Below are positions 1 through 64,000 of a DNA stretch of 64,000 nucleotides, piece by piece. The notes under the pieces were generated by a model that worked only from the letters and a program-made list of their open reading frames with translations, was not told where the DNA came from and searched no databases. The position numbers were made by a program, and so were the translations under genes. Each line of letters begins with the position of its first letter. The stretch's first letter is position 1. Origin of the DNA: an uncultured Desulfospira sp. (lineage in GTDB: Bacteria; Desulfobacterota; Desulfobacteria; Desulfobacterales; Desulfobacteraceae); NCBI GenBank assembly GCA_963663165.1, contig OY760175.1, positions 2,656,001 to 2,720,000 of the forward strand, given 5' to 3'.

Positions 1-2
1 TT

Positions 3-953
3 GTGGGTGCCCGTTACGGTCTGCTGGAGGTGATGGAGCAGGTGCGGCAGGCCGCTCCATTGAACTGCCTTGTAATGCTTGGTGGAGAAACAGGCGTGGG
101 CAAGGAGGTGATTGCCAATGCCATTCATTATTCCTCACCCCGAAGCGAAGGCCCTTTTATCAAGGTGAACTGTGGCGCGTTCTCGGAAAACCTGCTGGAC
201 AGCGAACTGTTTGGTCATGAAAAAGGCGCTTTTACCGGCGCGGTAAAAAGCAAGCGGGGACGGTTTGCCCGCGCGCATCAGGGAACGCTGTTCCTTGACG
301 AGGTCGGCGAGCTGACCCCTGCCGCGCAAGTGCGGCTGTTGCGGGTGCTCCAGGATGGCTATATTGATCCTGTGGGCAGCACAGAAAGCATCAAGGTCGA
401 TGTTCGAATCATCGCAGCCACCCACCGCAATTTACAGCAGATGGTAAAAGAAGGATCATTCCGTGAAGATCTCTGGTTTCGGCTCAATGTTTTTCCCATA
501 GAGATTCCACCGCTCAGAGAGAGAAAAACAGATATTCCGGCTTTTGTGCATCACTTTATCGAACGTAAATTAAAGGCTTTCAATTTGATTGAGCATCCGT
601 CCATATCCCATAATACCATGGAAAGGCTCATCAACTATGCCTGGCCGGGAAATGTCAGGGAATTGGAGAACATCGTTGAGCGGGCCTTGATTCAGCATCA
701 GGGAAAACAGGGGGAAAAACTTGCGTTTCCCGGACTCACAACAAATGGCAGTGTTGAATCAACCGCATCACATCCCCATAACGATACGGGAGAGTTCATC
801 AGCCTGGATGAGGCCATGCGCCGCCATATCCAGAGCGTATTGAAAGCGACTCACGGAAAAATTCAGGGAAAGGAAGGAGCTGCTGATATTCTGGAGATTC
901 ACCCCAATACGCTACGAAGCCGTATGAAAAAACTTGGCATGGTCACGTGTTGA
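3..953 (+). CDS. Sigma54-dependent transcriptional activator (NtrC/FhlA-type), 5' part lies outside the window
   Basis: Walker A GETGVGKE, GAFTGA loop, Walker B LFLDEV, WPGNVRELEN, C-terminal Fis-type HTH. Confidence 0.93.
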   Translation: MGARYGLLEVMEQVRQAAPLNCLVMLGGETGVGKEVIANAIHYSSPRSEGPFIKVNCGAFSENLLDSELFGHEKGAFTGAVKSKRGRFARAHQGTLFLDEVGELTPAAQVRLLRVLQDGYIDPVGSTESIKVDVRIIAATHRNLQQMVKEGSFREDLWFRLNVFPIEIPPLRERKTDIPAFVHHFIERKLKAFNLIEHPSISHNTMERLINYAWPGNVRELENIVERALIQHQGKQGEKLAFPGLTTNGSVESTASHPHNDTGEFISLDEAMRRHIQSVLKATHGKIQGKEGAADILEIHPNTLRSRMKKLGMVTC

Positions 954-1127
954 GTTATCTATAAAATATAGGTACTGAAAACATGCTGATCATATTAAGC
1001 GATTAGGAGGTGTCACATTGGAAGAGAGAGTCAAATAAGGATATACAAAAGAAGTTTAAACAGGAAGCGGAAATATACTGCCTAAACTCCCGTTCGACAG
1101 TTGTAGGTTCATTTTTTCCGAGTTTTG

Positions 1128-1349
1128 TCAGGATTTGAGCAGTGATGCCGCTTGTAATAAGGCGGTTATTTCTTCATCCGAATATATATGGGGTGACAAC
1201 CGTCGCTTGGAAGAGCCAAGCAAGCCTTTTGGTGGGATCTCCGTGTGGAGATCAAAAAGGAACCGATATTTTGCAAAGCGTCGTACCACTTCATAGCGTC
1301 TTTCCCAATAAACAGGCTCGGAGCTTTTTGTTCGTTTTGCCCACCGCAT
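1128..1349 (-). pseudogene. Internal fragment of a RitB-like tyrosine recombinase
   Basis: RWA..WERRYEVVRRFAKY..TEIPPKGLL..PHIYSDEEITALLQAA resembles the N-terminal/core junction of RIT recombinases; no catalytic half. Confidence 0.65.
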
Positions 1350-1444
1350 GTTGTGGCCTTGGCCGGCTGGGGCCATATTTCAGGCTCTTGATAATCTTTT
1401 TATTCTTTGTTCTATCTGGCTTGAAAAAAAGCAAGCTCCTATCC

Positions 1445-1669
1445 TTAATAGGTGAACCGGTTTGGCCGCAACCCATTTCTACGGCAGTACTCCCTTTGAG
1501 ATATTTTGCTCAATTTCCACTTCTTAAAATGTTCTTCCCAGAACTTACTCAGATAGGCCAGCTTGGTTTTATGCGATGGTGTTTTCATGACGCCTCCTAT
1601 TCTTTTTGAGTTGGCGTCATCATACCCCATGGGGTAATTAAAAAAAGATGGGGTTTATTCACCGCTTAC
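1445..1669 (-). mobile_element. IS66-family left end with truncated tnpA (1588..1445)
   Basis: Minus strand starts GTAAGCGGTGAATAAACCCCATC at 1669; ORF FWEEHFKKWKLSKISQREYCRRNGL..FTY with GGAGG RBS and premature stop. Confidence 0.75.
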
Positions 1670-1722
1670 GGAAATTTAGAAGATCTGATCAAGGGTCTGA
1701 GGTGAAGCCTACCCCGGATGGG

Positions 1723-2349
1723 CTACTTTTCTCCGTAACAAATCTGGGTTAACCCCACAATGCTTGTTTTTACGCGGATATGTTTAAAGCCGGCCTGTTT
1801 CATCATGGCGGACATGACCGTATCCGGATATATGTTCAGCCCGTACAGCCAGCCCATGGAGATCCGGGTTAAAAGGCTTTTGCCCGCTGTGACCATTGAA
1901 AACCGCCCCCCCGGTGCAAGTACCCGGAAAATCTCCGACAGGGCTTCATTGGGGTATTCAACAAAGAAAAACATATTGGCACTGGCACAGGCGGTGAACT
2001 GTCCGGTCTTCCAGGGCAGTGATTCAGCACTTCCCTGGAGGATCTCAAGCCGGTTTTGATCCACGGCATCCTGGTTGTTCTTTATGGACAAACAAACCAT
2101 ATCCGGGCTGTGATCCAGGGCCGCACCCTGCCCGGCCTTTTCCATGGCCATGTTTAAAAGCACCCCGCCGCCGCAGCCGATCTCACAATATCTGTCATCT
2201 GGACCCAGGCCCAAAGCGTCCATTATAACCCGGAAAGACCGGTAATGGGCTTTAGGATCATTATATTGCTTCACGGCCCAGTCACCACTGGGTTGTTTGG
2301 CGGTTTTTTCAACAAACCGCTGTCTGATCTGTTTGAGTTGTGGAATCAT
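1723..2349 (-). CDS. Class I SAM-dependent methyltransferase
   Basis: Motif I EIGCGGG, LDHSPDM, GSAESLPW, IFRVLAPGG; start set at ATG 2349 with AAGGGGA RBS. Confidence 0.88.
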   Translation of the reverse strand: MIPQLKQIRQRFVEKTAKQPSGDWAVKQYNDPKAHYRSFRVIMDALGLGPDDRYCEIGCGGGVLLNMAMEKAGQGAALDHSPDMVCLSIKNNQDAVDQNRLEILQGSAESLPWKTGQFTACASANMFFFVEYPNEALSEIFRVLAPGGRFSMVTAGKSLLTRISMGWLYGLNIYPDTVMSAMMKQAGFKHIRVKTSIVGLTQICYGEK

Positions 2350-2581
2350 TTTATCCCCTTTTAAATATGGTGTGAATTTCATCCGGGCAAACATAATTTT
2401 GGCCCGAAACCCTTTTGGTTCAAACACTACCTGAAATTTAACGCATAGGCATTGTATATAAAGGACTCTTATTGGTACCTGGGGATCACGTCCCAAAGTG
2501 CGGATATTTTAACACCTGGTTTTAATGTTTGACAAAACTAATACAATGAGCTATTGCACCCAGGATTAAGGATAAACAGAT

Positions 2582-3568
2582 ATGGCTTCAGTTACACTCA
2601 ATACCTCATGGGATTTTTTAAGAATTTTTGGTCAGCTGTCCCCCAAAGGACTTAAGCACCTGTCCCTGTCGTCGGGTATTGAGTTGCTATTTGTGGACCT
2701 CTGGTCTGATGCTGTTTCGGAAAATACGTTCCATATCGATGCCGCCCCTTTGGGATTTGGCTTTCACCTTTCAGGTTACGGTACCGGTACCATGACCCGG
2801 TCAGCTGCCGGCAGGCAACAAATTGATGTAAGCCCCGGCAAAGCAGTCCTCTCATTTAACCCGGACAGCCGGTGCATGACCCGGATGAAAGAGCAGCAGT
2901 CTTTCCGGGTGCTCAACCTGTATATTGCCCCTGAAACCCTGTATACACTTCTCAAAGGGGATGTCAGCCATGTACCGCCATGTCTTGCCCGGGTCCTTGA
3001 GAACCGGGAACAGGCGCCGTTCAACCTGCCATGTGACATCACGCCGGCCACCCGTATGATCCTGGACCAGATTTACAACTGCGCCTACCAGGGTGCTTTT
3101 TACAACATCTATCTTGAGTCCAAGAGCATGGAGCTGATACTGCGCCTGCTGTGGGAAATATCCAGGTCCGGGCAAAGCTGCCGGGCTGGTCACACCCTTT
3201 CTGACCAGGACAGGACCCGGATCTGTCATGCCCGGGATATCCTGATCCGGGAAATGGACGCCCCACCCTCTCTGAAAAGCCTTGCCAGAAAAGCCGGCCT
3301 CAACGACACCAAGCTTAAGCGGGGGTTCCGCCAGATATTCGGCACCACTGTATTTGGCTATCTGCGCCAGTATCGCATGGAGCAGGCCTGCACCCTTTTA
3401 TCCGCAGGCCGGATGAATGTGGATGAAACAGCATATGCTTTAGGCTTTCACGACACGGCCCATTTTATCCGCCAGTTTAAACAGCATTACGGCACAACAC
3501 CCGGCACTTTTCTTAAACAGGCCCGGTCTTCTTCCCAGTCCGTTCAAACCAGCCATCACACAGTTTGA
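2582..3568 (+). CDS. AraC-family regulator (PchR/YbtA-like)
   Basis: YLESKSMEL, PPSLKSLARKAGLNDTKLKRGFRQIFGTTVFGYLR, FIRQFKQHYGTTP. Confidence 0.92.
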   Translation: MASVTLNTSWDFLRIFGQLSPKGLKHLSLSSGIELLFVDLWSDAVSENTFHIDAAPLGFGFHLSGYGTGTMTRSAAGRQQIDVSPGKAVLSFNPDSRCMTRMKEQQSFRVLNLYIAPETLYTLLKGDVSHVPPCLARVLENREQAPFNLPCDITPATRMILDQIYNCAYQGAFYNIYLESKSMELILRLLWEISRSGQSCRAGHTLSDQDRTRICHARDILIREMDAPPSLKSLARKAGLNDTKLKRGFRQIFGTTVFGYLRQYRMEQACTLLSAGRMNVDETAYALGFHDTAHFIRQFKQHYGTTPGTFLKQARSSSQSVQTSHHTV

Positions 3569-3648
3569 TAAACCAGCCCCCCTTTACTTTTTGGAAACGA
3601 GATAGCCCGTATGATATTACTGGTGGATATTCGGCTGATTCAAAATTT

Positions 3649-5127
3649 TCATGAAATATCCGGGTTATCATGACCGTTAAAAAAAGGCTGTATGCGGCTG
3701 ATCCCTTTGTCATCTAAAGCAAAATCCTGGATCAGGCGCCCCTGGTGAAGCCGGATGATGCGTGAGCATACGGACCCGATAAATTCATAGTCATGGGAGA
3801 CCACAAAAATCAGCTTATTCAGACCTGCCAGGTCGTAAAAAAGATCCCGCACCCGGATCATGCTGCCATAATCAAGCCCGGATGTGGGCTCGTCAAACAA
3901 AAGGATCTCTTTGCCGCAGGCCATGCCCGCAGCAATGGCCAGCCGCTGTTTCTGCCCCCCGGAAAGGGTATGGGGGTGGCGTTGGCCCAACCGGTCCAGT
4001 TCCAGGCGTTCCAGGGTTTTCTCAATCAGATCCGTATCCGGGTGTTTCAGCCCGAACATGCATTCATTGGTAACGCTTTCTGCAAACAACTGAAAGCCCG
4101 GGTCCTGCATGACCAGATAGGATGCGCCCAGCCGTTTTCGTTTTGAAGCAGGCAACCCTTTCCAGAAGATCTGTGCGGACTGTTTTTTATGAAGGCCTGC
4201 AAGGGTCCGGATAAAGGTGGACTTGCCGGCCCCGTTGCTGCCGATAAGCCCGATGATTTCCCCGGTCCGGGCAGTCATGCGGATATCTTTAAACAGATCT
4301 GTTTTTTTATACCGGGCGGTCATGGAATCAACAACAAGCTTTTCAGGGGCGGGCCTGCTGATTTTTGGCAAACGCCTGGGGCAGGCTTTGCCCGGGGTTC
4401 TGCTGCGAAGCCCCATGGATGAAAGCGTTGCCGCAGGGATGGCTTTAAATTGTTTAAGACTGTATTGGGCGGCAATTTTACCGTTTTCCATATAAATGAC
4501 GCGGTCGGCCAGCCCCATCAGGTAATATAGCCGGTGCTCTGCAATGATAATGGTTTTGCCCTGTTTTTTAAGAAGACCCAAATAATTTTCAAGGGTGCGG
4601 ATGCTGGCCGGATCAAGGTTGGCACAGGGTTCGTCAAGGACAAAGACCGGTGGATTAAAGGCATAGGCCGAAGCAAAGGCGATCTTTTGTTTTTCCCCCC
4701 CGGACAGTTCAAACAAACTGCGTTGCCTTAATGACCCGATGTTCAGGTCCCGGGTGGTCTGCCCAAGCCGTTGTCTGATCAATTCAGGACTGACACCTGC
4801 ATTTTCCAGGGAGAAAGCGATCTCCCCATCTGTATCCACATTAAAAAACTGGGTCCTGGGATTCTGAAAAACCGATCCCACATGGCAGGCGATCTGATAT
4901 AAAGGGGTGTTCGGAACGCACAGGCCTGCCACGGTCACACGGCCTGAAAAATCCCCTTGAAAAAAATGGGGAACAAGGCCGTTTATCAGCCGGGTAAGTG
5001 TGGTTTTACCGGAGCCGCTGGGCCCGCAGACAAGCACACATTCACCAGGCTTGATGTCAAGGCTGACATCAAAGATCCCATTGTCAATGCCATGGTATTG
5101 AAAACAGGCCTTTTGGATTTTGATCAT
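3649..5127 (-). CDS. ECF transporter fused double ABC ATPase (A-A')
   Basis: Two NBDs: GPSGSGKT/LSGGEKQ/LDEP and GSNGAGKS/LSGGQKQ/FDEP; VFQNPRTQFF. Confidence 0.93.
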   Translation of the reverse strand: MIKIQKACFQYHGIDNGIFDVSLDIKPGECVLVCGPSGSGKTTLTRLINGLVPHFFQGDFSGRVTVAGLCVPNTPLYQIACHVGSVFQNPRTQFFNVDTDGEIAFSLENAGVSPELIRQRLGQTTRDLNIGSLRQRSLFELSGGEKQKIAFASAYAFNPPVFVLDEPCANLDPASIRTLENYLGLLKKQGKTIIIAEHRLYYLMGLADRVIYMENGKIAAQYSLKQFKAIPAATLSSMGLRSRTPGKACPRRLPKISRPAPEKLVVDSMTARYKKTDLFKDIRMTARTGEIIGLIGSNGAGKSTFIRTLAGLHKKQSAQIFWKGLPASKRKRLGASYLVMQDPGFQLFAESVTNECMFGLKHPDTDLIEKTLERLELDRLGQRHPHTLSGGQKQRLAIAAGMACGKEILLFDEPTSGLDYGSMIRVRDLFYDLAGLNKLIFVVSHDYEFIGSVCSRIIRLHQGRLIQDFALDDKGISRIQPFFNGHDNPDIS

Positions 5128-5861
5128 GACTCACCACCACCAATTACAAAAACCAGCACCGTCAAACCGCAGAACAGCAGGATACAAAGGGCATCAAACA
5201 GGCCAAACCCGTTTATTGAAAAACAGGTGCGCTTTGCCGGATTCTCAATTCCTCTGGCAACACTGGCTGCGGACAATTCGTCTGCAAGCCTTGAAGCGGA
5301 CAGCATCACCGGCACATACAGGCACTCTAAAGTCATGAGAGGAGATCTTAAAAAACCTGCCAGGGACAGAAAAAGCCCTCTCATGCGCATGGCATCTTTA
5401 ATGGCTGAAAAATCCTGTTTAACCCCTGGGAAATATCGCAGCATAACGGCAAAGGCAATGGCAAGTTTGCCAGGAAGTCTAAACCATGCCATGGCAAACA
5501 TAAACTCGCTCACCCGTGTGGTGAGAATCAAAACCCCGCCAAGTACCATGGTGGGCACAAGTTTTTGGACCAGCATGAAAAAAGAGGAGGAAACAATGGT
5601 GATGACCCCGTTTGTATACTCCGCCATAAGCGGCTGAACCAGAAGAATCGCCCCGTAAAAAACGGCTGTTTTAATTGAATGGGAAAAAAGTCCTGACAAA
5701 GCCGCCAGGACCAGGACCGATGCACAAAGGATTATTTCGTAATCGCGTCCCGGCGAAAAGGCGGATAAAACAACGCCCCATACCAGAATCAGAAATTTGG
5801 TTCTGCTGTCAAGTTTAAGCCCGGACCGGATATGCCCGGTGTTTAATAACGCCGTGGTCAT
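5124..5861 (-). CDS. ecfT: ECF transporter T component
   Basis: LDSRTK N-terminus, MRMRG and SVARG Arg motifs, hydrophobic; coupled to both neighbours. Confidence 0.9.
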   Translation of the reverse strand: MTTALLNTGHIRSGLKLDSRTKFLILVWGVVLSAFSPGRDYEIILCASVLVLAALSGLFSHSIKTAVFYGAILLVQPLMAEYTNGVITIVSSSFFMLVQKLVPTMVLGGVLILTTRVSEFMFAMAWFRLPGKLAIAFAVMLRYFPGVKQDFSAIKDAMRMRGLFLSLAGFLRSPLMTLECLYVPVMLSASRLADELSAASVARGIENPAKRTCFSINGFGLFDALCILLFCGLTVLVFVIGGGES

Positions 5862-6463
5862 CGGGTGATGCCTGCCCGTTCAAACTGTTTTTTAAGCAGG
5901 TAACACCCGAAAAGCGAACTGACGGCCGCACAGATAAGGGTGCCCACCGCCATTCCCGGAATCATCCATGTCTGAAAACGGGCCAGCATGGCCTGCATAT
6001 AAGCCGGATCCGTTCCCTTACCCATAAGATACCGGCTGTAGGCATCCGGGTTTATCACCAGCATGATATAAGACCCCATGGGATTCAGGGAAAATAACAA
6101 AAAGGACAAAACATTTAAGGTCTTTTTCCGGTAATTGCCAAGCTTTGCCACAACATCTGCCCCAAAGGCCAGAACCGGGCAGACCAGTGCCCACAGCCAG
6201 AACATGCCCGAGATAAAAATCACCGCACCGGTCAAAGCACCCAGAAGGGTCACAGCCCCGTACCGGCCGGTCATGGAGACAAACAGCAGGTACACAGGCC
6301 CGGTAAAAAGAGCCATGCCCAGAGGCGTTAAAAAAGTCAGCACCGGATTGGGGGCGAAAAATACACCCCCAATAAACATAAAAACAATGTAAAGGGATGA
6401 AAATATGCCGGTTACCACAAGGTCTTTAAAAGAAAGTTCAAAAGTTTGCATATTCGTATTCAT
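5858..6463 (-). CDS. MptD-family putative ECF S component
   Basis: KDLVVTGIFSSLY start, LLKKQFERAGI end, about six TM segments. Confidence 0.85.
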   Translation of the reverse strand: MNTNMQTFELSFKDLVVTGIFSSLYIVFMFIGGVFFAPNPVLTFLTPLGMALFTGPVYLLFVSMTGRYGAVTLLGALTGAVIFISGMFWLWALVCPVLAFGADVVAKLGNYRKKTLNVLSFLLFSLNPMGSYIMLVINPDAYSRYLMGKGTDPAYMQAMLARFQTWMIPGMAVGTLICAAVSSLFGCYLLKKQFERAGITR

Positions 6464-6475
6464 CTAAACTTGCAC

Positions 6476-8512
6476 CTAAAACCGATACCTGAAGGTTAAT
6501 CCAAAGGTCCTTGGATCACCGTTTCTGCCCCACCACTGACCATTCATTTCAAAAGCCCGGGTGGCATATGCCTGATCAAACAGGTTGCTGGCCCACACAT
6601 AAACATCAAAACTGTCTGCCTCGTATCCGGCCTTTAAATCAACAATCTGATAGCTGTCCTGGGATTTTTCATTATCTGCCTCATAATAGATGGTGCCTGT
6701 GCCGTTGAGTTCGGCATTGACCATCCAATGCGCAAGGAAACGGTATGTTGCCCCCAGACCATAGGTATGGGACGGGGAGTTGGGGATATCCTTTCCTGAA
6801 TAGTTTACACCGCCCTTGGTATATTCATCAAAGGTGGCATCCACATACCCCAGGCTGCCGTACACCTCAAGCCCTGTAAGGGGGCGAAGGATCAGTTCTA
6901 TTTCCAGGCCTTTGCTGGTGGCGCTAGCAGCATTGTCTATGACGTAGTCAGGGTAAGACGGCTGTTCCACCTGGAGATCCTCCCAGTTAATGTAAAACAG
7001 CGCAGCATTGAGCTGGACCCGGTTATGGGCCAGTTCACTTTTAAAGCCCAGTTCATAATTCCAGGTATATTCGGAATCATAGGCCTTTCCCGGATCTGAT
7101 CCCAGGTTGAATCCCCCGCTTTTAAACCCTTTGCTCACACTGGCATAGGGCCTGAAATGATCTGTTACATGATAGGTCAGGGCAAATTTTGGCAACAGGG
7201 CATCAAAATCTTTGTCAGAGGAGCCCGCACAAGGGGTGTAGCCCACCATTGCACCGCCCTTCCACTGGTAATCAAAATCTTTTTGTTCGTATTCATACCG
7301 TAAACCGGCCGTGACCACCCATTTTTTAATGGTGTAATCAACCTGTCCGAATACAGCCGCACCAGTGCTGTCTGTATCACCGTATTGTTCGGCAGACACA
7401 TTATAGGGAATGGCATCATATACAATGCTTTGATCATCCTGTGATGAAAACAGGTACACACCGGTTGTCCATTTCCATGCCCCGGCGGACCGGGAATTTA
7501 ACCGCAGTTCCTGGGTATAAAGTTTTCTGTCCATACCGGCCTTAAGCAAAAACAAATCAGAGTCTGTGAAATCCACATCATTTCCATTGGTGGTATCACT
7601 GTTCAAGGCTGTGGTAATGGATGTCAGCCTGACATTTTCCATGTCAAAGGCAACTTTCAACGACACATTGGAAAAATCCTTATCCACATGGCCGGGATCA
7701 TTCACACTGACATCAAAATCACTGTCCTGGGTCTTGTCAAAGGTGGTGAACTCCGAATAGTTGGAATCATATTTTTGCAAATTGATTTTCAGGTCTGCGG
7801 TCAGTTTTTCACTGGGGGTGTAGCGCAAAGAGATTCTGCCGTCATAGTTTTTCTTTTCATCCACTTCATCGTCATTGTCCACGGTATTGGTAAAATAACC
7901 GTCAGACCCCATATATCTTCCGGCCAGGCGAAGAAAAAGCTTGTCTTTGACCAGGGCGCCACCGCCAAAAAGCTCGGTTTCAAGGGTGTTATAATTGTCG
8001 TAGGACAAAGAAAGCCCACCGCTCCAAAGATTTTCAGGGGTTCTGGTGATAATATTGATGACACCGGCTTCGGTATTTTTCCCATACAAGGTGCCCTGGG
8101 GACCCCGCAGAACTTCAATGCGCTCTACATCCATGAGGTTGATGTCTGCGGAAGGATAAAATACGTCATCCACAAAAAATCCAAACACATCACCACCGGT
8201 CATGAACGAAGAAATACCCCGGACCGATGCAATATTCTGGGACAGTCCCACAGGCCCCATTTTGGTCATGTGCATGTTGGGCATGCGCTGGAATAATTTT
8301 TCAGTTGTATCAATGGACCGGTCCAGGATCGCAACGTCATCAATTACAGAGATGCTCATGGGGATCTCCTGGGCGTTCTCTTCTGTTTTATTGGCTGTAA
8401 CCGTGATGCTGTCTATGTCTACCGGATCTTTTGAGTCCCCTGCTGTTGCACCAACCCCAGAACTTAAAACCAGGCCGGCTGCAAGCATTACACAAAAAGC
8501 TTTACAATTCAT
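6476..8512 (-). CDS. TonB-dependent outer-membrane receptor (FyuA-like)
   Basis: Signal peptide, TonB box DSITVTA, ERIEVLRGPQGTLYGKN, C-terminal PRTFGLTFRYRF. Confidence 0.95.
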   Translation of the reverse strand: MNCKAFCVMLAAGLVLSSGVGATAGDSKDPVDIDSITVTANKTEENAQEIPMSISVIDDVAILDRSIDTTEKLFQRMPNMHMTKMGPVGLSQNIASVRGISSFMTGGDVFGFFVDDVFYPSADINLMDVERIEVLRGPQGTLYGKNTEAGVINIITRTPENLWSGGLSLSYDNYNTLETELFGGGALVKDKLFLRLAGRYMGSDGYFTNTVDNDDEVDEKKNYDGRISLRYTPSEKLTADLKINLQKYDSNYSEFTTFDKTQDSDFDVSVNDPGHVDKDFSNVSLKVAFDMENVRLTSITTALNSDTTNGNDVDFTDSDLFLLKAGMDRKLYTQELRLNSRSAGAWKWTTGVYLFSSQDDQSIVYDAIPYNVSAEQYGDTDSTGAAVFGQVDYTIKKWVVTAGLRYEYEQKDFDYQWKGGAMVGYTPCAGSSDKDFDALLPKFALTYHVTDHFRPYASVSKGFKSGGFNLGSDPGKAYDSEYTWNYELGFKSELAHNRVQLNAALFYINWEDLQVEQPSYPDYVIDNAASATSKGLEIELILRPLTGLEVYGSLGYVDATFDEYTKGGVNYSGKDIPNSPSHTYGLGATYRFLAHWMVNAELNGTGTIYYEADNEKSQDSYQIVDLKAGYEADSFDVYVWASNLFDQAYATRAFEMNGQWWGRNGDPRTFGLTFRYRF

Positions 8513-8746
8513 CTCCCATCTCCTTTTTACTTATCAGCCTATCTATATAAAATAAGCAAAAGCTAACTCAAAAACAAAAAAAGGGCGGACATCCCGTGCA
8601 AACCCGCCGGTCATCTGCTGATCTTTTATAAACCTACCCATACCATGGCAGGTAAAACACAGCCTTGTATCTAAGGGTTTGGTTATGGTACCAACGGGGC
8701 AGTCATGGAAATTTCATCTGACCCAACTTGGGCCTTGGACCCATAT

Positions 8747-9136
8747 TTAAACTCTGGAATTTTGACCTGTGGAAAGGCCACGGGTTTTGATATGAAAACG
8801 AAGCATCATGAGCAATGCTGAGGCGGTCAGACTGATAAGCAGGCCGTACCAGATGCCATTGAAATACCCATGGCACCCATAAAGGAAGCGGCCTGCCAGG
8901 TTGCTGCAGCCCTATAGGCTTACATCTGTCCCCAGAGCTTCAGCAGGAAGGTCTCCCTGTCCCACTGTCTGGGTCGCTACCAGGATGAAACGAAATCCTG
9001 TGATAAGCAGAATGTAACCGGAGGGCAGCGGGGTGGCAACAATCTGAATCCCGCTGAGAATGCCGATGCATTTGGTGTCGAAGCCAATACCGGAACCGTC
9101 CGGGAATTTTTTTTGTCGGCTGTTTTATTTAACCAT
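8747..9136 (-). pseudogene. Decayed MATE-family efflux gene (absent from ORF track)
   Basis: One frame ATG(9136)..TAA(8747) with two internal stops; ends GIWYGLLISLTASALLMMLRF, typical of the last MATE helix. Confidence 0.6.
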
Positions 9137-9197
9137 GCCTTCAATCTCTTGATGTTTTTTATTCTTTAGGAGGCAAAAAGCAAGCTCGGATCTGTCG

Positions 9198-10085
9198 TCA
9201 TCTGTTTTCACGGTGTTCTGTCAGGGTGTATTCATAGGCGCCGTTTTCATCCTCGCCTTGTTCCCTGACGATGAAGGGACCCAGACTATCCAGGGAAATC
9301 CAATAGGTTGACCGGCTCTCTTTTGTTTTGACATCAAAAAGCCGGCAGAAAAACGGTGTGTTTGCCAGGGAAATCTGTTCGCTTTCTTTGGCGGTTACGG
9401 CTGCAGTGATGATTTTCAGTTCAGAGGTATCCAGAATCCTAAGGGTAACCGTTTTTTGGGGCAGCATTTTAAACAGACGGCCGGGTAATGTGGTAAACGT
9501 GGTATCAAACCGGTCCATGGGAACGGATATATCCCCTTGCTCATTATCGCTGCCTGAAAGCAGATCAATGACCAGGAATGCTTTATCTGCATAGGGAACT
9601 GTTTGAGCCGCAACAAATGCGGCAAGATCCACAACTTCTTTTTCATCCAGCTCTTTTTTTGTCATGACCCTGCGGGCGCTGCACCACAGGGCCTGGTCGA
9701 ACTGCTTGCCGAACAAATGCCATTTTTCTTTGTTTTCTATGATTTTATGGTCAAAGCTGACCATCCCTGCATGATTTCTCTCAACCACGCTTTTTTCTTC
9801 AATGGTCCAGGTTCCCCAGAATCCTTTCACTTTTACACTTGTGACGGTTTCAATCTGTAACAGATCCACCTCAGACTTTTTTGACGGTGACCGGGTCATG
9901 ACAACTTCGCCGATCTTTTCATCTTTAAGTTTCAGGTTGTATTTGCAGGTGATACTTTGCAGTTGCCCGGCAGCGGCCAAAGATGAGCCCAAAGTGCAGA
10001 ACGCAGCTGCTGAAAAAAGTACAAGGGCATAAAAAAACATCTCTTTTTTCCGGTTAAATGATCCGGCATATATTGGCGTATTCAT
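9198..10085 (-). CDS. Exported hypothetical protein, last gene of the RND operon
   Basis: Signal-peptide-like N-terminus, beta-rich; 13 bp downstream of the RND gene. Confidence 0.75.
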   Translation of the reverse strand: MNTPIYAGSFNRKKEMFFYALVLFSAAAFCTLGSSLAAAGQLQSITCKYNLKLKDEKIGEVVMTRSPSKKSEVDLLQIETVTSVKVKGFWGTWTIEEKSVVERNHAGMVSFDHKIIENKEKWHLFGKQFDQALWCSARRVMTKKELDEKEVVDLAAFVAAQTVPYADKAFLVIDLLSGSDNEQGDISVPMDRFDTTFTTLPGRLFKMLPQKTVTLRILDTSELKIITAAVTAKESEQISLANTPFFCRLFDVKTKESRSTYWISLDSLGPFIVREQGEDENGAYEYTLTEHRENR

Positions 10086-10098
10086 GGTCTTTCTTGTC

Positions 10099-13000
10099 CT
10101 ATTGGTTATTTATTTTTGCAGCCTGGGCCAAAGAAATAAAACCGTTTACTTTTCCAACCGTTTTTTTTGCGTCATGCCCGATATGGATCAGCACCGGGAC
10201 AATGAACAGGGTAACAGGGGTGGCAAACAACTCCCCAAAGGCCAGGGATATGGCAGCCGGAATCAGGTACTGGGCCTGCTCCGATGTTTCGGACAGCAGG
10301 GGCATAAGTCCGCACACCGTGGTCAGCGTGGTTAAGACAATGGCCCGAAACCGGCTGTTTCCTGCGTTTATCAATGCCTGAAAACAGTTTGGGAAATCGT
10401 CGGTTACATCGTTGAACCGGGATAAAAGCACCAGGCTGTCATTGACCACGACGCCCGTGACAGCCAGCATGCCGAAAAAAGAGAGCACACTTAAATCAAA
10501 CCCCATGGCCCAGTGCCCGGCCACAGCGCCCACAAACCCGAATGGAATGACAGACATGATCACAAGGGGCTGCCAATAGGATTTCAAGGGTACGGCCAAA
10601 AGGGCGTAGATCAGGATCAGGATCATGGCAAGGGCTCGGATCATGCCCCCTTTCATCTCACCCATATCCTCAAGTTCGCCGGCCGCTTTGATGGTCAGCT
10701 GGGGGTAAAGCTGCTGTAACCGGGGGATGATATCCTTTTTAATGAGCTTGATTGCCTCTTCGGCGCTGATAACTTCTTTATCCAGGTTCGCCTCGACCTG
10801 GGCCACCCGCTTTTTATCCTGGCGCACAATGGCTGCCGGCACATACCCGGATTCAATGTCGGCCACCAGGGACAAGGGAACCCATTGCCCGTTCCGGGTG
10901 CGGATCCGGGTGGAAAGAAGATCCCGGATATACCGGCACCGGTCTTCCCCGTATCTGACCTTTACCTTAACCTCTTCGGTGCCCCGCTGGATGCGCTGGA
11001 TTTCAAGGCCCCCAAAGGCGTTTCCGATCTGGCCGGCAAGGTCTGCGGTGGTAAGGCCCATATGCCTGGCTTCGGGCTTGAGATGCAGCCGAAGCCTTGG
11101 GTTACCCTGGTCCAGGTCGTCCCGGATATCATGGACACCCTTGATCTTGGCAAAGTCAGCCTCAAACCGGGCCACCGCATCCGTGAGCACGGCAGAATCC
11201 CGCGCACCAAGCTCAAGCACGAATCCGCCGCCTGTTTCAAATGATCCGCTGAAGGTCAGTGTTTCCACCCCTTCCAGGGTGCCCACCCGTTTGCGCCAGC
11301 GCTTCAAGGTCTCCAGGGTGTCAAGCTGCCTTTGGCTTTCCGGCTGCAGTTCCGCGTAAATTTCTGCATTGTTGGAACCTGTGACCGCCGTCATGATCCG
11401 GGCAATGGGCGGTTGTTCCGTGTTCAACTCAGCCATGGCCTCTTTATTGAGCGCTTCTGCCTGTTTTTCAATAAAGGAGATATGGTCCGCCGTCAGATCA
11501 GACGGGGAACCGGAACGGGTTTTCAGGGTCACGGTGATGATCTGGCCAGGCACCTGGGGGAAAAAAACCGTTCTGATCCAGCCGTTTGATATCAGGCCGA
11601 TGCCGCACACGGCAACCGTGACAAGGAATACCAGGGTGGCATAACGGTGGTTAAGGGTGGTTTTAAGCATTGGTTGGTAAATGCGGGTGTTGACAAAATC
11701 CATCAGGCCCGAGGCTTTTTTCTGCACAAAGGCCCACACCCTGTGTACAACCCCTTTGGATTTTTGTGTGCCTGGTGCGTCCTGGTTCATGGAGATGGCA
11801 GCCAGGTGAGCCGGCAGCACAAGCTTGCTTTCCAGCATGGAGGCAATGACCGAAATGATCACCACCACAGAGAAACTGGCAAACAATTTGCCGATTTCAT
11901 TTTCAATGAGCAGCAGGGGATAAAAGGCCGCCACCGTGGTAAAACAGCCAAACACCGTGGCTGTGGAGACCCGGTGCACCCCTTCAATGGTGCCTGTGAC
12001 AGGATCAGGGTTTTGCTTTCTGACCTCAAACACGCTTTCGCCCACCACAATGGCGTCATCCACCAGGATGCCCAGCACAATGATCATGCCGAATGTGGTG
12101 ATATCGTTTAAAGAGTAGTTCAAAAACCGCTCGCCCATAAGGGACAAAGCCCCTGCCAGGGAGATGGGAATACCCATGGCCACCCACACCGCAAGTTTAA
12201 CATTGAGAAACAAGGCCAGCAGCACAAACACAATTAACAGCCCCTGCCAGGCATTGGAGGCCAGAAGTTTGAGCCGGTCCTTCATGTAGGTGGCCTGCTC
12301 CGCCCAGATGTCGATCTTAATGCCCCTGGGCAGACCCGGACGGATTTTTTCAATCACATCCCGGGCCACCTTGTTCACGGCCATAAGATCGCCTTTCTGT
12401 CCGGTGTAGATCAGCATGCCCACGGACGGTTTGCCCTGGAACCGTGCAAAAAAAGGTTCTGTTTCAAATCCGTCCACAACCGTTGCAATGTCTTTTACCA
12501 GAAGCTGTGTGCCGTTGCTTAAGGTACGCACACCGATATTGGAAAATTCTTCAAAGGAGAACGCTTTTTTATCCGCCCGGATCACCACCTTGCCGCTTTT
12601 GCTTTCAATGGTGCCGGTGGCGTAATCCAGGGAGGCCTGGTTAATGGCGGATGCCACCTCTTCCAGGGTCATGCCGTAGGAGCGAAGCTTGTCCATATCC
12701 ACTTCAATGCGGATTTCATAGGGTTTTTGACCAAACACCTCTATGCGGGTCAGCATGGGATGGGAAAGCAGCTCCTCTTTGACCTGCCTTGCCGTCTGTT
12801 GCAGCGTGATTTCGTCACTATCCCCATACACCTGGACGATCAGGCCCATGACATTAAACTCATCCCTGGAGACCACCGGGCGCTCGGCCCGGTCCGGCAG
12901 ATTGTAAATGCTGTCCACCCGGGACTGGATCTCATTTTGGAACCGGTCCATATCAAATTTGGGTGTTTTGCGGATGCTGACCGTGGACAGGCCTTCATAG

Positions 13001-13254
13001 GATGTGGATGAAATTTTTTTTACGCCGGGCATGCCTTCCAGGGCATTTTCAATTTTCCGGGAAACGCCCCGGTCCACCTGTTCGGCACTGGCGCCGGGAT
13101 AGGCTGTCTGTACGGTGATACTGTTCACCGGCAGGGCGGGAAACCCTTCAATGCGAATGGAAAACAAGGTGAAAAACCCTGCAATCAGCACAAGAATCAT
13201 CAACAGGTTGGCAGCCACGGGATTCCTGGTGAACCAGGCAGATAATGCATGCAT
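10099..13254 (-). CDS. RND efflux permease (AcrB/AcrD/AcrF family)
   Basis: 1051 aa, NPVAANLLM, TM4 GILVDDAIVVGE, RFRAIVLTTLTT. Confidence 0.95.
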   Translation of the reverse strand: MHALSAWFTRNPVAANLLMILVLIAGFFTLFSIRIEGFPALPVNSITVQTAYPGASAEQVDRGVSRKIENALEGMPGVKKISSTSYEGLSTVSIRKTPKFDMDRFQNEIQSRVDSIYNLPDRAERPVVSRDEFNVMGLIVQVYGDSDEITLQQTARQVKEELLSHPMLTRIEVFGQKPYEIRIEVDMDKLRSYGMTLEEVASAINQASLDYATGTIESKSGKVVIRADKKAFSFEEFSNIGVRTLSNGTQLLVKDIATVVDGFETEPFFARFQGKPSVGMLIYTGQKGDLMAVNKVARDVIEKIRPGLPRGIKIDIWAEQATYMKDRLKLLASNAWQGLLIVFVLLALFLNVKLAVWVAMGIPISLAGALSLMGERFLNYSLNDITTFGMIIVLGILVDDAIVVGESVFEVRKQNPDPVTGTIEGVHRVSTATVFGCFTTVAAFYPLLLIENEIGKLFASFSVVVIISVIASMLESKLVLPAHLAAISMNQDAPGTQKSKGVVHRVWAFVQKKASGLMDFVNTRIYQPMLKTTLNHRYATLVFLVTVAVCGIGLISNGWIRTVFFPQVPGQIITVTLKTRSGSPSDLTADHISFIEKQAEALNKEAMAELNTEQPPIARIMTAVTGSNNAEIYAELQPESQRQLDTLETLKRWRKRVGTLEGVETLTFSGSFETGGGFVLELGARDSAVLTDAVARFEADFAKIKGVHDIRDDLDQGNPRLRLHLKPEARHMGLTTADLAGQIGNAFGGLEIQRIQRGTEEVKVKVRYGEDRCRYIRDLLSTRIRTRNGQWVPLSLVADIESGYVPAAIVRQDKKRVAQVEANLDKEVISAEEAIKLIKKDIIPRLQQLYPQLTIKAAGELEDMGEMKGGMIRALAMILILIYALLAVPLKSYWQPLVIMSVIPFGFVGAVAGHWAMGFDLSVLSFFGMLAVTGVVVNDSLVLLSRFNDVTDDFPNCFQALINAGNSRFRAIVLTTLTTVCGLMPLLSETSEQAQYLIPAAISLAFGELFATPVTLFIVPVLIHIGHDAKKTVGKVNGFISLAQAAKINNQ

Positions 13255-13258
13255 GATG

Positions 13259-14443
13259 TTATCCTTTCTCCTTTTGTCCGGGCTGGACTAAAAGCCCTGC
13301 GGCAAAGCTTGCATTGGGTGACACGGCAACCTGTAAAGAATCCTGGCCGCTGTTTTCAGGCATATTAATGTAGACCACGCCATTGCCGTAAAATACAGGC
13401 TGTGCATGAACCGGTTTCAGCCGGTTTTGGTCATCCACAAACCAGACCACCCCCTGTTTGGTGAGTGCGGTTTCCGGCAGGCACAAAAGCCCTGTAACCT
13501 TTTGGCCAATGATTTCGGCGCGCACAAAGGCACCGGGCAAAAGGGGCGGGTTCTGGGCCATGGGGTGAGCCACCTGGAGAAACAAGGTCTGCAGCCTGGA
13601 TTCAGAATCAAGCCGTTGTCCGTTTCGCACCACCCGGGCCTGCCAGGAGACATTTTGCTGGGTGGATACCAGGCGGGCGGCAACGCTTTTGTCCGGACTG
13701 CCGGAAGACAGGTTCATGCCTAAAAGGGCCAGTTGTTCCGCAGAAACATGGATGCCCACCTCGGCTGTGTCAATGCCGTACAGGGTGAAGATCTCATCCC
13801 CGGTTAACAGGGTCTCCCCGGGATTGACATGGCGCTCAAGGATGACGCCGTCAAAGGGGGCGCAGATTTTGGTGTATGACAACCGGGTTTCGGAAAGCGC
13901 AAGTGTTTTGCCCGCGGCGTTCAGCCCTGCCCGGGCGCAGTTGAGCTGGGGCTTGCGCAGCACAAGGTCAGACGCAGGCGATCCTTTTATGCCGGAGCGC
14001 TCCCAGTTTCGCAACGCTTCTTTGGCTTCGCGTTCCTCCTTGAGCAGCTCAACCTTTGCCTGGGCCACCCGGTTTTTATCCTCGCTGACCTGGGCCTGGT
14101 AGGCGGTCTCTTCTATTTTTACAAGGAGTTCGCCTTTTTTAACCCTGACCCCTGGCTGAAGCTTTGGATTCAGGTAGACAATGGGGCCGTCCACCCGGGC
14201 TTTGATGGTGGATTGCCACAGGGGCTTTACCTCGCCAAGGGCACTGATCCGCGCAGGATAGGCAGCACCTGCCACCTTTTGAACCGTTACGGGCATGCCC
14301 GTAAGCTGCACGGCCGTGTCCTCCTGCAACTGCCCCTTGGCAGGCTTTGATTCCAGGAACACAAAAGCCCCTGCCGTGCACACCAGGGCGGTCACAATAA
14401 AAACCGCCCATTTCCCCGTAAGTATTTGAATTATTTTTTTCAT
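13259..14443 (-). CDS. RND periplasmic adaptor (membrane fusion protein)
   Basis: Single TM, lipoyl/hairpin motifs (VKKGELLVKI, ICAPFDG, LLPGAFV); start ATG 14443 with AAGGAG RBS. Confidence 0.92.
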   Translation of the reverse strand: MKKIIQILTGKWAVFIVTALVCTAGAFVFLESKPAKGQLQEDTAVQLTGMPVTVQKVAGAAYPARISALGEVKPLWQSTIKARVDGPIVYLNPKLQPGVRVKKGELLVKIEETAYQAQVSEDKNRVAQAKVELLKEEREAKEALRNWERSGIKGSPASDLVLRKPQLNCARAGLNAAGKTLALSETRLSYTKICAPFDGVILERHVNPGETLLTGDEIFTLYGIDTAEVGIHVSAEQLALLGMNLSSGSPDKSVAARLVSTQQNVSWQARVVRNGQRLDSESRLQTLFLQVAHPMAQNPPLLPGAFVRAEIIGQKVTGLLCLPETALTKQGVVWFVDDQNRLKPVHAQPVFYGNGVVYINMPENSGQDSLQVAVSPNASFAAGLLVQPGQKEKG

Positions 14444-14515
14444 ATATAAACTCCTTGTAAACAATCAGCTTTTGTCAAATTTTCACAGCAACGCCGCAGC
14501 CGGGTGAGTCCGGGT

Positions 14516-15922
14516 TCAAATGCTTTTGCCTATGGCGATTGCCAGATCCACCCGGTTGCTCAGCCGGTCGGCCCGGGCCTGGTTCAGTTGCAGTTTCACC
14601 GAGATCTCCTGCTCTTTGGCAATGAGCAGCGTCTGGATATTGTCCAGGCCCTGGCGATACCGGTCCACAAAGTAACGGCTGCTGTTTTCAGACTCAATGG
14701 AAGCGATTTCAAGGGCCTTTGTCTGATTTGCCAGCTCCTTTTCCAGGGTGAGTGCATTTTCTATTTCGGCAAATGCCTGCAGCACAATGGCATGAAGGTC
14801 CTGGATGGCGGCATCCGCCTCAAGGTGACCGGCCCGGGCTTCATCCCGCAGGCGTCCCCCCTCAAACAGCGGCTGGAACACAGATCCTAAAAGTCCCCAA
14901 CAGGTTGTGGCACTGCCGATATCCGACAGCCGGGTCCCGGACCGGAACAGTTCGCCGGACAGGGTGACCCCGGGAAGCCTGGCCTTGTCCGCAGCCCGGG
15001 CCTGATTTCGGGCAGCGTCAACCCGGGCAAGGCCTGCCCGGATATCCGGCCGGTTTAAAAGAACCGCTGCCGGCGTATCCAGCGCCGGCAGGGCAAGGGC
15101 GGGCCAGTCCCGGCCCCGGGACAATTGTCCCTGTGGATATCGGCCAAGAAGGACTTCAAGACAGCGAATAGAATTGGAAAGATCTGCCTCTCTGGCGCTT
15201 AGATCTGCTTTGGCCACCTGGGTCCGGGTTCTGGCTGCGGCATATTCGTCCAGGCTGCCAATGCCGTCCTGGTACCGGTGGATCAAAATATCTTCAATCT
15301 GCTGTAAAACCGAAATACGCTGTGTTTCAATGGCTTTTGCCCGGCGGGCCGACACCTGCCGTATCCATGCCTGGATCACCCGGGCAGCCAGAAGGTCCCG
15401 GGCCTTTTGAAAATCCTGCTCTTTGGCCTGGACCTCCTGGCTTGCGGCCTGGTATTGGTCAGCCAGCCGGCCCCACAGATCGATTTCCCAGCTCACATTG
15501 GCTGTGATTTTATGGCTGGTCTGGGTGTCGCGTTCAAATGTAGTGTAATTGTACTCCTGGTTGCTTTTTCCACTGGAAAATCCTGCAAAAAGCTTTGGAA
15601 GTCGCCCGGATGCAGGGCCTGAAAGAAGATACTGTGCGGACCCAAGCCGGAATGCCGCAGCTTTTATATCCGGGTTGTTTTCCAGGGCTTCGTCCACCAG
15701 GCTGCGAAGCTTGTTGGAATCAATGATGTCCAGAAGCCCTGCGGTAATGGGCAGGGCTTCCGGGCCAGAAGATGTGCCGAATGTGCCGGGAATATCCCGG
15801 GGAAGCACAGCCGGAGCCTTGGAGAAAGTTGAAGCGCAGCCCTGCAGCCACAATGCCGGGATAATAATTGCCAGCCCAAGGAGTAATCGTATTTTATGTA
15901 TCGTGCTTTTCATCCTGATCAT
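14516..15922 (-). CDS. Outer-membrane efflux lipoprotein (TolC/NodT family)
   Basis: Lipobox LQGC, ALENNPDI, SWEIDLWGRL, LLNRPDIRA. Confidence 0.93.
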   Translation of the reverse strand: MIRMKSTIHKIRLLLGLAIIIPALWLQGCASTFSKAPAVLPRDIPGTFGTSSGPEALPITAGLLDIIDSNKLRSLVDEALENNPDIKAAAFRLGSAQYLLSGPASGRLPKLFAGFSSGKSNQEYNYTTFERDTQTSHKITANVSWEIDLWGRLADQYQAASQEVQAKEQDFQKARDLLAARVIQAWIRQVSARRAKAIETQRISVLQQIEDILIHRYQDGIGSLDEYAAARTRTQVAKADLSAREADLSNSIRCLEVLLGRYPQGQLSRGRDWPALALPALDTPAAVLLNRPDIRAGLARVDAARNQARAADKARLPGVTLSGELFRSGTRLSDIGSATTCWGLLGSVFQPLFEGGRLRDEARAGHLEADAAIQDLHAIVLQAFAEIENALTLEKELANQTKALEIASIESENSSRYFVDRYRQGLDNIQTLLIAKEQEISVKLQLNQARADRLSNRVDLAIAIGKSI

Positions 15923-16568
15923 TGCTCACCCCAAAACGCTTAGTCCATGAAACAGCATCAAACCCGCAAAAAAAAACTGCCCTTTAAACGATCCCATCAT
16001 TTATCTTCCTTGGTGCCTCCTTTGTTGCTTTTTTAAAATCAATGATCGGATAGTAAAGGATTTTAAAACACAGGTCTGTCTGCTTTGTGTACCCAATTGT
16101 ACCCAATTGTACACAGCCCTTTGCGCTGCAAAACCAGGGGTACAAAACCGGCCGCTTTTTACAGCAGCCCAATACACAAATCACAGCCGGATGTTATATA
16201 ATTATGAAAATGCAATGTGCGTTAAGAAGAAAACCTATCTTGCGATTTTTGGGGGGGTGCTAAGATTCAAAAAATGTAACGCGGATACGCCAAATCAGCT
16301 ACAAAATAATATAACGGGAAGATATCCCGCCGCTTTACCCCGCCAATAAAATATATAAACCTTACCTCGCTTACCCCGCAGTTATCCCGCCGCGAATTTT
16401 TTCGAAAAAAGCTTTGCCAATCTATTTGGAAGAAGTCAATACTTCCTTGATAAAAAAGGCTCGAAGCTGCAACTTCGAGCCTTCAATGTAGACATCCGAG
16501 TAGGTTACGGAAGCCACACCACCGTTTTTATCTAACCACGGCTTCCGTAATTTAGCAAGAGCGGAAGC

Positions 16569-16958
16569 ATGGAAATCGTTTTATTAAAACGTATCGAGTG
16601 TAAGCGATGTTTCCAAATTTTCTATGTGTGCCGCAGTTGCTGGCGGGGGCAGGCATATTGCTGTCAAGAATGCCGCCAGGAGGCCCGCAAAGAAGCGCAC
16701 TGCAAAGCTCAAAAAAAATATCGACAAACGCCAAAAGGTAAAGAGGCCCACCGTCGTCAAGAAAAAAACAAAAGATTACGTCAAGCTGAAAAAACCATGG
16801 ATGATACATCTACTATACCCGGTGTAACCCATGATAGTGTCTCTCCCAAGCCATTATGTTCCGGCCCCTGTTGCCATTTTTGTGGGAAAATTGGTTGGGT
16901 TGTAGAGCATTTTCCCTGGCGCGGATATGCAAAACGACCTGTAAGGGCCAATCAATGA
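16569..16958 (+). CDS. Cys-rich basic hypothetical protein (putative Zn-binding)
   Basis: CKRC, CRSC, CCQEC, basic helix, C-terminal CHFCG. Confidence 0.75.
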   Translation: MEIVLLKRIECKRCFQIFYVCRSCWRGQAYCCQECRQEARKEAHCKAQKKYRQTPKGKEAHRRQEKNKRLRQAEKTMDDTSTIPGVTHDSVSPKPLCSGPCCHFCGKIGWVVEHFPWRGYAKRPVRANQ

Positions 16959-16982
16959 AACATCTTAATGGAGGATAAGACA

Positions 16983-17372
16983 ATGAAAAAAGAAATATTG
17001 ACAGGCCATTGCAACAAAATGAAAAACAGATTTTCATCCCGGGAGCTATTTAAACTGAGAAACGATATCCCTGTGGATATGCTGATCCGTGACCATTTAC
17101 AGATTCCATCCAAAATCAGGGATGGTGTTTTCCGGTTTTTATGTCCTTTGTGCAATGAGTTTCAAACCGCTGTAAATCCAGCCACCAATCTGGCCAGGTG
17201 TTTTCGGTGTGAGAAGAATTTCAACACCATTGATCTGGTCATGGAAGTCAAGGGATATGGATTCAGGGACAGTGTATTTTTTTTGAAAGAACTGGATGCG
17301 GTCTCCTATGTCCCGGCAAATGTGTTGACGTCTCTTGCCACCGGTATCGGTCAACCCTGGCCTGGGAAGTAA
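16983..17372 (+). CDS. Stand-alone primase-type (CHC2-like) zinc-finger protein
   Basis: FLCPLC..LARCFRCEKNFNTIDLVMEVKGYGFRDSV resembles the DnaG zinc-binding domain; GGAGGA RBS. Confidence 0.75.
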   Translation: MKKEILTGHCNKMKNRFSSRELFKLRNDIPVDMLIRDHLQIPSKIRDGVFRFLCPLCNEFQTAVNPATNLARCFRCEKNFNTIDLVMEVKGYGFRDSVFFLKELDAVSYVPANVLTSLATGIGQPWPGK

Positions 17373-17374
17373 AG

Positions 17375-17929
17375 ATGAAACGGCTGCTTCAACTGGAGAC
17401 CCTTATTGCCCGTAATCAGGAGAGTTTCTATAAGATCGGTCAGGCGTTAAAAGAAATCCGTGACAGCCGCCTGTACAAACTGGCCCTGTTTGAGACATTT
17501 GAAGCATATACCAGGGAACGGTGGGATATGGGCAAGTCCCATGCATACCGCCTGATCAAATCTTATGAAGTGATCTATAATTTGTCCCCAATTGGGGACA
17601 AAACACCTGCCAATGAATCCCAGGTCCGGCCTCTTGCTCAATTGGACCCCCTGGACCAGCGCAACACCTGGAAGGCAATCATAGACAACGGTATTGAGTT
17701 AACCGCACGGAACATCAAAAAATTTGTAGAGGCCCAAAAAATACCCCCGGAGAACAAACCGGATTTGGCGGAACGGATTTCGGCTGAATACATGGCAGCC
17801 GTACATGCAATGATTGAACAGGTGCGGGTGGCCCAGCATGATCATTGGCAGCAAACGTCCCGGCAGGCTGCATTGTTGTGGCACAGGGTGATCCGCGAAA
17901 AAATTTTATCAAAAGGGGCAAGACAATGA
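17375..17929 (+). CDS. Hypothetical helical protein (DUF3102-like, phage/MGE type)
   Basis: IGQALKEIRDSRLYK..TFEAY..WDMGKSHAYRLI, PANESQVRPL; stop overlaps transposase ATG. Confidence 0.7.
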   Translation: MKRLLQLETLIARNQESFYKIGQALKEIRDSRLYKLALFETFEAYTRERWDMGKSHAYRLIKSYEVIYNLSPIGDKTPANESQVRPLAQLDPLDQRNTWKAIIDNGIELTARNIKKFVEAQKIPPENKPDLAERISAEYMAAVHAMIEQVRVAQHDHWQQTSRQAALLWHRVIREKILSKGARQ

Positions 17930-19593
17930 AGAACCTGAGCCTTGATGACCGTTTTTATTTGCTGCTCCATAAAAAAATCATGAATAAAACCGGATCAGCC
18001 AAAAGAAGGTCCAAAAAATATTACAAAGACCAGTACAGGAAAACCGGCATTATCCCGACGCCCCTTCTACTGGTTGAAAAAGGGATTATGGACGGCCGCA
18101 AATGCAGCGGCCGGCCCCGGTCCATAGATGAACAAACCAAAAGGCGGTTTATCGAAATGGTCAAGGCCTCCTGTGACCCGTCATCCCAGGGGTTTATTTT
18201 TATTACCCGAAAAGCCAGAACCATTAAAAATTACCACTATTGGCTTGAAAGAGAATTGGGAAAAACCATCAGCCTTCCGGCACTCAGGCGATGTGCCCAA
18301 AGGGAAGGCCTTAAATTTTACCTGGAAAAAGAAGATTTTGAAGAAAATGCCCCGGTGAAAAACGCATTCAAGCCTGTTCCGGTGTTTGGCCTGATACAGG
18401 TAGACGGTTGCAACTTTCGATATTTAAAAATCAAAAATGAGGCTGGCCACTGGCAAAAACCCCAAGTCATTGAAACGTTTGATACCGGTTCCCGGTACAT
18501 GTTTGAACTTGATGCCTATTTCGATGAAAGCAGCTTAAGCTCAGTGGATTTGTTTAACCGGTTTTTGCTTTCCACCCCATTTCCCCAGAAGAAAGTCCGG
18601 TTCAGGCCGGATAACGCCACAGGATTTGTAAATCTCAAAAGAGTCATCAACGCCTTGAATATAAAACATTCCGTTCCCGGAGGATTTTATCTGGCGCCGG
18701 ATTTTTCAAGGGTAAGTGCCCCCAGGGACAAGGCCCATCTTGAGTCCTCCCATCGCAGTCTTCATAATTTTGAAATCCGAATCATCAAGGCGTTTGAAGA
18801 CAGGATTGTAAAGACCGTTCCAGGGGTTATCTTCAATAATAAGAAAAAAGAAAAAATCACTGTGACACTCCTTGATATTACACTCCGGGATTTAAGACAC
18901 AGCCCCCTGATAAAAGAATACCGCCACGAACATAACCACACCAAACATTATTTTAGCGAAAATGGAAAGATCAGTGCATGGGTTCCGGCACAAAAGCTGG
19001 AAGAATTTTTATCAAGGCAAGCCGATATCCTTACCTTTTCACCGGATGAGGTGCAGGAATATATGAAGTATGGCTACAGGAAAATAAAAGCCACTGTATC
19101 TAACAAAAGAACCATTCGCCATGACAACCGGATCTATTGTGTAACCAGTGGTACAGACCGGTTCAGCAGGCATAAAAGTACACCGGTGCAAATATCAGTA
19201 TATAAGGGCAAGCTGTTTATTTTTGAACGGGGGGAAGACGGCATACTATTGGGCGAAGCCCTTGCCACAAAGCCGTTTGACAAACCACCTGACCCAAAAT
19301 CTGTACCAGTGGCCCCGGATGAACTCGACATGATGATCATTTTTCTGGAAAAGCACAACATGGCCGTCGACCGGCGAGTCTTAATTGAAGCTTATCATAG
19401 CGGCCTCACTCTGGCCCGGGCTCAACAAGTGCTTCATCATAATCAATCCAGGTACAAGAATTATATGAAAAAGATGCGGCAACCTGAAACACAGAAAAAG
19501 CAGGCGGTATTCAATGCCTTTATGCTTGACTGCCGGAAATTGATCAATACAAACCATGTGGCCACGTATGCATCCTGCGGAGATTTAACATGA
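17926..19593 (+). CDS. DDE transposase/integrase (IS21/Mu/Tn7-like)
   Basis: Candidate triad QVDG, RPDN, KAHLES; DTGSRY; SGRPR; ATGA-coupled start at 17926. Confidence 0.85.
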   Translation: MKNLSLDDRFYLLLHKKIMNKTGSAKRRSKKYYKDQYRKTGIIPTPLLLVEKGIMDGRKCSGRPRSIDEQTKRRFIEMVKASCDPSSQGFIFITRKARTIKNYHYWLERELGKTISLPALRRCAQREGLKFYLEKEDFEENAPVKNAFKPVPVFGLIQVDGCNFRYLKIKNEAGHWQKPQVIETFDTGSRYMFELDAYFDESSLSSVDLFNRFLLSTPFPQKKVRFRPDNATGFVNLKRVINALNIKHSVPGGFYLAPDFSRVSAPRDKAHLESSHRSLHNFEIRIIKAFEDRIVKTVPGVIFNNKKKEKITVTLLDITLRDLRHSPLIKEYRHEHNHTKHYFSENGKISAWVPAQKLEEFLSRQADILTFSPDEVQEYMKYGYRKIKATVSNKRTIRHDNRIYCVTSGTDRFSRHKSTPVQISVYKGKLFIFERGEDGILLGEALATKPFDKPPDPKSVPVAPDELDMMIIFLEKHNMAVDRRVLIEAYHSGLTLARAQQVLHHNQSRYKNYMKKMRQPETQKKQAVFNAFMLDCRKLINTNHVATYASCGDLT

Positions 19594-20252
19594 AGGCAGA
19601 TTTTATCAGTGACAAACGAAGGGTATCATACCTGAGCGCCACTTATAGCCGGATCTACCGGGGCCGGAGCGTACTCATTGAGGGAGATTTTGGAGCGGGA
19701 AAAACCAGGTTTTTAAAACTGCTTCGTCCCAAAAAACTTCATGCCGTATGGGTAGAGTCCCTGTTCAACATACACGAAACCCTGGCATCCATACTCAAAG
19801 AATTGAACTATGACACCACAGCCACATATCGCAGAACTCCCCAGTACCTGAAAATGATCTGCAACCTGTCCAACTGCTTTATTATTATTGATGAGGCCAA
19901 TGATCTGGATACCAGGGTCTGGCCATATCTTAAGCGGATCATTGATGCCGGTGTTCCTATTGTTTTTGCAGGGCTTCCAAAGGTCAGGACCTATTTGATT
20001 CGCAATCACCCTGATATCCTCAGCCGGTTGAAAACCCTGATTTTATATCCCATAGAGGTTGAGGGCTTTATCGAACAATATAAAGATATCCAGCAGGAAG
20101 CCGTTGAGCAAATTTATATGGCGGTCAAAGGCGACATGCGTAAATTTAAAGAAATCTGTACTGACTGCCGGGACAAGGCAAAGGAATTGAACCACCAATT
20201 TGTTGACATTAATCTTGCCCTGGAGTTTATATCTGACCTTCCTCCCCAGTAA
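19590..20252 (+). CDS. AAA+ ATPase transposition helper
   Basis: Walker A GDFGAGKT, Walker B IIIDEAN, ILSRL; ATGA-coupled to the transposase. Confidence 0.88.
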   Translation: MKADFISDKRRVSYLSATYSRIYRGRSVLIEGDFGAGKTRFLKLLRPKKLHAVWVESLFNIHETLASILKELNYDTTATYRRTPQYLKMICNLSNCFIIIDEANDLDTRVWPYLKRIIDAGVPIVFAGLPKVRTYLIRNHPDILSRLKTLILYPIEVEGFIEQYKDIQQEAVEQIYMAVKGDMRKFKEICTDCRDKAKELNHQFVDINLALEFISDLPPQ

Positions 20253-20774
20253 TCCCTGAAAAGTAGATCCGTAAAAACAGGCCACTTCTGATTTAACCGG
20301 AAGATGGCCTGTTTATATTTTGACCTTAATTGATTAACGCAATTTTTCGCCTGGATATACCTGTGAAAATCAGGGAACCACAGATTGTTTTTGAATCTTT
20401 TTTGAACCGTTACATTAATTTGCAACTTTCAATATTTTTGACTGCCAACCTAACCTACTAAATTTATATGAAAAACCATTTCTTTTTTGAAATAATGAAC
20501 GAAAAAAAATCCGTTACATTATTTGAATGTGAGCAGGCGGATCTTACGCAAAGTGGTTTCTATCGGCTTACAATCATGGGGGACATCGGGAATACGCCGC
20601 TGACGGTTACCGCTATGACGGGCAACGGGAAGTGTGACCATCCCTTTTTGCTCAAGTTTTCTCAGCATGCTTCGACAGGCCATGTCCTTGAGCAGACCTT
20701 TTTCCGTGCGCCAATCCCAGCGAGCACACAATTCTTTGGATAAACGAGTGCGGTGCCAGGCGGGATTGTCGTTA

Positions 20775-22155
20775 GGGATGTGGTAAAATTAAAACCCACA
20801 ATTCATTCCTCATAGCATGGAATATCAACAGCCCATTTTTCAATCCCTGGAATCCGAATAATTTTGTTTTCTATATTATTCACGGCGGACTTGACCAAAC
20901 GTACCCCTGTCGGGTAAACACCTTTGATTAATTTGACGACAGGATTTTCTCCTTTCCATGTCATTGTTCGACATAGACCGAGAACCTTTTCAATTTTGTT
21001 CAGCAATTCGCCTTTCCAATGATTTTCCAAAACACCCCAAACTCGCTCTATTGGGTTGTATTTACTGTGGTACGGGGGATAGTACACCAAACTAATATTT
21101 ACAAATGCTGATTTGGCAAAGTCCACGAGGCGACTAATGAATTGGCTCCTTCGGCTACTATTTTCCGGCCCATTATCAAGATTGATCACCAGTGTATGTG
21201 GGGCGAATCTTGCGTTCAAAGAAGGCCAGAGTGATTCCAGCGCATCAATCATGAAATCAGAGGTGATGTTGCTTTCAGTGAAGTACATATAATTTTCATC
21301 CAGAGCAGGTATGTTGATACCGAAAAGTTTCAAAAGGGAATCGGGTTTAAAATCATGGTCCGCCGCTTTAAGATTGCAACGACTATATCCGCCTCGGGAA
21401 TAAGGCCCTATTTTAATAGTGGCTTTTGCGTCCATTGAGATACGTAAAACGCCATCTGTTTCATCGGCTAGTTGGTTTGTCCTATGCACATATTCAAAAA
21501 TGATGTCTGTTTCAGGAATTTTTTTTTTACCTTGGCTTTGGCGACCTTCTTCAGTTTAAAACCCAATTTATTCATTATGGTGGATAGAGTCCGTACTGTT
21601 GGCATATTCTCAGGGTCATATCCCATGTCGTCAACTAATCGACGGAATACTTCATTCGCAGATATTGGGGAATATAAATTCTGGGTACGGAATGTAGGAT
21701 CAGTCTGACATATAGGGTTTACAATACGAGTTATGTCCTCTTTTAAATTCGGAAAATGTTCTAAACACGATTTCCGGCCTCGTCCGGAAAAATTATCAAC
21801 ACAGGTAACTCCGCTTTCTATTTCCCGTCGCCCTTTGATTATTGTTTTCCGATCCCAACCCAGTTCTCTTTCAGCCTTTAGTTGTCCGCCGTGCCCCATA
21901 AGGGAGACAACGCGTGCCATGAATTGGCGCCGTTCATGGCCTTTTAATTTGCTTCGAGTGGTATTCAGAAAATCCTTTAGTGGTGGCGTTAATTCCGATA
22001 TAGTTTTGGGTAAATTGTGCTTAGAATGATCAAACATGGTCCTCCTGTATTTTTTATGTAATCTTCCATGTTGACCATAAACTATCGATTCCATGTTGTC
22101 TATAGAAATCAGAATTCAGACTATGGAATTGTGGATATTAATTTTTCTGAGGCCC
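20775..22155 (-). mobile_element. ISAzo13-family insertion sequence
   Basis: 3-bp duplication TTA at 20772-20774 and 22156-22158; ends GGGCCTCAGAAAAATTAA / GGGATGTGGTAAAATTAA. Confidence 0.88.
20803..22094 (-). CDS. ISAzo13 transposase in two ORFs joined by a -1 shift at an A10 run near 21519-21528
   Basis: ISMDAKA, LDNGPEN, YYPPYHSKYNPIER; KKIPETD read in the -1 frame. True start may be downstream of 22094. Confidence 0.85.
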
Positions 22156-22332
22156 TTAATCAAATGGCGTATCGTTTGTATATCAACTTCTGAAAATTCA
22201 CGTCCTTGAATGGTTAAAGTCCTGCTCATGCAAATCTATATAACCTTTCATGAGCCAGGAGTCCAGCTTTTTTTGGGAGGGCAGAGTATTCAATGCAGCA
22301 TGAAAAACGGAAAAATTGGATACATGTCAGTT

Positions 22333-22570
22333 CATGCCACTAAATGGGATTGCACCCCAGCGCAGGTGCAAAAACTGCCACGATCTATACATGCCGGATT
22401 CCCGCCATTTGAAACGACAAAAGTTCTGCAAAAAACCGGAATGCAAAGGCGCCAGCAAAAAACACAGTCAGCAAAAATGGCTGAATAAACCAAAAAACCG
22501 GGATTATTTCTCAGGATCAGAACATGTGACCCGTGTCCGGCAATGGCGCCAGGATAATCCCGGTTATAAG
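22333..22570 (+). pseudogene. Truncated Cys-rich MGE-associated hypothetical gene
   Basis: RRCKNC..QKFCKKPECK..RDYFSG..RVRQWRQDNPGY, cut at the palindromic element at 22571; start uncertain. Confidence 0.6.
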
Positions 22571-22711
22571 GGTCATGGGGGTCAAACCTGGTCATGGGGG
22601 TCAAACCTTGATTATTTCCTTTTAACATTAGCCGCATCTATCATATCCAAGCCTGCGCATAATGCTATAATCAAGGTTTGACCCCTTTCCCTCTGCTCCC
22701 TTTCCCTCTGC
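22571..22711. repeat. MITE/REPIN-like element with perfect 19-bp inverted repeats and tandem duplications at both ends
   Basis: GGGGTCAAACCTTGATTAT 22597-22615 vs ATAATCAAGGTTTGACCCC 22667-22685. Confidence 0.85.
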
Positions 22712-22905
22712 CAGACGCAGGCCCATTGAATAGTTTGTAAGCAGGAAAACCCGGTAGCGCAGTTTACGCGTTGCGCCGATCAGATGTTCCACCTCGCCGG
22801 GAGTCAAAATATCCGGGATGGTTTTAACTTTGGGCGGCTTGACAATATTCAACCAATTCCATTCCTTTTTTAAAACGAATTTCCAGAAATGCTGAAGTCC
22901 CAGAC
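22705..22905 (-). pseudogene. Internal fragment of a tyrosine recombinase (type often paired with IS91-like transposases)
   Basis: LQHFWKFVLKKEW..KPPKVKTIPDILT..YSMGLRLAE, truncated at both ends. Confidence 0.7.
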
Positions 22906-22998
22906 GATGAATTAATATGGGGTTCCAACAATTCTCTTGCTACCCATAGGACCTGTTGCAACTATCAGCACCGTGATAAACCCGCCAGCCGCCAATCT

Positions 22999-23060
22999 GA
23001 CTTTTTCGGACTGAATTCCGGAAAAGTCTTGACTATTTCGGAATCGGTGTCAAAATAGTC
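22999..23060 (+). promoter_or_regulatory. Two 30-bp palindromes overlapping a sigma70-like promoter
   Basis: GACTTTTTCGGA-N6-TCCGGAAAAGTC and GACTATTT-N14-AAATAGTC; TTGACT 23029, CAAAAT 23051. Confidence 0.6.
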
Positions 23061-23063
23061 GTC

Positions 23064-24197
23064 ATGGAACGATATCTCACAAAATATATTAAGGAAGATT
23101 TAGATAAAAAAATCATCCTGCTGACTGGGCCACGCCAAACCGGAAAAACAACGCTTTCAAAAATGTTGGGGAATGATTTTGATTATTTCAATTATGACAA
23201 TGTTGATGACAGAATAGGCCTTAAAGAAAGATCCTGGGACAGGTCAAAGCCCCTGGTTATCTTTGATGAACTGCACAAGCAGAAAAATTGGAAATCATGG
23301 CTTAAGGGAATTTATGACAAGGAGGGCATCCCGCCGTCACTGCTCGTTACAGGCAGCGCCAGGCTAGATACGTATAAAAAAGTTGGGGATTCCCTGGCAG
23401 GGCGATTTTTTCAATTTAGGTTGCACCCTTTGGATCTTAAAGAAATCAACACTTATTTGAAACCAGAAGACCCTGAAGCTGAACTAGACAAACTATTATC
23501 GATTGGCGGCTTTCCTGAACCTTTTTTAAATGGAACAAACCGTTTTTATAACCGTTGGAAAAGATCTCATCTTGATATCATTTTAAAACAGGATCTCATT
23601 GACCTTGAGAATGTTCAGCAAATCACTCAGATTGAAACCTTGATTCAATTGTTAAAACACCGGGTGGGAAGCCCCGTTTCATACAGCTCCCTGGCCCAGG
23701 ATCTGCAATGTTCAGACAAAACTGTAAAAAGGTGGTTGACGATACTTGAAAACATGTATGTACTTTTTAAGGTACCGCCCTTTCACAAAAATATCGCCAG
23801 GGCTATTCAGAAAGCGCCTAAATTTTACTTTTATGATACGGGGCAGGTCTTAGGTGAACATGGGATTAAGCTGGAAAATGCAGTAGCCTGCGCCATTCAA
23901 AAAGAGTTGCATTTCCGGGAGGATTGCCTGGGAGAAGAAGGAAAACTGTATTATGTGAAAAATAAGGACGGCAAAGAGATTGATTTCTGTATTTCAAAAA
24001 ACAACACCCCTTCACTGTTAGTGGAGGTTAAGTGGAACGACAATAACTTGAGTCCAAATTTTGATTTATTTAAAAAATTCTTCCCTGAAATTAAAATGAT
24101 CCAAGTTTCTAAGAAACTTAACAGGGAAAAGACTTTTCCAAACGGGGCAGCAATCAGGCTTGCATCAAAATGGTTGTCAAAATTAACCTTTTTCTGA
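23064..24197 (+). CDS. AAA_14 + DUF4143 ATP-binding protein
   Basis: GPRQTGKT, IFDELH, VTGSA, SLAGR, GGFPE, PKFYFYDTG, EIDF..LVEVK. Confidence 0.92.
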   Translation: MERYLTKYIKEDLDKKIILLTGPRQTGKTTLSKMLGNDFDYFNYDNVDDRIGLKERSWDRSKPLVIFDELHKQKNWKSWLKGIYDKEGIPPSLLVTGSARLDTYKKVGDSLAGRFFQFRLHPLDLKEINTYLKPEDPEAELDKLLSIGGFPEPFLNGTNRFYNRWKRSHLDIILKQDLIDLENVQQITQIETLIQLLKHRVGSPVSYSSLAQDLQCSDKTVKRWLTILENMYVLFKVPPFHKNIARAIQKAPKFYFYDTGQVLGEHGIKLENAVACAIQKELHFREDCLGEEGKLYYVKNKDGKEIDFCISKNNTPSLLVEVKWNDNNLSPNFDLFKKFFPEIKMIQVSKKLNREKTFPNGAAIRLASKWLSKLTFF

Positions 24198-24205
24198 AAA
24201 GTGCT

Positions 24206-24254
24206 TTTCAACAAACCAAATACACACGGGCAAGCCGGTGATGTTGGAATTAGC
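24206..24254 (+). other. Degenerate attC-like site after the ATPase gene
   Basis: TCAAC-AAAC-CAAATACAC..CCGGTGATGTTG..ATTAG; imperfect arms. Confidence 0.35.
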
Positions 24255-24306
24255 TTTTAAATCAAATCTCTTGACGAACGCATCAAAAAAATGCATATAG
24301 ATACAT

Positions 24307-24507
24307 ATGAGAACTACACTTAACATAGACGACAAAATCTTGGAGAAAGCCGCGATTTTAACAGGGATCAAAGAAAAAACATCCTTGGTTCATCTTGGCC
24401 TTGAAGCGTTAATTGCACTTGAGAGCAGTAAACGCCTTGCAATGCTTGGTGGTACAGAAGAGGCTCTAAAGAACATTCCCCGTAGAAAATCCACAGGGGA
24501 AGCATGA
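24307..24507 (+). CDS. vapB: VapB-family antitoxin
   Basis: MRTTLNIDDKILEKA..EKTSLVHLGL..RLAMLGG; ATGA overlap with PIN gene. Confidence 0.88.
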   Translation: MRTTLNIDDKILEKAAILTGIKEKTSLVHLGLEALIALESSKRLAMLGGTEEALKNIPRRKSTGEA

Positions 24508-24866
24508 TCCTTGTAGACACGTCGGTATGGATTGATCATTTCCGAAAAAGTAACGCAAACCTGCAATCTCTCCTTATGAAAGGACGTGTTGTATGCCATG
24601 AGCTTATTATTGGCGAATTGGTTTGTGGAAATTTTCAAAATCGAAAAGAAATTATAAGCTTATTACAAGCTTTGCCCCAAGTCCCTCAAATAAGTTTTGA
24701 CGAGTATTTATATTTTGTCGAGAAAAGGAGTCTTTTCGGCAAAGGTATAGGATTCATTGATATTCATTTGTTGGCTTCGGCAAGATTGTCACAATCGAAG
24801 CTTTGGACTCTTGATAAAAGGCTTAATAAACAGGGTGTTGACCTTGAAGTAGATTATAAAATTTAA
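24504..24866 (+). CDS. vapC: VapC PIN-domain toxin
   Basis: ILVDTSVWID, IIGEL, IDIHLLASA, LWTLDKRL. Confidence 0.92.
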   Translation: MILVDTSVWIDHFRKSNANLQSLLMKGRVVCHELIIGELVCGNFQNRKEIISLLQALPQVPQISFDEYLYFVEKRSLFGKGIGFIDIHLLASARLSQSKLWTLDKRLNKQGVDLEVDYKI

Positions 24867-24926
24867 GCAAACAAATGAATCGAGAGGGACGTCTCTGACG
24901 AACGCCCCTCATTCATCGCGTTCTCT
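24866..24926 (+). other. attC-like site after vapC
   Basis: AAC-AAA-TGAAT(C)GAG..CTCATTCA-TCGC-GTT with one bulged base; R boxes deviate from consensus. Confidence 0.55.
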
Positions 24927-24944
24927 CAATAGCAATTTTTATTA

Positions 24945-25241
24945 TTAATCAACCAGAAGGGAAGCCACTGGATTGCCTCTGCTCAAAAAGGCCCTGAACT
25001 CACTTGAGATGTGTTCATCGTGTTGGACATTTTCCCAAAAGTCATATGTCAATCGCCGTAAGCGGGTGATGTCGTTTCGATTGAGCTCCGGATCAGGGAT
25101 TTCCAAGGTATCAAAAAAGAATGGCTCGACCTCGCCGACACTTTTTGGGGCAAAGCCCATGGAACATATATCAAGCAGGGTAATAGTTTAAACATCTCCT
25201 CGTCTATGGATAAGCTGAGGTTGCCCAAATGCATGTCAGAT
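24945..25241 (-). pseudogene. C-terminal fragment of a HipA/YjjJ-type kinase toxin, frameshifted
   Basis: SDMHLGNLSL..FKLLP then DICSMGFAP in another frame; cut at the palindrome at 25242. Confidence 0.7.
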
Positions 25242-25476
25242 TCGGGGGACACGATATAAAAATATTGGCAAGCCGATTTTAATTTTGTTTCGTGTCCCTG
25301 GAATTTCTCGTGTCCCTGGAATTTCTGTCCCTGGAATTTCTGTAGACTGCGTAGACTGGGGTCAAACCTTGATTATTGACTTTAAACCTCGAGATTCTCG
25401 GGGGACACGATACTAAAATATTTGCAAGCCAATTTTAATTTTGTTTCGTGTCCCCGAATTTCGTGTCCCCGAATTT
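25242..25476. repeat. Cluster of REP-like palindromic units with stuttered ends
   Basis: Two ~60-bp GGGGACACGA..TCGTGTCCC units (25242, 25398); GGGGTCAAACCTTGATTATT at 25358-25377. Confidence 0.85.
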
Positions 25477-25598
25477 CCAAAGAACTTACCCCTGTAATAT
25501 ATGGTATAAGTTCTCAAATTTTAAGATTTGGGACGAATTTCACATATGGTGGTCCGATATGAATCATTCGACCGGTCAATTTTATATTAATACCAGCC

Positions 25599-25669
25599 GA
25601 ATCGTCTTAATACGTGATCCATATGCCGGGTGGCGGGGCCTCTCAATGATGGGGGCGCCTTATCCCGAT
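25599..25669 (+). other. Degenerate group IIC intron domain V-VI remnant
   Basis: GAATCGTCTTAATACGTGATCCATATGCCGGGTGG..GGGCCTCTCAATGATGGGGGCGCC-TTATCCCGAT. Confidence 0.55.
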
Positions 25670-25673
25670 CCGA

Positions 25674-26315
25674 TTATTTTTTTTCTGTCACATACAGTTG
25701 AAAAGGAACTGCTTTCCCTTCCATTTGAAAGTTCTCTGCTACAAACTCTATTTTTTTTAACGAAGAAAACCCATTGTCTTTAATCAGGTCAAAAAGGTAC
25801 TTGCTGCTGTGCTGATAATTTACCAATCCGTTTTTGCCTGGCGGCTTTTGGATAAATTTTGATTCCTGTTGACCGGTATTCTCTTCGATAATAAATGCAA
25901 ATATTCCCCTTTTTTTTAATATCCTCGAAATCTCAGAAAATAAAGCATCCAATTGGGGAATAAAATATAGAACAGCGTTGGCACTTACGTGGTTAAAATA
26001 ATTCGTCTGATATGGCAGTGGCGTATCGTTCAGGTCAAATTGCTGTAAATCAGCCGCTATATTTTTTTGTTTACAGACTTCAAGCATTTGTGCTGAATAA
26101 TCAAGGCCGTAAATTTTTAAACCGGCGTTGTGAAATGCGGTTGCGCTCAGTCCTGTGCCGATACCGATGTCTAAAATTTTATCATTTGCTGCCAGGAATT
26201 CATAAACCATTCCAAATAAAATTTCAGCGCCGTACCATTTCTGCTTTTTTACTGCGTCCTCATATTTTTCTGCAAATTTTTTTTTGAAAAACAAATTCTT
26301 TTCCGGGTTCATCAT
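25674..26315 (-). CDS. Class I SAM-dependent methyltransferase
   Basis: ILDIGIGTG, GLDYSAQML, ISRILKKRG. Confidence 0.88.
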   Translation of the reverse strand: MMNPEKNLFFKKKFAEKYEDAVKKQKWYGAEILFGMVYEFLAANDKILDIGIGTGLSATAFHNAGLKIYGLDYSAQMLEVCKQKNIAADLQQFDLNDTPLPYQTNYFNHVSANAVLYFIPQLDALFSEISRILKKRGIFAFIIEENTGQQESKFIQKPPGKNGLVNYQHSSKYLFDLIKDNGFSSLKKIEFVAENFQMEGKAVPFQLYVTEKK

Positions 26316-26321
26316 AAAATA

Positions 26322-27095
26322 TCACCGGGCCACGATGACTTTAAGGCCGATGGCCTCGAGTTCCTCTTTGAATTCTTTTTTAATTCCGGCATCGGTGATG
26401 AGCATATCGACTTTCTTAATGGGGGCGGTCACAAAGTTGGAAACCACGCCCATCTTGCTGGAGTCTGCCACGACCATCACCGGCCCGGATGTCTGGTCGA
26501 TCATAAGCCGGGCCACGGCGGCCTCCTCCTGCACCGGGGTGGTCAACCCGTATTTGATGCTCACCCCGTCCACACCGATAATGGCCTTGCTGCCGCATAC
26601 ATTTTTCAGGGTGCTGTGGGTCAGGTCCCCGATCAGGGAGTTGGACTGCCGGCGGTACTGGCCGCCGGTGAGGATGACTTCGATTTCAGGGTTTTGAATC
26701 TCGGACAGGGCATTGGCATTGCTGGTGATGATGCGGATGCCCCGGCCGCTTAAATGACGCAGGACCTGGGAATTGGTGGACCCGGTATTGATCAGGACGG
26801 TGTCACCGGCCTCAATGAACTGATTGGCGGCCATGCCGATCTTTTCTTTTTGCAGACGCTGGGTCTGGTCCTTTTCCGAATATAAATACTCCCCTTTGAC
26901 CCGCCGCCTGAGAATGGCGCCGCCGTGGGTCCGTTCTAAGATCCCCTTTTTTTCAAGTTTGTCAAAATCCCGCCGGATGGTCAGCTCCGTCACTTCAAAC
27001 AGGTGGCTCAGTTCGGTCACCTTGACGATTCCCTTTTCCTCGATAAGGCTCTGGATTCTTGACTGACGGTCCAATGGGATAAGGGATTGGGGCAT
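26322..27095 (-). CDS. DeoR/GlpR-family regulator
   Basis: VTELTIRRDFDKLE..RTHGGA, VILTGG, VADSSK. Confidence 0.93.
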   Translation of the reverse strand: MPQSLIPLDRQSRIQSLIEEKGIVKVTELSHLFEVTELTIRRDFDKLEKKGILERTHGGAILRRRVKGEYLYSEKDQTQRLQKEKIGMAANQFIEAGDTVLINTGSTNSQVLRHLSGRGIRIITSNANALSEIQNPEIEVILTGGQYRRQSNSLIGDLTHSTLKNVCGSKAIIGVDGVSIKYGLTTPVQEEAAVARLMIDQTSGPVMVVADSSKMGVVSNFVTAPIKKVDMLITDAGIKKEFKEELEAIGLKVIVAR

Positions 27096-27310
27096 GCCGG
27101 GTTCCTTTAAGACAAATAAAAAACATATACCAGAATTTTGCTTGAAGAATCAATCCCACCATTTCTTTATTACCGTTTGATCATTTTAACAAAATCATGT
27201 CCCTAAATATTGATCCGGACACACTTTTACGGTAGAATTCATTAAATATTTCGCATTACTTTTTGTGTGGTGCATATTTAATAATCACCATTATTTAATA
27301 AGGAGGTCTC

Positions 27311-27886
27311 ATGGCAAAGGATGATGAACTGTTTTCAGGTCCGTCCGTGTTTGACCTTCGGGGAAAGCAGTCGGTCAGGGCAACCTTCAGGTTGTCCCAG
27401 AAGGCCATTGACGCCTTAGGCCTTGTGGCCGTCCACATGGGGATCAAACAAAAATCTTTGTTTGACCATATTATTGAGGACATGGAGGCCCTGGATGATC
27501 TGGCCAGAAGTATCCGGATCCGGCAGTTTGAAAAAATCCCCCGGCGGCAGAAGACCTTTGTTTTAAGCCGCCGGACCGTTGATGCCCTGGCCAGCATTTC
27601 CCAGTCCCACGGCATGCCCCGGGATGCTCTGGTGGAGTATTCCATTAAAAAGCTGGAAGCCATTATCCAGGCCGAGCGGAGGCGGCACCAGGAGCGAAAA
27701 AAACTGCGCCAGGCCCTTTTGAAGCATGTAAATGAGGGCGAGGCCCTCTATGCATCCGCCGCAAAGGCTTTGGGACCGGATGATCCGTTTTGCAGAAAAA
27801 TGGAACGGTCTGTTCTCGCTGCCCGCAAGACCTTGGAAGATATTGATTTGTTTTTGGAAAAGAGCATGGTTCTGGAAGATTTTTAA
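27311..27886 (+). CDS. Hypothetical protein with two RHH-like segments
   Basis: AGGAGG RBS; ATFRLSQKAIDAL.. and KTFVLSRRTVDAL.. Confidence 0.75.
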   Translation: MAKDDELFSGPSVFDLRGKQSVRATFRLSQKAIDALGLVAVHMGIKQKSLFDHIIEDMEALDDLARSIRIRQFEKIPRRQKTFVLSRRTVDALASISQSHGMPRDALVEYSIKKLEAIIQAERRRHQERKKLRQALLKHVNEGEALYASAAKALGPDDPFCRKMERSVLAARKTLEDIDLFLEKSMVLEDF

Positions 27887-27907
27887 ACTAGGTTTAGGAG
27901 GATCCAA

Positions 27908-28852
27908 TTGATTGAAATTCAAAACCTGACAAAGTACTACAACGACTTTTGTGCTGTTGACAACATCAGCCTGTCCATCCCCCCGGGTGAAATCCTCGGG
28001 CTTCTTGGACCCAACGGGGCGGGCAAGACTACCAGCTTGAGGATGCTCACCGGGTATTTCAAGCCAAGTTCCGGCACCATTAAGGTCAAAGACTATGAAA
28101 TGCCCAGGGACACCCTCAAGATCAAGTCCCTGATGGGGTACCTTCCCGAATCCGCCCCCCTTTACCACAACATGCTGGTCTACGATTACCTGGATTATGT
28201 GGCCAGGATCAAGGGGATCACGGCGCTTTCAGAACGGCAGGAGCGGTTTAAACAGCTGGCCAAAACCTGCGGGCTGTCCTCAATCATGGCCAAGCCCATT
28301 GCCAACCTGTCCAAGGGGCTGAAACAGCGGGTCGGCTTAGCCCACGCCATGATGACGGATCCCGAAATCCTGATCCTGGACGAGCCCACCTCAGGGCTTG
28401 ACCCCAACCAGATCGCTGAGATCCGGGATATCATCCGGGCCATCGGCAAGGAGAAGACCATTATTTTTTCCACCCATATCTTGAGTGAGGCCGAGGCCAC
28501 CTGTGACCGGATCGTGATCATCAACAAGGGAAAGGTGGTGGCCGACGATTCCACGGAACACCTTAAACAGGGCATGGACAATGCGGCCTATATCAAGCTG
28601 TCCCTGATGGGGGCCGACAAAGAAAAGGCCATAAACCTGTTAACCTCAATGGGGGAAGACCTGTCCGTTGAAGCCATTCCGGCATCAGAGCCCGGCGCTC
28701 TGTCTTTTGAAATCAGGACGCCCGGGGATCAGGACCTGCGGTCATCCATTTATCTTAAAATCAAGGAAACCGACTGGATCATTGTTGAACTTGCCAGAGA
28801 ATCCCAGGCCCTTGAAAAAGTCTTCCAGGACCTGACAAGGGAGGAGGCGTAA
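27908..28852 (+). CDS. ABC ATPase (GldA-like)
   Basis: GPNGAGKT, LSKGLKQRVG, ILDEPTSGLDPNQI; TTG start with AGGAGG. Confidence 0.92.
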   Translation: MIEIQNLTKYYNDFCAVDNISLSIPPGEILGLLGPNGAGKTTSLRMLTGYFKPSSGTIKVKDYEMPRDTLKIKSLMGYLPESAPLYHNMLVYDYLDYVARIKGITALSERQERFKQLAKTCGLSSIMAKPIANLSKGLKQRVGLAHAMMTDPEILILDEPTSGLDPNQIAEIRDIIRAIGKEKTIIFSTHILSEAEATCDRIVIINKGKVVADDSTEHLKQGMDNAAYIKLSLMGADKEKAINLLTSMGEDLSVEAIPASEPGALSFEIRTPGDQDLRSSIYLKIKETDWIIVELARESQALEKVFQDLTREEA

Positions 28853-28856
28853 CCCC

Positions 28857-29561
28857 ATGAAACAGATCAAGACCATTGCCATAAAAGAATTTAAAGATTA
28901 TTTCATCTCCCCCATCGCCTATATTGTCATCGCCCTGTTCCTGGTGGTTACGGGGTGGTTTTTCTTTTCAACCTTTTTTATCTTCGGCCGGGCCGATCTT
29001 CGGGATTTTTATTCCCTGCTTCCCATCAGCTTTTCCTTTTTTATTCCGGCCATCACCATGCGGCTGTTTGCCGAAGAAAAAAATGTGGGCTCCTATGAAA
29101 CCCTTCTGACCATGCCGGTCTCCTTTACGGATATCGCCCTTGGCAAATTCTTAGCCGCCTGCCTGTTTGCCGGGGCCATGCTGGTCCCGACCCTGTCCTA
29201 TCCGTTGTTTATTTCATTTATCGGTGAGGTGGACCCGGGCCCTGTGATTGGCGGCTATATCGGTGCCATGGGCCTTGCTGCAGTTTACTGCGCCGTGGGG
29301 CTGTTTTCCTCGGCCCTGACCCGCAACCAGATCATTGCCTTTATTATCGGATGTGCCCTGTGTTTTACCCTGACCATCATTGACCGGATGCTGTTTTTCA
29401 TGCCCCCGGCGGTGGTTGACTTTGCCCAGTATATCGGGGCAAGCTCCCATTTTCTCAACATTTCCAAGGGCGTCATCGACTCAAGGGACATTATCTACTT
29501 CATCAGTGTGGCATTTATTTTTCTGTTCTCAACCCACATGATCATGCATGAAAAAAATTAA
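28857..29561 (+). CDS. ABC-2 permease (GldF-like)
   Basis: KEFKDYFISPIAY, PAITMRLFAEEK, GVIDSRDIIYF. Confidence 0.9.
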   Translation: MKQIKTIAIKEFKDYFISPIAYIVIALFLVVTGWFFFSTFFIFGRADLRDFYSLLPISFSFFIPAITMRLFAEEKNVGSYETLLTMPVSFTDIALGKFLAACLFAGAMLVPTLSYPLFISFIGEVDPGPVIGGYIGAMGLAAVYCAVGLFSSALTRNQIIAFIIGCALCFTLTIIDRMLFFMPPAVVDFAQYIGASSHFLNISKGVIDSRDIIYFISVAFIFLFSTHMIMHEKN

Positions 29562-29570
29562 GGAGACACC

Positions 29571-31760
29571 ATGGGACAGATTAAAGAACATTACATCAAA
29601 TTTATTCTTTATATAGCCGTAATTGTGCTGGTCAACCTGGCAGGCTTAACCCTGTTTTTCAGGGCCGATTTGACCAAAGCCAAAGTTTATTCGTTATCTA
29701 AGGCAAGCCAGCAGGCGGTGGCCACCCTTTCGGAACCCTTAAGCATCAAGGTGTTTTTCTCCAAAGACCTGCCGGCCCCCCACAACAACACCGAGCGGTA
29801 CCTACGCGATCTGCTTGAAGAGTATGCGGCACAGGCCGGCCGGCATTTTAACTATTCCTTTTACAATGTCTCCCCTGAAGAGGGCGGCTTGACCGACCAG
29901 ACCGATGCCAACCGGCAGATGGCCAAAGATTACGGAATTTCACCGGTCCAGATCCGGATCATGGAAAATGACGAGGTTAAATTTAAAAACGCTTACATGG
30001 GTCTGGTCATTATCCATGGGGACCTCATCGAAAAAATTGGGGCCATCACCTCCACCGACGGGCTCGAATACCAGCTCACAACGGCCATCCAAAAGCTGAA
30101 CAACAAGGTTTCGGCCATGATGAACCTGGATGAAAAGGTCAAGATCAAAATGTATCTGTCGTCTTCTTTATACCCCATTGCCCCCCTCATGAGGCTGAAT
30201 GAACTGTCGGGCCTTGGCAAAGAAGTCGAAAAGGCCATTGCCGATCTCAACACCCGGAACATGGGGGTCATTGAGTTTGAACACCTTGATTTAAATGACA
30301 AGGCCAAGCTTGAAGAAATTTCCGATAAGTACAACCTCATGGCCCTTTCCTGGCCGGCTATTCCCGAAAAGGGCATCCAGGCGGGCCAGGGCGCCGCAGG
30401 CCTGGTCCTCACCTACAAAGACAAATTTGAAAGCCTGCCCCTGATTTCTGCGGTGGAGCTTCCCATTATCGGGACCACCTACCAGATGGCGGACCCATCA
30501 GCCCTGTCCGAGGAACTGACCGGCATGATTGAGAAAATGGTGGGCATCAACAAAGACATTGGATTTTTAGCCGACCATGGCACCCAGACCTTGGGACAGG
30601 ACCGCATGGCCATGATGCAGGGTCGGCCCGGGGGAATGCAGGCCTTTAACACCCTGTTATCCTCCCGGTACGATATTAAATCCATTGCCTTAAAGGAGGA
30701 TACCATTCCCGAAGGCCTGAACTGCCTGATCATTGCCAAACCCACGGAAAAATTCACCGATTACGAGCTGTTCCAGATTGACCAGGCATTGATGCGGGGC
30801 ACCAACATTGCCTTTTTCGGGGACGCCTTTAATGAGATCATGTCCCGGGGCGGCATGGGCATGCCCCAGTACCTGCCCATTGACACCGGCCTTGAAAAAC
30901 TGCTCAACCATTACGGCATCAACATCAAACAGGCCTATGTCATGGATAAAAGCGCCTATAAACACCAGGTGGCCCCCAGCCAGGGCGGCGGGGAGCAGGT
31001 CATCTACTTTGCCCCCATGCTCAAGGAAAAAAGCATCAACACAGAACCTGAGTTCATGAACAACATCAAGGGTCTTGTGGCCATGCAGATCTCCCCGGTA
31101 GAGCTGCTCGAAGACAAGATCGACAAGTCCAAGGTGACGGCCACCCGGCTTTTGTCCACTTCGGATGAGGCCTGGCTTATGGAAGGGATGATCAACTTCA
31201 ACCCCATGTACATCTCCCCTCCCGCATCCAAGGACGATTTTGCCACCTATGATCTGGCCTACATCCTGGAAGGCACCTTTACCAGCTACTTTAAGGACAA
31301 GCCCATCCCGGAAAAAACCACGGGACAGGCCGATATAACGAATGAGGATACGGCAGAAGGCGACTCCGCAGAGCAGCCTGCCGGACCGGAAAATCAGCCC
31401 CCCCAGACCAAGGACCTTAAGGCCGAGAACCGGATGCTCACCACATCAAGACCGGCCAAGATATTTGTCCTGGGCTGTTCACAAATGCTCCAGGACAACA
31501 TGCTCGATACCGAAGGCCGGACCACCAACGCGACCTTTATTCTCAATGCCATAGACCATCTCAACGGCCAGGATGACATTGCTGTAATGAGAAGCAAGCA
31601 GCAGACCCTAAATCCCATTGCCCAGACCACCCCCTTTGACCGGGGGCTGATCAAGGGATTTAACATTGCGGTCCTGCCCATTCTGGTGATCCTGTTCGGT
31701 TTAGGCGTTCTGGTGGCAAGGAACACTAAGAAAAAGAGAATCGCAGCCATGTTTAATTAA
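29571..31760 (+). CDS. GldG-like ABC auxiliary membrane protein
   Basis: RADLTKAKVYSLS, LEYQLTTAIQKL, N- and C-terminal TM helices. Confidence 0.88.
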   Translation: MGQIKEHYIKFILYIAVIVLVNLAGLTLFFRADLTKAKVYSLSKASQQAVATLSEPLSIKVFFSKDLPAPHNNTERYLRDLLEEYAAQAGRHFNYSFYNVSPEEGGLTDQTDANRQMAKDYGISPVQIRIMENDEVKFKNAYMGLVIIHGDLIEKIGAITSTDGLEYQLTTAIQKLNNKVSAMMNLDEKVKIKMYLSSSLYPIAPLMRLNELSGLGKEVEKAIADLNTRNMGVIEFEHLDLNDKAKLEEISDKYNLMALSWPAIPEKGIQAGQGAAGLVLTYKDKFESLPLISAVELPIIGTTYQMADPSALSEELTGMIEKMVGINKDIGFLADHGTQTLGQDRMAMMQGRPGGMQAFNTLLSSRYDIKSIALKEDTIPEGLNCLIIAKPTEKFTDYELFQIDQALMRGTNIAFFGDAFNEIMSRGGMGMPQYLPIDTGLEKLLNHYGINIKQAYVMDKSAYKHQVAPSQGGGEQVIYFAPMLKEKSINTEPEFMNNIKGLVAMQISPVELLEDKIDKSKVTATRLLSTSDEAWLMEGMINFNPMYISPPASKDDFATYDLAYILEGTFTSYFKDKPIPEKTTGQADITNEDTAEGDSAEQPAGPENQPPQTKDLKAENRMLTTSRPAKIFVLGCSQMLQDNMLDTEGRTTNATFILNAIDHLNGQDDIAVMRSKQQTLNPIAQTTPFDRGLIKGFNIAVLPILVILFGLGVLVARNTKKKRIAAMFN

Positions 31761-31908
31761 CGGCCAAAGGCGGACCGATTTGGTTATCCGGCCAAAAAGA
31801 ACCGCCCACAACGAATATTGAACGATCAGGACATGGGATATGGGACCTGGGACTTGCGGGAAAAAACCGCAGGCTCACCCCAAGTCCCAGATCCCATATC
31901 CCATGTCC
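31759..31908. repeat. ~60-bp repeat (copy 1) followed by heptamer-repeat hairpin
   Basis: AACGGCCA..TTGGTTATCC..CCGCCCACAACGAATATTGAA; arms 31829-31856 and 31881-31908 pair 27/28. Confidence 0.85.
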
Positions 31909-31924
31909 CCAAAAAAAGGAACTG

Positions 31925-32914
31925 ATGATGAAAAAAGAATATATCATACTCGGGGCACTCATCCTCGGGTTGAGCCTCTACCTTGGCCTGAAAAAAAATG
32001 ATCAGACCCATTACACGCTTCCGGAAATAAAAAAAGTGGATACCACCCAGGTGGACCGGCTCACGGTCCAGAAGGGGGACGAAAAAATTGAATTTAAAAA
32101 GACCGGCGACGGCTGGACCGTGGGAGATGAACACTTCCCGGCTGACAAACCGGCCGTGGATGACATGCTCACCGTAATCCAGAACCTGAAGCTGTCCACC
32201 CTGGTATCTGAAAAGGATGACCGGATCCGGTATGAACTGGACAAGGAGAACGCCCTTGATGTAAAGGCGTTTAAGGGGGACACCCTGTTGATGACCTTTA
32301 AAATCGGCAAGCCCGCCCCGAGTTACAACCATACCTTCGTCATGATTGAAAACAACGACGCCATCTTTCATGCGGTCAACAGTTTCAGGTCCGACTTTGA
32401 CAAAACCATGGACGAATTCAGGGACAAAGCCGTTTTAAAGTTTGACAAAGATTCCATCCAAAAAATCACCCTGGAAAAGGCGGGGAAAACCCTGACCCTG
32501 ACCTGCCCGGAACCTGCCGACGATCAAAAAGAAGAAACCAAAGAAGGCGCAAAGGCCGTCTGGCAGGCCAATGACGGATCTACCCCGGACAAAGAGGCCA
32601 TCGAAAGCCTGCTGGACACCCTGTCCTCTCTGGTCTGTGACACCTACCCCGGCGGGAAAAATGCCGATCCGGCAGACAAAACCCCTGATTGTAAAATTAT
32701 CCTTGAAAATAATGAAAAAATGGTCTTAAACCTGTATGTGGACGGGGAAAAGACATCCGGAACTTCCTCCATGAATGACTATCTGTTTGAGCTGCAATCG
32801 TATACGGCAAATAATATTGCCGAAAATACGGACAAACTGCTTGGAATTGAAAAAGAAGCTGAGAATATGGAACAACAGCCCGGCCCGCCACTGCCGGCTC
32901 CGGAAAATGAATAA
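31925..32914 (+). CDS. DUF4340-like membrane-anchored protein
   Basis: N-terminal TM; W..HFPADKPAVDDML; fourth gene of Gld-like operon. Confidence 0.8.
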   Translation: MMKKEYIILGALILGLSLYLGLKKNDQTHYTLPEIKKVDTTQVDRLTVQKGDEKIEFKKTGDGWTVGDEHFPADKPAVDDMLTVIQNLKLSTLVSEKDDRIRYELDKENALDVKAFKGDTLLMTFKIGKPAPSYNHTFVMIENNDAIFHAVNSFRSDFDKTMDEFRDKAVLKFDKDSIQKITLEKAGKTLTLTCPEPADDQKEETKEGAKAVWQANDGSTPDKEAIESLLDTLSSLVCDTYPGGKNADPADKTPDCKIILENNEKMVLNLYVDGEKTSGTSSMNDYLFELQSYTANNIAENTDKLLGIEKEAENMEQQPGPPLPAPENE

Positions 32915-33629
32915 ATTTTTAAAACTGTTATATCAGCCCTATAAATGGCTTGTGGTGGTCCCTGTTGCGTTTGTCTCCACCATGGGCATCGGGATGATAT
33001 GCTTTTTTGTCAGCCTGATCTTCGGCCAGGATGCCGCTGACATCCCGGCCGTGATCTGGGCCAGAATCTGCTGTGCCGTAGTCCCCATCAAGGTCAACCT
33101 GAAAGGCAAAGAACGGTACAGCAGAACATCGGCCTACGTGGTGGTGGCCAACCACCAGAGCATTGCCGATATCCCCGTGATTCACAGTGCCATCGGCCTT
33201 AAAATAAAATGGATCATGAAAAAGGAACTGGACCATATCCCGTTGTTCAGTGTGTCCTGCCACAAGTTGGGCTGCATTTTCATTGACCGGTCCGACCGGC
33301 AGGCCGCCATCGACTCCATCCATAAAGCCAAAGCCACCCTATCCCCCAACAGTTCGGTATTTTTCTTTGCCGAAGGGACCCGGAGCAAAGACGGAAAATT
33401 AAGACCCTTTAAAAAGGGGGCGTTCATTTTTGCCATGGAAACCGGGATTCCCCTGCTGCCGGTAACCATTAAAAACTCCTACCGTGTCCTGCCATCAGAC
33501 ACCCTTGACCTGGTTCCCGGAATTGTTGATGTGGAAGTTCACGCCCCGGTCCACATAGGCGAATCCGATAAGAAACATCTGGATAAGATTGTTGAACAGG
33601 TCCGAACCACCATTGCGTCAGGGCTGTAA
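32907..33629 (+). CDS. plsC: 1-acyl-sn-glycerol-3-phosphate acyltransferase
   Basis: NHQSIAD, FIDR, FAEGTRS, PFKKGAF; start 32907. Confidence 0.9.
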   Translation: MNKFLKLLYQPYKWLVVVPVAFVSTMGIGMICFFVSLIFGQDAADIPAVIWARICCAVVPIKVNLKGKERYSRTSAYVVVANHQSIADIPVIHSAIGLKIKWIMKKELDHIPLFSVSCHKLGCIFIDRSDRQAAIDSIHKAKATLSPNSSVFFFAEGTRSKDGKLRPFKKGAFIFAMETGIPLLPVTIKNSYRVLPSDTLDLVPGIVDVEVHAPVHIGESDKKHLDKIVEQVRTTIASGL

Positions 33630-33711
33630 CATCATATTTTTCTTGTCTTTTTTCTTTTTTTCCGTCATTATTTAAGGCACATGCTTTGAAATCTGTCATC
33701 TAACTCGGATA

Positions 33712-33915
33712 AACGGCCATGGGCCGCCTTGGTTATCCAACCAAGAACCGCCCACAACGAATAATGAAACTGAAGATACCAGCAACGGTAGACTATAAAT
33801 TGGGCACCGCAGGTGCTTCGCCCTCTTGTCTCTTGTTTCTTGTCTCCAGTTTCTTATAACGGCCACGGGCCGCCTTGGTTATCCAACCAAGTATCGCCCA
33901 CAACGAATAATGAAA
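33712..33915. repeat. Two 58-bp direct repeats enclosing a heptamer-rich spacer
   Basis: 33712-33769 and 33858-33915 match 55/58. Confidence 0.88.
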
Positions 33916-34036
33916 GTCTTATCACGCTGTTAGTGAGACTTTCATATAAAATTCATACGGAAGACGGCCCGGGGAATCCGGGAAATTTAATTCAATTTCA
34001 ATTCAGTGAACGATTTAACGACCAAGAGGCGATAAA

Positions 34037-34435
34037 ATGGATGCCAATTCACCTGCCCGCCCACGGGTTCTTGTCATGGATGACGAAAAATCAATCCGTG
34101 ATATCACCGGGGCCATGCTCACCAAATTCGGATGTGACGTCACCCTTAGCGAAGAAGGAGAAGAGGCCGTCAGTTATTACCGGCAGGCCCATGAACTGGG
34201 AAGCCCGTTTACCCTGGTCCTCCTGGACCTGACCATCCCGGGGGGAATGAGCGGCAAAGAGGCCTCTGAGAAAATCCTTGCCCTGGACCCGGAAGCCTGT
34301 ATTGTTGTATCTTCGGGCGATTCGGGCGATCCTTTTGTAGAAGAGTATACATCCCACGGGATTAAAATGCTTCTGCCCAAGCCGTTTCGGGCACCCCAGT
34401 TAAAACAGATGCTTGATGACCTGATTGACACTTAA
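34037..34435 (+). CDS. Single-domain response regulator
   Basis: VLVMDDE, LLDLTIPGGMSG, VSSG, PKPF. Confidence 0.9.
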   Translation: MDANSPARPRVLVMDDEKSIRDITGAMLTKFGCDVTLSEEGEEAVSYYRQAHELGSPFTLVLLDLTIPGGMSGKEASEKILALDPEACIVVSSGDSGDPFVEEYTSHGIKMLLPKPFRAPQLKQMLDDLIDT

Positions 34436-34572
34436 AATACCCTCATCCACTTTGCTCCCCAATTCTGCCCGCCGTTTGTGAAAAATCCAATTTTCATTGG
34501 GAATAATCCCCTATTTAAACCAGATATGCTGTTCTAAAAAAACCAAATCCCCAACGGGTTTCTCTGCCATAA

Positions 34573-34666
34573 ATTGTGGACAGTGTGGACTTAGTGGCCC
34601 ATGTGGACCTGGTGCCGGAAATCCGAAACCAGCCACAGGGTCCACTGTTGTCCACTATGCCCACAA
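34573..34666. repeat. Hairpin built from 9-10-nt GTGGAC/GTCCAC repeats
   Basis: GTGGAC-AGT-GTGGAC-TTA-GTGGCC-CAT-GTGGAC facing CCAC..GTCCAC..GTCCAC..GCCCAC. Confidence 0.75.
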
Positions 34667-34864
34667 AAACCCCTTTCCTTAAAACCGCCCGGCGTATTCC
34701 CACACCCCTGCCCATGCTTCTTGCTTCTTGCACCTTGCTCCACTTTACTCCCCCCGGGGAAACCCGCCTAATCTCGGCCGTCTCACCGTTAGTTTTTGAT
34801 TTTTTTTATAAAAAAGCCCATTTTTCTCTTGACTTACCCTTCTTTTTTTACAAAACTGTGTTGC

Positions 34865-34892
34865 AAGGTGGTGGAAAGTGGATCAAAGTGTT
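34865..34892 (+). promoter_or_regulatory. Putative MraZ operator at the dcw promoter
   Basis: AAGGTGGTGG AAAGTGGATC AAAGTG with 10-bp period; TTGACT at 34829. Confidence 0.7.
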
Positions 34893-34913
34893 TTCACGAG
34901 GATGTGAATTAAA

Positions 34914-35354
34914 GTGTTTCGGTCTAGTTCCTTTCATACAATAGACCCCAAAGGCAGAATCATCATCCCGGCACGGTTCAGAGATGTGCTAAAGGAGGAA
35001 GAAAAGTACGGGGTTGTAGTCTCCATAAAGGGGAATTGCCTTTTTGCCTACACGCACAGCGAGTGGAAGAATCTTGAAAAAAAGATTCTGGCAACCAAGA
35101 GCGCTACCATAGAAATGTTCAAACGGCATTTTTTAGGCCGCGCCTGCCCCCTGACATGTGACAAACAGGACAGGATCCTTATTCCGCCGGATTTAAGAGA
35201 AGATGCGGGACTTCAAAAGGATATTGTCCTGGTTGGGCTGTTAGACCGGTTTGAGATCTGGTCCAGGGAAAGATGGGACCAGGAAAAACTGACCATGGAT
35301 AAGGAACTTGAAAAACCGGAAGTAAAAGAGGAAATCGCTTCTCTAGGGCTTTAA
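34914..35354 (+). CDS. mraZ: MraZ transcriptional repressor
   Basis: IDPKGRIIIPARFR, DKQDRILIP, RFEIWS. Confidence 0.95.
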   Translation: MFRSSSFHTIDPKGRIIIPARFRDVLKEEEKYGVVVSIKGNCLFAYTHSEWKNLEKKILATKSATIEMFKRHFLGRACPLTCDKQDRILIPPDLREDAGLQKDIVLVGLLDRFEIWSRERWDQEKLTMDKELEKPEVKEEIASLGL

Positions 35355-35357
35355 AAA

Positions 35358-36296
35358 ATGGGATTTGAGCATCGGTCCGTCATGCCCGATCAGGTGCATG
35401 AACATCAAAACCTGACGCCCGGAAGCATCTGTGTAGACTGCACGCTTGGGGGCGCCGGACACGCCCTTGCAACCGTTAAGGCCATACTGCCGGACGGTCT
35501 GCTCATTGGCATTGATCAAGACAAAGATGCCATTGCCCATGCAAAGAAGATACTGAATCCCTTCCAAAAAAACATAAAGCTGTTCCACCATAATTTCAGC
35601 GATCTGCCGCAGATTCTGGCATCCAACGGGATTGACGGTGTCAACGCTATTCTCCTGGATCTCGGGTTCTCCCTCAACCAGATCCGAAACAGCAGGCGAG
35701 GGTTTAGTTTTAACTTAGATGAACCATTGGACATGAGGATGGATACCCGGAACCCCATGACGGCACAAACCATCATAAACACCTGGTCTGAAAAAGAATT
35801 ATCCCAGATTTTTTTTAAATTTGGTGAAGAAAAATTTTCAGGCCGGATTGCCCGGGCCATTGTCCGGGAAAGGGACAGCCGCCCCATAACGGGCAGCGGC
35901 GCCCTTGCCGGCATCATTGCCGCAGCCGTGCCCCAATCCGTTAAGGCAAAATCCAAAATCCATCCGGCCACAAAGGTATTTCAGGCCTTAAGAATAGCCG
36001 TGAACCGGGAATTGGAAGTCCTGCAAGACTTTATGCAGGCGGTCCCCGACATGCTGGTTAAAGGGGGCCGGCTCTGCGTGATCTCGTTTCATTCCCTTGA
36101 GGACCGGATTGTCAAACAGGCCATACGGCAGTTTGAATCCGGCTGCACCTGCCCCAAAGACCTGCCCTATTGCGCCTGCGGGTTTGTGCCGAAGATGAGA
36201 TCTGTTTTTAGAAAGCCCCTTTTCCCCACACCAGAGGAAATTGAGGCCAACCCCATGGCCAGAAGTTCCCGGCTGCGGGTAGCTGAAAGGATTTAA
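35358..36296 (+). CDS. rsmH: 16S rRNA m4C1402 methyltransferase
   Basis: DCTLGGAGH, LDMRMD, FQALRIAVN, SFHSLEDR. Confidence 0.96.
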   Translation: MGFEHRSVMPDQVHEHQNLTPGSICVDCTLGGAGHALATVKAILPDGLLIGIDQDKDAIAHAKKILNPFQKNIKLFHHNFSDLPQILASNGIDGVNAILLDLGFSLNQIRNSRRGFSFNLDEPLDMRMDTRNPMTAQTIINTWSEKELSQIFFKFGEEKFSGRIARAIVRERDSRPITGSGALAGIIAAAVPQSVKAKSKIHPATKVFQALRIAVNRELEVLQDFMQAVPDMLVKGGRLCVISFHSLEDRIVKQAIRQFESGCTCPKDLPYCACGFVPKMRSVFRKPLFPTPEEIEANPMARSSRLRVAERI

Positions 36297-36302
36297 AGTA
36301 TC

Positions 36303-36608
36303 ATGAATGCAAGAAAAGAGCCGGTTAAATCCCAAAAATACGGATACTGGTGGCTGGCCGTCATCATTGTCCTGGTGGCCCAACTCATGGTCCATGCCTG
36401 GATCCGGACCGAATCCACCCAGACCATTGTGGATATTTCTAAAACCCAGACCATACTCAGGGAAAAACAGTCCCGGACCAATACCCTGACCCTTGAACGG
36501 GACCACCTCAAATCCGATGCAAGGATCACGGCCATTGCCAAGGCCAACCTCGGCCTGATCCAGGATATTTTCAACCGGACCGTTTACCTTGAAGGAAAAA
36601 TCCGCTGA
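36303..36608 (+). CDS. ftsL: Cell division protein FtsL
   Basis: Single TM plus coiled coil, between rsmH and ftsI. Confidence 0.75.
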   Translation: MNARKEPVKSQKYGYWWLAVIIVLVAQLMVHAWIRTESTQTIVDISKTQTILREKQSRTNTLTLERDHLKSDARITAIAKANLGLIQDIFNRTVYLEGKIR

Positions 36609-38341
36609 TGTCTGATACGCCCCAAAAATCCGTAGGCCCCCGGATGATTGTCATCCAGATCCTGTTGCTGGGATGCCTGTGTCTGCTTGGGGCCAGATCT
36701 TTTGAGGTCCAGATCTTTCAAGGCTCGGACCTGGCCCGGCGGGCCCAGAACAACTATTTGAAATACCGGACCATCCAGGGGGAGCGGGGCCAGATCCTGG
36801 ACAGAAATGAACATAAGCTTGCGGCCAGCATTGATTCTTTAACCATTACGGCAGACCCGTCCCAGATCAAAAAACCCGAGCAGGCCGCCCAATGCCTTGC
36901 CCAGATACTGAAGATGGATCCCAAGCCTCTGGTGGTCCGCCTGGCCACCACCCGGCGGTTTACCGTTGTGGCCCGGGATGTGTCTCCGGAACTGGCCGAA
37001 AAAGTCCGGCAGGAAAACCTGGTGGGCATTTACTATCAAAACGATTTTAAACGGGTCTATCCCAATATGAGCCTGGCATCCCAGGTCCTCGGGTTTACAG
37101 GAAAGCAGGATGCCGGCCTCGAAGGCCTTGAATTTAAATACAATGCCGTTTTAACCGGCAGCAGCGCAAAGATCAATTTTAAAGAAGACGGGGCCGGCCG
37201 GCTCCTGGATCTGGACAAGCGGCAAAAGGAGGAGCTAAAGGGCAATTCCCTAGTCCTGACCCTGGATAAAAAAATCCAGTTCTTTGCGGAAAAAGCCCTG
37301 GAGGATACAGTTACCCGGAACCGGGCCCGGTCCGGCATGGCCCTGGTCATGAGGCCGGATACCGGGGAACTTCTGGCCATTGCCCATTTTCCCAAGTTTG
37401 ACCCCAATAATTTCGGGGATTACCCCCTGGAAACCTACCGGAACCGGGCCGTCACCGACCCCTTTGAACCAGGATCGGCCATGAAGGTCTTTACCGCCGC
37501 CGCAGCCCTTGAGAACGGTTTTTTTCCCGAGTCCATCTTTGACTGCGAAAACGGCAACTACAAAATCGGCAGATACACGGTCCATGACACCCATCCCCAT
37601 GAATGGCTGTCCATCAGCAAGATCATCCAGTTTTCTTCCAATATCGGGGCCGCCAAGATATCTGAAACCATCGGGAAAGAAGCGCTTTACAAATATCTGA
37701 CTGGATTTGGGTTCGGGGACCGCAGCAACGTGGGCTGTCCCGGTGAAACCCCGGGCACCCTGCCCCAATGCCAGGAATGGTCAAAAATAGACACCGGTGC
37801 CATCTCCTTTGGCCAGGGCATTTCCGTTTCAGCAGTCCAGCTCATTGCCGGGATCAGTGCCATTGCCAACCACGGCCTTTTGATGAAGCCCATGCTCATC
37901 AAAAAAATCACCTCCCACACGGGCAAGGATATCCAGGTCTTTGACAAGACCCCCATCCGGCAGGTCATTTCAGAAGAAACCGCGGACAAGATCAAAACCA
38001 TGATGAACCTGGTGGTGGAAGAAGAAGGAACCGGAAGCAAGGCGGCCATCCCGGGATATCCCGTGTGCGGAAAAACCGGCACGGCCCAGAAGGCCCGGAA
38101 AACCGGACAGGGATACGCCAAAGATAAATACATTTCCGTATTTGCCGGGTTTGCCCCCCAACAGCAGCCCCGGCTGGCCACCGTGGTGGTGGTGGATGAG
38201 CCGACGGTTAAATATTACGGGGGGGAAGTGGCGGCCCCGGCGTTTAAGGAAATCATGGCCCAGGCCTTCAGTTACCTGAATATCCCGCCGGAACAGGAAA
38301 TCCCCATGGTGGCCGGCCTGCCCAAAGGAGACCAGCCATGA
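36608..38341 (+). CDS. ftsI: Penicillin-binding protein 3
   Basis: RGQILDRN, EPGSAMK, SSN, KTGTAQ. Confidence 0.94.
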   Translation: MSDTPQKSVGPRMIVIQILLLGCLCLLGARSFEVQIFQGSDLARRAQNNYLKYRTIQGERGQILDRNEHKLAASIDSLTITADPSQIKKPEQAAQCLAQILKMDPKPLVVRLATTRRFTVVARDVSPELAEKVRQENLVGIYYQNDFKRVYPNMSLASQVLGFTGKQDAGLEGLEFKYNAVLTGSSAKINFKEDGAGRLLDLDKRQKEELKGNSLVLTLDKKIQFFAEKALEDTVTRNRARSGMALVMRPDTGELLAIAHFPKFDPNNFGDYPLETYRNRAVTDPFEPGSAMKVFTAAAALENGFFPESIFDCENGNYKIGRYTVHDTHPHEWLSISKIIQFSSNIGAAKISETIGKEALYKYLTGFGFGDRSNVGCPGETPGTLPQCQEWSKIDTGAISFGQGISVSAVQLIAGISAIANHGLLMKPMLIKKITSHTGKDIQVFDKTPIRQVISEETADKIKTMMNLVVEEEGTGSKAAIPGYPVCGKTGTAQKARKTGQGYAKDKYISVFAGFAPQQQPRLATVVVVDEPTVKYYGGEVAAPAFKEIMAQAFSYLNIPPEQEIPMVAGLPKGDQP

Positions 38342-41304
38342 AACTGTCCGAACTGCTGTGCAAAACAGACCTGCTCAACGGCGTTGGCCTGCCTGAGGAT
38401 TCAGAACCGGTCCGGGCCGTCACTTCCGACTCCCGCCAGGCGGGACCGGGCACGCTGTTTGTGGCCATCAAAGGACATGCGGCCGACGGCCACGATTATA
38501 TGGCAAAGGCCATTGAAAACGGGGCCAGGGCCATTGTGGCCCAGGAAAATCCCCTGAACCTGGACCGGGTATTTTTGGTTAAAGATACGAGAAAAGCCCT
38601 GGCTGACATAGCGGCCCGGTTTTACGGCCATCCGTCAAGAGACATGACCCTTGTGGGGGTCACCGGCACCAACGGCAAAACCACCATCACCTGGCTTTTA
38701 GAAAGCATTTTCACCCGGGCAGGGTTTAACTGCGGGGTGATCGGCACCGTCAACATCCGGTACAACGGACAGGCCACGGACAACCCCATTACCACCCCGG
38801 ATGCCCTGGTGATCCAAAAAACCTTATCTGAAATGAAGGCCGCCGGGGTGACCCATGTGGTCATGGAAGTGTCCTCCCACGGCTTAACCCAGTTCAGGGT
38901 AAATGAATGTGAGTTTAATGCCGGCATCTTTACCAACCTGACCCAGGACCACTTAGACTACCACCCGGACATGGAAGCCTACTTCCTTTGCAAACAAAGC
39001 TTTTTTACGGACTTCATTGCCGTGGGGTCCAAAACCCCCAGCGCGGTCATCAATATAGACCACGCATACGGTATCCGGCTGTCCAAATCCCTGTCCTGCC
39101 CGAAAACCCTGGTGGGCCAGGACCCGGCCGCCCATGTGAAAACCTGTAAAATAACCGATACCATTGAAGGCCTTGCCGGCACCCTTTGCTTTGGGTCTGA
39201 AAAGTTCCCCTTTAAATCCAACCTGACGGGCAAATTCAACCTTGAGAACATCCTTTGTGCCGCCGGTGCAGCCAAAGCCGTGGGCATCGCCCCCCCGGAC
39301 ATCATCAGCGGCATTGAGGCCTGCACCCTGATTCCGGGCCGTCTTGAAAAGATCCCCAATCCCCTGGACCGCTACCTCTTTGTGGATTACGCCCATACCC
39401 CGGATGCCCTGGAATCCATCCTGGACACCTTAAGAAACCGGGCCCCGGGGCGACTGATCACCGTGTTCGGCTGCGGCGGAGACCGGGACCGGACCAAACG
39501 CCCCCTCATGGGCAATATCGCCGGGGAATACAGTGACCTTGCCATTGTCACCTCAGACAACCCGAGGGCTGAAGACCCCGATGCCATCATTGAGGATATT
39601 GTCAAGGGAATGGCCGATACCCCAAAGGCCTTCACCAACGGCCAGGACACCCCAGGCCGGGGCTACCTGGTCTGCCCCGACCGAAAACAGGCCATTGCAA
39701 GAGCACTGGAACTGTCCCGCCCCTCAGACATTGTGGTGGTGGCCGGCAAGGGGCATGAAACCTATCAGATCACGCCCCAGGGGACCATCCACTTTGATGA
39801 TAAAGAAGAGTTGGTCCTGGCCTGCCATGCCTATGAATCAAGGTTTGCCCCCATTCCCTGGCACCTGGATGATCTGTCTAACGCCCTTGGAACAGCGCCT
39901 GTCCTTTCACCTGATGAGGATTCCCCTGTATTTTCAGGAATCAGCACCGACTCCAGAACCATTGAACCGGACCAGGTCTTTTTAAGCTTAAAAGGGGAAA
40001 AATTTGACGGCCACACCTTTATCCCGGACATGATCAAAAAAGGCATCCGGGCTGTCGTGGCCCAGGAAGGCGCCATCTCTGAATCCAAAATAAAGGCCAT
40101 GGCCAAACCACCGGGGATCTTCCTTTTCCTGGTGCCCGACACCCTTGCCGCCTTAGGGCAGCTGGCCCGGTACCAGCGGGACCGTTCAGGGGCCAAGATT
40201 CTTGCCATTACCGGTTCCAGCGGAAAAACCAGCACCCGGAAAATGGTCCAGGAAATCTTCAGGCAAAAATTCCATACCCTGGCCACCAGGGGCAACTTCA
40301 ACAATGAAATCGGGGTGCCTTTAACCCTTTTAAACCTGTCAGACGCCCATGAATGGGCCATTGTCGAAATGGGCATGAACCACATGGGCGAACTGTCACG
40401 GCTGTCCGCCATCGCCTGTCCCGATATAGCGGTGGTCACCAACACCTCCGGCGCCCATCTTGAGGGGCTCGGCACCGTGGAAAACGTGGCCCGGGCCAAG
40501 GCCCAGATTTTCGACCATGCCCGCCAAAACGCCACGGCCATCATTTACGGAGATGACCCCCGGGCAGACATTTTAAAGGAAGGCGCACTGAACAACCCGG
40601 ATATTTCAAATATCCTGTTTTTCGGGTTCCAGTCCTTCAACGCGGTCAGGGCGGAGCAGGTTGAGGTCAAAGAAGACCGCTGCCGGTTTACCCTCAGCAT
40701 CAACGGCAGGACAGCTGCCTGCGGCATCCCTTCTCCGGCATCCTTTATGGTCAACAATGCCCTGGCCGCCGCGGCCGCCGCTTCCCTGGCCGGGATTGAG
40801 CCGCCAACCGTCTGTGAAGGCCTCCAGAAATTCACACCGGAATCCGGCCGCATGAACATTGTCCGGTTCAGCAGCGGCATCACCCTGATTGACGACACCT
40901 ACAACGCCAATCCCGCCTCCGTCACCATGGCCCTGCAGACCCTGGTCCGCCAGGCCGGTGACAAGCCGTCCATTGCCGTTCTCGGGGACATGTTCGAACT
41001 CGGGAAAGACGCCAAAACCTATCACCGGCAAATCGGCAAAACCATTGCCGGACTCAATATCACCCGGTTTTATGCCACCGGCCCTTTAAGTGAATCCACC
41101 TTTAAAGGCGCCCTGGACAACGGGTACCCCAGGGACAGGCTGTTTTACGGGAAAAAACAGGCCATTGCCCAACAGGTGGCCGAAACGGCAGAGCCGGGGG
41201 CATGGATCCTGGTGAAAGGCTCCCGGGGCATGACCATGGAAACCATTGTCCGGGAAATAAAAGAACGGATGAACAACAACAGCAAAACCAAAGGGGCCGC
41301 ATAA
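38338..41304 (+). CDS. murE: Fused MurE-MurF ligase
   Basis: MurE: GTNGKT, DYAHTPD, DNPR, AGKGHE; MurF: STDSR, GSSGKT, NFNNEIG, DTYNANP, KGSRG; one 988-aa frame. Confidence 0.93.
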   Translation: MKLSELLCKTDLLNGVGLPEDSEPVRAVTSDSRQAGPGTLFVAIKGHAADGHDYMAKAIENGARAIVAQENPLNLDRVFLVKDTRKALADIAARFYGHPSRDMTLVGVTGTNGKTTITWLLESIFTRAGFNCGVIGTVNIRYNGQATDNPITTPDALVIQKTLSEMKAAGVTHVVMEVSSHGLTQFRVNECEFNAGIFTNLTQDHLDYHPDMEAYFLCKQSFFTDFIAVGSKTPSAVINIDHAYGIRLSKSLSCPKTLVGQDPAAHVKTCKITDTIEGLAGTLCFGSEKFPFKSNLTGKFNLENILCAAGAAKAVGIAPPDIISGIEACTLIPGRLEKIPNPLDRYLFVDYAHTPDALESILDTLRNRAPGRLITVFGCGGDRDRTKRPLMGNIAGEYSDLAIVTSDNPRAEDPDAIIEDIVKGMADTPKAFTNGQDTPGRGYLVCPDRKQAIARALELSRPSDIVVVAGKGHETYQITPQGTIHFDDKEELVLACHAYESRFAPIPWHLDDLSNALGTAPVLSPDEDSPVFSGISTDSRTIEPDQVFLSLKGEKFDGHTFIPDMIKKGIRAVVAQEGAISESKIKAMAKPPGIFLFLVPDTLAALGQLARYQRDRSGAKILAITGSSGKTSTRKMVQEIFRQKFHTLATRGNFNNEIGVPLTLLNLSDAHEWAIVEMGMNHMGELSRLSAIACPDIAVVTNTSGAHLEGLGTVENVARAKAQIFDHARQNATAIIYGDDPRADILKEGALNNPDISNILFFGFQSFNAVRAEQVEVKEDRCRFTLSINGRTAACGIPSPASFMVNNALAAAAAASLAGIEPPTVCEGLQKFTPESGRMNIVRFSSGITLIDDTYNANPASVTMALQTLVRQAGDKPSIAVLGDMFELGKDAKTYHRQIGKTIAGLNITRFYATGPLSESTFKGALDNGYPRDRLFYGKKQAIAQQVAETAEPGAWILVKGSRGMTMETIVREIKERMNNNSKTKGAA

Positions 41305-41309
41305 CATCC

Positions 41310-42389
41310 ATGTTTTATGAGTTCATATATCCCTTTCATGACCAGTTCAGTTTTCTGAATATCTTCCGGTATATCACCTTCAGGACCATCTACGGCGGGC
41401 TGACGGCGTTTATCATCTGCCTGATTTTAGGCCCCTTTGCCATCCGGCTGCTGTCCACCATGCAGATCGGCCAGATCATCCAGACCGACGGCCCCCAGAC
41501 CCACCTGGAAAAACAGGGTACCCCCACCATGGGCGGAATACTGATCCTGTTTTCCGTTCTGGCCTCCACTTTTTTATGGGGGAATCTATCCAACCATTAC
41601 GTGGGCATCCTGATCCTGACCACCATCCTGTTCGGGGCCATCGGATTCATTGACGACTACCTGATGCAGGTCAAAAAAAGAAACATGGGGTTTACCGCCC
41701 GGGGCAAATTCACCCTTCAGGTAGGCTTCAGCCTGGTGATTGCCTGGCTGATCTACCAGTGCCCGGATTTTAACACCACCCTGACCATCCCGTTTTTCAA
41801 AAATTTCTCTCCGGAGCTGGGGATCTGGTATATCCCCTTTGCCTGCCTGGTCATTGTGGGAACCTCCAATGCCGTTAACCTCACCGACGGGCTGGATGGC
41901 CTGGCCATCGGCCCCTTTATCGTGGCGTCGGTCACCTATATGCTGTTTGCCTATGTGGCCGGCCACAACCAGTTTGCCGATTACCTTCATATCCGGCACA
42001 TTACCTCGGCCGGGGAAGTCTGCGTGATCTGCGGGGTCCTGGCCGGGGCCGGCATGGGGTTTCTGTGGTTTAACGCCCACCCGGCCCAGGTGTTTATGGG
42101 GGATTCGGGCTCCCTTCCCCTGGGCGCCATTTTAGGAACCATTGCCATTGTGACCAAGCAGGAAATTCTGCTTTTGATCGTCGGGGGACTGTTTGTGATC
42201 GAAGCCCTGTCCGTGATCATCCAGGTCTCCTATTTTAAACTGACCAAGGGGAAACGCATCTTCCGGATGGCCCCCCTGCACCATCATTTTGAACTCAAAG
42301 GCTGGCACGAATCCAAGGTCATTGTCCGGTTCTGGATCATTTCCATTACCCTGGCGTTAATCTCCCTGAGTACCCTGAAAATAAGATGA
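41310..42389 (+). CDS. mraY: Phospho-MurNAc-pentapeptide transferase
   Basis: KQGTPTMGG, NLTDGLDGL, FMGDSGS, MAPLHHHFE; start 41310. Confidence 0.96.
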   Translation: MFYEFIYPFHDQFSFLNIFRYITFRTIYGGLTAFIICLILGPFAIRLLSTMQIGQIIQTDGPQTHLEKQGTPTMGGILILFSVLASTFLWGNLSNHYVGILILTTILFGAIGFIDDYLMQVKKRNMGFTARGKFTLQVGFSLVIAWLIYQCPDFNTTLTIPFFKNFSPELGIWYIPFACLVIVGTSNAVNLTDGLDGLAIGPFIVASVTYMLFAYVAGHNQFADYLHIRHITSAGEVCVICGVLAGAGMGFLWFNAHPAQVFMGDSGSLPLGAILGTIAIVTKQEILLLIVGGLFVIEALSVIIQVSYFKLTKGKRIFRMAPLHHHFELKGWHESKVIVRFWIISITLALISLSTLKIR

Positions 42390-43771
42390 AGAACAAATCA
42401 CAGGCATATTATTTAATTGTCGGCATGGGCCGTTCCGGCCTGTCCATGGCAAAATTTCTTCATTCCAAAGGGGAAGCGGTAAAGGCCACGGATATTGATC
42501 CTTCTAAAACCCTTGCCCAGACCGAACTTGACCGCCTTGGCATTGACACCCAGGTGGGGTTCCATGACCAGGCCTTTTTTGATAAAGCCCATACCTTAGT
42601 GGTCAGCCCGGGCATCCCGCTGACCGTTTCTTTTATTCAAAATGCCCAAAAAAAAGGCGTAAAGGTCACGGGCGAGCTGGATATTTTCAGCCAATACAAC
42701 ACCACCCCGGTGATTGCCGTGACCGGCACCAACGGAAAGACCACCACCACCACCCTGATCCGGGACATCATGGCCCAAAGCGGGCTTAAGGTCTTTACCG
42801 GCGGCAACATCGGCACCCCCCTGATGGCGTACCTGCTGTCCGGTGATCCCTGTGACGTGGTGGTGGCTGAAATTTCGAGTTTTCAGCTGGACCTGTCCCA
42901 GAACTTTCATCCTGATGTGGCGGTGCTGCTCAACATCACCGACGACCATCTGGACCGGTATGAGGATTTCAGGGCCTACGAAGATTCAAAATATTCCATT
43001 TTCAAAAACCAGACACCGGCAGATGCCGCTGTGATCAACCGGGATATGGCCGGATATCCGGAAAAAAAGAGCACCATACCATCTACCATTTATGAATTTT
43101 CCGCCCAGTCCCAGGTGGCATCAGGGGCCGCCATCCATGAAAATGCGGTCACCCTTTCAATGCCCCAGATCTCAAATCCGGATGAAAGCCAAATCCCCTG
43201 CGGGCACTTCACAGGCCTGCAAGGGGGCCACAACCGGGAAAACCTGGCCGCAGCGGCCATAGCCTGCCTCTGTGCCGGGGCCTGCGTTTCCGGCCTGATC
43301 CGGGCCCTGGAGAATTTCAAAGGGCTTTCCCACAGAATTGCCTTTGTCCGGGAACTGGATCAGATCAAGTTTTATAACGATTCCAAAGCCACCAACACCG
43401 ACGCCGTGGTCCGGGCCGTTCAGGCCCTGTCTGAAGGCATGGATGGCAAAAAGATCATCCTCATCCTGGGCGGCCGGGAAAAGGGGCTTGATTTTGCCCC
43501 CCTGGTTCCCGTGGTCCGGGACCGGGTCAAGCTGATCCTGGCCATTGGTGAGGCCTCTGCTCATGTCACAGAAGACTTTCAGTCCCTTTGCCCGGTTCTG
43601 ACCCCACAGGACATGGCCCAGGCGGTCCAATCCGCCCGCAGCGCCGGGGAGCCCGGGGACATTGTGCTCCTTTCCCCGGCCTGTGCCAGCTTTGACATGT
43701 ACGAAAACTATGAAGCCCGGGGCCGTGATTTTACCGAGCAGGTCAACCAGCTGGAGGCCATCCATGCATAA
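42386..43771 (+). CDS. murD: UDP-MurNAc-L-Ala:D-Glu ligase
   Basis: SPGIP, GTNGKT, EISSFQL, NDSKATN, SPACASFD. Confidence 0.96.
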   Translation: MKNKSQAYYLIVGMGRSGLSMAKFLHSKGEAVKATDIDPSKTLAQTELDRLGIDTQVGFHDQAFFDKAHTLVVSPGIPLTVSFIQNAQKKGVKVTGELDIFSQYNTTPVIAVTGTNGKTTTTTLIRDIMAQSGLKVFTGGNIGTPLMAYLLSGDPCDVVVAEISSFQLDLSQNFHPDVAVLLNITDDHLDRYEDFRAYEDSKYSIFKNQTPADAAVINRDMAGYPEKKSTIPSTIYEFSAQSQVASGAAIHENAVTLSMPQISNPDESQIPCGHFTGLQGGHNRENLAAAAIACLCAGACVSGLIRALENFKGLSHRIAFVRELDQIKFYNDSKATNTDAVVRAVQALSEGMDGKKIILILGGREKGLDFAPLVPVVRDRVKLILAIGEASAHVTEDFQSLCPVLTPQDMAQAVQSARSAGEPGDIVLLSPACASFDMYENYEARGRDFTEQVNQLEAIHA

Positions 43772-43851
43772 CCTGAAGCATTCTAGTTTCCAGCCCCCGG
43801 TCTTCGCATTTTTGTTTCTTGTTTCCAGTTTCCGGTTTCTTGGGGGTTGCC

Positions 43852-44970
43852 ATGCATAATATCGCAGCCACCCACCCGGTGTTAAGCGAGAAAGGGCTCC
43901 TCTTTCCGGTGCTGCTGCTGTGCGGCATCGGCATTACCATGGTCTGTTCCGCCTCCTGCGCCATCAGCCTGGAGACCCACAACACCCTTTACTACTATAT
44001 GCAGCGACAGGCTGTCTTTTTTGCCCTCAGTTTAGGGGTAATGTTCACGGCCGCCTCCCTGCCCTTCAGGCTGTACAAGAGCCTTGCCTGGATCATTCTG
44101 CTGTCTTCCATTCTGTTGCTGATTCTGGTTCTGGTGCCGGCATTAAGGGTCAAGGCCGGCGGCGCCTGCCGGTGGCTGAACCTGTTCGGGTTCACCTTTC
44201 AGCCGGCTGAATTTGCAAAACTGGCCCTGATCATCTTCATGGCCTATTCCCTTTCCAAGAAACAGCCGGCCATCCACGACTTTTCCATTGGGTTTGTCCC
44301 CCATTTTATGATTTATCTGCTGTTTGCAGGGCTGATCCTGCTTCAGCCGGACTTTGGCACCATCGTGGTCATGGGAATGATCTGCTGGGGCATGATGTTT
44401 GTGGCCGGGGTAAAGATCCTTCACCTGTTAAGCCCCCTGCCCCTGCTCATCCCGGCCGTCTATTTCCTGGTGTTTAAGGTGGACTACAGGCTCCAGCGGA
44501 TCATGACCTTTATGAACGCCTGGGATGACCCCTACAACACGGGCTACCAGATTACCCAGTCCCTTAAGGCCTTTGGGGCCGGGGGGCTGACCGGAAGGGG
44601 GTTAGGGCTGGGCATCCAGAAAATGCACTATCTGCCCGAACCCCACACGGATTTTATCCTTTCCATTATCGGAGAGGAGCTGGGGTTTTTCGGGGTGGTA
44701 TTTATCCTGGTCCTTTACGCGGTCATCCTGATCAAGGGCAGTAAAATTGCCAGAAATTCCCAAGACATGTTCGGCGCTGTGGCCGCCGCCGGCCTGACCA
44801 TTTATCTGGGTATCCAGGTGGTCATCAATGCCGGCGTCACCCTGGGGGTCCTTCCCACCAAAGGGCTGACCCTGCCCTTTATCTCTTACGGGGGGACCTC
44901 ATTGCTCGTGAACATGGCCGGCATCGGCATTTTAATGAATATCGGGGCATCGGTGAGACATGGCAAATAA
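43852..44970 (+). CDS. ftsW: SEDS glycosyltransferase FtsW
   Basis: QPAEFAK, QPDFGT, LPEPHTDFI, PFISYGG; start 43852. Confidence 0.95.
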   Translation: MHNIAATHPVLSEKGLLFPVLLLCGIGITMVCSASCAISLETHNTLYYYMQRQAVFFALSLGVMFTAASLPFRLYKSLAWIILLSSILLLILVLVPALRVKAGGACRWLNLFGFTFQPAEFAKLALIIFMAYSLSKKQPAIHDFSIGFVPHFMIYLLFAGLILLQPDFGTIVVMGMICWGMMFVAGVKILHLLSPLPLLIPAVYFLVFKVDYRLQRIMTFMNAWDDPYNTGYQITQSLKAFGAGGLTGRGLGLGIQKMHYLPEPHTDFILSIIGEELGFFGVVFILVLYAVILIKGSKIARNSQDMFGAVAAAGLTIYLGIQVVINAGVTLGVLPTKGLTLPFISYGGTSLLVNMAGIGILMNIGASVRHGK

Positions 44971-46051
44971 TCCCAACATTCTCATAGCCGGCGGAAAAAC
45001 AGGCGGCCACCTGTTTCCCGGCATTGCCACGGTCCAGGCCCTGGAATCCATGGCCCCGGGATGCCGGGTCCTGTTTGTGGGAACCAATGCCCCCTTTGAG
45101 GTGGATACCCTGGCCCAATACGGATACTCACACCAGACCATCCTGGCCGCACCGGTCAAGGGCGGCAGCCCTTTTGCCAAAGCCAAGGCCGTGGCCCTGA
45201 GCCTGATTTCCCTTTTTCAGGCCCTGATCCTGCTGCTGCGGGTAAGGCCCGCCTTTGTGCTGGGCGTAGGCGCTTACTCCTCTTTTACCCTGGTCCTGGC
45301 AGCCTGGATACTGCGGATCCCGAGGGCCCTGCAGGAGCAGAACACCATCCCCGGCATTACCAACCGGCTGTTGTCACGGTTTGTTCCCGTGGTCTTTACG
45401 GCCTTTGAAACCACCCGGTATATCCCTGAAGCCAAGACCCGGTGGGTGGGCAACCCCATGCGAAAATCCACTCCGGCGGCTTTAACCGATGACCTGCCGG
45501 ATATCCCGGAAAATTGTTTTGTCATCCTGGTCACCGGGGGAAGCCAGGGTGCCGCCAGCATCAACCGGGCGGTTCTGGATATGGCCAAACAGCTGGAGAA
45601 TCAGTCTGATCTGTTTATCATCCACCAGACCGGAACCCTGGATGAAAAAATGGTTGAACAGGCCTATGCCAAACTGAACATCAACGCCCACAGCGCCGCC
45701 TTTTTCCATGACATGCCAAGCCTTCAGGAAAGAGCCGATTTGGTCATTGCAAGGTCCGGGGCCGGCACCATTTCAGAGTTGGCCGTCAAAGGGTGCCCGG
45801 CCATCTTCATTCCCTTTCCCCATGCCGCCGACGACCACCAGACCTTTAATGCCGTGGATTTAGAAAAAAAAGGGGCGGCCCTGGTGACGGCGGATAAAGA
45901 CCTTTCAGGGGACCGGCTGGCTGGCCTGGTCCTGGACCTTAAAAACCACCCGGAAAAACGTTCGGCCATGTCAACAGCCATGAAACAAACCGCCATGCCC
46001 CAAGCGGCCCAGACCATTGCCGCCTATATTTTAGAGGAGATCAAAGGATAA
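44960..46051 (+). CDS. murG: MurG glycosyltransferase
   Basis: GGKTGGHLFP, EQN, GGSQGA, RSGAGT. Confidence 0.95.
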   Translation: MANNPNILIAGGKTGGHLFPGIATVQALESMAPGCRVLFVGTNAPFEVDTLAQYGYSHQTILAAPVKGGSPFAKAKAVALSLISLFQALILLLRVRPAFVLGVGAYSSFTLVLAAWILRIPRALQEQNTIPGITNRLLSRFVPVVFTAFETTRYIPEAKTRWVGNPMRKSTPAALTDDLPDIPENCFVILVTGGSQGAASINRAVLDMAKQLENQSDLFIIHQTGTLDEKMVEQAYAKLNINAHSAAFFHDMPSLQERADLVIARSGAGTISELAVKGCPAIFIPFPHAADDHQTFNAVDLEKKGAALVTADKDLSGDRLAGLVLDLKNHPEKRSAMSTAMKQTAMPQAAQTIAAYILEEIKG

Positions 46052-46055
46052 CTTA

Positions 46056-47423
46056 ATGTATCAGCACGACTACCATATTCATTTTGTCGGCATCGGCGGC
46101 ATCGGCATGAGCGGCATTGCCGAGCTTCTGTTAAACCTGGGATACCAGGTGTCAGGCTCGGATTTAAAGCTGTCCCACATCACCGAACGCCTCACCCGGA
46201 AAGGGGCAAAAATTTTCAAAGGCCATGCCAAAGACCAGGTAAAGGGGGCCAACGTGGTGGTGACCTCTTCGGCCATTTCCGGCAAAAACCCGGAGGTCAT
46301 CCGGGCAAAGGAGCTTTCCATCCCCATTATCCCCAGGGCTGAGATGCTGGCTGAGCTCATGCGCATCAAATACTCCATTGCCGTATCCGGGGCCCATGGC
46401 AAGACCTCCACCACCTCCATGATCTCCCAGATCCTCAACACCGCAGGCCTTGACCCCACCGTGATCGTGGGTGGGCTGCTCCAGGGCCTTGACACCAATG
46501 CCCTGCACGGCAAAGGCGAGTTTATCGTGGCCGAGGCCGATGAGAGCGACGGATCGTTTTTGAAATATGCCCCGGCCATTGCCGCGGTCACCAATATCGA
46601 TCTGGAACATCTTGATTTTTATAAAGACATTGAAGATATCAAGGACAAATTTGTCCAGTTCATCAACTCGGTCCCCTTTTACGGCTTGGCGGTTCTCTGC
46701 CTGGACAATCCCCATATTCAGGATATCCTGCCCCGGATCAGGGTGAGATACACCACCTTCGGCATGACGGCCCAGTCCGACCTCAAGGCCCGGGACATAC
46801 AGTTTGAAAACGGCAAAAGCCGCTTCAAAGTCATCAGCCATGACCAGCTGTTGGGGGAAATCAAACTCAATATTGCCGGCCAGCACAATATTTCCAATGC
46901 CCTGGCCGGTATTGCCGTGGCCCTGGAATTAAAAGTTCCCTTTGCCGTCATTAAAGCGGCTTTAGAAGAAATCAAAGGGGTTAAACGGCGCCTGGAAATC
47001 AAGGGAAAGACAAAGGATTTCCTGGTCATGGACGATTACGGCCACCACCCCACGGAGATTGCCGCCACCTTGAATGCGGTCCGGCAAAGTTACCCGGACA
47101 AACGGCTGGTGGTCCTGTTCCAGCCCCACCGGTATACAAGGACCAGAGCCCTGTTTGCCGAATTTACCCGCTCTTTTTACCAATCTGATGTCCTGGTGCT
47201 CTTGCCCATTTATGCGGCCAGTGAACACCCCATTGAAGGGGTCGGCTCAGAACACCTGGCAGAGGGGATCAAGGCCCATGGCCACAAGGACGTCTCCTTT
47301 GCCCCTGATTTTAACCAGGCCTTGTCCATGATCACCCACAAGGCCCAAAAAGGGGATCTGATCCTGACCCTGGGGGCAGGAGATGTGTATACCCTTGGCG
47401 AAAAACTGGTGGAGATATTATAG
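46056..47423 (+). CDS. murC: UDP-MurNAc:L-Ala ligase
   Basis: GIGGIGMSG, GAHGKT, EADESD, DDYGHHPTE. Confidence 0.97.
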   Translation: MYQHDYHIHFVGIGGIGMSGIAELLLNLGYQVSGSDLKLSHITERLTRKGAKIFKGHAKDQVKGANVVVTSSAISGKNPEVIRAKELSIPIIPRAEMLAELMRIKYSIAVSGAHGKTSTTSMISQILNTAGLDPTVIVGGLLQGLDTNALHGKGEFIVAEADESDGSFLKYAPAIAAVTNIDLEHLDFYKDIEDIKDKFVQFINSVPFYGLAVLCLDNPHIQDILPRIRVRYTTFGMTAQSDLKARDIQFENGKSRFKVISHDQLLGEIKLNIAGQHNISNALAGIAVALELKVPFAVIKAALEEIKGVKRRLEIKGKTKDFLVMDDYGHHPTEIAATLNAVRQSYPDKRLVVLFQPHRYTRTRALFAEFTRSFYQSDVLVLLPIYAASEHPIEGVGSEHLAEGIKAHGHKDVSFAPDFNQALSMITHKAQKGDLILTLGAGDVYTLGEKLVEIL

Positions 47424-47425
47424 CC

Positions 47426-48334
47426 ATGGAATTAAATGAAAATTATCAGCAATTCAGAGAACAGTTCAGCCTTTTGTCCATGGAGCCCTTGAAAAAATAC
47501 ACCACCTTCAGGGTGGGCGGGCCGGCCGATCTTCTGGCCGTGCCCGGATCGGTTCAGCAGCTTAAAGACCTGCTCAAAGCCGCCAGGCAGCGGCAGATAC
47601 CCGTCACCATCCTGGGGGGCGGCGCCAACACCCTGGTGTCCGATGAGGGGATCAGGGGGCTGGTCCTTGTCCTGAAACGGTTACGGGCCCGGCTTGATGT
47701 GGTTGATGCCCACAAAGTCATGGCCTTTAGCGGCGAATCCCTGGCTGCCGTGGTAAGGTTTTCATCAGATCAGGGACTGTCCGGCCTTGAATTTGCCACC
47801 GGCATCCCCGGCACCATCGGGGGGGCCGTGATAATGAATGCCGGGACAAAAGACAAGTGGATGAGCCATGTGCTGTCGTCCATTGATGTCATGGACCCGG
47901 AATCCCTTGAGGTGGAAACCATTCCGGCCAAAGATCTGCGGTTTGAATATCGAAAGCTTGACCTGCCCGGCAAAATCATCATTTCAGTCATGCTCGACCT
48001 TGTTCCCGGGGATCCTGGGGCCATTAAAGAAAAGATTCAGGCCCACCAGGAACAAAAACGGCTGACCCAGCCCATTGCCGAGGCCAGCGCCGGATGTTTT
48101 TTTAAAAACCCCTCCCCGGACAAGCCCGCCGGCAAGCTCATTGAGGAGGCGGGCCTCAAGGGAATGGAATTAAACGGGGCCAAGGTGTCCGACCTTCACG
48201 CCAACTTTATTGTGAACACAGGGAATGCCTCGTGCAAAGACATTCTGGCATTAAGCGAAAAGGTTAAACAAGCCGTATTTGAAACATTTAACATCACACT
48301 GGAAACAGAAATAAAGGTGACAGGCCATGAGTAA
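47426..48334 (+). CDS. murB: UDP-N-acetylenolpyruvoylglucosamine reductase
   Basis: TTFRVGGPA, GIPGTIGG..MNAG, FFKNP, HANF. Confidence 0.95.
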   Translation: MELNENYQQFREQFSLLSMEPLKKYTTFRVGGPADLLAVPGSVQQLKDLLKAARQRQIPVTILGGGANTLVSDEGIRGLVLVLKRLRARLDVVDAHKVMAFSGESLAAVVRFSSDQGLSGLEFATGIPGTIGGAVIMNAGTKDKWMSHVLSSIDVMDPESLEVETIPAKDLRFEYRKLDLPGKIIISVMLDLVPGDPGAIKEKIQAHQEQKRLTQPIAEASAGCFFKNPSPDKPAGKLIEEAGLKGMELNGAKVSDLHANFIVNTGNASCKDILALSEKVKQAVFETFNITLETEIKVTGHE

Positions 48335-49208
48335 AAAAACAACGGCAAACCGGTACCGGCCGGACGAAACTCAAAAAAAGGCAAAGAAAACCTTCCGGAT
48401 CAGGCGGGTATTCAAATCAGTGGCCTTTTTCGGGTTTATTGCCTTAATGAGTATCGGTGCCATCTTTGCCCATGATCTGGTCACCCAGTCCCCGTTTTTT
48501 CTAATCACCCAGGTTAAAATTTCAGGACTTCACCGGGTGTCCAACAGGGAAGTTTTAGATCTGACCCGCTTAAAAAAGGGGGAAAACATTTTCAGCATCA
48601 ATACCCTGAAAATGGAGAACAGCCTTAAAACCCACCCCTGGATTGCCAGTGCCCATGTAAAGCGCTCCTTATGTTCCACCCTCATCATCAAGGTAGATGA
48701 AGAAGTCCCCCTGGCCGTGGTGAACATTGAAAACATGGCCCGGATCATCATTAATGAACAGGGCAGGCCCTTTAAGGAATATAACCCTGAAACCGACCAG
48801 GTGGAGGGGTTGCCGGTGATTTCCGGCATTGACCTGAGCCTGTCCGGAGACGATTATCTGTTCAAGGGGCGCCTGTTTAACGCGGTCATGGATTTTCTGC
48901 ACATCGGTATGGCCGGGTGGCAGGAACCCTTTGTCAATCTGTCCGCTGACAAAAACACGGGAATTGATGTCCATGCCAGGGACATCTACAACGAAAGCGG
49001 GGCCAACCCCGATGCCCTGATCCGCATCAAACTCGGGTTTGACCATTTCCCGGAAAAACTGGACCGGGCCAAACAGATCAGCACCTATATCAGCAAAAAC
49101 TTTCCCGATAAAACCATTTGCAGCATGGACCTGTTTGATATTGAAAAAGTTTTTATCAAAACAAAACTTAAGGATGCTTCTTTTGATTCTTTAGAAAAGG
49201 GGGCTTAA
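48327..49208 (+). CDS. ftsQ: Cell division protein FtsQ
   Basis: TM plus POTRA (HPWIASAHVKR); precedes ftsA. Confidence 0.88.
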   Translation: MSKKTTANRYRPDETQKKAKKTFRIRRVFKSVAFFGFIALMSIGAIFAHDLVTQSPFFLITQVKISGLHRVSNREVLDLTRLKKGENIFSINTLKMENSLKTHPWIASAHVKRSLCSTLIIKVDEEVPLAVVNIENMARIIINEQGRPFKEYNPETDQVEGLPVISGIDLSLSGDDYLFKGRLFNAVMDFLHIGMAGWQEPFVNLSADKNTGIDVHARDIYNESGANPDALIRIKLGFDHFPEKLDRAKQISTYISKNFPDKTICSMDLFDIEKVFIKTKLKDASFDSLEKGA

Positions 49209-49209
49209 C

Positions 49210-50439
49210 TTGCAGGGAAACGAAAAAATCATAGTCGGTCTGGACATCGGCACCACCAAAATCTGCGCCGTTGTGGGCGAGATTTTGGGCGAGCAGATCA
49301 ATATCATCGGCATGGGCTCCCACCCGTCCACGGGCCTTCGCAAAGGAACCGTGGTAAACATTGAGTCCACGGTGGATTCCATTAAAAAAGCCGTTGAAGA
49401 GGCCGAACTCATGGCCGGGTGCGATATTTCATCGGTTTATGTGGGGATTGCCGGAAGCCATATCACCGGGTTCAACAAACGGGGCATCATTGCCATCAAG
49501 GGACGTGAAATCACCCAGGCCGATGTGGAACGGGTCATTGATGCGGCCAAGACCGTGGCCATTCCCCCGGACCGTGAAATCCTCCATGTGATCCCCCAGG
49601 AATTTATTGTGGATGAAATGGAATCCATCCAGAACCCGGTTGGCATGACGGCCATCCGCCTGGATGCCAAGGTTCACATTGTCACCGGCGCGGTGTCCTC
49701 GGCCCGGAACATTGTCAAATGCTGCAACAAGGCGGGCCTTGAGGTCTGTGACATTGTTCTGGAGTCTCTGGCCTCGGGCGAGGCGGTGTTAACCCGGGAG
49801 GAAAAAGAGCTGGGGTGTGCCTTGGCCGATCTTGGCGGCGGCACCACGGATCTGGCCCTGTTCAAGGACAACAACGCCAAATTTATCTATGAGCTGACCG
49901 TTGGGGGACATAACCTGACCAACGACATTTCCATCGGCCTTAGAACCCCGCTGCCCGAAGCCGAAAAAATCAAGCTTGAACACGGCACCTGCCTGCCGGG
50001 AACCGCCAAAGCCGGCGGCACCATAGAGGTGCCCGGCATGGGCGGCAGAGAACCCAAGCGGCTGTCCCGGGCCATCCTGGCCGAAATTTTGGAACCCCGG
50101 GTGGAAGAAACCTTTACGTTGCTCAAACAAGAACTCTTTGCCAGGGGATTTGAAAACGCCTTTCCGGCCGGATTCATCCTCACCGGCGGCAGCGTGATGA
50201 TGGAAGGGGTGACGGAAATTGCCGAATCGGTTTTCAACGTTCCGGTCCGGATCGGCCACCCGGACAAGGTGGGCGGATTAAAAGATATTGTTAAAAACCC
50301 GGCGTTTGCCACAGCCGTGGGCCTGGTGATTTACGGGTCCCGGACCGTGGAATGCAGTCTGAATTTAAATGAAGACCGGCGCCAGGGGTTCCAGGCTTTA
50401 ATAAACAGAATGAAACAGTGGTTTAAAGATATTATTTAA
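49210..50439 (+). CDS. ftsA: Cell division protein FtsA
   Basis: GLDIGTTKI, DLGGGTTD, LTGG, terminal amphipathic helix; TTG start. Confidence 0.97.
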   Translation: MQGNEKIIVGLDIGTTKICAVVGEILGEQINIIGMGSHPSTGLRKGTVVNIESTVDSIKKAVEEAELMAGCDISSVYVGIAGSHITGFNKRGIIAIKGREITQADVERVIDAAKTVAIPPDREILHVIPQEFIVDEMESIQNPVGMTAIRLDAKVHIVTGAVSSARNIVKCCNKAGLEVCDIVLESLASGEAVLTREEKELGCALADLGGGTTDLALFKDNNAKFIYELTVGGHNLTNDISIGLRTPLPEAEKIKLEHGTCLPGTAKAGGTIEVPGMGGREPKRLSRAILAEILEPRVEETFTLLKQELFARGFENAFPAGFILTGGSVMMEGVTEIAESVFNVPVRIGHPDKVGGLKDIVKNPAFATAVGLVIYGSRTVECSLNLNEDRRQGFQALINRMKQWFKDII

Positions 50440-50456
50440 TTTACCAGGAGGTGGAT

Positions 50457-51800
50457 ATGAGTTTTTCCTATGTAGAGACAAATGCTTCGGCAAAGATCAA
50501 GGTCATCGGTGTGGGCGGCGCCGGAGGCAATGCCGTCAACAACATGATCGATGCCAAGCTTCAGGGGGTTAAATTTATCGCGGCCAATACCGATGCCCAG
50601 GCCCTGGAACAGTCCAAGGCCGAAGTCAGGATTCAGCTGGGCCGGGAACTGACCGAAGGCCTGGGCGCCGGTGCCGACCCCAATGTGGGCCGGGAAGCGG
50701 CCCTGGAAAGTATGGATGAAATCAGGGAAGCCTTGGAAGACAGCCACATGGTGTTTATCACGGCCGGATTCGGCGGCGGAACCGGCACAGGCGCCGCCCC
50801 CGTGATTGCGGAGATCTGCAAGGATCTTGGGGTTCTCACCGTGGCCGTGGCCTCAAAACCCTTTTCCTTTGAGGGGAAAAAGCGGGAAAAACAGGCCATG
50901 GAAGGGTTGGAAAAACTCCAGGATATCACCGACACGGTTATCGTCATCCCCAATGACCGGCTCAGGGGAATCGCCCCGAAAGGCGCCCGGATGGTGGACA
51001 TGTTCATCAAGGCCGATGAGATCCTGCACCACTCGGTCAAAGGCATCACCGACCTGATCATGATGCCCGGCCTGGTCAACCTGGACTTTGCCGACGTTAA
51101 AACCACCATGCGGAAGGCCGGCAAGGCCCTTATGGGCATTGGTGTCGCCTCAGGTGAAAACCGGGCCACGGAAGCGGCTGAAAAAGCCATTTCCCATCCG
51201 TTGCTGGAAGATATTTCCATTTCAGGGGCCAAAGGGGTCCTGCTGAACATCACCTCCAGCTCAGACTTGAGCATGGATGAGATGACCGAAGCCTCCGACC
51301 GGATTTACCAGGAAGTCGGTGAGGATGCCGAAATCATCTGGGGCCAGACCTTTGATGAAACCCTGGGCGATGAAATCCGCATCACTGTGATTGCCACCGG
51401 TATCGGGCAGAACGAACCGGAACTGGCCGAGAACATGCACCGGTTTGCCCCGGCCCGGCAGGCCCAGGAAGCCATGGCGGCCCATTCCTATACCGAGGCT
51501 CAGGGGGTTGACGCCGGATATTACGGTGCCCAGGCCGTGTCGGTTCCCCCCTTCCGCCAGGCGACCGGAGCCGTTGCCGGCGCGGCTGCCGTGGCGTCCA
51601 GAGAACCCGTTGTCAGGGGAAAACTCAGGGACCCGAGCCCGGATGAACTGCAAAACTGGAATGAATACGACAATCCGGTAAGGGTCACCAAAAGAAAAAT
51701 GACGGGCCGGGACAATCCCCCGCCCCACCCTTATTCCAACGCAGCGTTTGACAATGATGATCTTGAGGTGCCCACTTTTTTGAGAAGAAAAGCAGACTGA
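50457..51800 (+). CDS. ftsZ: Cell division protein FtsZ
   Basis: GGGTGTG, NLDFAD, C-terminal LEVPTFLR; start 50457 or 50451. Confidence 0.97.
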   Translation: MSFSYVETNASAKIKVIGVGGAGGNAVNNMIDAKLQGVKFIAANTDAQALEQSKAEVRIQLGRELTEGLGAGADPNVGREAALESMDEIREALEDSHMVFITAGFGGGTGTGAAPVIAEICKDLGVLTVAVASKPFSFEGKKREKQAMEGLEKLQDITDTVIVIPNDRLRGIAPKGARMVDMFIKADEILHHSVKGITDLIMMPGLVNLDFADVKTTMRKAGKALMGIGVASGENRATEAAEKAISHPLLEDISISGAKGVLLNITSSSDLSMDEMTEASDRIYQEVGEDAEIIWGQTFDETLGDEIRITVIATGIGQNEPELAENMHRFAPARQAQEAMAAHSYTEAQGVDAGYYGAQAVSVPPFRQATGAVAGAAAVASREPVVRGKLRDPSPDELQNWNEYDNPVRVTKRKMTGRDNPPPHPYSNAAFDNDDLEVPTFLRRKAD

Positions 51801-51803
51801 TCC

Positions 51804-53579
51804 ATGAAAAAACGGCCGGGACGTTCCAGGCGGACCGTTCCCGGGTATTCGGGCCTGTTAAGGGAATCCGGGGCCATCGTCAAAACGGATAAACGCCTGA
51901 TCCGGGCGGCCCTGGTGTATCCCAATACTTACCGGGCCGGTATGTCCAGCCTGGGGTTCCAGACGGTTTACCGGCTGGCCAATGACATTGATTTCATTGC
52001 CTGTGAGCGGGTATTCCTGCCGGACAGGTCCCCAAAGGCCGGGAAAGCCCTTGAGATCAAAAGCCAGGAAACCGGTCTGCCCTTAAACCGGTTCGATGTT
52101 ATCCTGTTTTCAATTTCATTTGAAAACGACTTCTTTCACCTTGCTCAAATCCTTGGTGAAACAGGCATCCCCCTGCGGTCATCCGACCGAAACCACATCC
52201 ACCCCCTGGTGGCCGCGGGGGGAGTTTCCTGCCTGCTCAATCCCGAGCCCATTGCGCCGTTTATCGACCTGTTTCTGCTCGGGGACGGCGAACGGCTGCT
52301 CGGCCCTTTTTTTGAACTGTTTGAAGACACCCGGGCGGTTAAAGAAGGCAAAACAACCCTGCTCCACACCGTTGAATCAAAAATTGAGGGCGCCTATGTA
52401 CCCGCCCTTCATGACCCCATTTTGTACCCCCCTTCCCCCCGATCCCCCCTTAAACCGGACAGGTCCGTCCAGGTGCAGAACCTTGCGAATCTTTCCGGGG
52501 TAAAGACCAGAACAGCCGTGTTAAGTTCCGATACCGCCTTTAAAGACATTTTCCTGGTGGAAATCCTGAAAGGATGCCCCCATGGGTGCCGGTTCTGCAC
52601 CGCCGGTTTTATTCTGCGGCCGCCCCGGGTTTATCCGGTTCAGGATGTTATGGATGCCATGGACGAGGCCATGGGCAAAACCCATAAAATCGGCCTGGTC
52701 AGCTCGGCGGTGCTGGACCACCCCGAGATTAAAAAAATCTGCGACCATGGCCGGCAAAAGGGATTATTGCTTTCCTTTTCCTCCCTGCGGGCGGACCGGT
52801 TAGACGATGACATCATTGATCTTCTGGCCGAATCCGGGGTCAAAACCGCCACCATTGCCCCGGAAGCCGGATCTGAGAAAATGCGCCGGATCATCAATAA
52901 AAAACTGACGGCCGGACAGGTTCTTGAGGCGGCCAGGCGTCTGGTGGAAAAAGGGATCTTGAACCTGAGGCTCTATTTTATGATCGGGCTGCCCTTTGAA
53001 ACCGATGAGGATGTAGAGGCCATCGTAGATTTAACCCGGGACATCAAGGCCGTGTTTCTGGAAACCGCAAGAAAAAAGAAAAAAATCGGCACCATCACCT
53101 TAAGCGTCAATCCGTTTATCCCCAAGCCCTGGACCCCGTTTCAATGGTGCGGCATGGCCAAACCGGCCATACTGAAACGCCGGGTGGGCATCCTGTCTGC
53201 CGGGTTAAAAAAAATACCCAATGTCACGCTGCACTTAGAATCTTTAAAACAATCAAGGGTCAATGCCCTGCTGTCCTTGGGTGACCAAAGAACAGCCGGT
53301 ATTCTTGAAACCGCTTTAAAAAAGGGATGGACCCGGGCCATGAATGAAAATAAAGACTACTGCACCACGGTGGTCCATAATGATAAACCGGTTTTTAAAG
53401 AAAATGCCGATTCCCCGGACCCGGCCCTTTTTCCCTGGGATTTTATCCACCATCACGTTTCAAAAGACTTCCTGGCCAAAGAATTTTTACGGGCCAGACA
53501 AGAAAAACAGTCCGTCCCCTGCCCCATGAAGGAGTGTTCGTCATGCGGGCTTTGCACCCACCTGAAACCCTCCCCGTAA
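51804..53579 (+). CDS. Radical SAM protein (B12-binding-like N-terminus)
   Basis: YPNTYRAGMSSLG, CPHGCRFC, C-terminal CPMKECSSCGLC. Confidence 0.88.
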   Translation: MKKRPGRSRRTVPGYSGLLRESGAIVKTDKRLIRAALVYPNTYRAGMSSLGFQTVYRLANDIDFIACERVFLPDRSPKAGKALEIKSQETGLPLNRFDVILFSISFENDFFHLAQILGETGIPLRSSDRNHIHPLVAAGGVSCLLNPEPIAPFIDLFLLGDGERLLGPFFELFEDTRAVKEGKTTLLHTVESKIEGAYVPALHDPILYPPSPRSPLKPDRSVQVQNLANLSGVKTRTAVLSSDTAFKDIFLVEILKGCPHGCRFCTAGFILRPPRVYPVQDVMDAMDEAMGKTHKIGLVSSAVLDHPEIKKICDHGRQKGLLLSFSSLRADRLDDDIIDLLAESGVKTATIAPEAGSEKMRRIINKKLTAGQVLEAARRLVEKGILNLRLYFMIGLPFETDEDVEAIVDLTRDIKAVFLETARKKKKIGTITLSVNPFIPKPWTPFQWCGMAKPAILKRRVGILSAGLKKIPNVTLHLESLKQSRVNALLSLGDQRTAGILETALKKGWTRAMNENKDYCTTVVHNDKPVFKENADSPDPALFPWDFIHHHVSKDFLAKEFLRARQEKQSVPCPMKECSSCGLCTHLKPSP

Positions 53580-53853
53580 CAGATAAGCCGACCCCCTGCC
53601 CCAAGCCCCACAATTTTAAAATTTTCCTTGTTTATCTTGAGGATTAATTCTATAAGATACTGACAAATTTTTCCAAGAAAGCGGGGGTGATTCAAAGGCC
53701 CCTGCCCTGGAAAAGGTGACAATTAAAAATAAATGGGCAGGCTTTGGGACTTGGACCTGGCCTTATGCCCGGATGATACGTTAAACCCCAAAATACCCGG
53801 TGATCCCGGGAGTATTTTTTAAACCCTAACTGACACAAACTTTAGGAGGTTTT

Positions 53854-54774
53854 ATGTCGACTTTGGTATTTGGCCACAAAAACCCGGATACGGACTCCGT
53901 TTGCGCCGCTGTTGCGCTGGCAGACCTTAAGAAAAAACTCGGGGAAGATATCGCCCCTGCCGTCCAGGGAGAACTCAACCCTGAATCCAATTTTGTTCTG
54001 GGGAAATTCGGCGTTGCCGCCCCTGCCGTTGTGACTTCATACGCCGGCAAAGACGTTTACCTGGTAGACCATTCCGACCTGGCCCAGAGCCCTGATGACC
54101 TGGGGGATGCCAACATCCTGGGCATTGTTGACCACCACAAACTCGGCGACGTCACCACCGGTCAGCCCCTGGAATGCTGGATCTGGCCGGTTGGCTGTAC
54201 CTGTACCGTGATCGCATCCATGTATGACTACTTTGGCATTGAAATTCCCAAAGACATCGCCGGCATCATGCTGTGCGCCATTCTTTCCGACACCGTTATT
54301 TTCAAATCCGCCACCTGCACCGACAAGGACAAAGAAGTCTGCGCCAAACTGTCCGAAATCTGTGGTGAAAGCGATCTTGACGCCCTGGGCATTGAAATGT
54401 TCAAGGTTAAATCCGCTGTTGAAGGCACCCCCATCCGTGACCTGGTCATGAGGGACTACAAAGACTTCAACATGAGCGGTTCCGGCATTGGCTGCGGCCA
54501 GCTCGAACTGGTTGACCTGTCCATCGTTGACGGCATCAAGGCCGACCTTGAAAAAGACATCCGCGATCTCAAGGCTGAAAAAGGACATCACACCGTTCTG
54601 CTCATGCTCACCGACATCATGAAAGAAGGCACCGAACTTCTGGTCGCCTCTGACGACGAAAGTGTTGTGGAAAAAGCCTTTGGTGAAAAACCCGTTGACG
54701 GCAAATGCTGGCTGCCCGGCATCATGAGCCGTAAAAAACAAATCATCCCGTTTCTTGAAAAAGTATTTGGATAG
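53854..54774 (+). CDS. ppaC: Mn-dependent inorganic pyrophosphatase (family II)
   Basis: GHKNPDTDS, VDHH, ILSDT, SRKKQ. Confidence 0.96.
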   Translation: MSTLVFGHKNPDTDSVCAAVALADLKKKLGEDIAPAVQGELNPESNFVLGKFGVAAPAVVTSYAGKDVYLVDHSDLAQSPDDLGDANILGIVDHHKLGDVTTGQPLECWIWPVGCTCTVIASMYDYFGIEIPKDIAGIMLCAILSDTVIFKSATCTDKDKEVCAKLSEICGESDLDALGIEMFKVKSAVEGTPIRDLVMRDYKDFNMSGSGIGCGQLELVDLSIVDGIKADLEKDIRDLKAEKGHHTVLLMLTDIMKEGTELLVASDDESVVEKAFGEKPVDGKCWLPGIMSRKKQIIPFLEKVFG

Positions 54775-54783
54775 ACTGTAAAT

Positions 54784-54818
54784 AAAGGGCTTTTGGCGTT
54801 TCACCAAAAGCCCTTTTT
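54784..54818. terminator. Rho-independent terminator after ppaC
   Basis: AAAGGGCTTTTGG-CGTTTCA-CCAAAAGCCCTTTTT. Confidence 0.88.
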
Positions 54819-55166
54819 ATTTCCTAAGCAATCCATCCCCCACACTATCCCCCACACCCAAGGACATTTTGATTCTTCCCGCAATACATCGCCCCCTGTT
54901 CCCGGAATGATTTTTAATCCCCCCCGCCTGCGGGCAATTAGCCCCTGACAAGACAATAAAAGATATCATCCAATCCCTGGTGCGCATGCGTACTTTGCTG
55001 CGTACAAAATCCAGCAATCCCGATTGACACCCCGCCTTTTATGGCTTTTGTGGGGTATGAATGTAAAAAGCGAGAAGGGTAAACAAACTACCCCAGGCAA
55101 GGGTAATTAGCCTGTCAGGGGATAATAAAGGGCGTGCTGTAGTTGCCCCCCTTCCGGGTCCGGCCT

Positions 55167-55424
55167 CTAAGACTCTTCCAGTCTTTTTCGTGATGGCGGG
55201 GGATACTCCTTCCTGTGTTGATCCAGAAAGTTGGGGTTTTCGATTTTGTCCAAAACCCCATAGGGCAATGCATGCTCCTTCCTGAGTCGATCCAGAAAGG
55301 CTTGATAGCATTTGTGCCGCATCGGACACGTTTCGAACGGTTCTTCTTGGGACTCTGATTTCTCCCGTTTCCCGTAGGGCGATTCGTGCAAATCTGGGAA
55401 TAGGTGCTCGTGTCTATGTTCCAC
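55167..55424 (-). CDS. Small hypothetical protein
   Basis: AAAGGAG RBS before GTG; internal repeat FLDRLRKEH / FLDQHRKEY. Confidence 0.45.
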   Translation of the reverse strand: MEHRHEHLFPDLHESPYGKREKSESQEEPFETCPMRHKCYQAFLDRLRKEHALPYGVLDKIENPNFLDQHRKEYPPPSRKRLEES

Positions 55425-55952
55425 TTTGGGCTACTCCTTTGACAGGTCAATAACTGGTATGGAAGTTTTAAATGTAGAGTAGCCCGTCAAAGAAATCAAT
55501 TACCTTCGCAACCTCTTTGATAAAAGCGTCATAGGCGTCAGCAAAAGACGGGGACATTTTTACATCCGATATGATAGGGTTCTCCGGTTCCGGCCTTTTT
55601 TTTTCTCTGCTCGCTGGTGGGCCACCTTGATGGAATTTTCTTTCAGGCCGGTTTCTTTTGCCACCTCTTTCCTGGCCTGTTTCTTTGACATGCCGTCCTG
55701 CACCTTTTCTTCCACCATGGCCGGTGTCTCTTTGGGGGTTATTTCTGTACCCCCTTGTACCCCGCCCTCACCCCCCCCCCCCGCCGTTGTTGGGTTTTGG
55801 GGATTACTGACATTTGTCAGTGCCTCTCTTTCCTCTTTCTGTGCCCGGTAAAATTTTCTTTCAACAGTGCCTTCTGAACTGCTTTCGGAATTTCAGGTTT
55901 TCTCAGGTTTTTTATCATGACCTGGGCTGTAGTTTTCTGTAGGGGTAGATAT

Positions 55953-55988
55953 AAAAAAGCCCCCGGCAGAAAGTACCACCAGGGGCTT
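55953..55988 (-). terminator. Rho-independent terminator of the leftward small-ORF operon
   Basis: Minus strand AAGCCCCTGG..CCGGGGGCTTTTTT. Confidence 0.7.
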
Positions 55989-56037
55989 GGACGTGTTAAG
56001 AATTGTTTAGGTTTATCCAGTCCTAATCATCCTGCAG

Positions 56038-56193
56038 TTACGCCCCAATCCGTTTGTAAAGGACACGCTCAAGGGCTTCCTTGACAACCTGGGCCATTTC
56101 GGGGTCAAGATCCAGGTTGCCGAATGCCGTATGGATATGCTCCATTGACGGCGTTTGTTTTGCCAGGGCATAGCCCATTGCGTTTTCATCCAT
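56038..56193 (-). CDS. 51-aa hypothetical protein (below ORF-track cutoff)
   Basis: GGGAGG RBS, MDENAMGYALAKQ..LYKRIGA, overlaps upstream stop, followed by terminator. Confidence 0.55.
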   Translation of the reverse strand: MDENAMGYALAKQTPSMEHIHTAFGNLDLDPEMAQVVKEALERVLYKRIGA

Positions 56194-56416
56194 GGTTTGC
56201 CCTCCCTTTATCCGGAAACGGAATCACATTATCAGGCAAAGCACTGGTTTTTTTCCTGCGGCATTCTTCTGCCCACGCTTTAAGCTCTTCCTTACGCTCC
56301 CTTATGGAGTCTGCAATTCTTGTAAGGGTTGCAAGTGTTTCCTTATCAACGCCCTTTCCAGAACGGCGTTCAAATTCGCGCCAGTCATCGTCCAGGCTGC
56401 TGTGTTTATCTTTCAT
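56186..56416 (-). CDS. Hypothetical phage-like protein
   Basis: ATGA coupling; NVIPFP motif. Confidence 0.6.
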   Translation of the reverse strand: MKDKHSSLDDDWREFERRSGKGVDKETLATLTRIADSIRERKEELKAWAEECRRKKTSALPDNVIPFPDKGRANHG

Positions 56417-56748
56417 TTGACCACCCCCTGTTCATCATCGGCAAGGATCTTGGCAATATCAGACCGGCTTACAGGGTTGACGGATTCAGACAAAGCCGCC
56501 AAGGCCGCCCGGAGTTCACTATGCCGTTGTTTTGTCGCCGCCAGGTCATCAGACATCTTGTTATAGGCCTGCTCGATCTCATAGCCGATTTCACCCAAAA
56601 TATTTGAAATGCCAAGCATGGAAAAGGCATCCAATTCCTGGGCTGAATTATCATCTTGAGCGATACAAAAGATCATCTGGCGAATGCTTTGCAAGTTCAT
56701 CAGTCCTTGTGTGGCATCTGGTTTGTAACCTCCGCTAAAAATTGCCAT
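56413..56748 (-). CDS. Hypothetical phage-like protein
   Basis: AGGAGGTG RBS; coupled to next ORF. Confidence 0.6.
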   Translation of the reverse strand: MAIFSGGYKPDATQGLMNLQSIRQMIFCIAQDDNSAQELDAFSMLGISNILGEIGYEIEQAYNKMSDDLAATKQRHSELRAALAALSESVNPVSRSDIAKILADDEQGVVK

Positions 56749-56849
56749 GGTTCACCTCCTTGTCTGCCAGGAGTTTCGGAGATAAGCCTCTCGGGATTGC
56801 TGAACGCCTTTATTGATAAGCCTTTTCGGCTCTGTCTTTTGTAGTACCC

Positions 56850-58669
56850 CTCAAATCAAGCCGCCTTCTATGTTAAAAACCCTGTCAAATAGGGCTTTCT
56901 ATTATTTTTCTCTTGACTTATAAGACCCTACCATATACTATGAATCATGGCACATTTCCACATTAAGAAGAAAAAAGGAAGACCCTACCTTTATGTGAGG
57001 GAGATCGCTCGGGTAAACGGCAAACCCAAGGTCATTTCTCAAACCTATATTGGGTCACCGGATCGGGTAGCGGGCCTTGTGAAGGGACAGTCCCAGGAAA
57101 TAACAACCTTGAGGGCTGAAGAATTCGGTGCGCTGTGGCTGGCCCAGCAAGCAGATAAAGACTTTGATCTTTGCTCTTTGATTGATGAGATTATTCCACC
57201 TGCAGATCGAGAAAAAGGACCTACAATAGGGGAATATTTCCTTTATTGTGTCTGGAATCGCATGATTGAGACCGCCAGTAAAAACAAATTGTCGGATTGG
57301 TATAAGAGAACCGCGATCCAGCATATACGCCCTGTCGATCTAAACGAACTCTCATGCAAACGATACTGGGACAAATGGGACCGGGTTGATGAAAAAAACT
57401 TAAACGCTATCATATCCAAGTTCTTTGAACGATTATGGCAGGTCGAAAACCCTTCTTCTGATTGCCTGCTATTTGACACCACTAATTATTATACCTTCAT
57501 GGGAAGCCAAACCGAGTCAGAAATAGCGCGCAGGGGTAAAAACAAGGAAGGGAGGCATCATCTCAGACAGATCGGCCTTGGCCTTCTGGTTGCACGAGAC
57601 ACCAGGCTCCCTTTATTTTATTCGATTTATCCAGGCAACATTCATGATAGCAAACACTTTGAAGCGGTCATGGAGGCAATGTTTGGGGTAGTATGCGCCC
57701 TGAACAAGACCAAAGAGCGGCTTACAATTGTTATTGACAAGGGAATGAATTCAGAAGGGAATTATACCTGGATTGACGAGCATTCCAGGGTCCATTTTAT
57801 TACGACATATTCCACTTATTTTGCCCAGGAACTTGCCACCATCCCACTCGACCAGTTTGAAATTGCAGATACTGCCCGAAACAGAAGGTTGATTGATGAA
57901 GAATGCCAGGATGAGTGTCAATTGGCACATCGGACCAAAAAAGAATACTGGGGCAAGGAGCGGGCAGTTATCATAACTTATAACCCCAGAACAGCCCGAA
58001 AGAAATCATACACCTTTGAAAGCAAGCTTGATACGATCCGACAGGAACTGCTCTTAATGAGGGCCAAGGTGAAAGAAGGGGCCGTTCACTGGAAAAAAGC
58101 CGAGGACATACAAGCCAGATATATCCGGTTGTGTCAAAGGCTTCACATGGCCTCCGATTTATTTACTCTGAATTTTGAAACCTCAGAAGATGGCTTGAAT
58201 ATGAGCTTCCGAAAAGATCCATACATAGTGAAGCAAAAAAAAATGATGTTCGGTAAAAATATTATCATCACAGATAATACGGATTGGGCAACAAGAGACA
58301 TTATTGAAGCGAGTTTAGACCGCTGGCAAGTTGAAGACCGCTTCCGTCTCAGTAAGAATGAGGACTTAGTCGGTGTGCAGCCGATCCGGCACTGGACTGA
58401 CAGCAAAATCAAATGCCATTTATTTACATGTGTGGCAGCCATGGTTTACCTGCGCCGAATTGAATTAAAACTAAAGAACTCCGGAATTGAACGGACAGCA
58501 GAGGACGTCATGGATGATATGAAGCATCTACATTCCATTTTGACGTTGCCGAAAGGTGCAAGAAAACCGACCAGGCGCCTTGAGACGCCGAGTAAGACCC
58601 AGGCCGAAGTCCTATCGGCCTTTGGCTATCATGTTAATGAAGGTGGGGCCTTACAGTCAGAAAATTGAG
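56850..58669 (+). mobile_element. IS1634-family insertion sequence (ends approximate)
   Basis: CTCAA...TTGAG termini; no clean target duplication seen. Confidence 0.75.
56947..58668 (+). CDS. IS1634-family transposase
   Basis: FDTTN, RGKNKEGR, PGNIHD, IDKGM, VEDRFR, PIRHWTD. Confidence 0.92.
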   Translation: MAHFHIKKKKGRPYLYVREIARVNGKPKVISQTYIGSPDRVAGLVKGQSQEITTLRAEEFGALWLAQQADKDFDLCSLIDEIIPPADREKGPTIGEYFLYCVWNRMIETASKNKLSDWYKRTAIQHIRPVDLNELSCKRYWDKWDRVDEKNLNAIISKFFERLWQVENPSSDCLLFDTTNYYTFMGSQTESEIARRGKNKEGRHHLRQIGLGLLVARDTRLPLFYSIYPGNIHDSKHFEAVMEAMFGVVCALNKTKERLTIVIDKGMNSEGNYTWIDEHSRVHFITTYSTYFAQELATIPLDQFEIADTARNRRLIDEECQDECQLAHRTKKEYWGKERAVIITYNPRTARKKSYTFESKLDTIRQELLLMRAKVKEGAVHWKKAEDIQARYIRLCQRLHMASDLFTLNFETSEDGLNMSFRKDPYIVKQKKMMFGKNIIITDNTDWATRDIIEASLDRWQVEDRFRLSKNEDLVGVQPIRHWTDSKIKCHLFTCVAAMVYLRRIELKLKNSGIERTAEDVMDDMKHLHSILTLPKGARKPTRRLETPSKTQAEVLSAFGYHVNEGGALQSEN

Positions 58670-58909
58670 TTACGCCCGCCAAGCAAGGCTTTCGCCGAGC
58701 CATGCCCTCTTAACCACGAAACTCCTGTCTGCCAGGCAAGAAAGAACGGCACGGACCTTGTCAAACAGCCGGTCTACATGATTGCTTTCCTGCCAGGTCA
58801 TGGCCGGGTTAAGCTTTTTAGATTCGGGGATGTGAGCCTGCATGAATGACAGCAGGGTTCGGGCTTCGGTTGGGGTGATTTGAGATAGGGCTTGTTGTTC
58901 GTGTTCCAT
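58670..58909 (-). CDS. Hypothetical protein downstream of the C4-like RNA, possibly truncated by IS1634
   Basis: GGAGG RBS overlapping the b2 target; stop abuts the IS end. Confidence 0.55.
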   Translation of the reverse strand: MEHEQQALSQITPTEARTLLSFMQAHIPESKKLNPAMTWQESNHVDRLFDKVRAVLSCLADRSFVVKRAWLGESLAWRA

Positions 58910-58965
58910 TGTTGGGCCTCCAAGGTACTTTGGTTAGGCCCTTTCTGTCCTGCTAAAAACAAAAA

Positions 58966-59033
58966 GGGCAACATGAGGGTTAGCAGACCGGCACCTTGGG
59001 AACCGGCAGCCCGAAGGCTCCCCCATGCTGCCC
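58966..59033 (-). ncRNA. C4-type antisense RNA (P1/P7 c4, P4 CI class)
   Basis: GGGCAGCATG-GGG-GAGCCTTCGGGCT-GCCGG-TTCCCAAGGTG-CCGG-TCTGCTAA-CCCT-CATGTTGCCC, with complementary a/b targets on both sides. Confidence 0.85.
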
Positions 59034-59146
59034 AATAGCATACGCATGGAATACAAAAAAAGCGTTCACATGAAATGCAGACGCCTCTTTGCGTCCAAGG
59101 TTTCCCGGCTGCTAATCCGGTACTCCTGAATTTGCAGGAGTGATTT

Positions 59147-59215
59147 ACATTAGGCTGGTATGGGGCGGGCTGTCAAGAAAAAGATTTTGACAACGCAGTC
59201 TCCTGCCAGTATTCT
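59147..59215. promoter_or_regulatory. Back-to-back sigma70-like promoters
   Basis: Minus TTGACA 59176-59171 with TAATGT; plus TTGACA 59187 -17- TATTCT 59210. Confidence 0.6.
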
Positions 59216-59330
59216 TTTTACTGAGCCACAACCACCTTTTGACGGTTAACGGAGTCAACTGGTGCGTAGCCCTGGGGGTTGTAAGATTCCCCCTTGGCAT
59301 CGGCCTTACCTTAATTCAGAGGATTTATTC

Positions 59331-59567
59331 ATGGGCAAAATCAAACCGTTTGAAGAAAGGCTGGCTGAATGGGAGAGCTGGCCTGAAGGTCCTCGATCCA
59401 TGTTGCATAAGCCTGTTAAAGGAGAATACCGAAAGCTCCGTAAAGAGATTTTCAAAAGAGTGAAAGACCTTGGCTTGAATGATCTGAACGAAATTTTATA
59501 TGTTCTCAAAGAAATGAAAAGCGGGGAATACCGGTACCCGCATTATCGTCACACCACCATACGCTAA
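59331..59567 (+). CDS. Small basic hypothetical protein
   Basis: AGAGGA RBS, downstream of the plus-strand promoter. Confidence 0.55.
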   Translation: MGKIKPFEERLAEWESWPEGPRSMLHKPVKGEYRKLRKEIFKRVKDLGLNDLNEILYVLKEMKSGEYRYPHYRHTTIR

Positions 59568-59575
59568 GGATGGCA

Positions 59576-59863
59576 TCAAGAATATTTTTCAATCAGATGC
59601 TGGGCATCCTCCTTGGTCATCCTATAAGGAAAGCCGGGGTAATCCTCCCTGATTATTTTAACCCGCTTCGATATAAAAATAACCTGGGAGGGATCGCACA
59701 ACCCAAACCTTGCTCGGCACATGGTCAGGATGTATTCTCGCTCCCGGACCCTGGCCTGTTCACCACTGAGCCGGGTGATAACAGTCCGGGAATGGTCGTG
59801 TGAATGCTCAATCTCAATGGCTTTTTCCAGTCGATCCAGCCTGTTTGATAATTGCTTTGACAT
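59576..59863 (-). CDS. Hypothetical protein
   Basis: MSKQLSNRLDRLEKAI, directly after the HTH gene. Confidence 0.55.
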   Translation of the reverse strand: MSKQLSNRLDRLEKAIEIEHSHDHSRTVITRLSGEQARVREREYILTMCRARFGLCDPSQVIFISKRVKIIREDYPGFPYRMTKEDAQHLIEKYS

Positions 59864-59867
59864 AAGT

Positions 59868-60260
59868 TCATCTCTTGATTGAAAATTTAAGTTCCAGCGT
59901 TGCAATCCTTGATTCGATATCCTCAAGCTCGACAGCCTTCAGAGCCCCGTCAAGAATCGCCTTTGCTGCTGTTACTCTGGCAGATGCCGGCGCTTCCTTA
60001 TCTCGACAAATTTCAGCCAATGCCCGGGCAGCGTCACCGGTTGTTTGCTGAAGCCTAAGGATTGCCCTGTTGACCAGTTGCCGCTTTGCATTTTTAAGCT
60101 CTTGATCGAAAATCGGATCTCTCAGGTACCGGTACATGGTGGTTTTGGAGACACCGGCAGCTTTGCAGGCGCCCTCAACAGTATCGCAACTTACCAGGGC
60201 CTCCACAGCCTTGGCTTGCTTACCCTTTAATGGGGCGGTTTTCGTTTTGTTTTGATTCAT
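59868..60260 (-). CDS. HTH protein resembling phage/satellite small terminase-like proteins
   Basis: KQAKAVEAL..ACKAAGVSKTTMYRYL, ASARVTAAKAILD, ELEDIESRIATLE. Confidence 0.6.
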   Translation of the reverse strand: MNQNKTKTAPLKGKQAKAVEALVSCDTVEGACKAAGVSKTTMYRYLRDPIFDQELKNAKRQLVNRAILRLQQTTGDAARALAEICRDKEAPASARVTAAKAILDGALKAVELEDIESRIATLELKFSIKR

Positions 60261-60743
60261 TACATCTGCCTTTCAATATTCATTTTTCATGGCACTCCGA
60301 ACTGTAGTTATCTGTAGGAGCAAACGCACCCGGGAAGGCCCCGCAAAGCACAGCTCCACGGGGCAAATACCTCTAATAATGGACCGTACCTGTAGCATTA
60401 TTCTCGATCAACCACGGGGCCGATTGATTATACAGTTTCTGGTTCGATGATTGCGCCATCATGCAACCGCTGAGTATGCGGATTCACTGCGTCTGCTCCA
60501 CACCCCGGGCAGGTCAGGCTACTTCCTTCCCAGTCCGGCCCCCACTCTTCCCATGAACGGGCTTTAAATTTCGGCAGGAGCTTGAACATATTGCCCCGGG
60601 GCTTCTGGTCCGCGCTGAACTCTCTTGTCAGAGAATAAAAAACCTCCCCGCAATTATGGCATTTATGTTGCGACTTTTTTTTGTAGCGAGATTTTCTTCT
60701 ATAAAAAGTTCTAAATGAGTTATTTTCTTTGGATATAGTTTTT

Positions 60744-61169
60744 CTACTTTGCTTCTTCCCTATATTTCTTTGCTTTTAAAAGGAAGCGTTCAACAGTTTC
60801 CGGATCAAAACCCGGCATTGTCCGGGCAAAATCTGCGGCTTTTTGATAGTATTCTCCCGCTTCATGCTTTTTTCCCTGAGCTTCATAGACCTGTCCCAAC
60901 CTGTGAAAGCCGTCAATCTGATTTGGATATTCATGCAATAATCTCTTTGATACAGCTTCTGCCTCGTCGAATTTGTTTTCATCGATCAGATCAATCACAC
61001 TGTTTGAAAGCAGATCCAATTCCGTGTAAACTGGTGTAAACCCGGCAGGATAGGGCTTGGGTTGAGTTCCCGCTGACTGCAACGACAAACAACACTTCTT
61101 ATATTTCTTACCGCTGCCGCAAGGGCATGGTGTATTGCGACCGATCTTTGCCATGGGAAAATGTTTCAT
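60744..61169 (-). CDS. SEC-C motif + TPR protein
   Basis: [41 protein letters not shown]. Confidence 0.85.
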
Positions 61170-61198
61170 ATTTTGAATTTTAACGCAAGGTTAAAGTC

Positions 61199-61807
61199 GT
61201 GCAGCTCCGATTCGCCACCGACATTCCTGTTGAACAATATATAGAGGAGGAGGCATGGAAAGATGCAAAACTGGATCGGTGCCCGTTACATCCGGAAGGT
61301 GGCTGCAAATTTGCCAGGCATGGGACCTATTGCAGAAAGTATCCCGACGGTGCAAAAATCGCCCGGTGGTATTGTCCGGATGGCAGGACCACCTTCGGGC
61401 TGTTGCCCGATTGCCTGTCCTCACGTCTGCCAGGGACACTGATGGAGGCGGAAACGGTCATCAATCAGATCGAAGCAGCACCAAGCCAGGAGGCCGCAGC
61501 AGACAATATGCGTCCAGATATCGGCCTGCCTGGTGTCTTGCGATGGATGAGGCACAGACTGTTTTTGATTCATGTAAGTTTGATTTTATTAATCGACCTG
61601 ATTCCGTCCTTATCCAATGATGGTCAGGCAACCTTATCATCATTGAGATCTGCACTTGGGGTTGAGTTTGTTTTACCCCATCTCCGGGAACTTGCCGCTT
61701 CACATTTGGATATCCTGCCACCGCCGTTAGGGTTTGGCCCTCGCCCTCAAAAAAAACATCATGGAAAAAGCCGGTTCCAACAACAAACGGGGCCTGATCC
61801 CCCCTGA
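61199..61807 (+). CDS. Cys/His-rich MGE-associated hypothetical protein
   Basis: CPLHPEGGC..HGTYCRK..RWYCP..LLPDCL. Confidence 0.7.
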   Translation: MQLRFATDIPVEQYIEEEAWKDAKLDRCPLHPEGGCKFARHGTYCRKYPDGAKIARWYCPDGRTTFGLLPDCLSSRLPGTLMEAETVINQIEAAPSQEAAADNMRPDIGLPGVLRWMRHRLFLIHVSLILLIDLIPSLSNDGQATLSSLRSALGVEFVLPHLRELAASHLDILPPPLGFGPRPQKKHHGKSRFQQQTGPDPP

Positions 61808-61854
61808 GAAAAAGGGTAAATTGCCTTTAACGATCATTTCAAGGAGGCAATGCC

Positions 61855-62340
61855 ATGGAGACCGGACAAAATAAAGCCAAAAATCGGAATCAAAAGCCCC
61901 AACGCCGTTTTCGTGCGTCCATTGCAAAAAATCCCATAGATCCCTGCCGCATCAGAAAAATTGCAGGAAGCTTTGCTTTTATCGAGCACCGGTTCCTGCG
62001 GGACGGATTCTGGGCAAGCCTGGATCATCATCAGCTCCTGCTGTACCTGTTTTTGATTATCGTGGCGGATCGTCATGGGCTGTCCTATTACGGCTATGAT
62101 AAAATCTGCACCCTGCTCAGGATTTGTGTTGATGACTACATCCTTGCCAGGAATGCCTTGATTGACAAGAACCTGGTCGCATTTGACGGCAACCTTTTCC
62201 AAGTATTGTCCCTTCCGGAAAGAGTGGCTCTGCCCTCAGCAGCCCCCCTTCAAAGCCAAAAAGACATGGAACTGCACGATCCGGCAACCATCCGCAGCCT
62301 TGTCCTGCAATCTTTTGGAGGCAGCCATGATGGAAGTTGA
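61855..62340 (+). CDS. Winged-helix-like MGE hypothetical protein
   Basis: AGGAGG RBS; SFAFIEHRFL, LLYLFLIIVADRHGLSYY, ARNALID. Confidence 0.7.
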   Translation: METGQNKAKNRNQKPQRRFRASIAKNPIDPCRIRKIAGSFAFIEHRFLRDGFWASLDHHQLLLYLFLIIVADRHGLSYYGYDKICTLLRICVDDYILARNALIDKNLVAFDGNLFQVLSLPERVALPSAAPLQSQKDMELHDPATIRSLVLQSFGGSHDGS

Positions 62341-63214
62341 CAATAAGGTCACCAAAGCAGTGGAGAAATACCTGGACTACTGTCGAGATCAAGCTTCCGG
62401 GGATGCGGTGTCCTATACAAAAAGGACATTAACAAATTTTGCGGCCTATCTTCAGGGGGAAAACACCTCTTTGGGCAACATATCCATTGACCAGGTCGAT
62501 CAATTTTTAGCAGTCTGCAACAAGGGGCGTGCTCCCGGGACATGCAGGACGCACCGGTCACATGTACGAAGATTTTTAAAGTACCTTTATCAACACGGAG
62601 ATCTTAAAAAGGACCTTGGCGCTTTAGTGGTAAGCCCTCCGGAGTTCGGACCACCAAAGCCGCCCAAATTTTTGCGCACTCATGAAATTCAAAAGTTGTT
62701 TGACAGTCTGGACCTGTCAACAGCAAAAGACCTTCGCACCAATGCCACCCTGCATCTGGCATGTTATCTGGGGTTAAGGCCGAAAGAAATCAGGTTGCTA
62801 ACTCTGGATGACATCTCATTTAGACAGAAAGAGATTTTTATCCGTTCAAGAAAAAATTGCAATCCTGCTCATCTTCCCCTTCCCGATAACATAATCAAAG
62901 CGATCACTGCCTATATTGTGGGCGGGAGACCTGAAACTCAATCCCGAGTTCTATTTTTACAGTTGACACCACCTTATAAACCGGCCAACAGGAGCGATAT
63001 CCCCCGAGATATAAAAGAATGCATGACGAAAAACAATCTTGGATCAAGCACATACTGGCTGCGGCATTCATTTGCCCAGAATATGTTGGAGTCCGGTATG
63101 TCCATCTATGAAATCAAAGAAATGATGGGACATAAAAGCCTCGATTCGACAAAAAAGTATCTGAGCATTCATATCGGCCTGATGCGGGAGGTTATCCTTG
63201 ATGAAACGTTTTAA
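62327..63214 (+). CDS. Tyrosine recombinase (RitA-like)
   Basis: LGLRPKE, YWLRHSFA, MMGH, TKKY; GGAGG RBS, start 62327. Confidence 0.9.
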   Translation: MMEVDNKVTKAVEKYLDYCRDQASGDAVSYTKRTLTNFAAYLQGENTSLGNISIDQVDQFLAVCNKGRAPGTCRTHRSHVRRFLKYLYQHGDLKKDLGALVVSPPEFGPPKPPKFLRTHEIQKLFDSLDLSTAKDLRTNATLHLACYLGLRPKEIRLLTLDDISFRQKEIFIRSRKNCNPAHLPLPDNIIKAITAYIVGGRPETQSRVLFLQLTPPYKPANRSDIPRDIKECMTKNNLGSSTYWLRHSFAQNMLESGMSIYEIKEMMGHKSLDSTKKYLSIHIGLMREVILDETF

Positions 63215-64000
63215 AAGTTTCTTGGCTGAACAAATGGAGGATTTTATCACATATCGTTTTCAACTGGGGTACTCAAACACCTCAATGATGTACGGTCTTA
63301 GGGTACTTGATCGATATGTGTCTGAAAAACAAGTGACTTGGACATCCTTTGATCCGCTGTTTTTTATCCGGTTCAGAGCAGAACTTGATCTTGAACCCCG
63401 GTCCATAAATACGATTTTTAGAATGCTCAAGATCTTTTTCAATTATCTTATACGCAAAGATGTGATTCTGGAAAATCCGTTGCAGGAAATCACTGAGCTA
63501 CAGGAAAATCACGTTATTCCTTTTATATTTTCTCCGGAAGAAACAGACCGTTTTCTCAAAGCTGTAATCAAGTCGATGCGGACAAGCCAGAGATTCTATG
63601 TGTCAGATTTCAGTGCTTATATAGCCTTTTTGTTGATGGCCCGGTGCGGACTTAGAACCTCGGAGACACTTAATTTATTGAAAACCCATTACAGGCCCGA
63701 AGAAAGAACAATCTATATTGAAAAGACAAAATTTAGAAAAGATCGATTGATCCCTATACCCAAAGCCGTAGCCTATGAAATCAACAACCTGCTAAAAGTT
63801 CGCCGGTTATTCCCTGATGAGGATGACAGCCCTTTTTTGCTGGTAAAGGTGAAAGGGAAAAAACTGGTACGTATGTTTATAAATCGCAGATTTAAACAGG
63901 CTCTCACAGATATTAATTTTGATCACTCCCGGAAAATAATCGGTACTACAAACTTCAGCCAGCCTTCACATCATTCCCTGCGGCATTCGTTTGCTGTGAA
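63201..64000 (+). CDS. Second tyrosine recombinase (RitB-like), runs off the window
   Basis: MKRFKSFLAEQ.., CGLRTSE, KTKFRKDRLIP, HSLRHSFAV; overlaps upstream stop. Confidence 0.88.
   Translation, partial: MKRFKSFLAEQMEDFITYRFQLGYSNTSMMYGLRVLDRYVSEKQVTWTSFDPLFFIRFRAELDLEPRSINTIFRMLKIFFNYLIRKDVILENPLQEITELQENHVIPFIFSPEETDRFLKAVIKSMRTSQRFYVSDFSAYIAFLLMARCGLRTSETLNLLKTHYRPEERTIYIEKTKFRKDRLIPIPKAVAYEINNLLKVRRLFPDEDDSPFLLVKVKGKKLVRMFINRRFKQALTDINFDHSRKIIGTTNFSQPSHHSLRHSFAV

Follow-up and report, generated by a model that had tools for sequence, protein, structure and literature searches.

The window, that is, the whole 64,000-nucleotide stretch of DNA that was analysed, contains a 4,278-bp segment with TG...CA ends and five co-directional ORFs (Table 1), none of them of a PHROG structural family. 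ATGA overlaps join ORF3 to ORF4 and ORF4 to ORF5; both the common direction of the genes and the coupling of the last three had been claimed in the original prediction and are confirmed from the sequence. The segment is almost certainly a mobile unit. The genome holds six identical copies of it, whose identity ends exactly at 16258 and 20535, the two boundaries set as a test beforehand, and in run X1 the element forms one contig of its own length, at about 7x the depth of the left flank.

Table 1 Features of the element, in positions of the window
Feature	Position	Strand	Basis
Whole transposon, TG...CA, 4,278 bp	16258..20535	+	Six identical genomic copies, exact boundaries; single contig in run X1
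Left terminal inverted repeat with first putative transposase site (16269-16281)	16258..16281	+	
Second left-end putative transposase site, 35 bp from first	16304..16316	+	
Array of five TAYCCCGC-like repeats with AT-rich spacer; predicted ORF2 binding site	16323..16390	+	Repeat counts, co-occurrence
Leader travelling with ORF1; predicted RNA control element	16456..16568	.	
ORF1, slot 1, exchangeable; 129-aa Cys-rich protein, basic helix, 8 invariant Cys	16569..16958	+	
ORF2, slot 2; free DnaG-type zinc-binding domain, C4 ligands	16968..17372	+	PF01807, PDB 1d0q
ORF3, 184 aa; ParB/KorB/Noc-type HTH DNA-binding fold without CTPase domain; fixed core gene	17375..17929	+	AF2 model, structural matches
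ORF4, 555-aa DDE transposase (D160, D229, E273), TnsB/MuA fold	17926..19593	+	
ORF5, 220-aa MuB/TnsC-type AAA+ ATPase	19590..20252	+	
Second right-end putative transposase site, 104 bp from first	20408..20420	-	
Right terminal inverted repeat with first putative transposase site	20512..20535	-	

The terminal inverted repeats are 24 nt long and 88% complementary (21/24), as first reported, and are the longest among 129 inverted pairs within 15800-21000. The subterminal copies claimed at both ends are also real: a AATANTGTAAC site occurs twice per end (left, 16269 and 16304; right, 20524 and 20420), in a layout kept across the family. Among the 48 members having both ends, the left offsets are 11 and 46 in 43, and the right offsets are 11 and 112-116.

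Perfect 6-bp target duplications flank 8 of the 11 family copies in the genome, and of the 57 other loci having both ends, 17 are flanked by them too; along with the six identical copies, they support mobility. The window copy itself carries no duplication, and deletion-type junctions are seen at 3 of the 11 genomic copies. Copies without duplications look like products of adjacent deletions: the genome keeps no separate left half of the interrupted gene, and the left flank in run X5 runs on into DNA missing from this genome. Such deletions could equally arise by homologous recombination between two copies. The target preference would be a weak one (ANCGNN). The family is common among sulfate reducers, with members in 29 of the 151 host-family genomes, and appears to cause deletions there.

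Core genes and their relatives

ORF3, the transposase and the ATPase are the fixed core of the family, ORF3 being present in 107 of 108 loci. The transposase finds its closest structural matches by Foldseek in ShTnsB (E 3.5e-13), ahead of MuA (1.5e-10) and IstA (1.2e-7). Against Pfam and NCBIfam it returned nothing at cut-off, and a PDB sequence search with the transposase and HTH_36 profiles gave no meaningful match. With no Pfam or NCBIfam transposase model that detects it, the family has probably been left unannotated in many genomes of sulfate reducers. The ATPase is recognized by AAA_22 (Pfam, E 4e-7) and by phrog_296 (E 1e-11).

ORF3 had been called DUF3102-like, which does not hold: 0 of 69 alignment members match Pfam DUF3102, and hhalign against the DUF3102 protein of B3 (ORF13) gives a probability of 0.2. 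Its AF2 model (pLDDT 84) is all helical and has instead a ParB/KorB-type HTH fold, with structural matches to Raf1 (Z 10.5), Spo0J (Z 8.9), ParB (Z 8.8) and KorB (Z 7.6), Raf1 and not ParB ranking top; homologues bear PF01672. Residues 1-126 align solely to the HTH DNA-binding part of Spo0J, ParB, KorB and SopB, and both the structural alignment and the model lack the N-terminal ParB CTPase domain. The predicted complex of ORF3 with the transposase scored 0.00. A fusion of the two, P0021, was discounted, as it also contains ATPase sequence and may be a deletion product.

The nearest outside relatives of the transposase (33-38% identity) lie in eight viral contigs of uncultured Mu-like phages, and the six of these contigs that were scanned contain Mu-type small terminase or Mor-like genes. 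In two of the eight, the transposase is also preceded, at a distance of about 1 kb, by a homologue of ORF3. A tree of the ATPases places the elements within the group of these phages, with an SH-aLRT of only 87% for the node uniting them with the closest ones. Searches of ORF4 and ORF5 against INPHARED phages and PLSDB plasmids gave no match. The core probably derives from a Mu-like phage. The original assignment to an IS21/Mu/Tn7 plan stands as regards the DDE enzyme paired with an ATPase; the lineage is Mu-phage-like and not that of IS21.

Mu-like phages (Mu, D3112, B3, RcapMu, two roseophages and the uncultured contigs L054-L061) likewise combine a MuA-type fold with a MuB-type ATPase, encoded by adjacent A and B genes as in the element. 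The element differs in being only 4.3 kb long, without repressor, ner, lysis or virion genes, in carrying an IS-type front cassette, and in having a transposase without the N-terminal HTH and the linker that are present in its phage relatives. Cultured phage transposases show no detectable match to ORF4 (hhalign probability <=37%); B3 A, used as a single-sequence template, scores a probability of 0.6. Target duplications are 5 bp in Mu and in the Tn7, Tn5053 and CAST systems, as opposed to 6 bp here; the Tn552/B3 group duplicates 6 bp, and in this the element agrees with it. ORF3 occupies the position of a ParB- or DUF3102-type gene that precedes A in B3, RcapMu and the roseophages vB_ThpS-P1 and vB_PeaS-P1 (PMC5488378).

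Other systems share parts of this plan. Tn7, Tn5053 and type V-K CAST have in common with the element TG...CA ends, repeated sites and an AAA+ helper, and the top structural matches of ORF4 are ShTnsB and Tn7 TnsB. The element, however, has no fixed target site, and no TniQ/TnsD, TnsA, Cas or resolvase family was detected among its five ORFs; ORF2 is of DnaG type and ORF3 of ParB type, and a TniQ/TnsD target selector is the defining component of the Tn7-like group (PMC10293859). IS21 shares the TG...CA ends, repeated internal sites, DDE enzyme with ATPase and multi-copy IS-like behaviour, and some IS21 elements bear the same front cassette. We nevertheless reject IS21 membership: ORF4 has no NF033546 match and aligns to the IstA of this genome with an hhalign probability of 0.1, ORF5 lacks PF01695, which the true IstB of the genome matches at E 7e-58, Foldseek puts IstA below TnsB and MuA, and the ATPase groups with phage proteins. 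Tn6049 of Cupriavidus metallidurans CH34, compared by description only, is likewise small (3.5 kb), multi-copy and equipped with an ATPase (GspA/ExeA-like), and its description, as excerpted, mentions neither a zinc-domain nor a ParB-type gene (PMC2864759). A search of the full-text literature, with ISfinder and TnCentral outside its scope, found no description of the element, in line with the impression that it was not a recognised family, and none of a CHC2 zinc finger with a transposase in an insertion sequence.

Exchangeable front cassette and left-end array

Transposase/ATPase pairs mostly carry the upstream genes, with a slot-2 gene at 105 of 108 loci and an ORF1-type gene at 98 of 108. 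Slot 1 is occupied by at least five unrelated Cys-rich families, and homology between ORF1 types A and B is undetectable. The ORF1 of the window is 60% identical to an IS21 ORF and 42% identical to a RIT ORF of the same genome. Its leader comprises an 11-bp hairpin (16456-16483) and two alternative pairings of 16540-16548. In 17 sequences the hairpin is 97% paired, with 4 of its 11 pairs changing on both sides; the second helix is weaker (65-73% paired), and the leader has no Rfam match. The hairpin would be a minus-strand terminator. A promoter scan found 1 site against 0.9 expected, on which count no antisense promoter is claimed, and the hairpin was not flagged as a terminator.

Slot 2 alternates between a zinc domain and an HTH_36 protein, which have no detectable homology. 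ORF2, which more likely starts at 16983, behind GGAGGA at 16970, matches Pfam PF01807 (CHC2) at E 8e-7 and PDB 1d0q at E 0.0036. The likeness to the zinc-binding domain of DnaG primase (also PDB 2au3) extends over about 90 residues, so that the CHC2-like finger originally proposed is right as to family and wrong as to ligands, which are four cysteines (CxxC...CxxC) where the host DnaG has CPFH. Unlike its DnaG counterpart, the ORF2-type domain is free or fused to IS3 transposases and is tied to a repeat array.

A 92-row tree contains at least 10 slot-2 and at least 9 slot-1 changes, and in three close pairs of elements the DNA is 90-95% identical downstream from where ORF3 starts, and otherwise at the left tip only. 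This is cassette swapping, with crossovers at the ORF3 start. The claim that the upstream genes are core and not cargo is therefore borne out for ORF3 and unsupported for ORF1 and ORF2, which are swapped between near-identical transposases; the latter are not random cargo either, and they are common to IS21 and RIT elements.

The repeats of the array are spaced by 13, 27, 9 and 11, phased at about one helical turn. At least three repeats are present in 49 of 49 zinc-domain elements and in 0 of 12 HTH_36 elements, a number that 5 of 5,000 random windows reach. Seven independent zinc-array pairs follow this link and none the opposite (median p 0.03); part of the correlation is linkage, both lying in one cassette. 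The array is retained in ORF1-swapped chimeras (3 of 3 loci and the window), and within this genome it is found in the zinc-domain RIT element and is absent from the three HTH_36 elements. Right ends lack it in 47 of 48 family members. From these sequence patterns, ORF2 probably binds the array. The module is dispensable, since neither zinc domain nor array occurs in HTH_36 elements. The array directly precedes the operon, as an operator would. The CCCGC of its repeats resembles the Aquifex primase triplets CCC, GCC and CGC (PMC2532735), a likeness that carries no weight here because the host may use another triplet.

IS21 and RIT elements are found with this cassette at their front, and zinc domain and array go together in three recombinase systems. 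An IS21-like element on pHRM2a of Desulforapulum autotrophicum has its zinc gene last and arrays at both ends reading inward, the right-end one downstream of all genes. Among 27 long homologues, moreover, 14 have the zinc domain joined to an rve transposase; 6 of the 7 such fusions tested pass the IS3 cut-off, and in IS3 transposases the domain sits at the C-terminus. At the one locus examined for an IS3-fusion relative, neither zinc domain nor array was found. No viral contig matches the zinc-domain profile, and another DDE and AAA element of the genome encodes a full RepB-type primase.

Possible mechanism and alternatives

We tentatively propose that the element is a recently spread, Mu-type replicative mini-transposon with a portable end-binding module that aids replication, a reading that is nearly an even call as a whole. 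Movement by Mu-type replicative transposition is somewhat more likely than not. The transposase would bind two sites per end and join the ends to a target held by the ATPase. ORF3 would bind DNA site-specifically and, acting as repressor or assembly factor, may stand in for the N-terminal HTH that the phage transposase has lost. The zinc domain of ORF2 would bind the array inside the left end, and this complex could mark where replication enters the strand-transfer intermediate, perhaps by way of a DnaG zinc domain cooperating in trans with the polymerase domain of another primase. Such cooperation has a precedent: the zinc domain of DnaG determines template specificity and can work in trans, the C-terminal domain of DnaG being the seat of helicase binding (PMC2978363). 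That ORF2 recruits host priming is plausible on indirect grounds; that the module aids the replication step at all we hold with slightly less than even confidence. Against it count the position of the array, at the left end only in this family and ahead of the operon, the differing zinc ligands of ORF2 and the C-terminal location of helicase binding in DnaG, and the small number of independent zinc-array pairs, just seven.

The handover of replicative or copy-out intermediates from transposon to replisome is known mainly from Mu and IS911. If our proposal is true, this step becomes directly testable with a small factor that the element itself encodes, that has a defined cis site and that can be swapped among four recombinase systems, and the family is a concrete evolutionary link between Mu-like phages and IS-sized transposons. 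A broader version, rather unlikely as it stands, would make the free primase zinc domain on its own iteron-like array a plug-in replication-entry module, lent in trans to host DnaG and common to Mu-derived DDE elements, IS21, IS3 and tyrosine-recombinase trios, and the element a Mu-like phage reduced to a virion-less transposon with controls rebuilt from such modules. In that case, the transposon specifies where its own copying is primed.

The cassette might instead be a portable control unit. The array would then be an operator, or an assembly site like the Mu enhancer, to which ORF2 or HTH_36 binds; ORF1 and the leader RNA would tune expression, and the primase ancestry would be incidental. 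We regard this as rather unlikely, though the likeliest of the rivals. The helical phasing, AT-rich spacer and left-end position upstream of the operon fit it, as does the covarying hairpin travelling with ORF1; the repressor genes and N-terminal HTH of the phage relatives were lost in becoming the element, and regulation is compatible with any recombinase chemistry. However, the pHRM2a right-end array lies downstream of all genes, and a zinc domain at the C-terminus of IS3 transposases suits action at a transposon end. Both slot-2 alternatives resemble replication-protein domains (PF01807, and PF13730 with its link to replication initiators), and a sister element carries a whole primase.

Copy-out/paste-in or cut-and-paste through a circle, as in IS21 or IS3, with the cassette and ORF3 making or keeping the circle, appears improbable. 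IS21, IS3 and RIT, the cassette partners, use circles, in IS21 as a circular copy-out intermediate, and one copy of the element stands head to tail with a sister element, 2 bp apart, resembling an end-to-end junction. Eight contig-only runs, in which contigs drop rare forms, yielded no end-to-end joint. Against circles speak the closest relatives, which are enzymes of Mu-like phages, a fold that matches TnsB and MuA better than IstA, and the lack of a ParB CTPase domain in ORF3.

Still less probable is that ORF2, with ORF1, is a TniQ/TnsE-like target selector steering insertion to replication forks. The TnsB-like fold of the transposase and the lack of a TniQ for the job would suit this, and TniQ also includes a zinc finger (PMC10293859). 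The suggested steering to forks is unsupported, since orientation is unbiased (6 of 11 genomic copies co-oriented with replication, p=1.0; 11 of 20 loci by local skew). Transposase/ATPase pairs that are nearly identical may have a zinc domain or HTH_36, the same genes serve tyrosine-recombinase trios without an ATPase, and the zinc gene co-varies with element-internal sequence, not with the target.

Lastly, it is highly improbable that slots 1 and 2 hold neutral or host-directed cargo (e.g. for counter-defence or a toxin-antitoxin-like addiction) that plays no part in movement: the five or more unrelated Cys-rich families of slot 1 and an antisense-type leader, which also fits type I toxin-antitoxin control, would agree with cargo, but the slots are occupied in nearly all loci in constant order, and the zinc gene goes with an array close to the end of the element and occurs in fusions with transposases.

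Copies, flanks and spread of the element

The original prediction of a TG...CA transposon with 24-bp inverted repeats (21/24), subterminal sites and five ORFs proved accurate in every one of these features and in its coordinates. Six full-length 4,278-bp copies with zero differences occur in the source genome, identity among genomic copies ends exactly at window positions 16258 and 20535, as expected, and four of the six identical copies carry perfect 6-bp target duplications. Two sister subfamilies (five copies, about 77% DNA identity, same end design) are also present, four of these copies having 6-bp duplications, and in sequencing run X1 the element forms a single contig, covered about 7 times as deeply as its flank. 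It represents a real, recently active transposon family that is apparently uncatalogued: in agreement with the prediction that it is not a described family, literature searches, made outside TnCentral, ISfinder and the bulk of subscription journals, turned up no description.

The window copy lacks a target duplication. On its right it abuts the middle of a repeated gene that has 12 intact copies in the genome, where the orphan left half of the interrupted gene was not found, and in run X5 the element's left flank runs on into DNA absent from the source genome. These flanks have the structure of an adjacent deletion, which could have arisen by intramolecular replicative transposition or, equally, by recombination between two copies. 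At the 20535 junction in X5 the right flank is likewise not in the source genome, which implies either a further site of insertion or a difference between strains. Elsewhere (L151, G000:C1:6324045-6332628), only 2 bp separate a sister element from one of the identical copies in a head-to-tail arrangement, and both lack a target duplication.

Positions of the repeat array and of neighbouring features in the window
Feature	Position	Place	Basis
RND-type efflux operon, minus strand	10099-15922	left of element	by eye from ORF list
Five TAYCCCGC-like repeats (array)	16323-16390	left end	motif count
Truncated copy of repeated element (12 intact copies in genome)	20536-20774 and about 20774-22150	right flank	
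ISAzo13-family element (PF07592), cutting that repeated element a second time	20803-22094	right flank	
Remnant Cys-rich ORF resembling slot-1 type B/R proteins	22316-22852		
Short ORF, apparent tyrosine-recombinase fragment	22316-22852		by eye; no Pfam match
AAA ATPase gene and VapB/VapC-like pair	23064-24866	right of element	by eye from ORF list
HTH_36-headed RIT with opposite-strand small ORF, SEC-C/TPR-like	about 60657-64000		small ORF by eye

Searching GTDB representatives with ORF4 gave 53 loci, whose titles are mostly Desulfobacterales, Desulfobulbales or Desulfatiglandales; in metagenomes 331 stretches matched, of which 80 were kept. The family is present in 29/151 genomes of the host family, and a phylum-wide draw showed strong presence in 3/301. 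Among 57 loci with both ends, 17 have a 6-bp and one a 5-bp duplication; the remaining loci are mostly on short contigs, whose collapsed repeats probably connect flanks that do not belong together. Over the 25 duplications there is a weak preference for ANCGNN, G occupying position 4 in 18.

Ancestry of the core genes

The transposase, ORF4, had no match at cut-off in Pfam or NCBIfam. Across 50 sequences D160 never varies and D229 and E273 hardly do, and the AF2 model (pLDDT 85.7) matches the structures of ShTnsB (E 3.5e-13), MuA (1.5e-10), Tn7 TnsB (6e-10) and IstA (1.2e-7). Its closest relatives outside the family (33-38% identity) lie in eight IMG/VR contigs (L054-L061). The ORFs of six were scanned, revealing a Mu-type small terminase in four and a Mor-like activator in three, and all four phage-contig transposases tested match phrog_310. 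The transposases of this uncultured Mu-like lineage contain low-complexity linkers of great length, homologues reaching 1,218 aa; that of L057 had no match among cultured phages. Many distant ORF4 homologues bear an N-terminal HTH-like segment and a linker, both missing from the element's ORF4. ORF5 matches AAA_22 / phrog_296 and is not IstB. In a 24-row ATPase tree the elements (support 99) join two phage contigs (87) within an uncultured-phage clade (97), from which the MuB, B3, D3112 and RcapMu ATPases fall apart. Because the closest transposases are in phage contigs and the ATPase tree places the elements with them, phage ancestry of the core enzymes is likely, though not proven.

All three upstream genes had been proposed to be core machinery. 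This holds for ORF3, found in 107/108 loci that are non-viral and extend 1.5 kb or more upstream (69/70 after dereplication; 33/141 loci were set aside as viral or too short), but is not supported for ORF1 and ORF2, which are exchanged between elements. ORF3 is not the DUF3102-like protein first supposed. The best match of its predicted model is the Rubisco chaperone Raf1, in its N-terminal domain (Z 10.5; PDB 6kkn, 8ilb), slightly ahead of ParB HTH domains; the DNA-binding domains of Spo0J, ParB, KorB and SopB reach Z 8.9 to 6.3. For a helical protein these scores are modest. PF01672 is present in many homologues. Since the two closest phage contigs have ORF3 homologues about 1 kb ahead of their transposases, and a comparable gene precedes transposase and ATPase (A-B) in two roseophages (ParB-A-B; described in PMC5488378) and phage B3 (DUF3102-A-B), ORF3-A-B looks like an inherited phage block.

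The element operates, as predicted, like a DDE plus AAA+ transposon of the Mu/Tn7/IS21 class, but it does not qualify as IS21, as a Mu-like phage or, having no TniQ (given as defining in PMC10293859), as a Tn7-like element. Tn6049, as presented in PMC2864759, is an analogue by its description.

Exchange of the front cassette and the zinc-domain/array module

In slot 2, 88 of 108 loci have the zinc domain and 17 an HTH_36 protein, while slot 1 is filled by one of at least five Cys-rich families. The transposase tree (92 rows, FastTree, slot labels assigned by hand) requires at least 10 slot-2 and at least 9 slot-1 changes, and three close pairs share 90-95% DNA identity from the ORF3 start onward, then again only at the left tip. 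In the source genome, the ORF1 + HTH_36 pair heads both an IS21 element (5 copies, with a gene we read as ParB-like) and a RIT trio (8 copies), RIT elements being characterized as three-gene units in PMC3414803. A second RIT is headed by an ORF1B-like gene and the zinc domain (4 copies), and a third by an HTH_36 gene (4 copies, one at G000:C1:2716657 onward).

The window element is a chimera, with ORF1 and its leader from the HTH_36 type and the array and ORF2 from the zinc type. Ahead of type A ORF1 there is an 11-bp hairpin in 12/12 HTH_36 elements, the window element, the IS21 element and one RIT, as against 0/46 type B elements. Its pairing reaches 97%, with 4 compensating pairs among 17 sequences, and alternative helices downstream are weaker; it may terminate a minus-strand antisense RNA or be a protein-binding palindrome.

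The array has conserved spacing (about 13, 26, 9 and 11 bp), and as background 5/5,000 random windows reach three repeats. In the 61 elements whose left end could be recognised, at least three repeats occur in 49/49 zinc-type versus 0/12 HTH_36-type elements (41/49 versus 0/12 by strict count), and none of seven independent pairs opposes this link (median p 0.03). An IS21-like element of Desulforapulum autotrophicum pHRM2a (L195:1947-6673, NC_012109.1; genes: hypothetical, ParB, IstA-like, IstB-like, zinc-domain) ends its gene series with the zinc gene and has an inward-reading array inside each end. Moreover, 14/27 longer zinc-domain homologues are rve transposases to whose C-terminus the domain is fused; 6/7 tested pass the IS3 cut-off. 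P0279-P0295, compared as proteins, are IS3-family transposases joined C-terminally to the domain by a Pro/Ala-rich linker, and at the locus of one relative without the fused domain the array was not found. The two-ended pHRM2a array and the fusions to rve transposases argue against mere linkage of zinc domain and array. The portable module that these two make up is the part of the system most worth testing.

The source genome also harbours a multi-copy 4.2-kb transposon with its own primase (L146, G000:C1:5560454-5564660; 13 matches, full or split). Besides the complete RepB-type primase (PF16793 + PF22448) it encodes an rve (DDE) transposase, an AAA_22 ATPase and an HTH protein rich in Cys.

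Proposed mechanism

We propose that the transposase binds two sites per end and joins the ends to a target offered by the ATPase, strand transfer then producing 6-bp duplications without site or strand targeting. Mu-style replication of the intermediate would be the most likely route, in view of the ancestry and the deletion-type junctions. ORF3 would serve as repressor or assembly factor. For restart and priming, Mu and IS3-family elements depend on their host. ORF2 is proposed to bind the array and could open a priming entry at the left end, as DnaG zinc domains are reported to determine template specificity and to act in trans on another primase (PMC2978363). The main rival, a purely controlling role, is possible though less likely; the restriction of the array to the left end in 47/48 family members favours it. 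Target selection is very unlikely, and the suggested steering of insertion to replication forks was not borne out, orientation being unbiased both in the genome (6/11 copies co-oriented, GC skew serving to place origin and terminus) and by local skew (11/20 loci).
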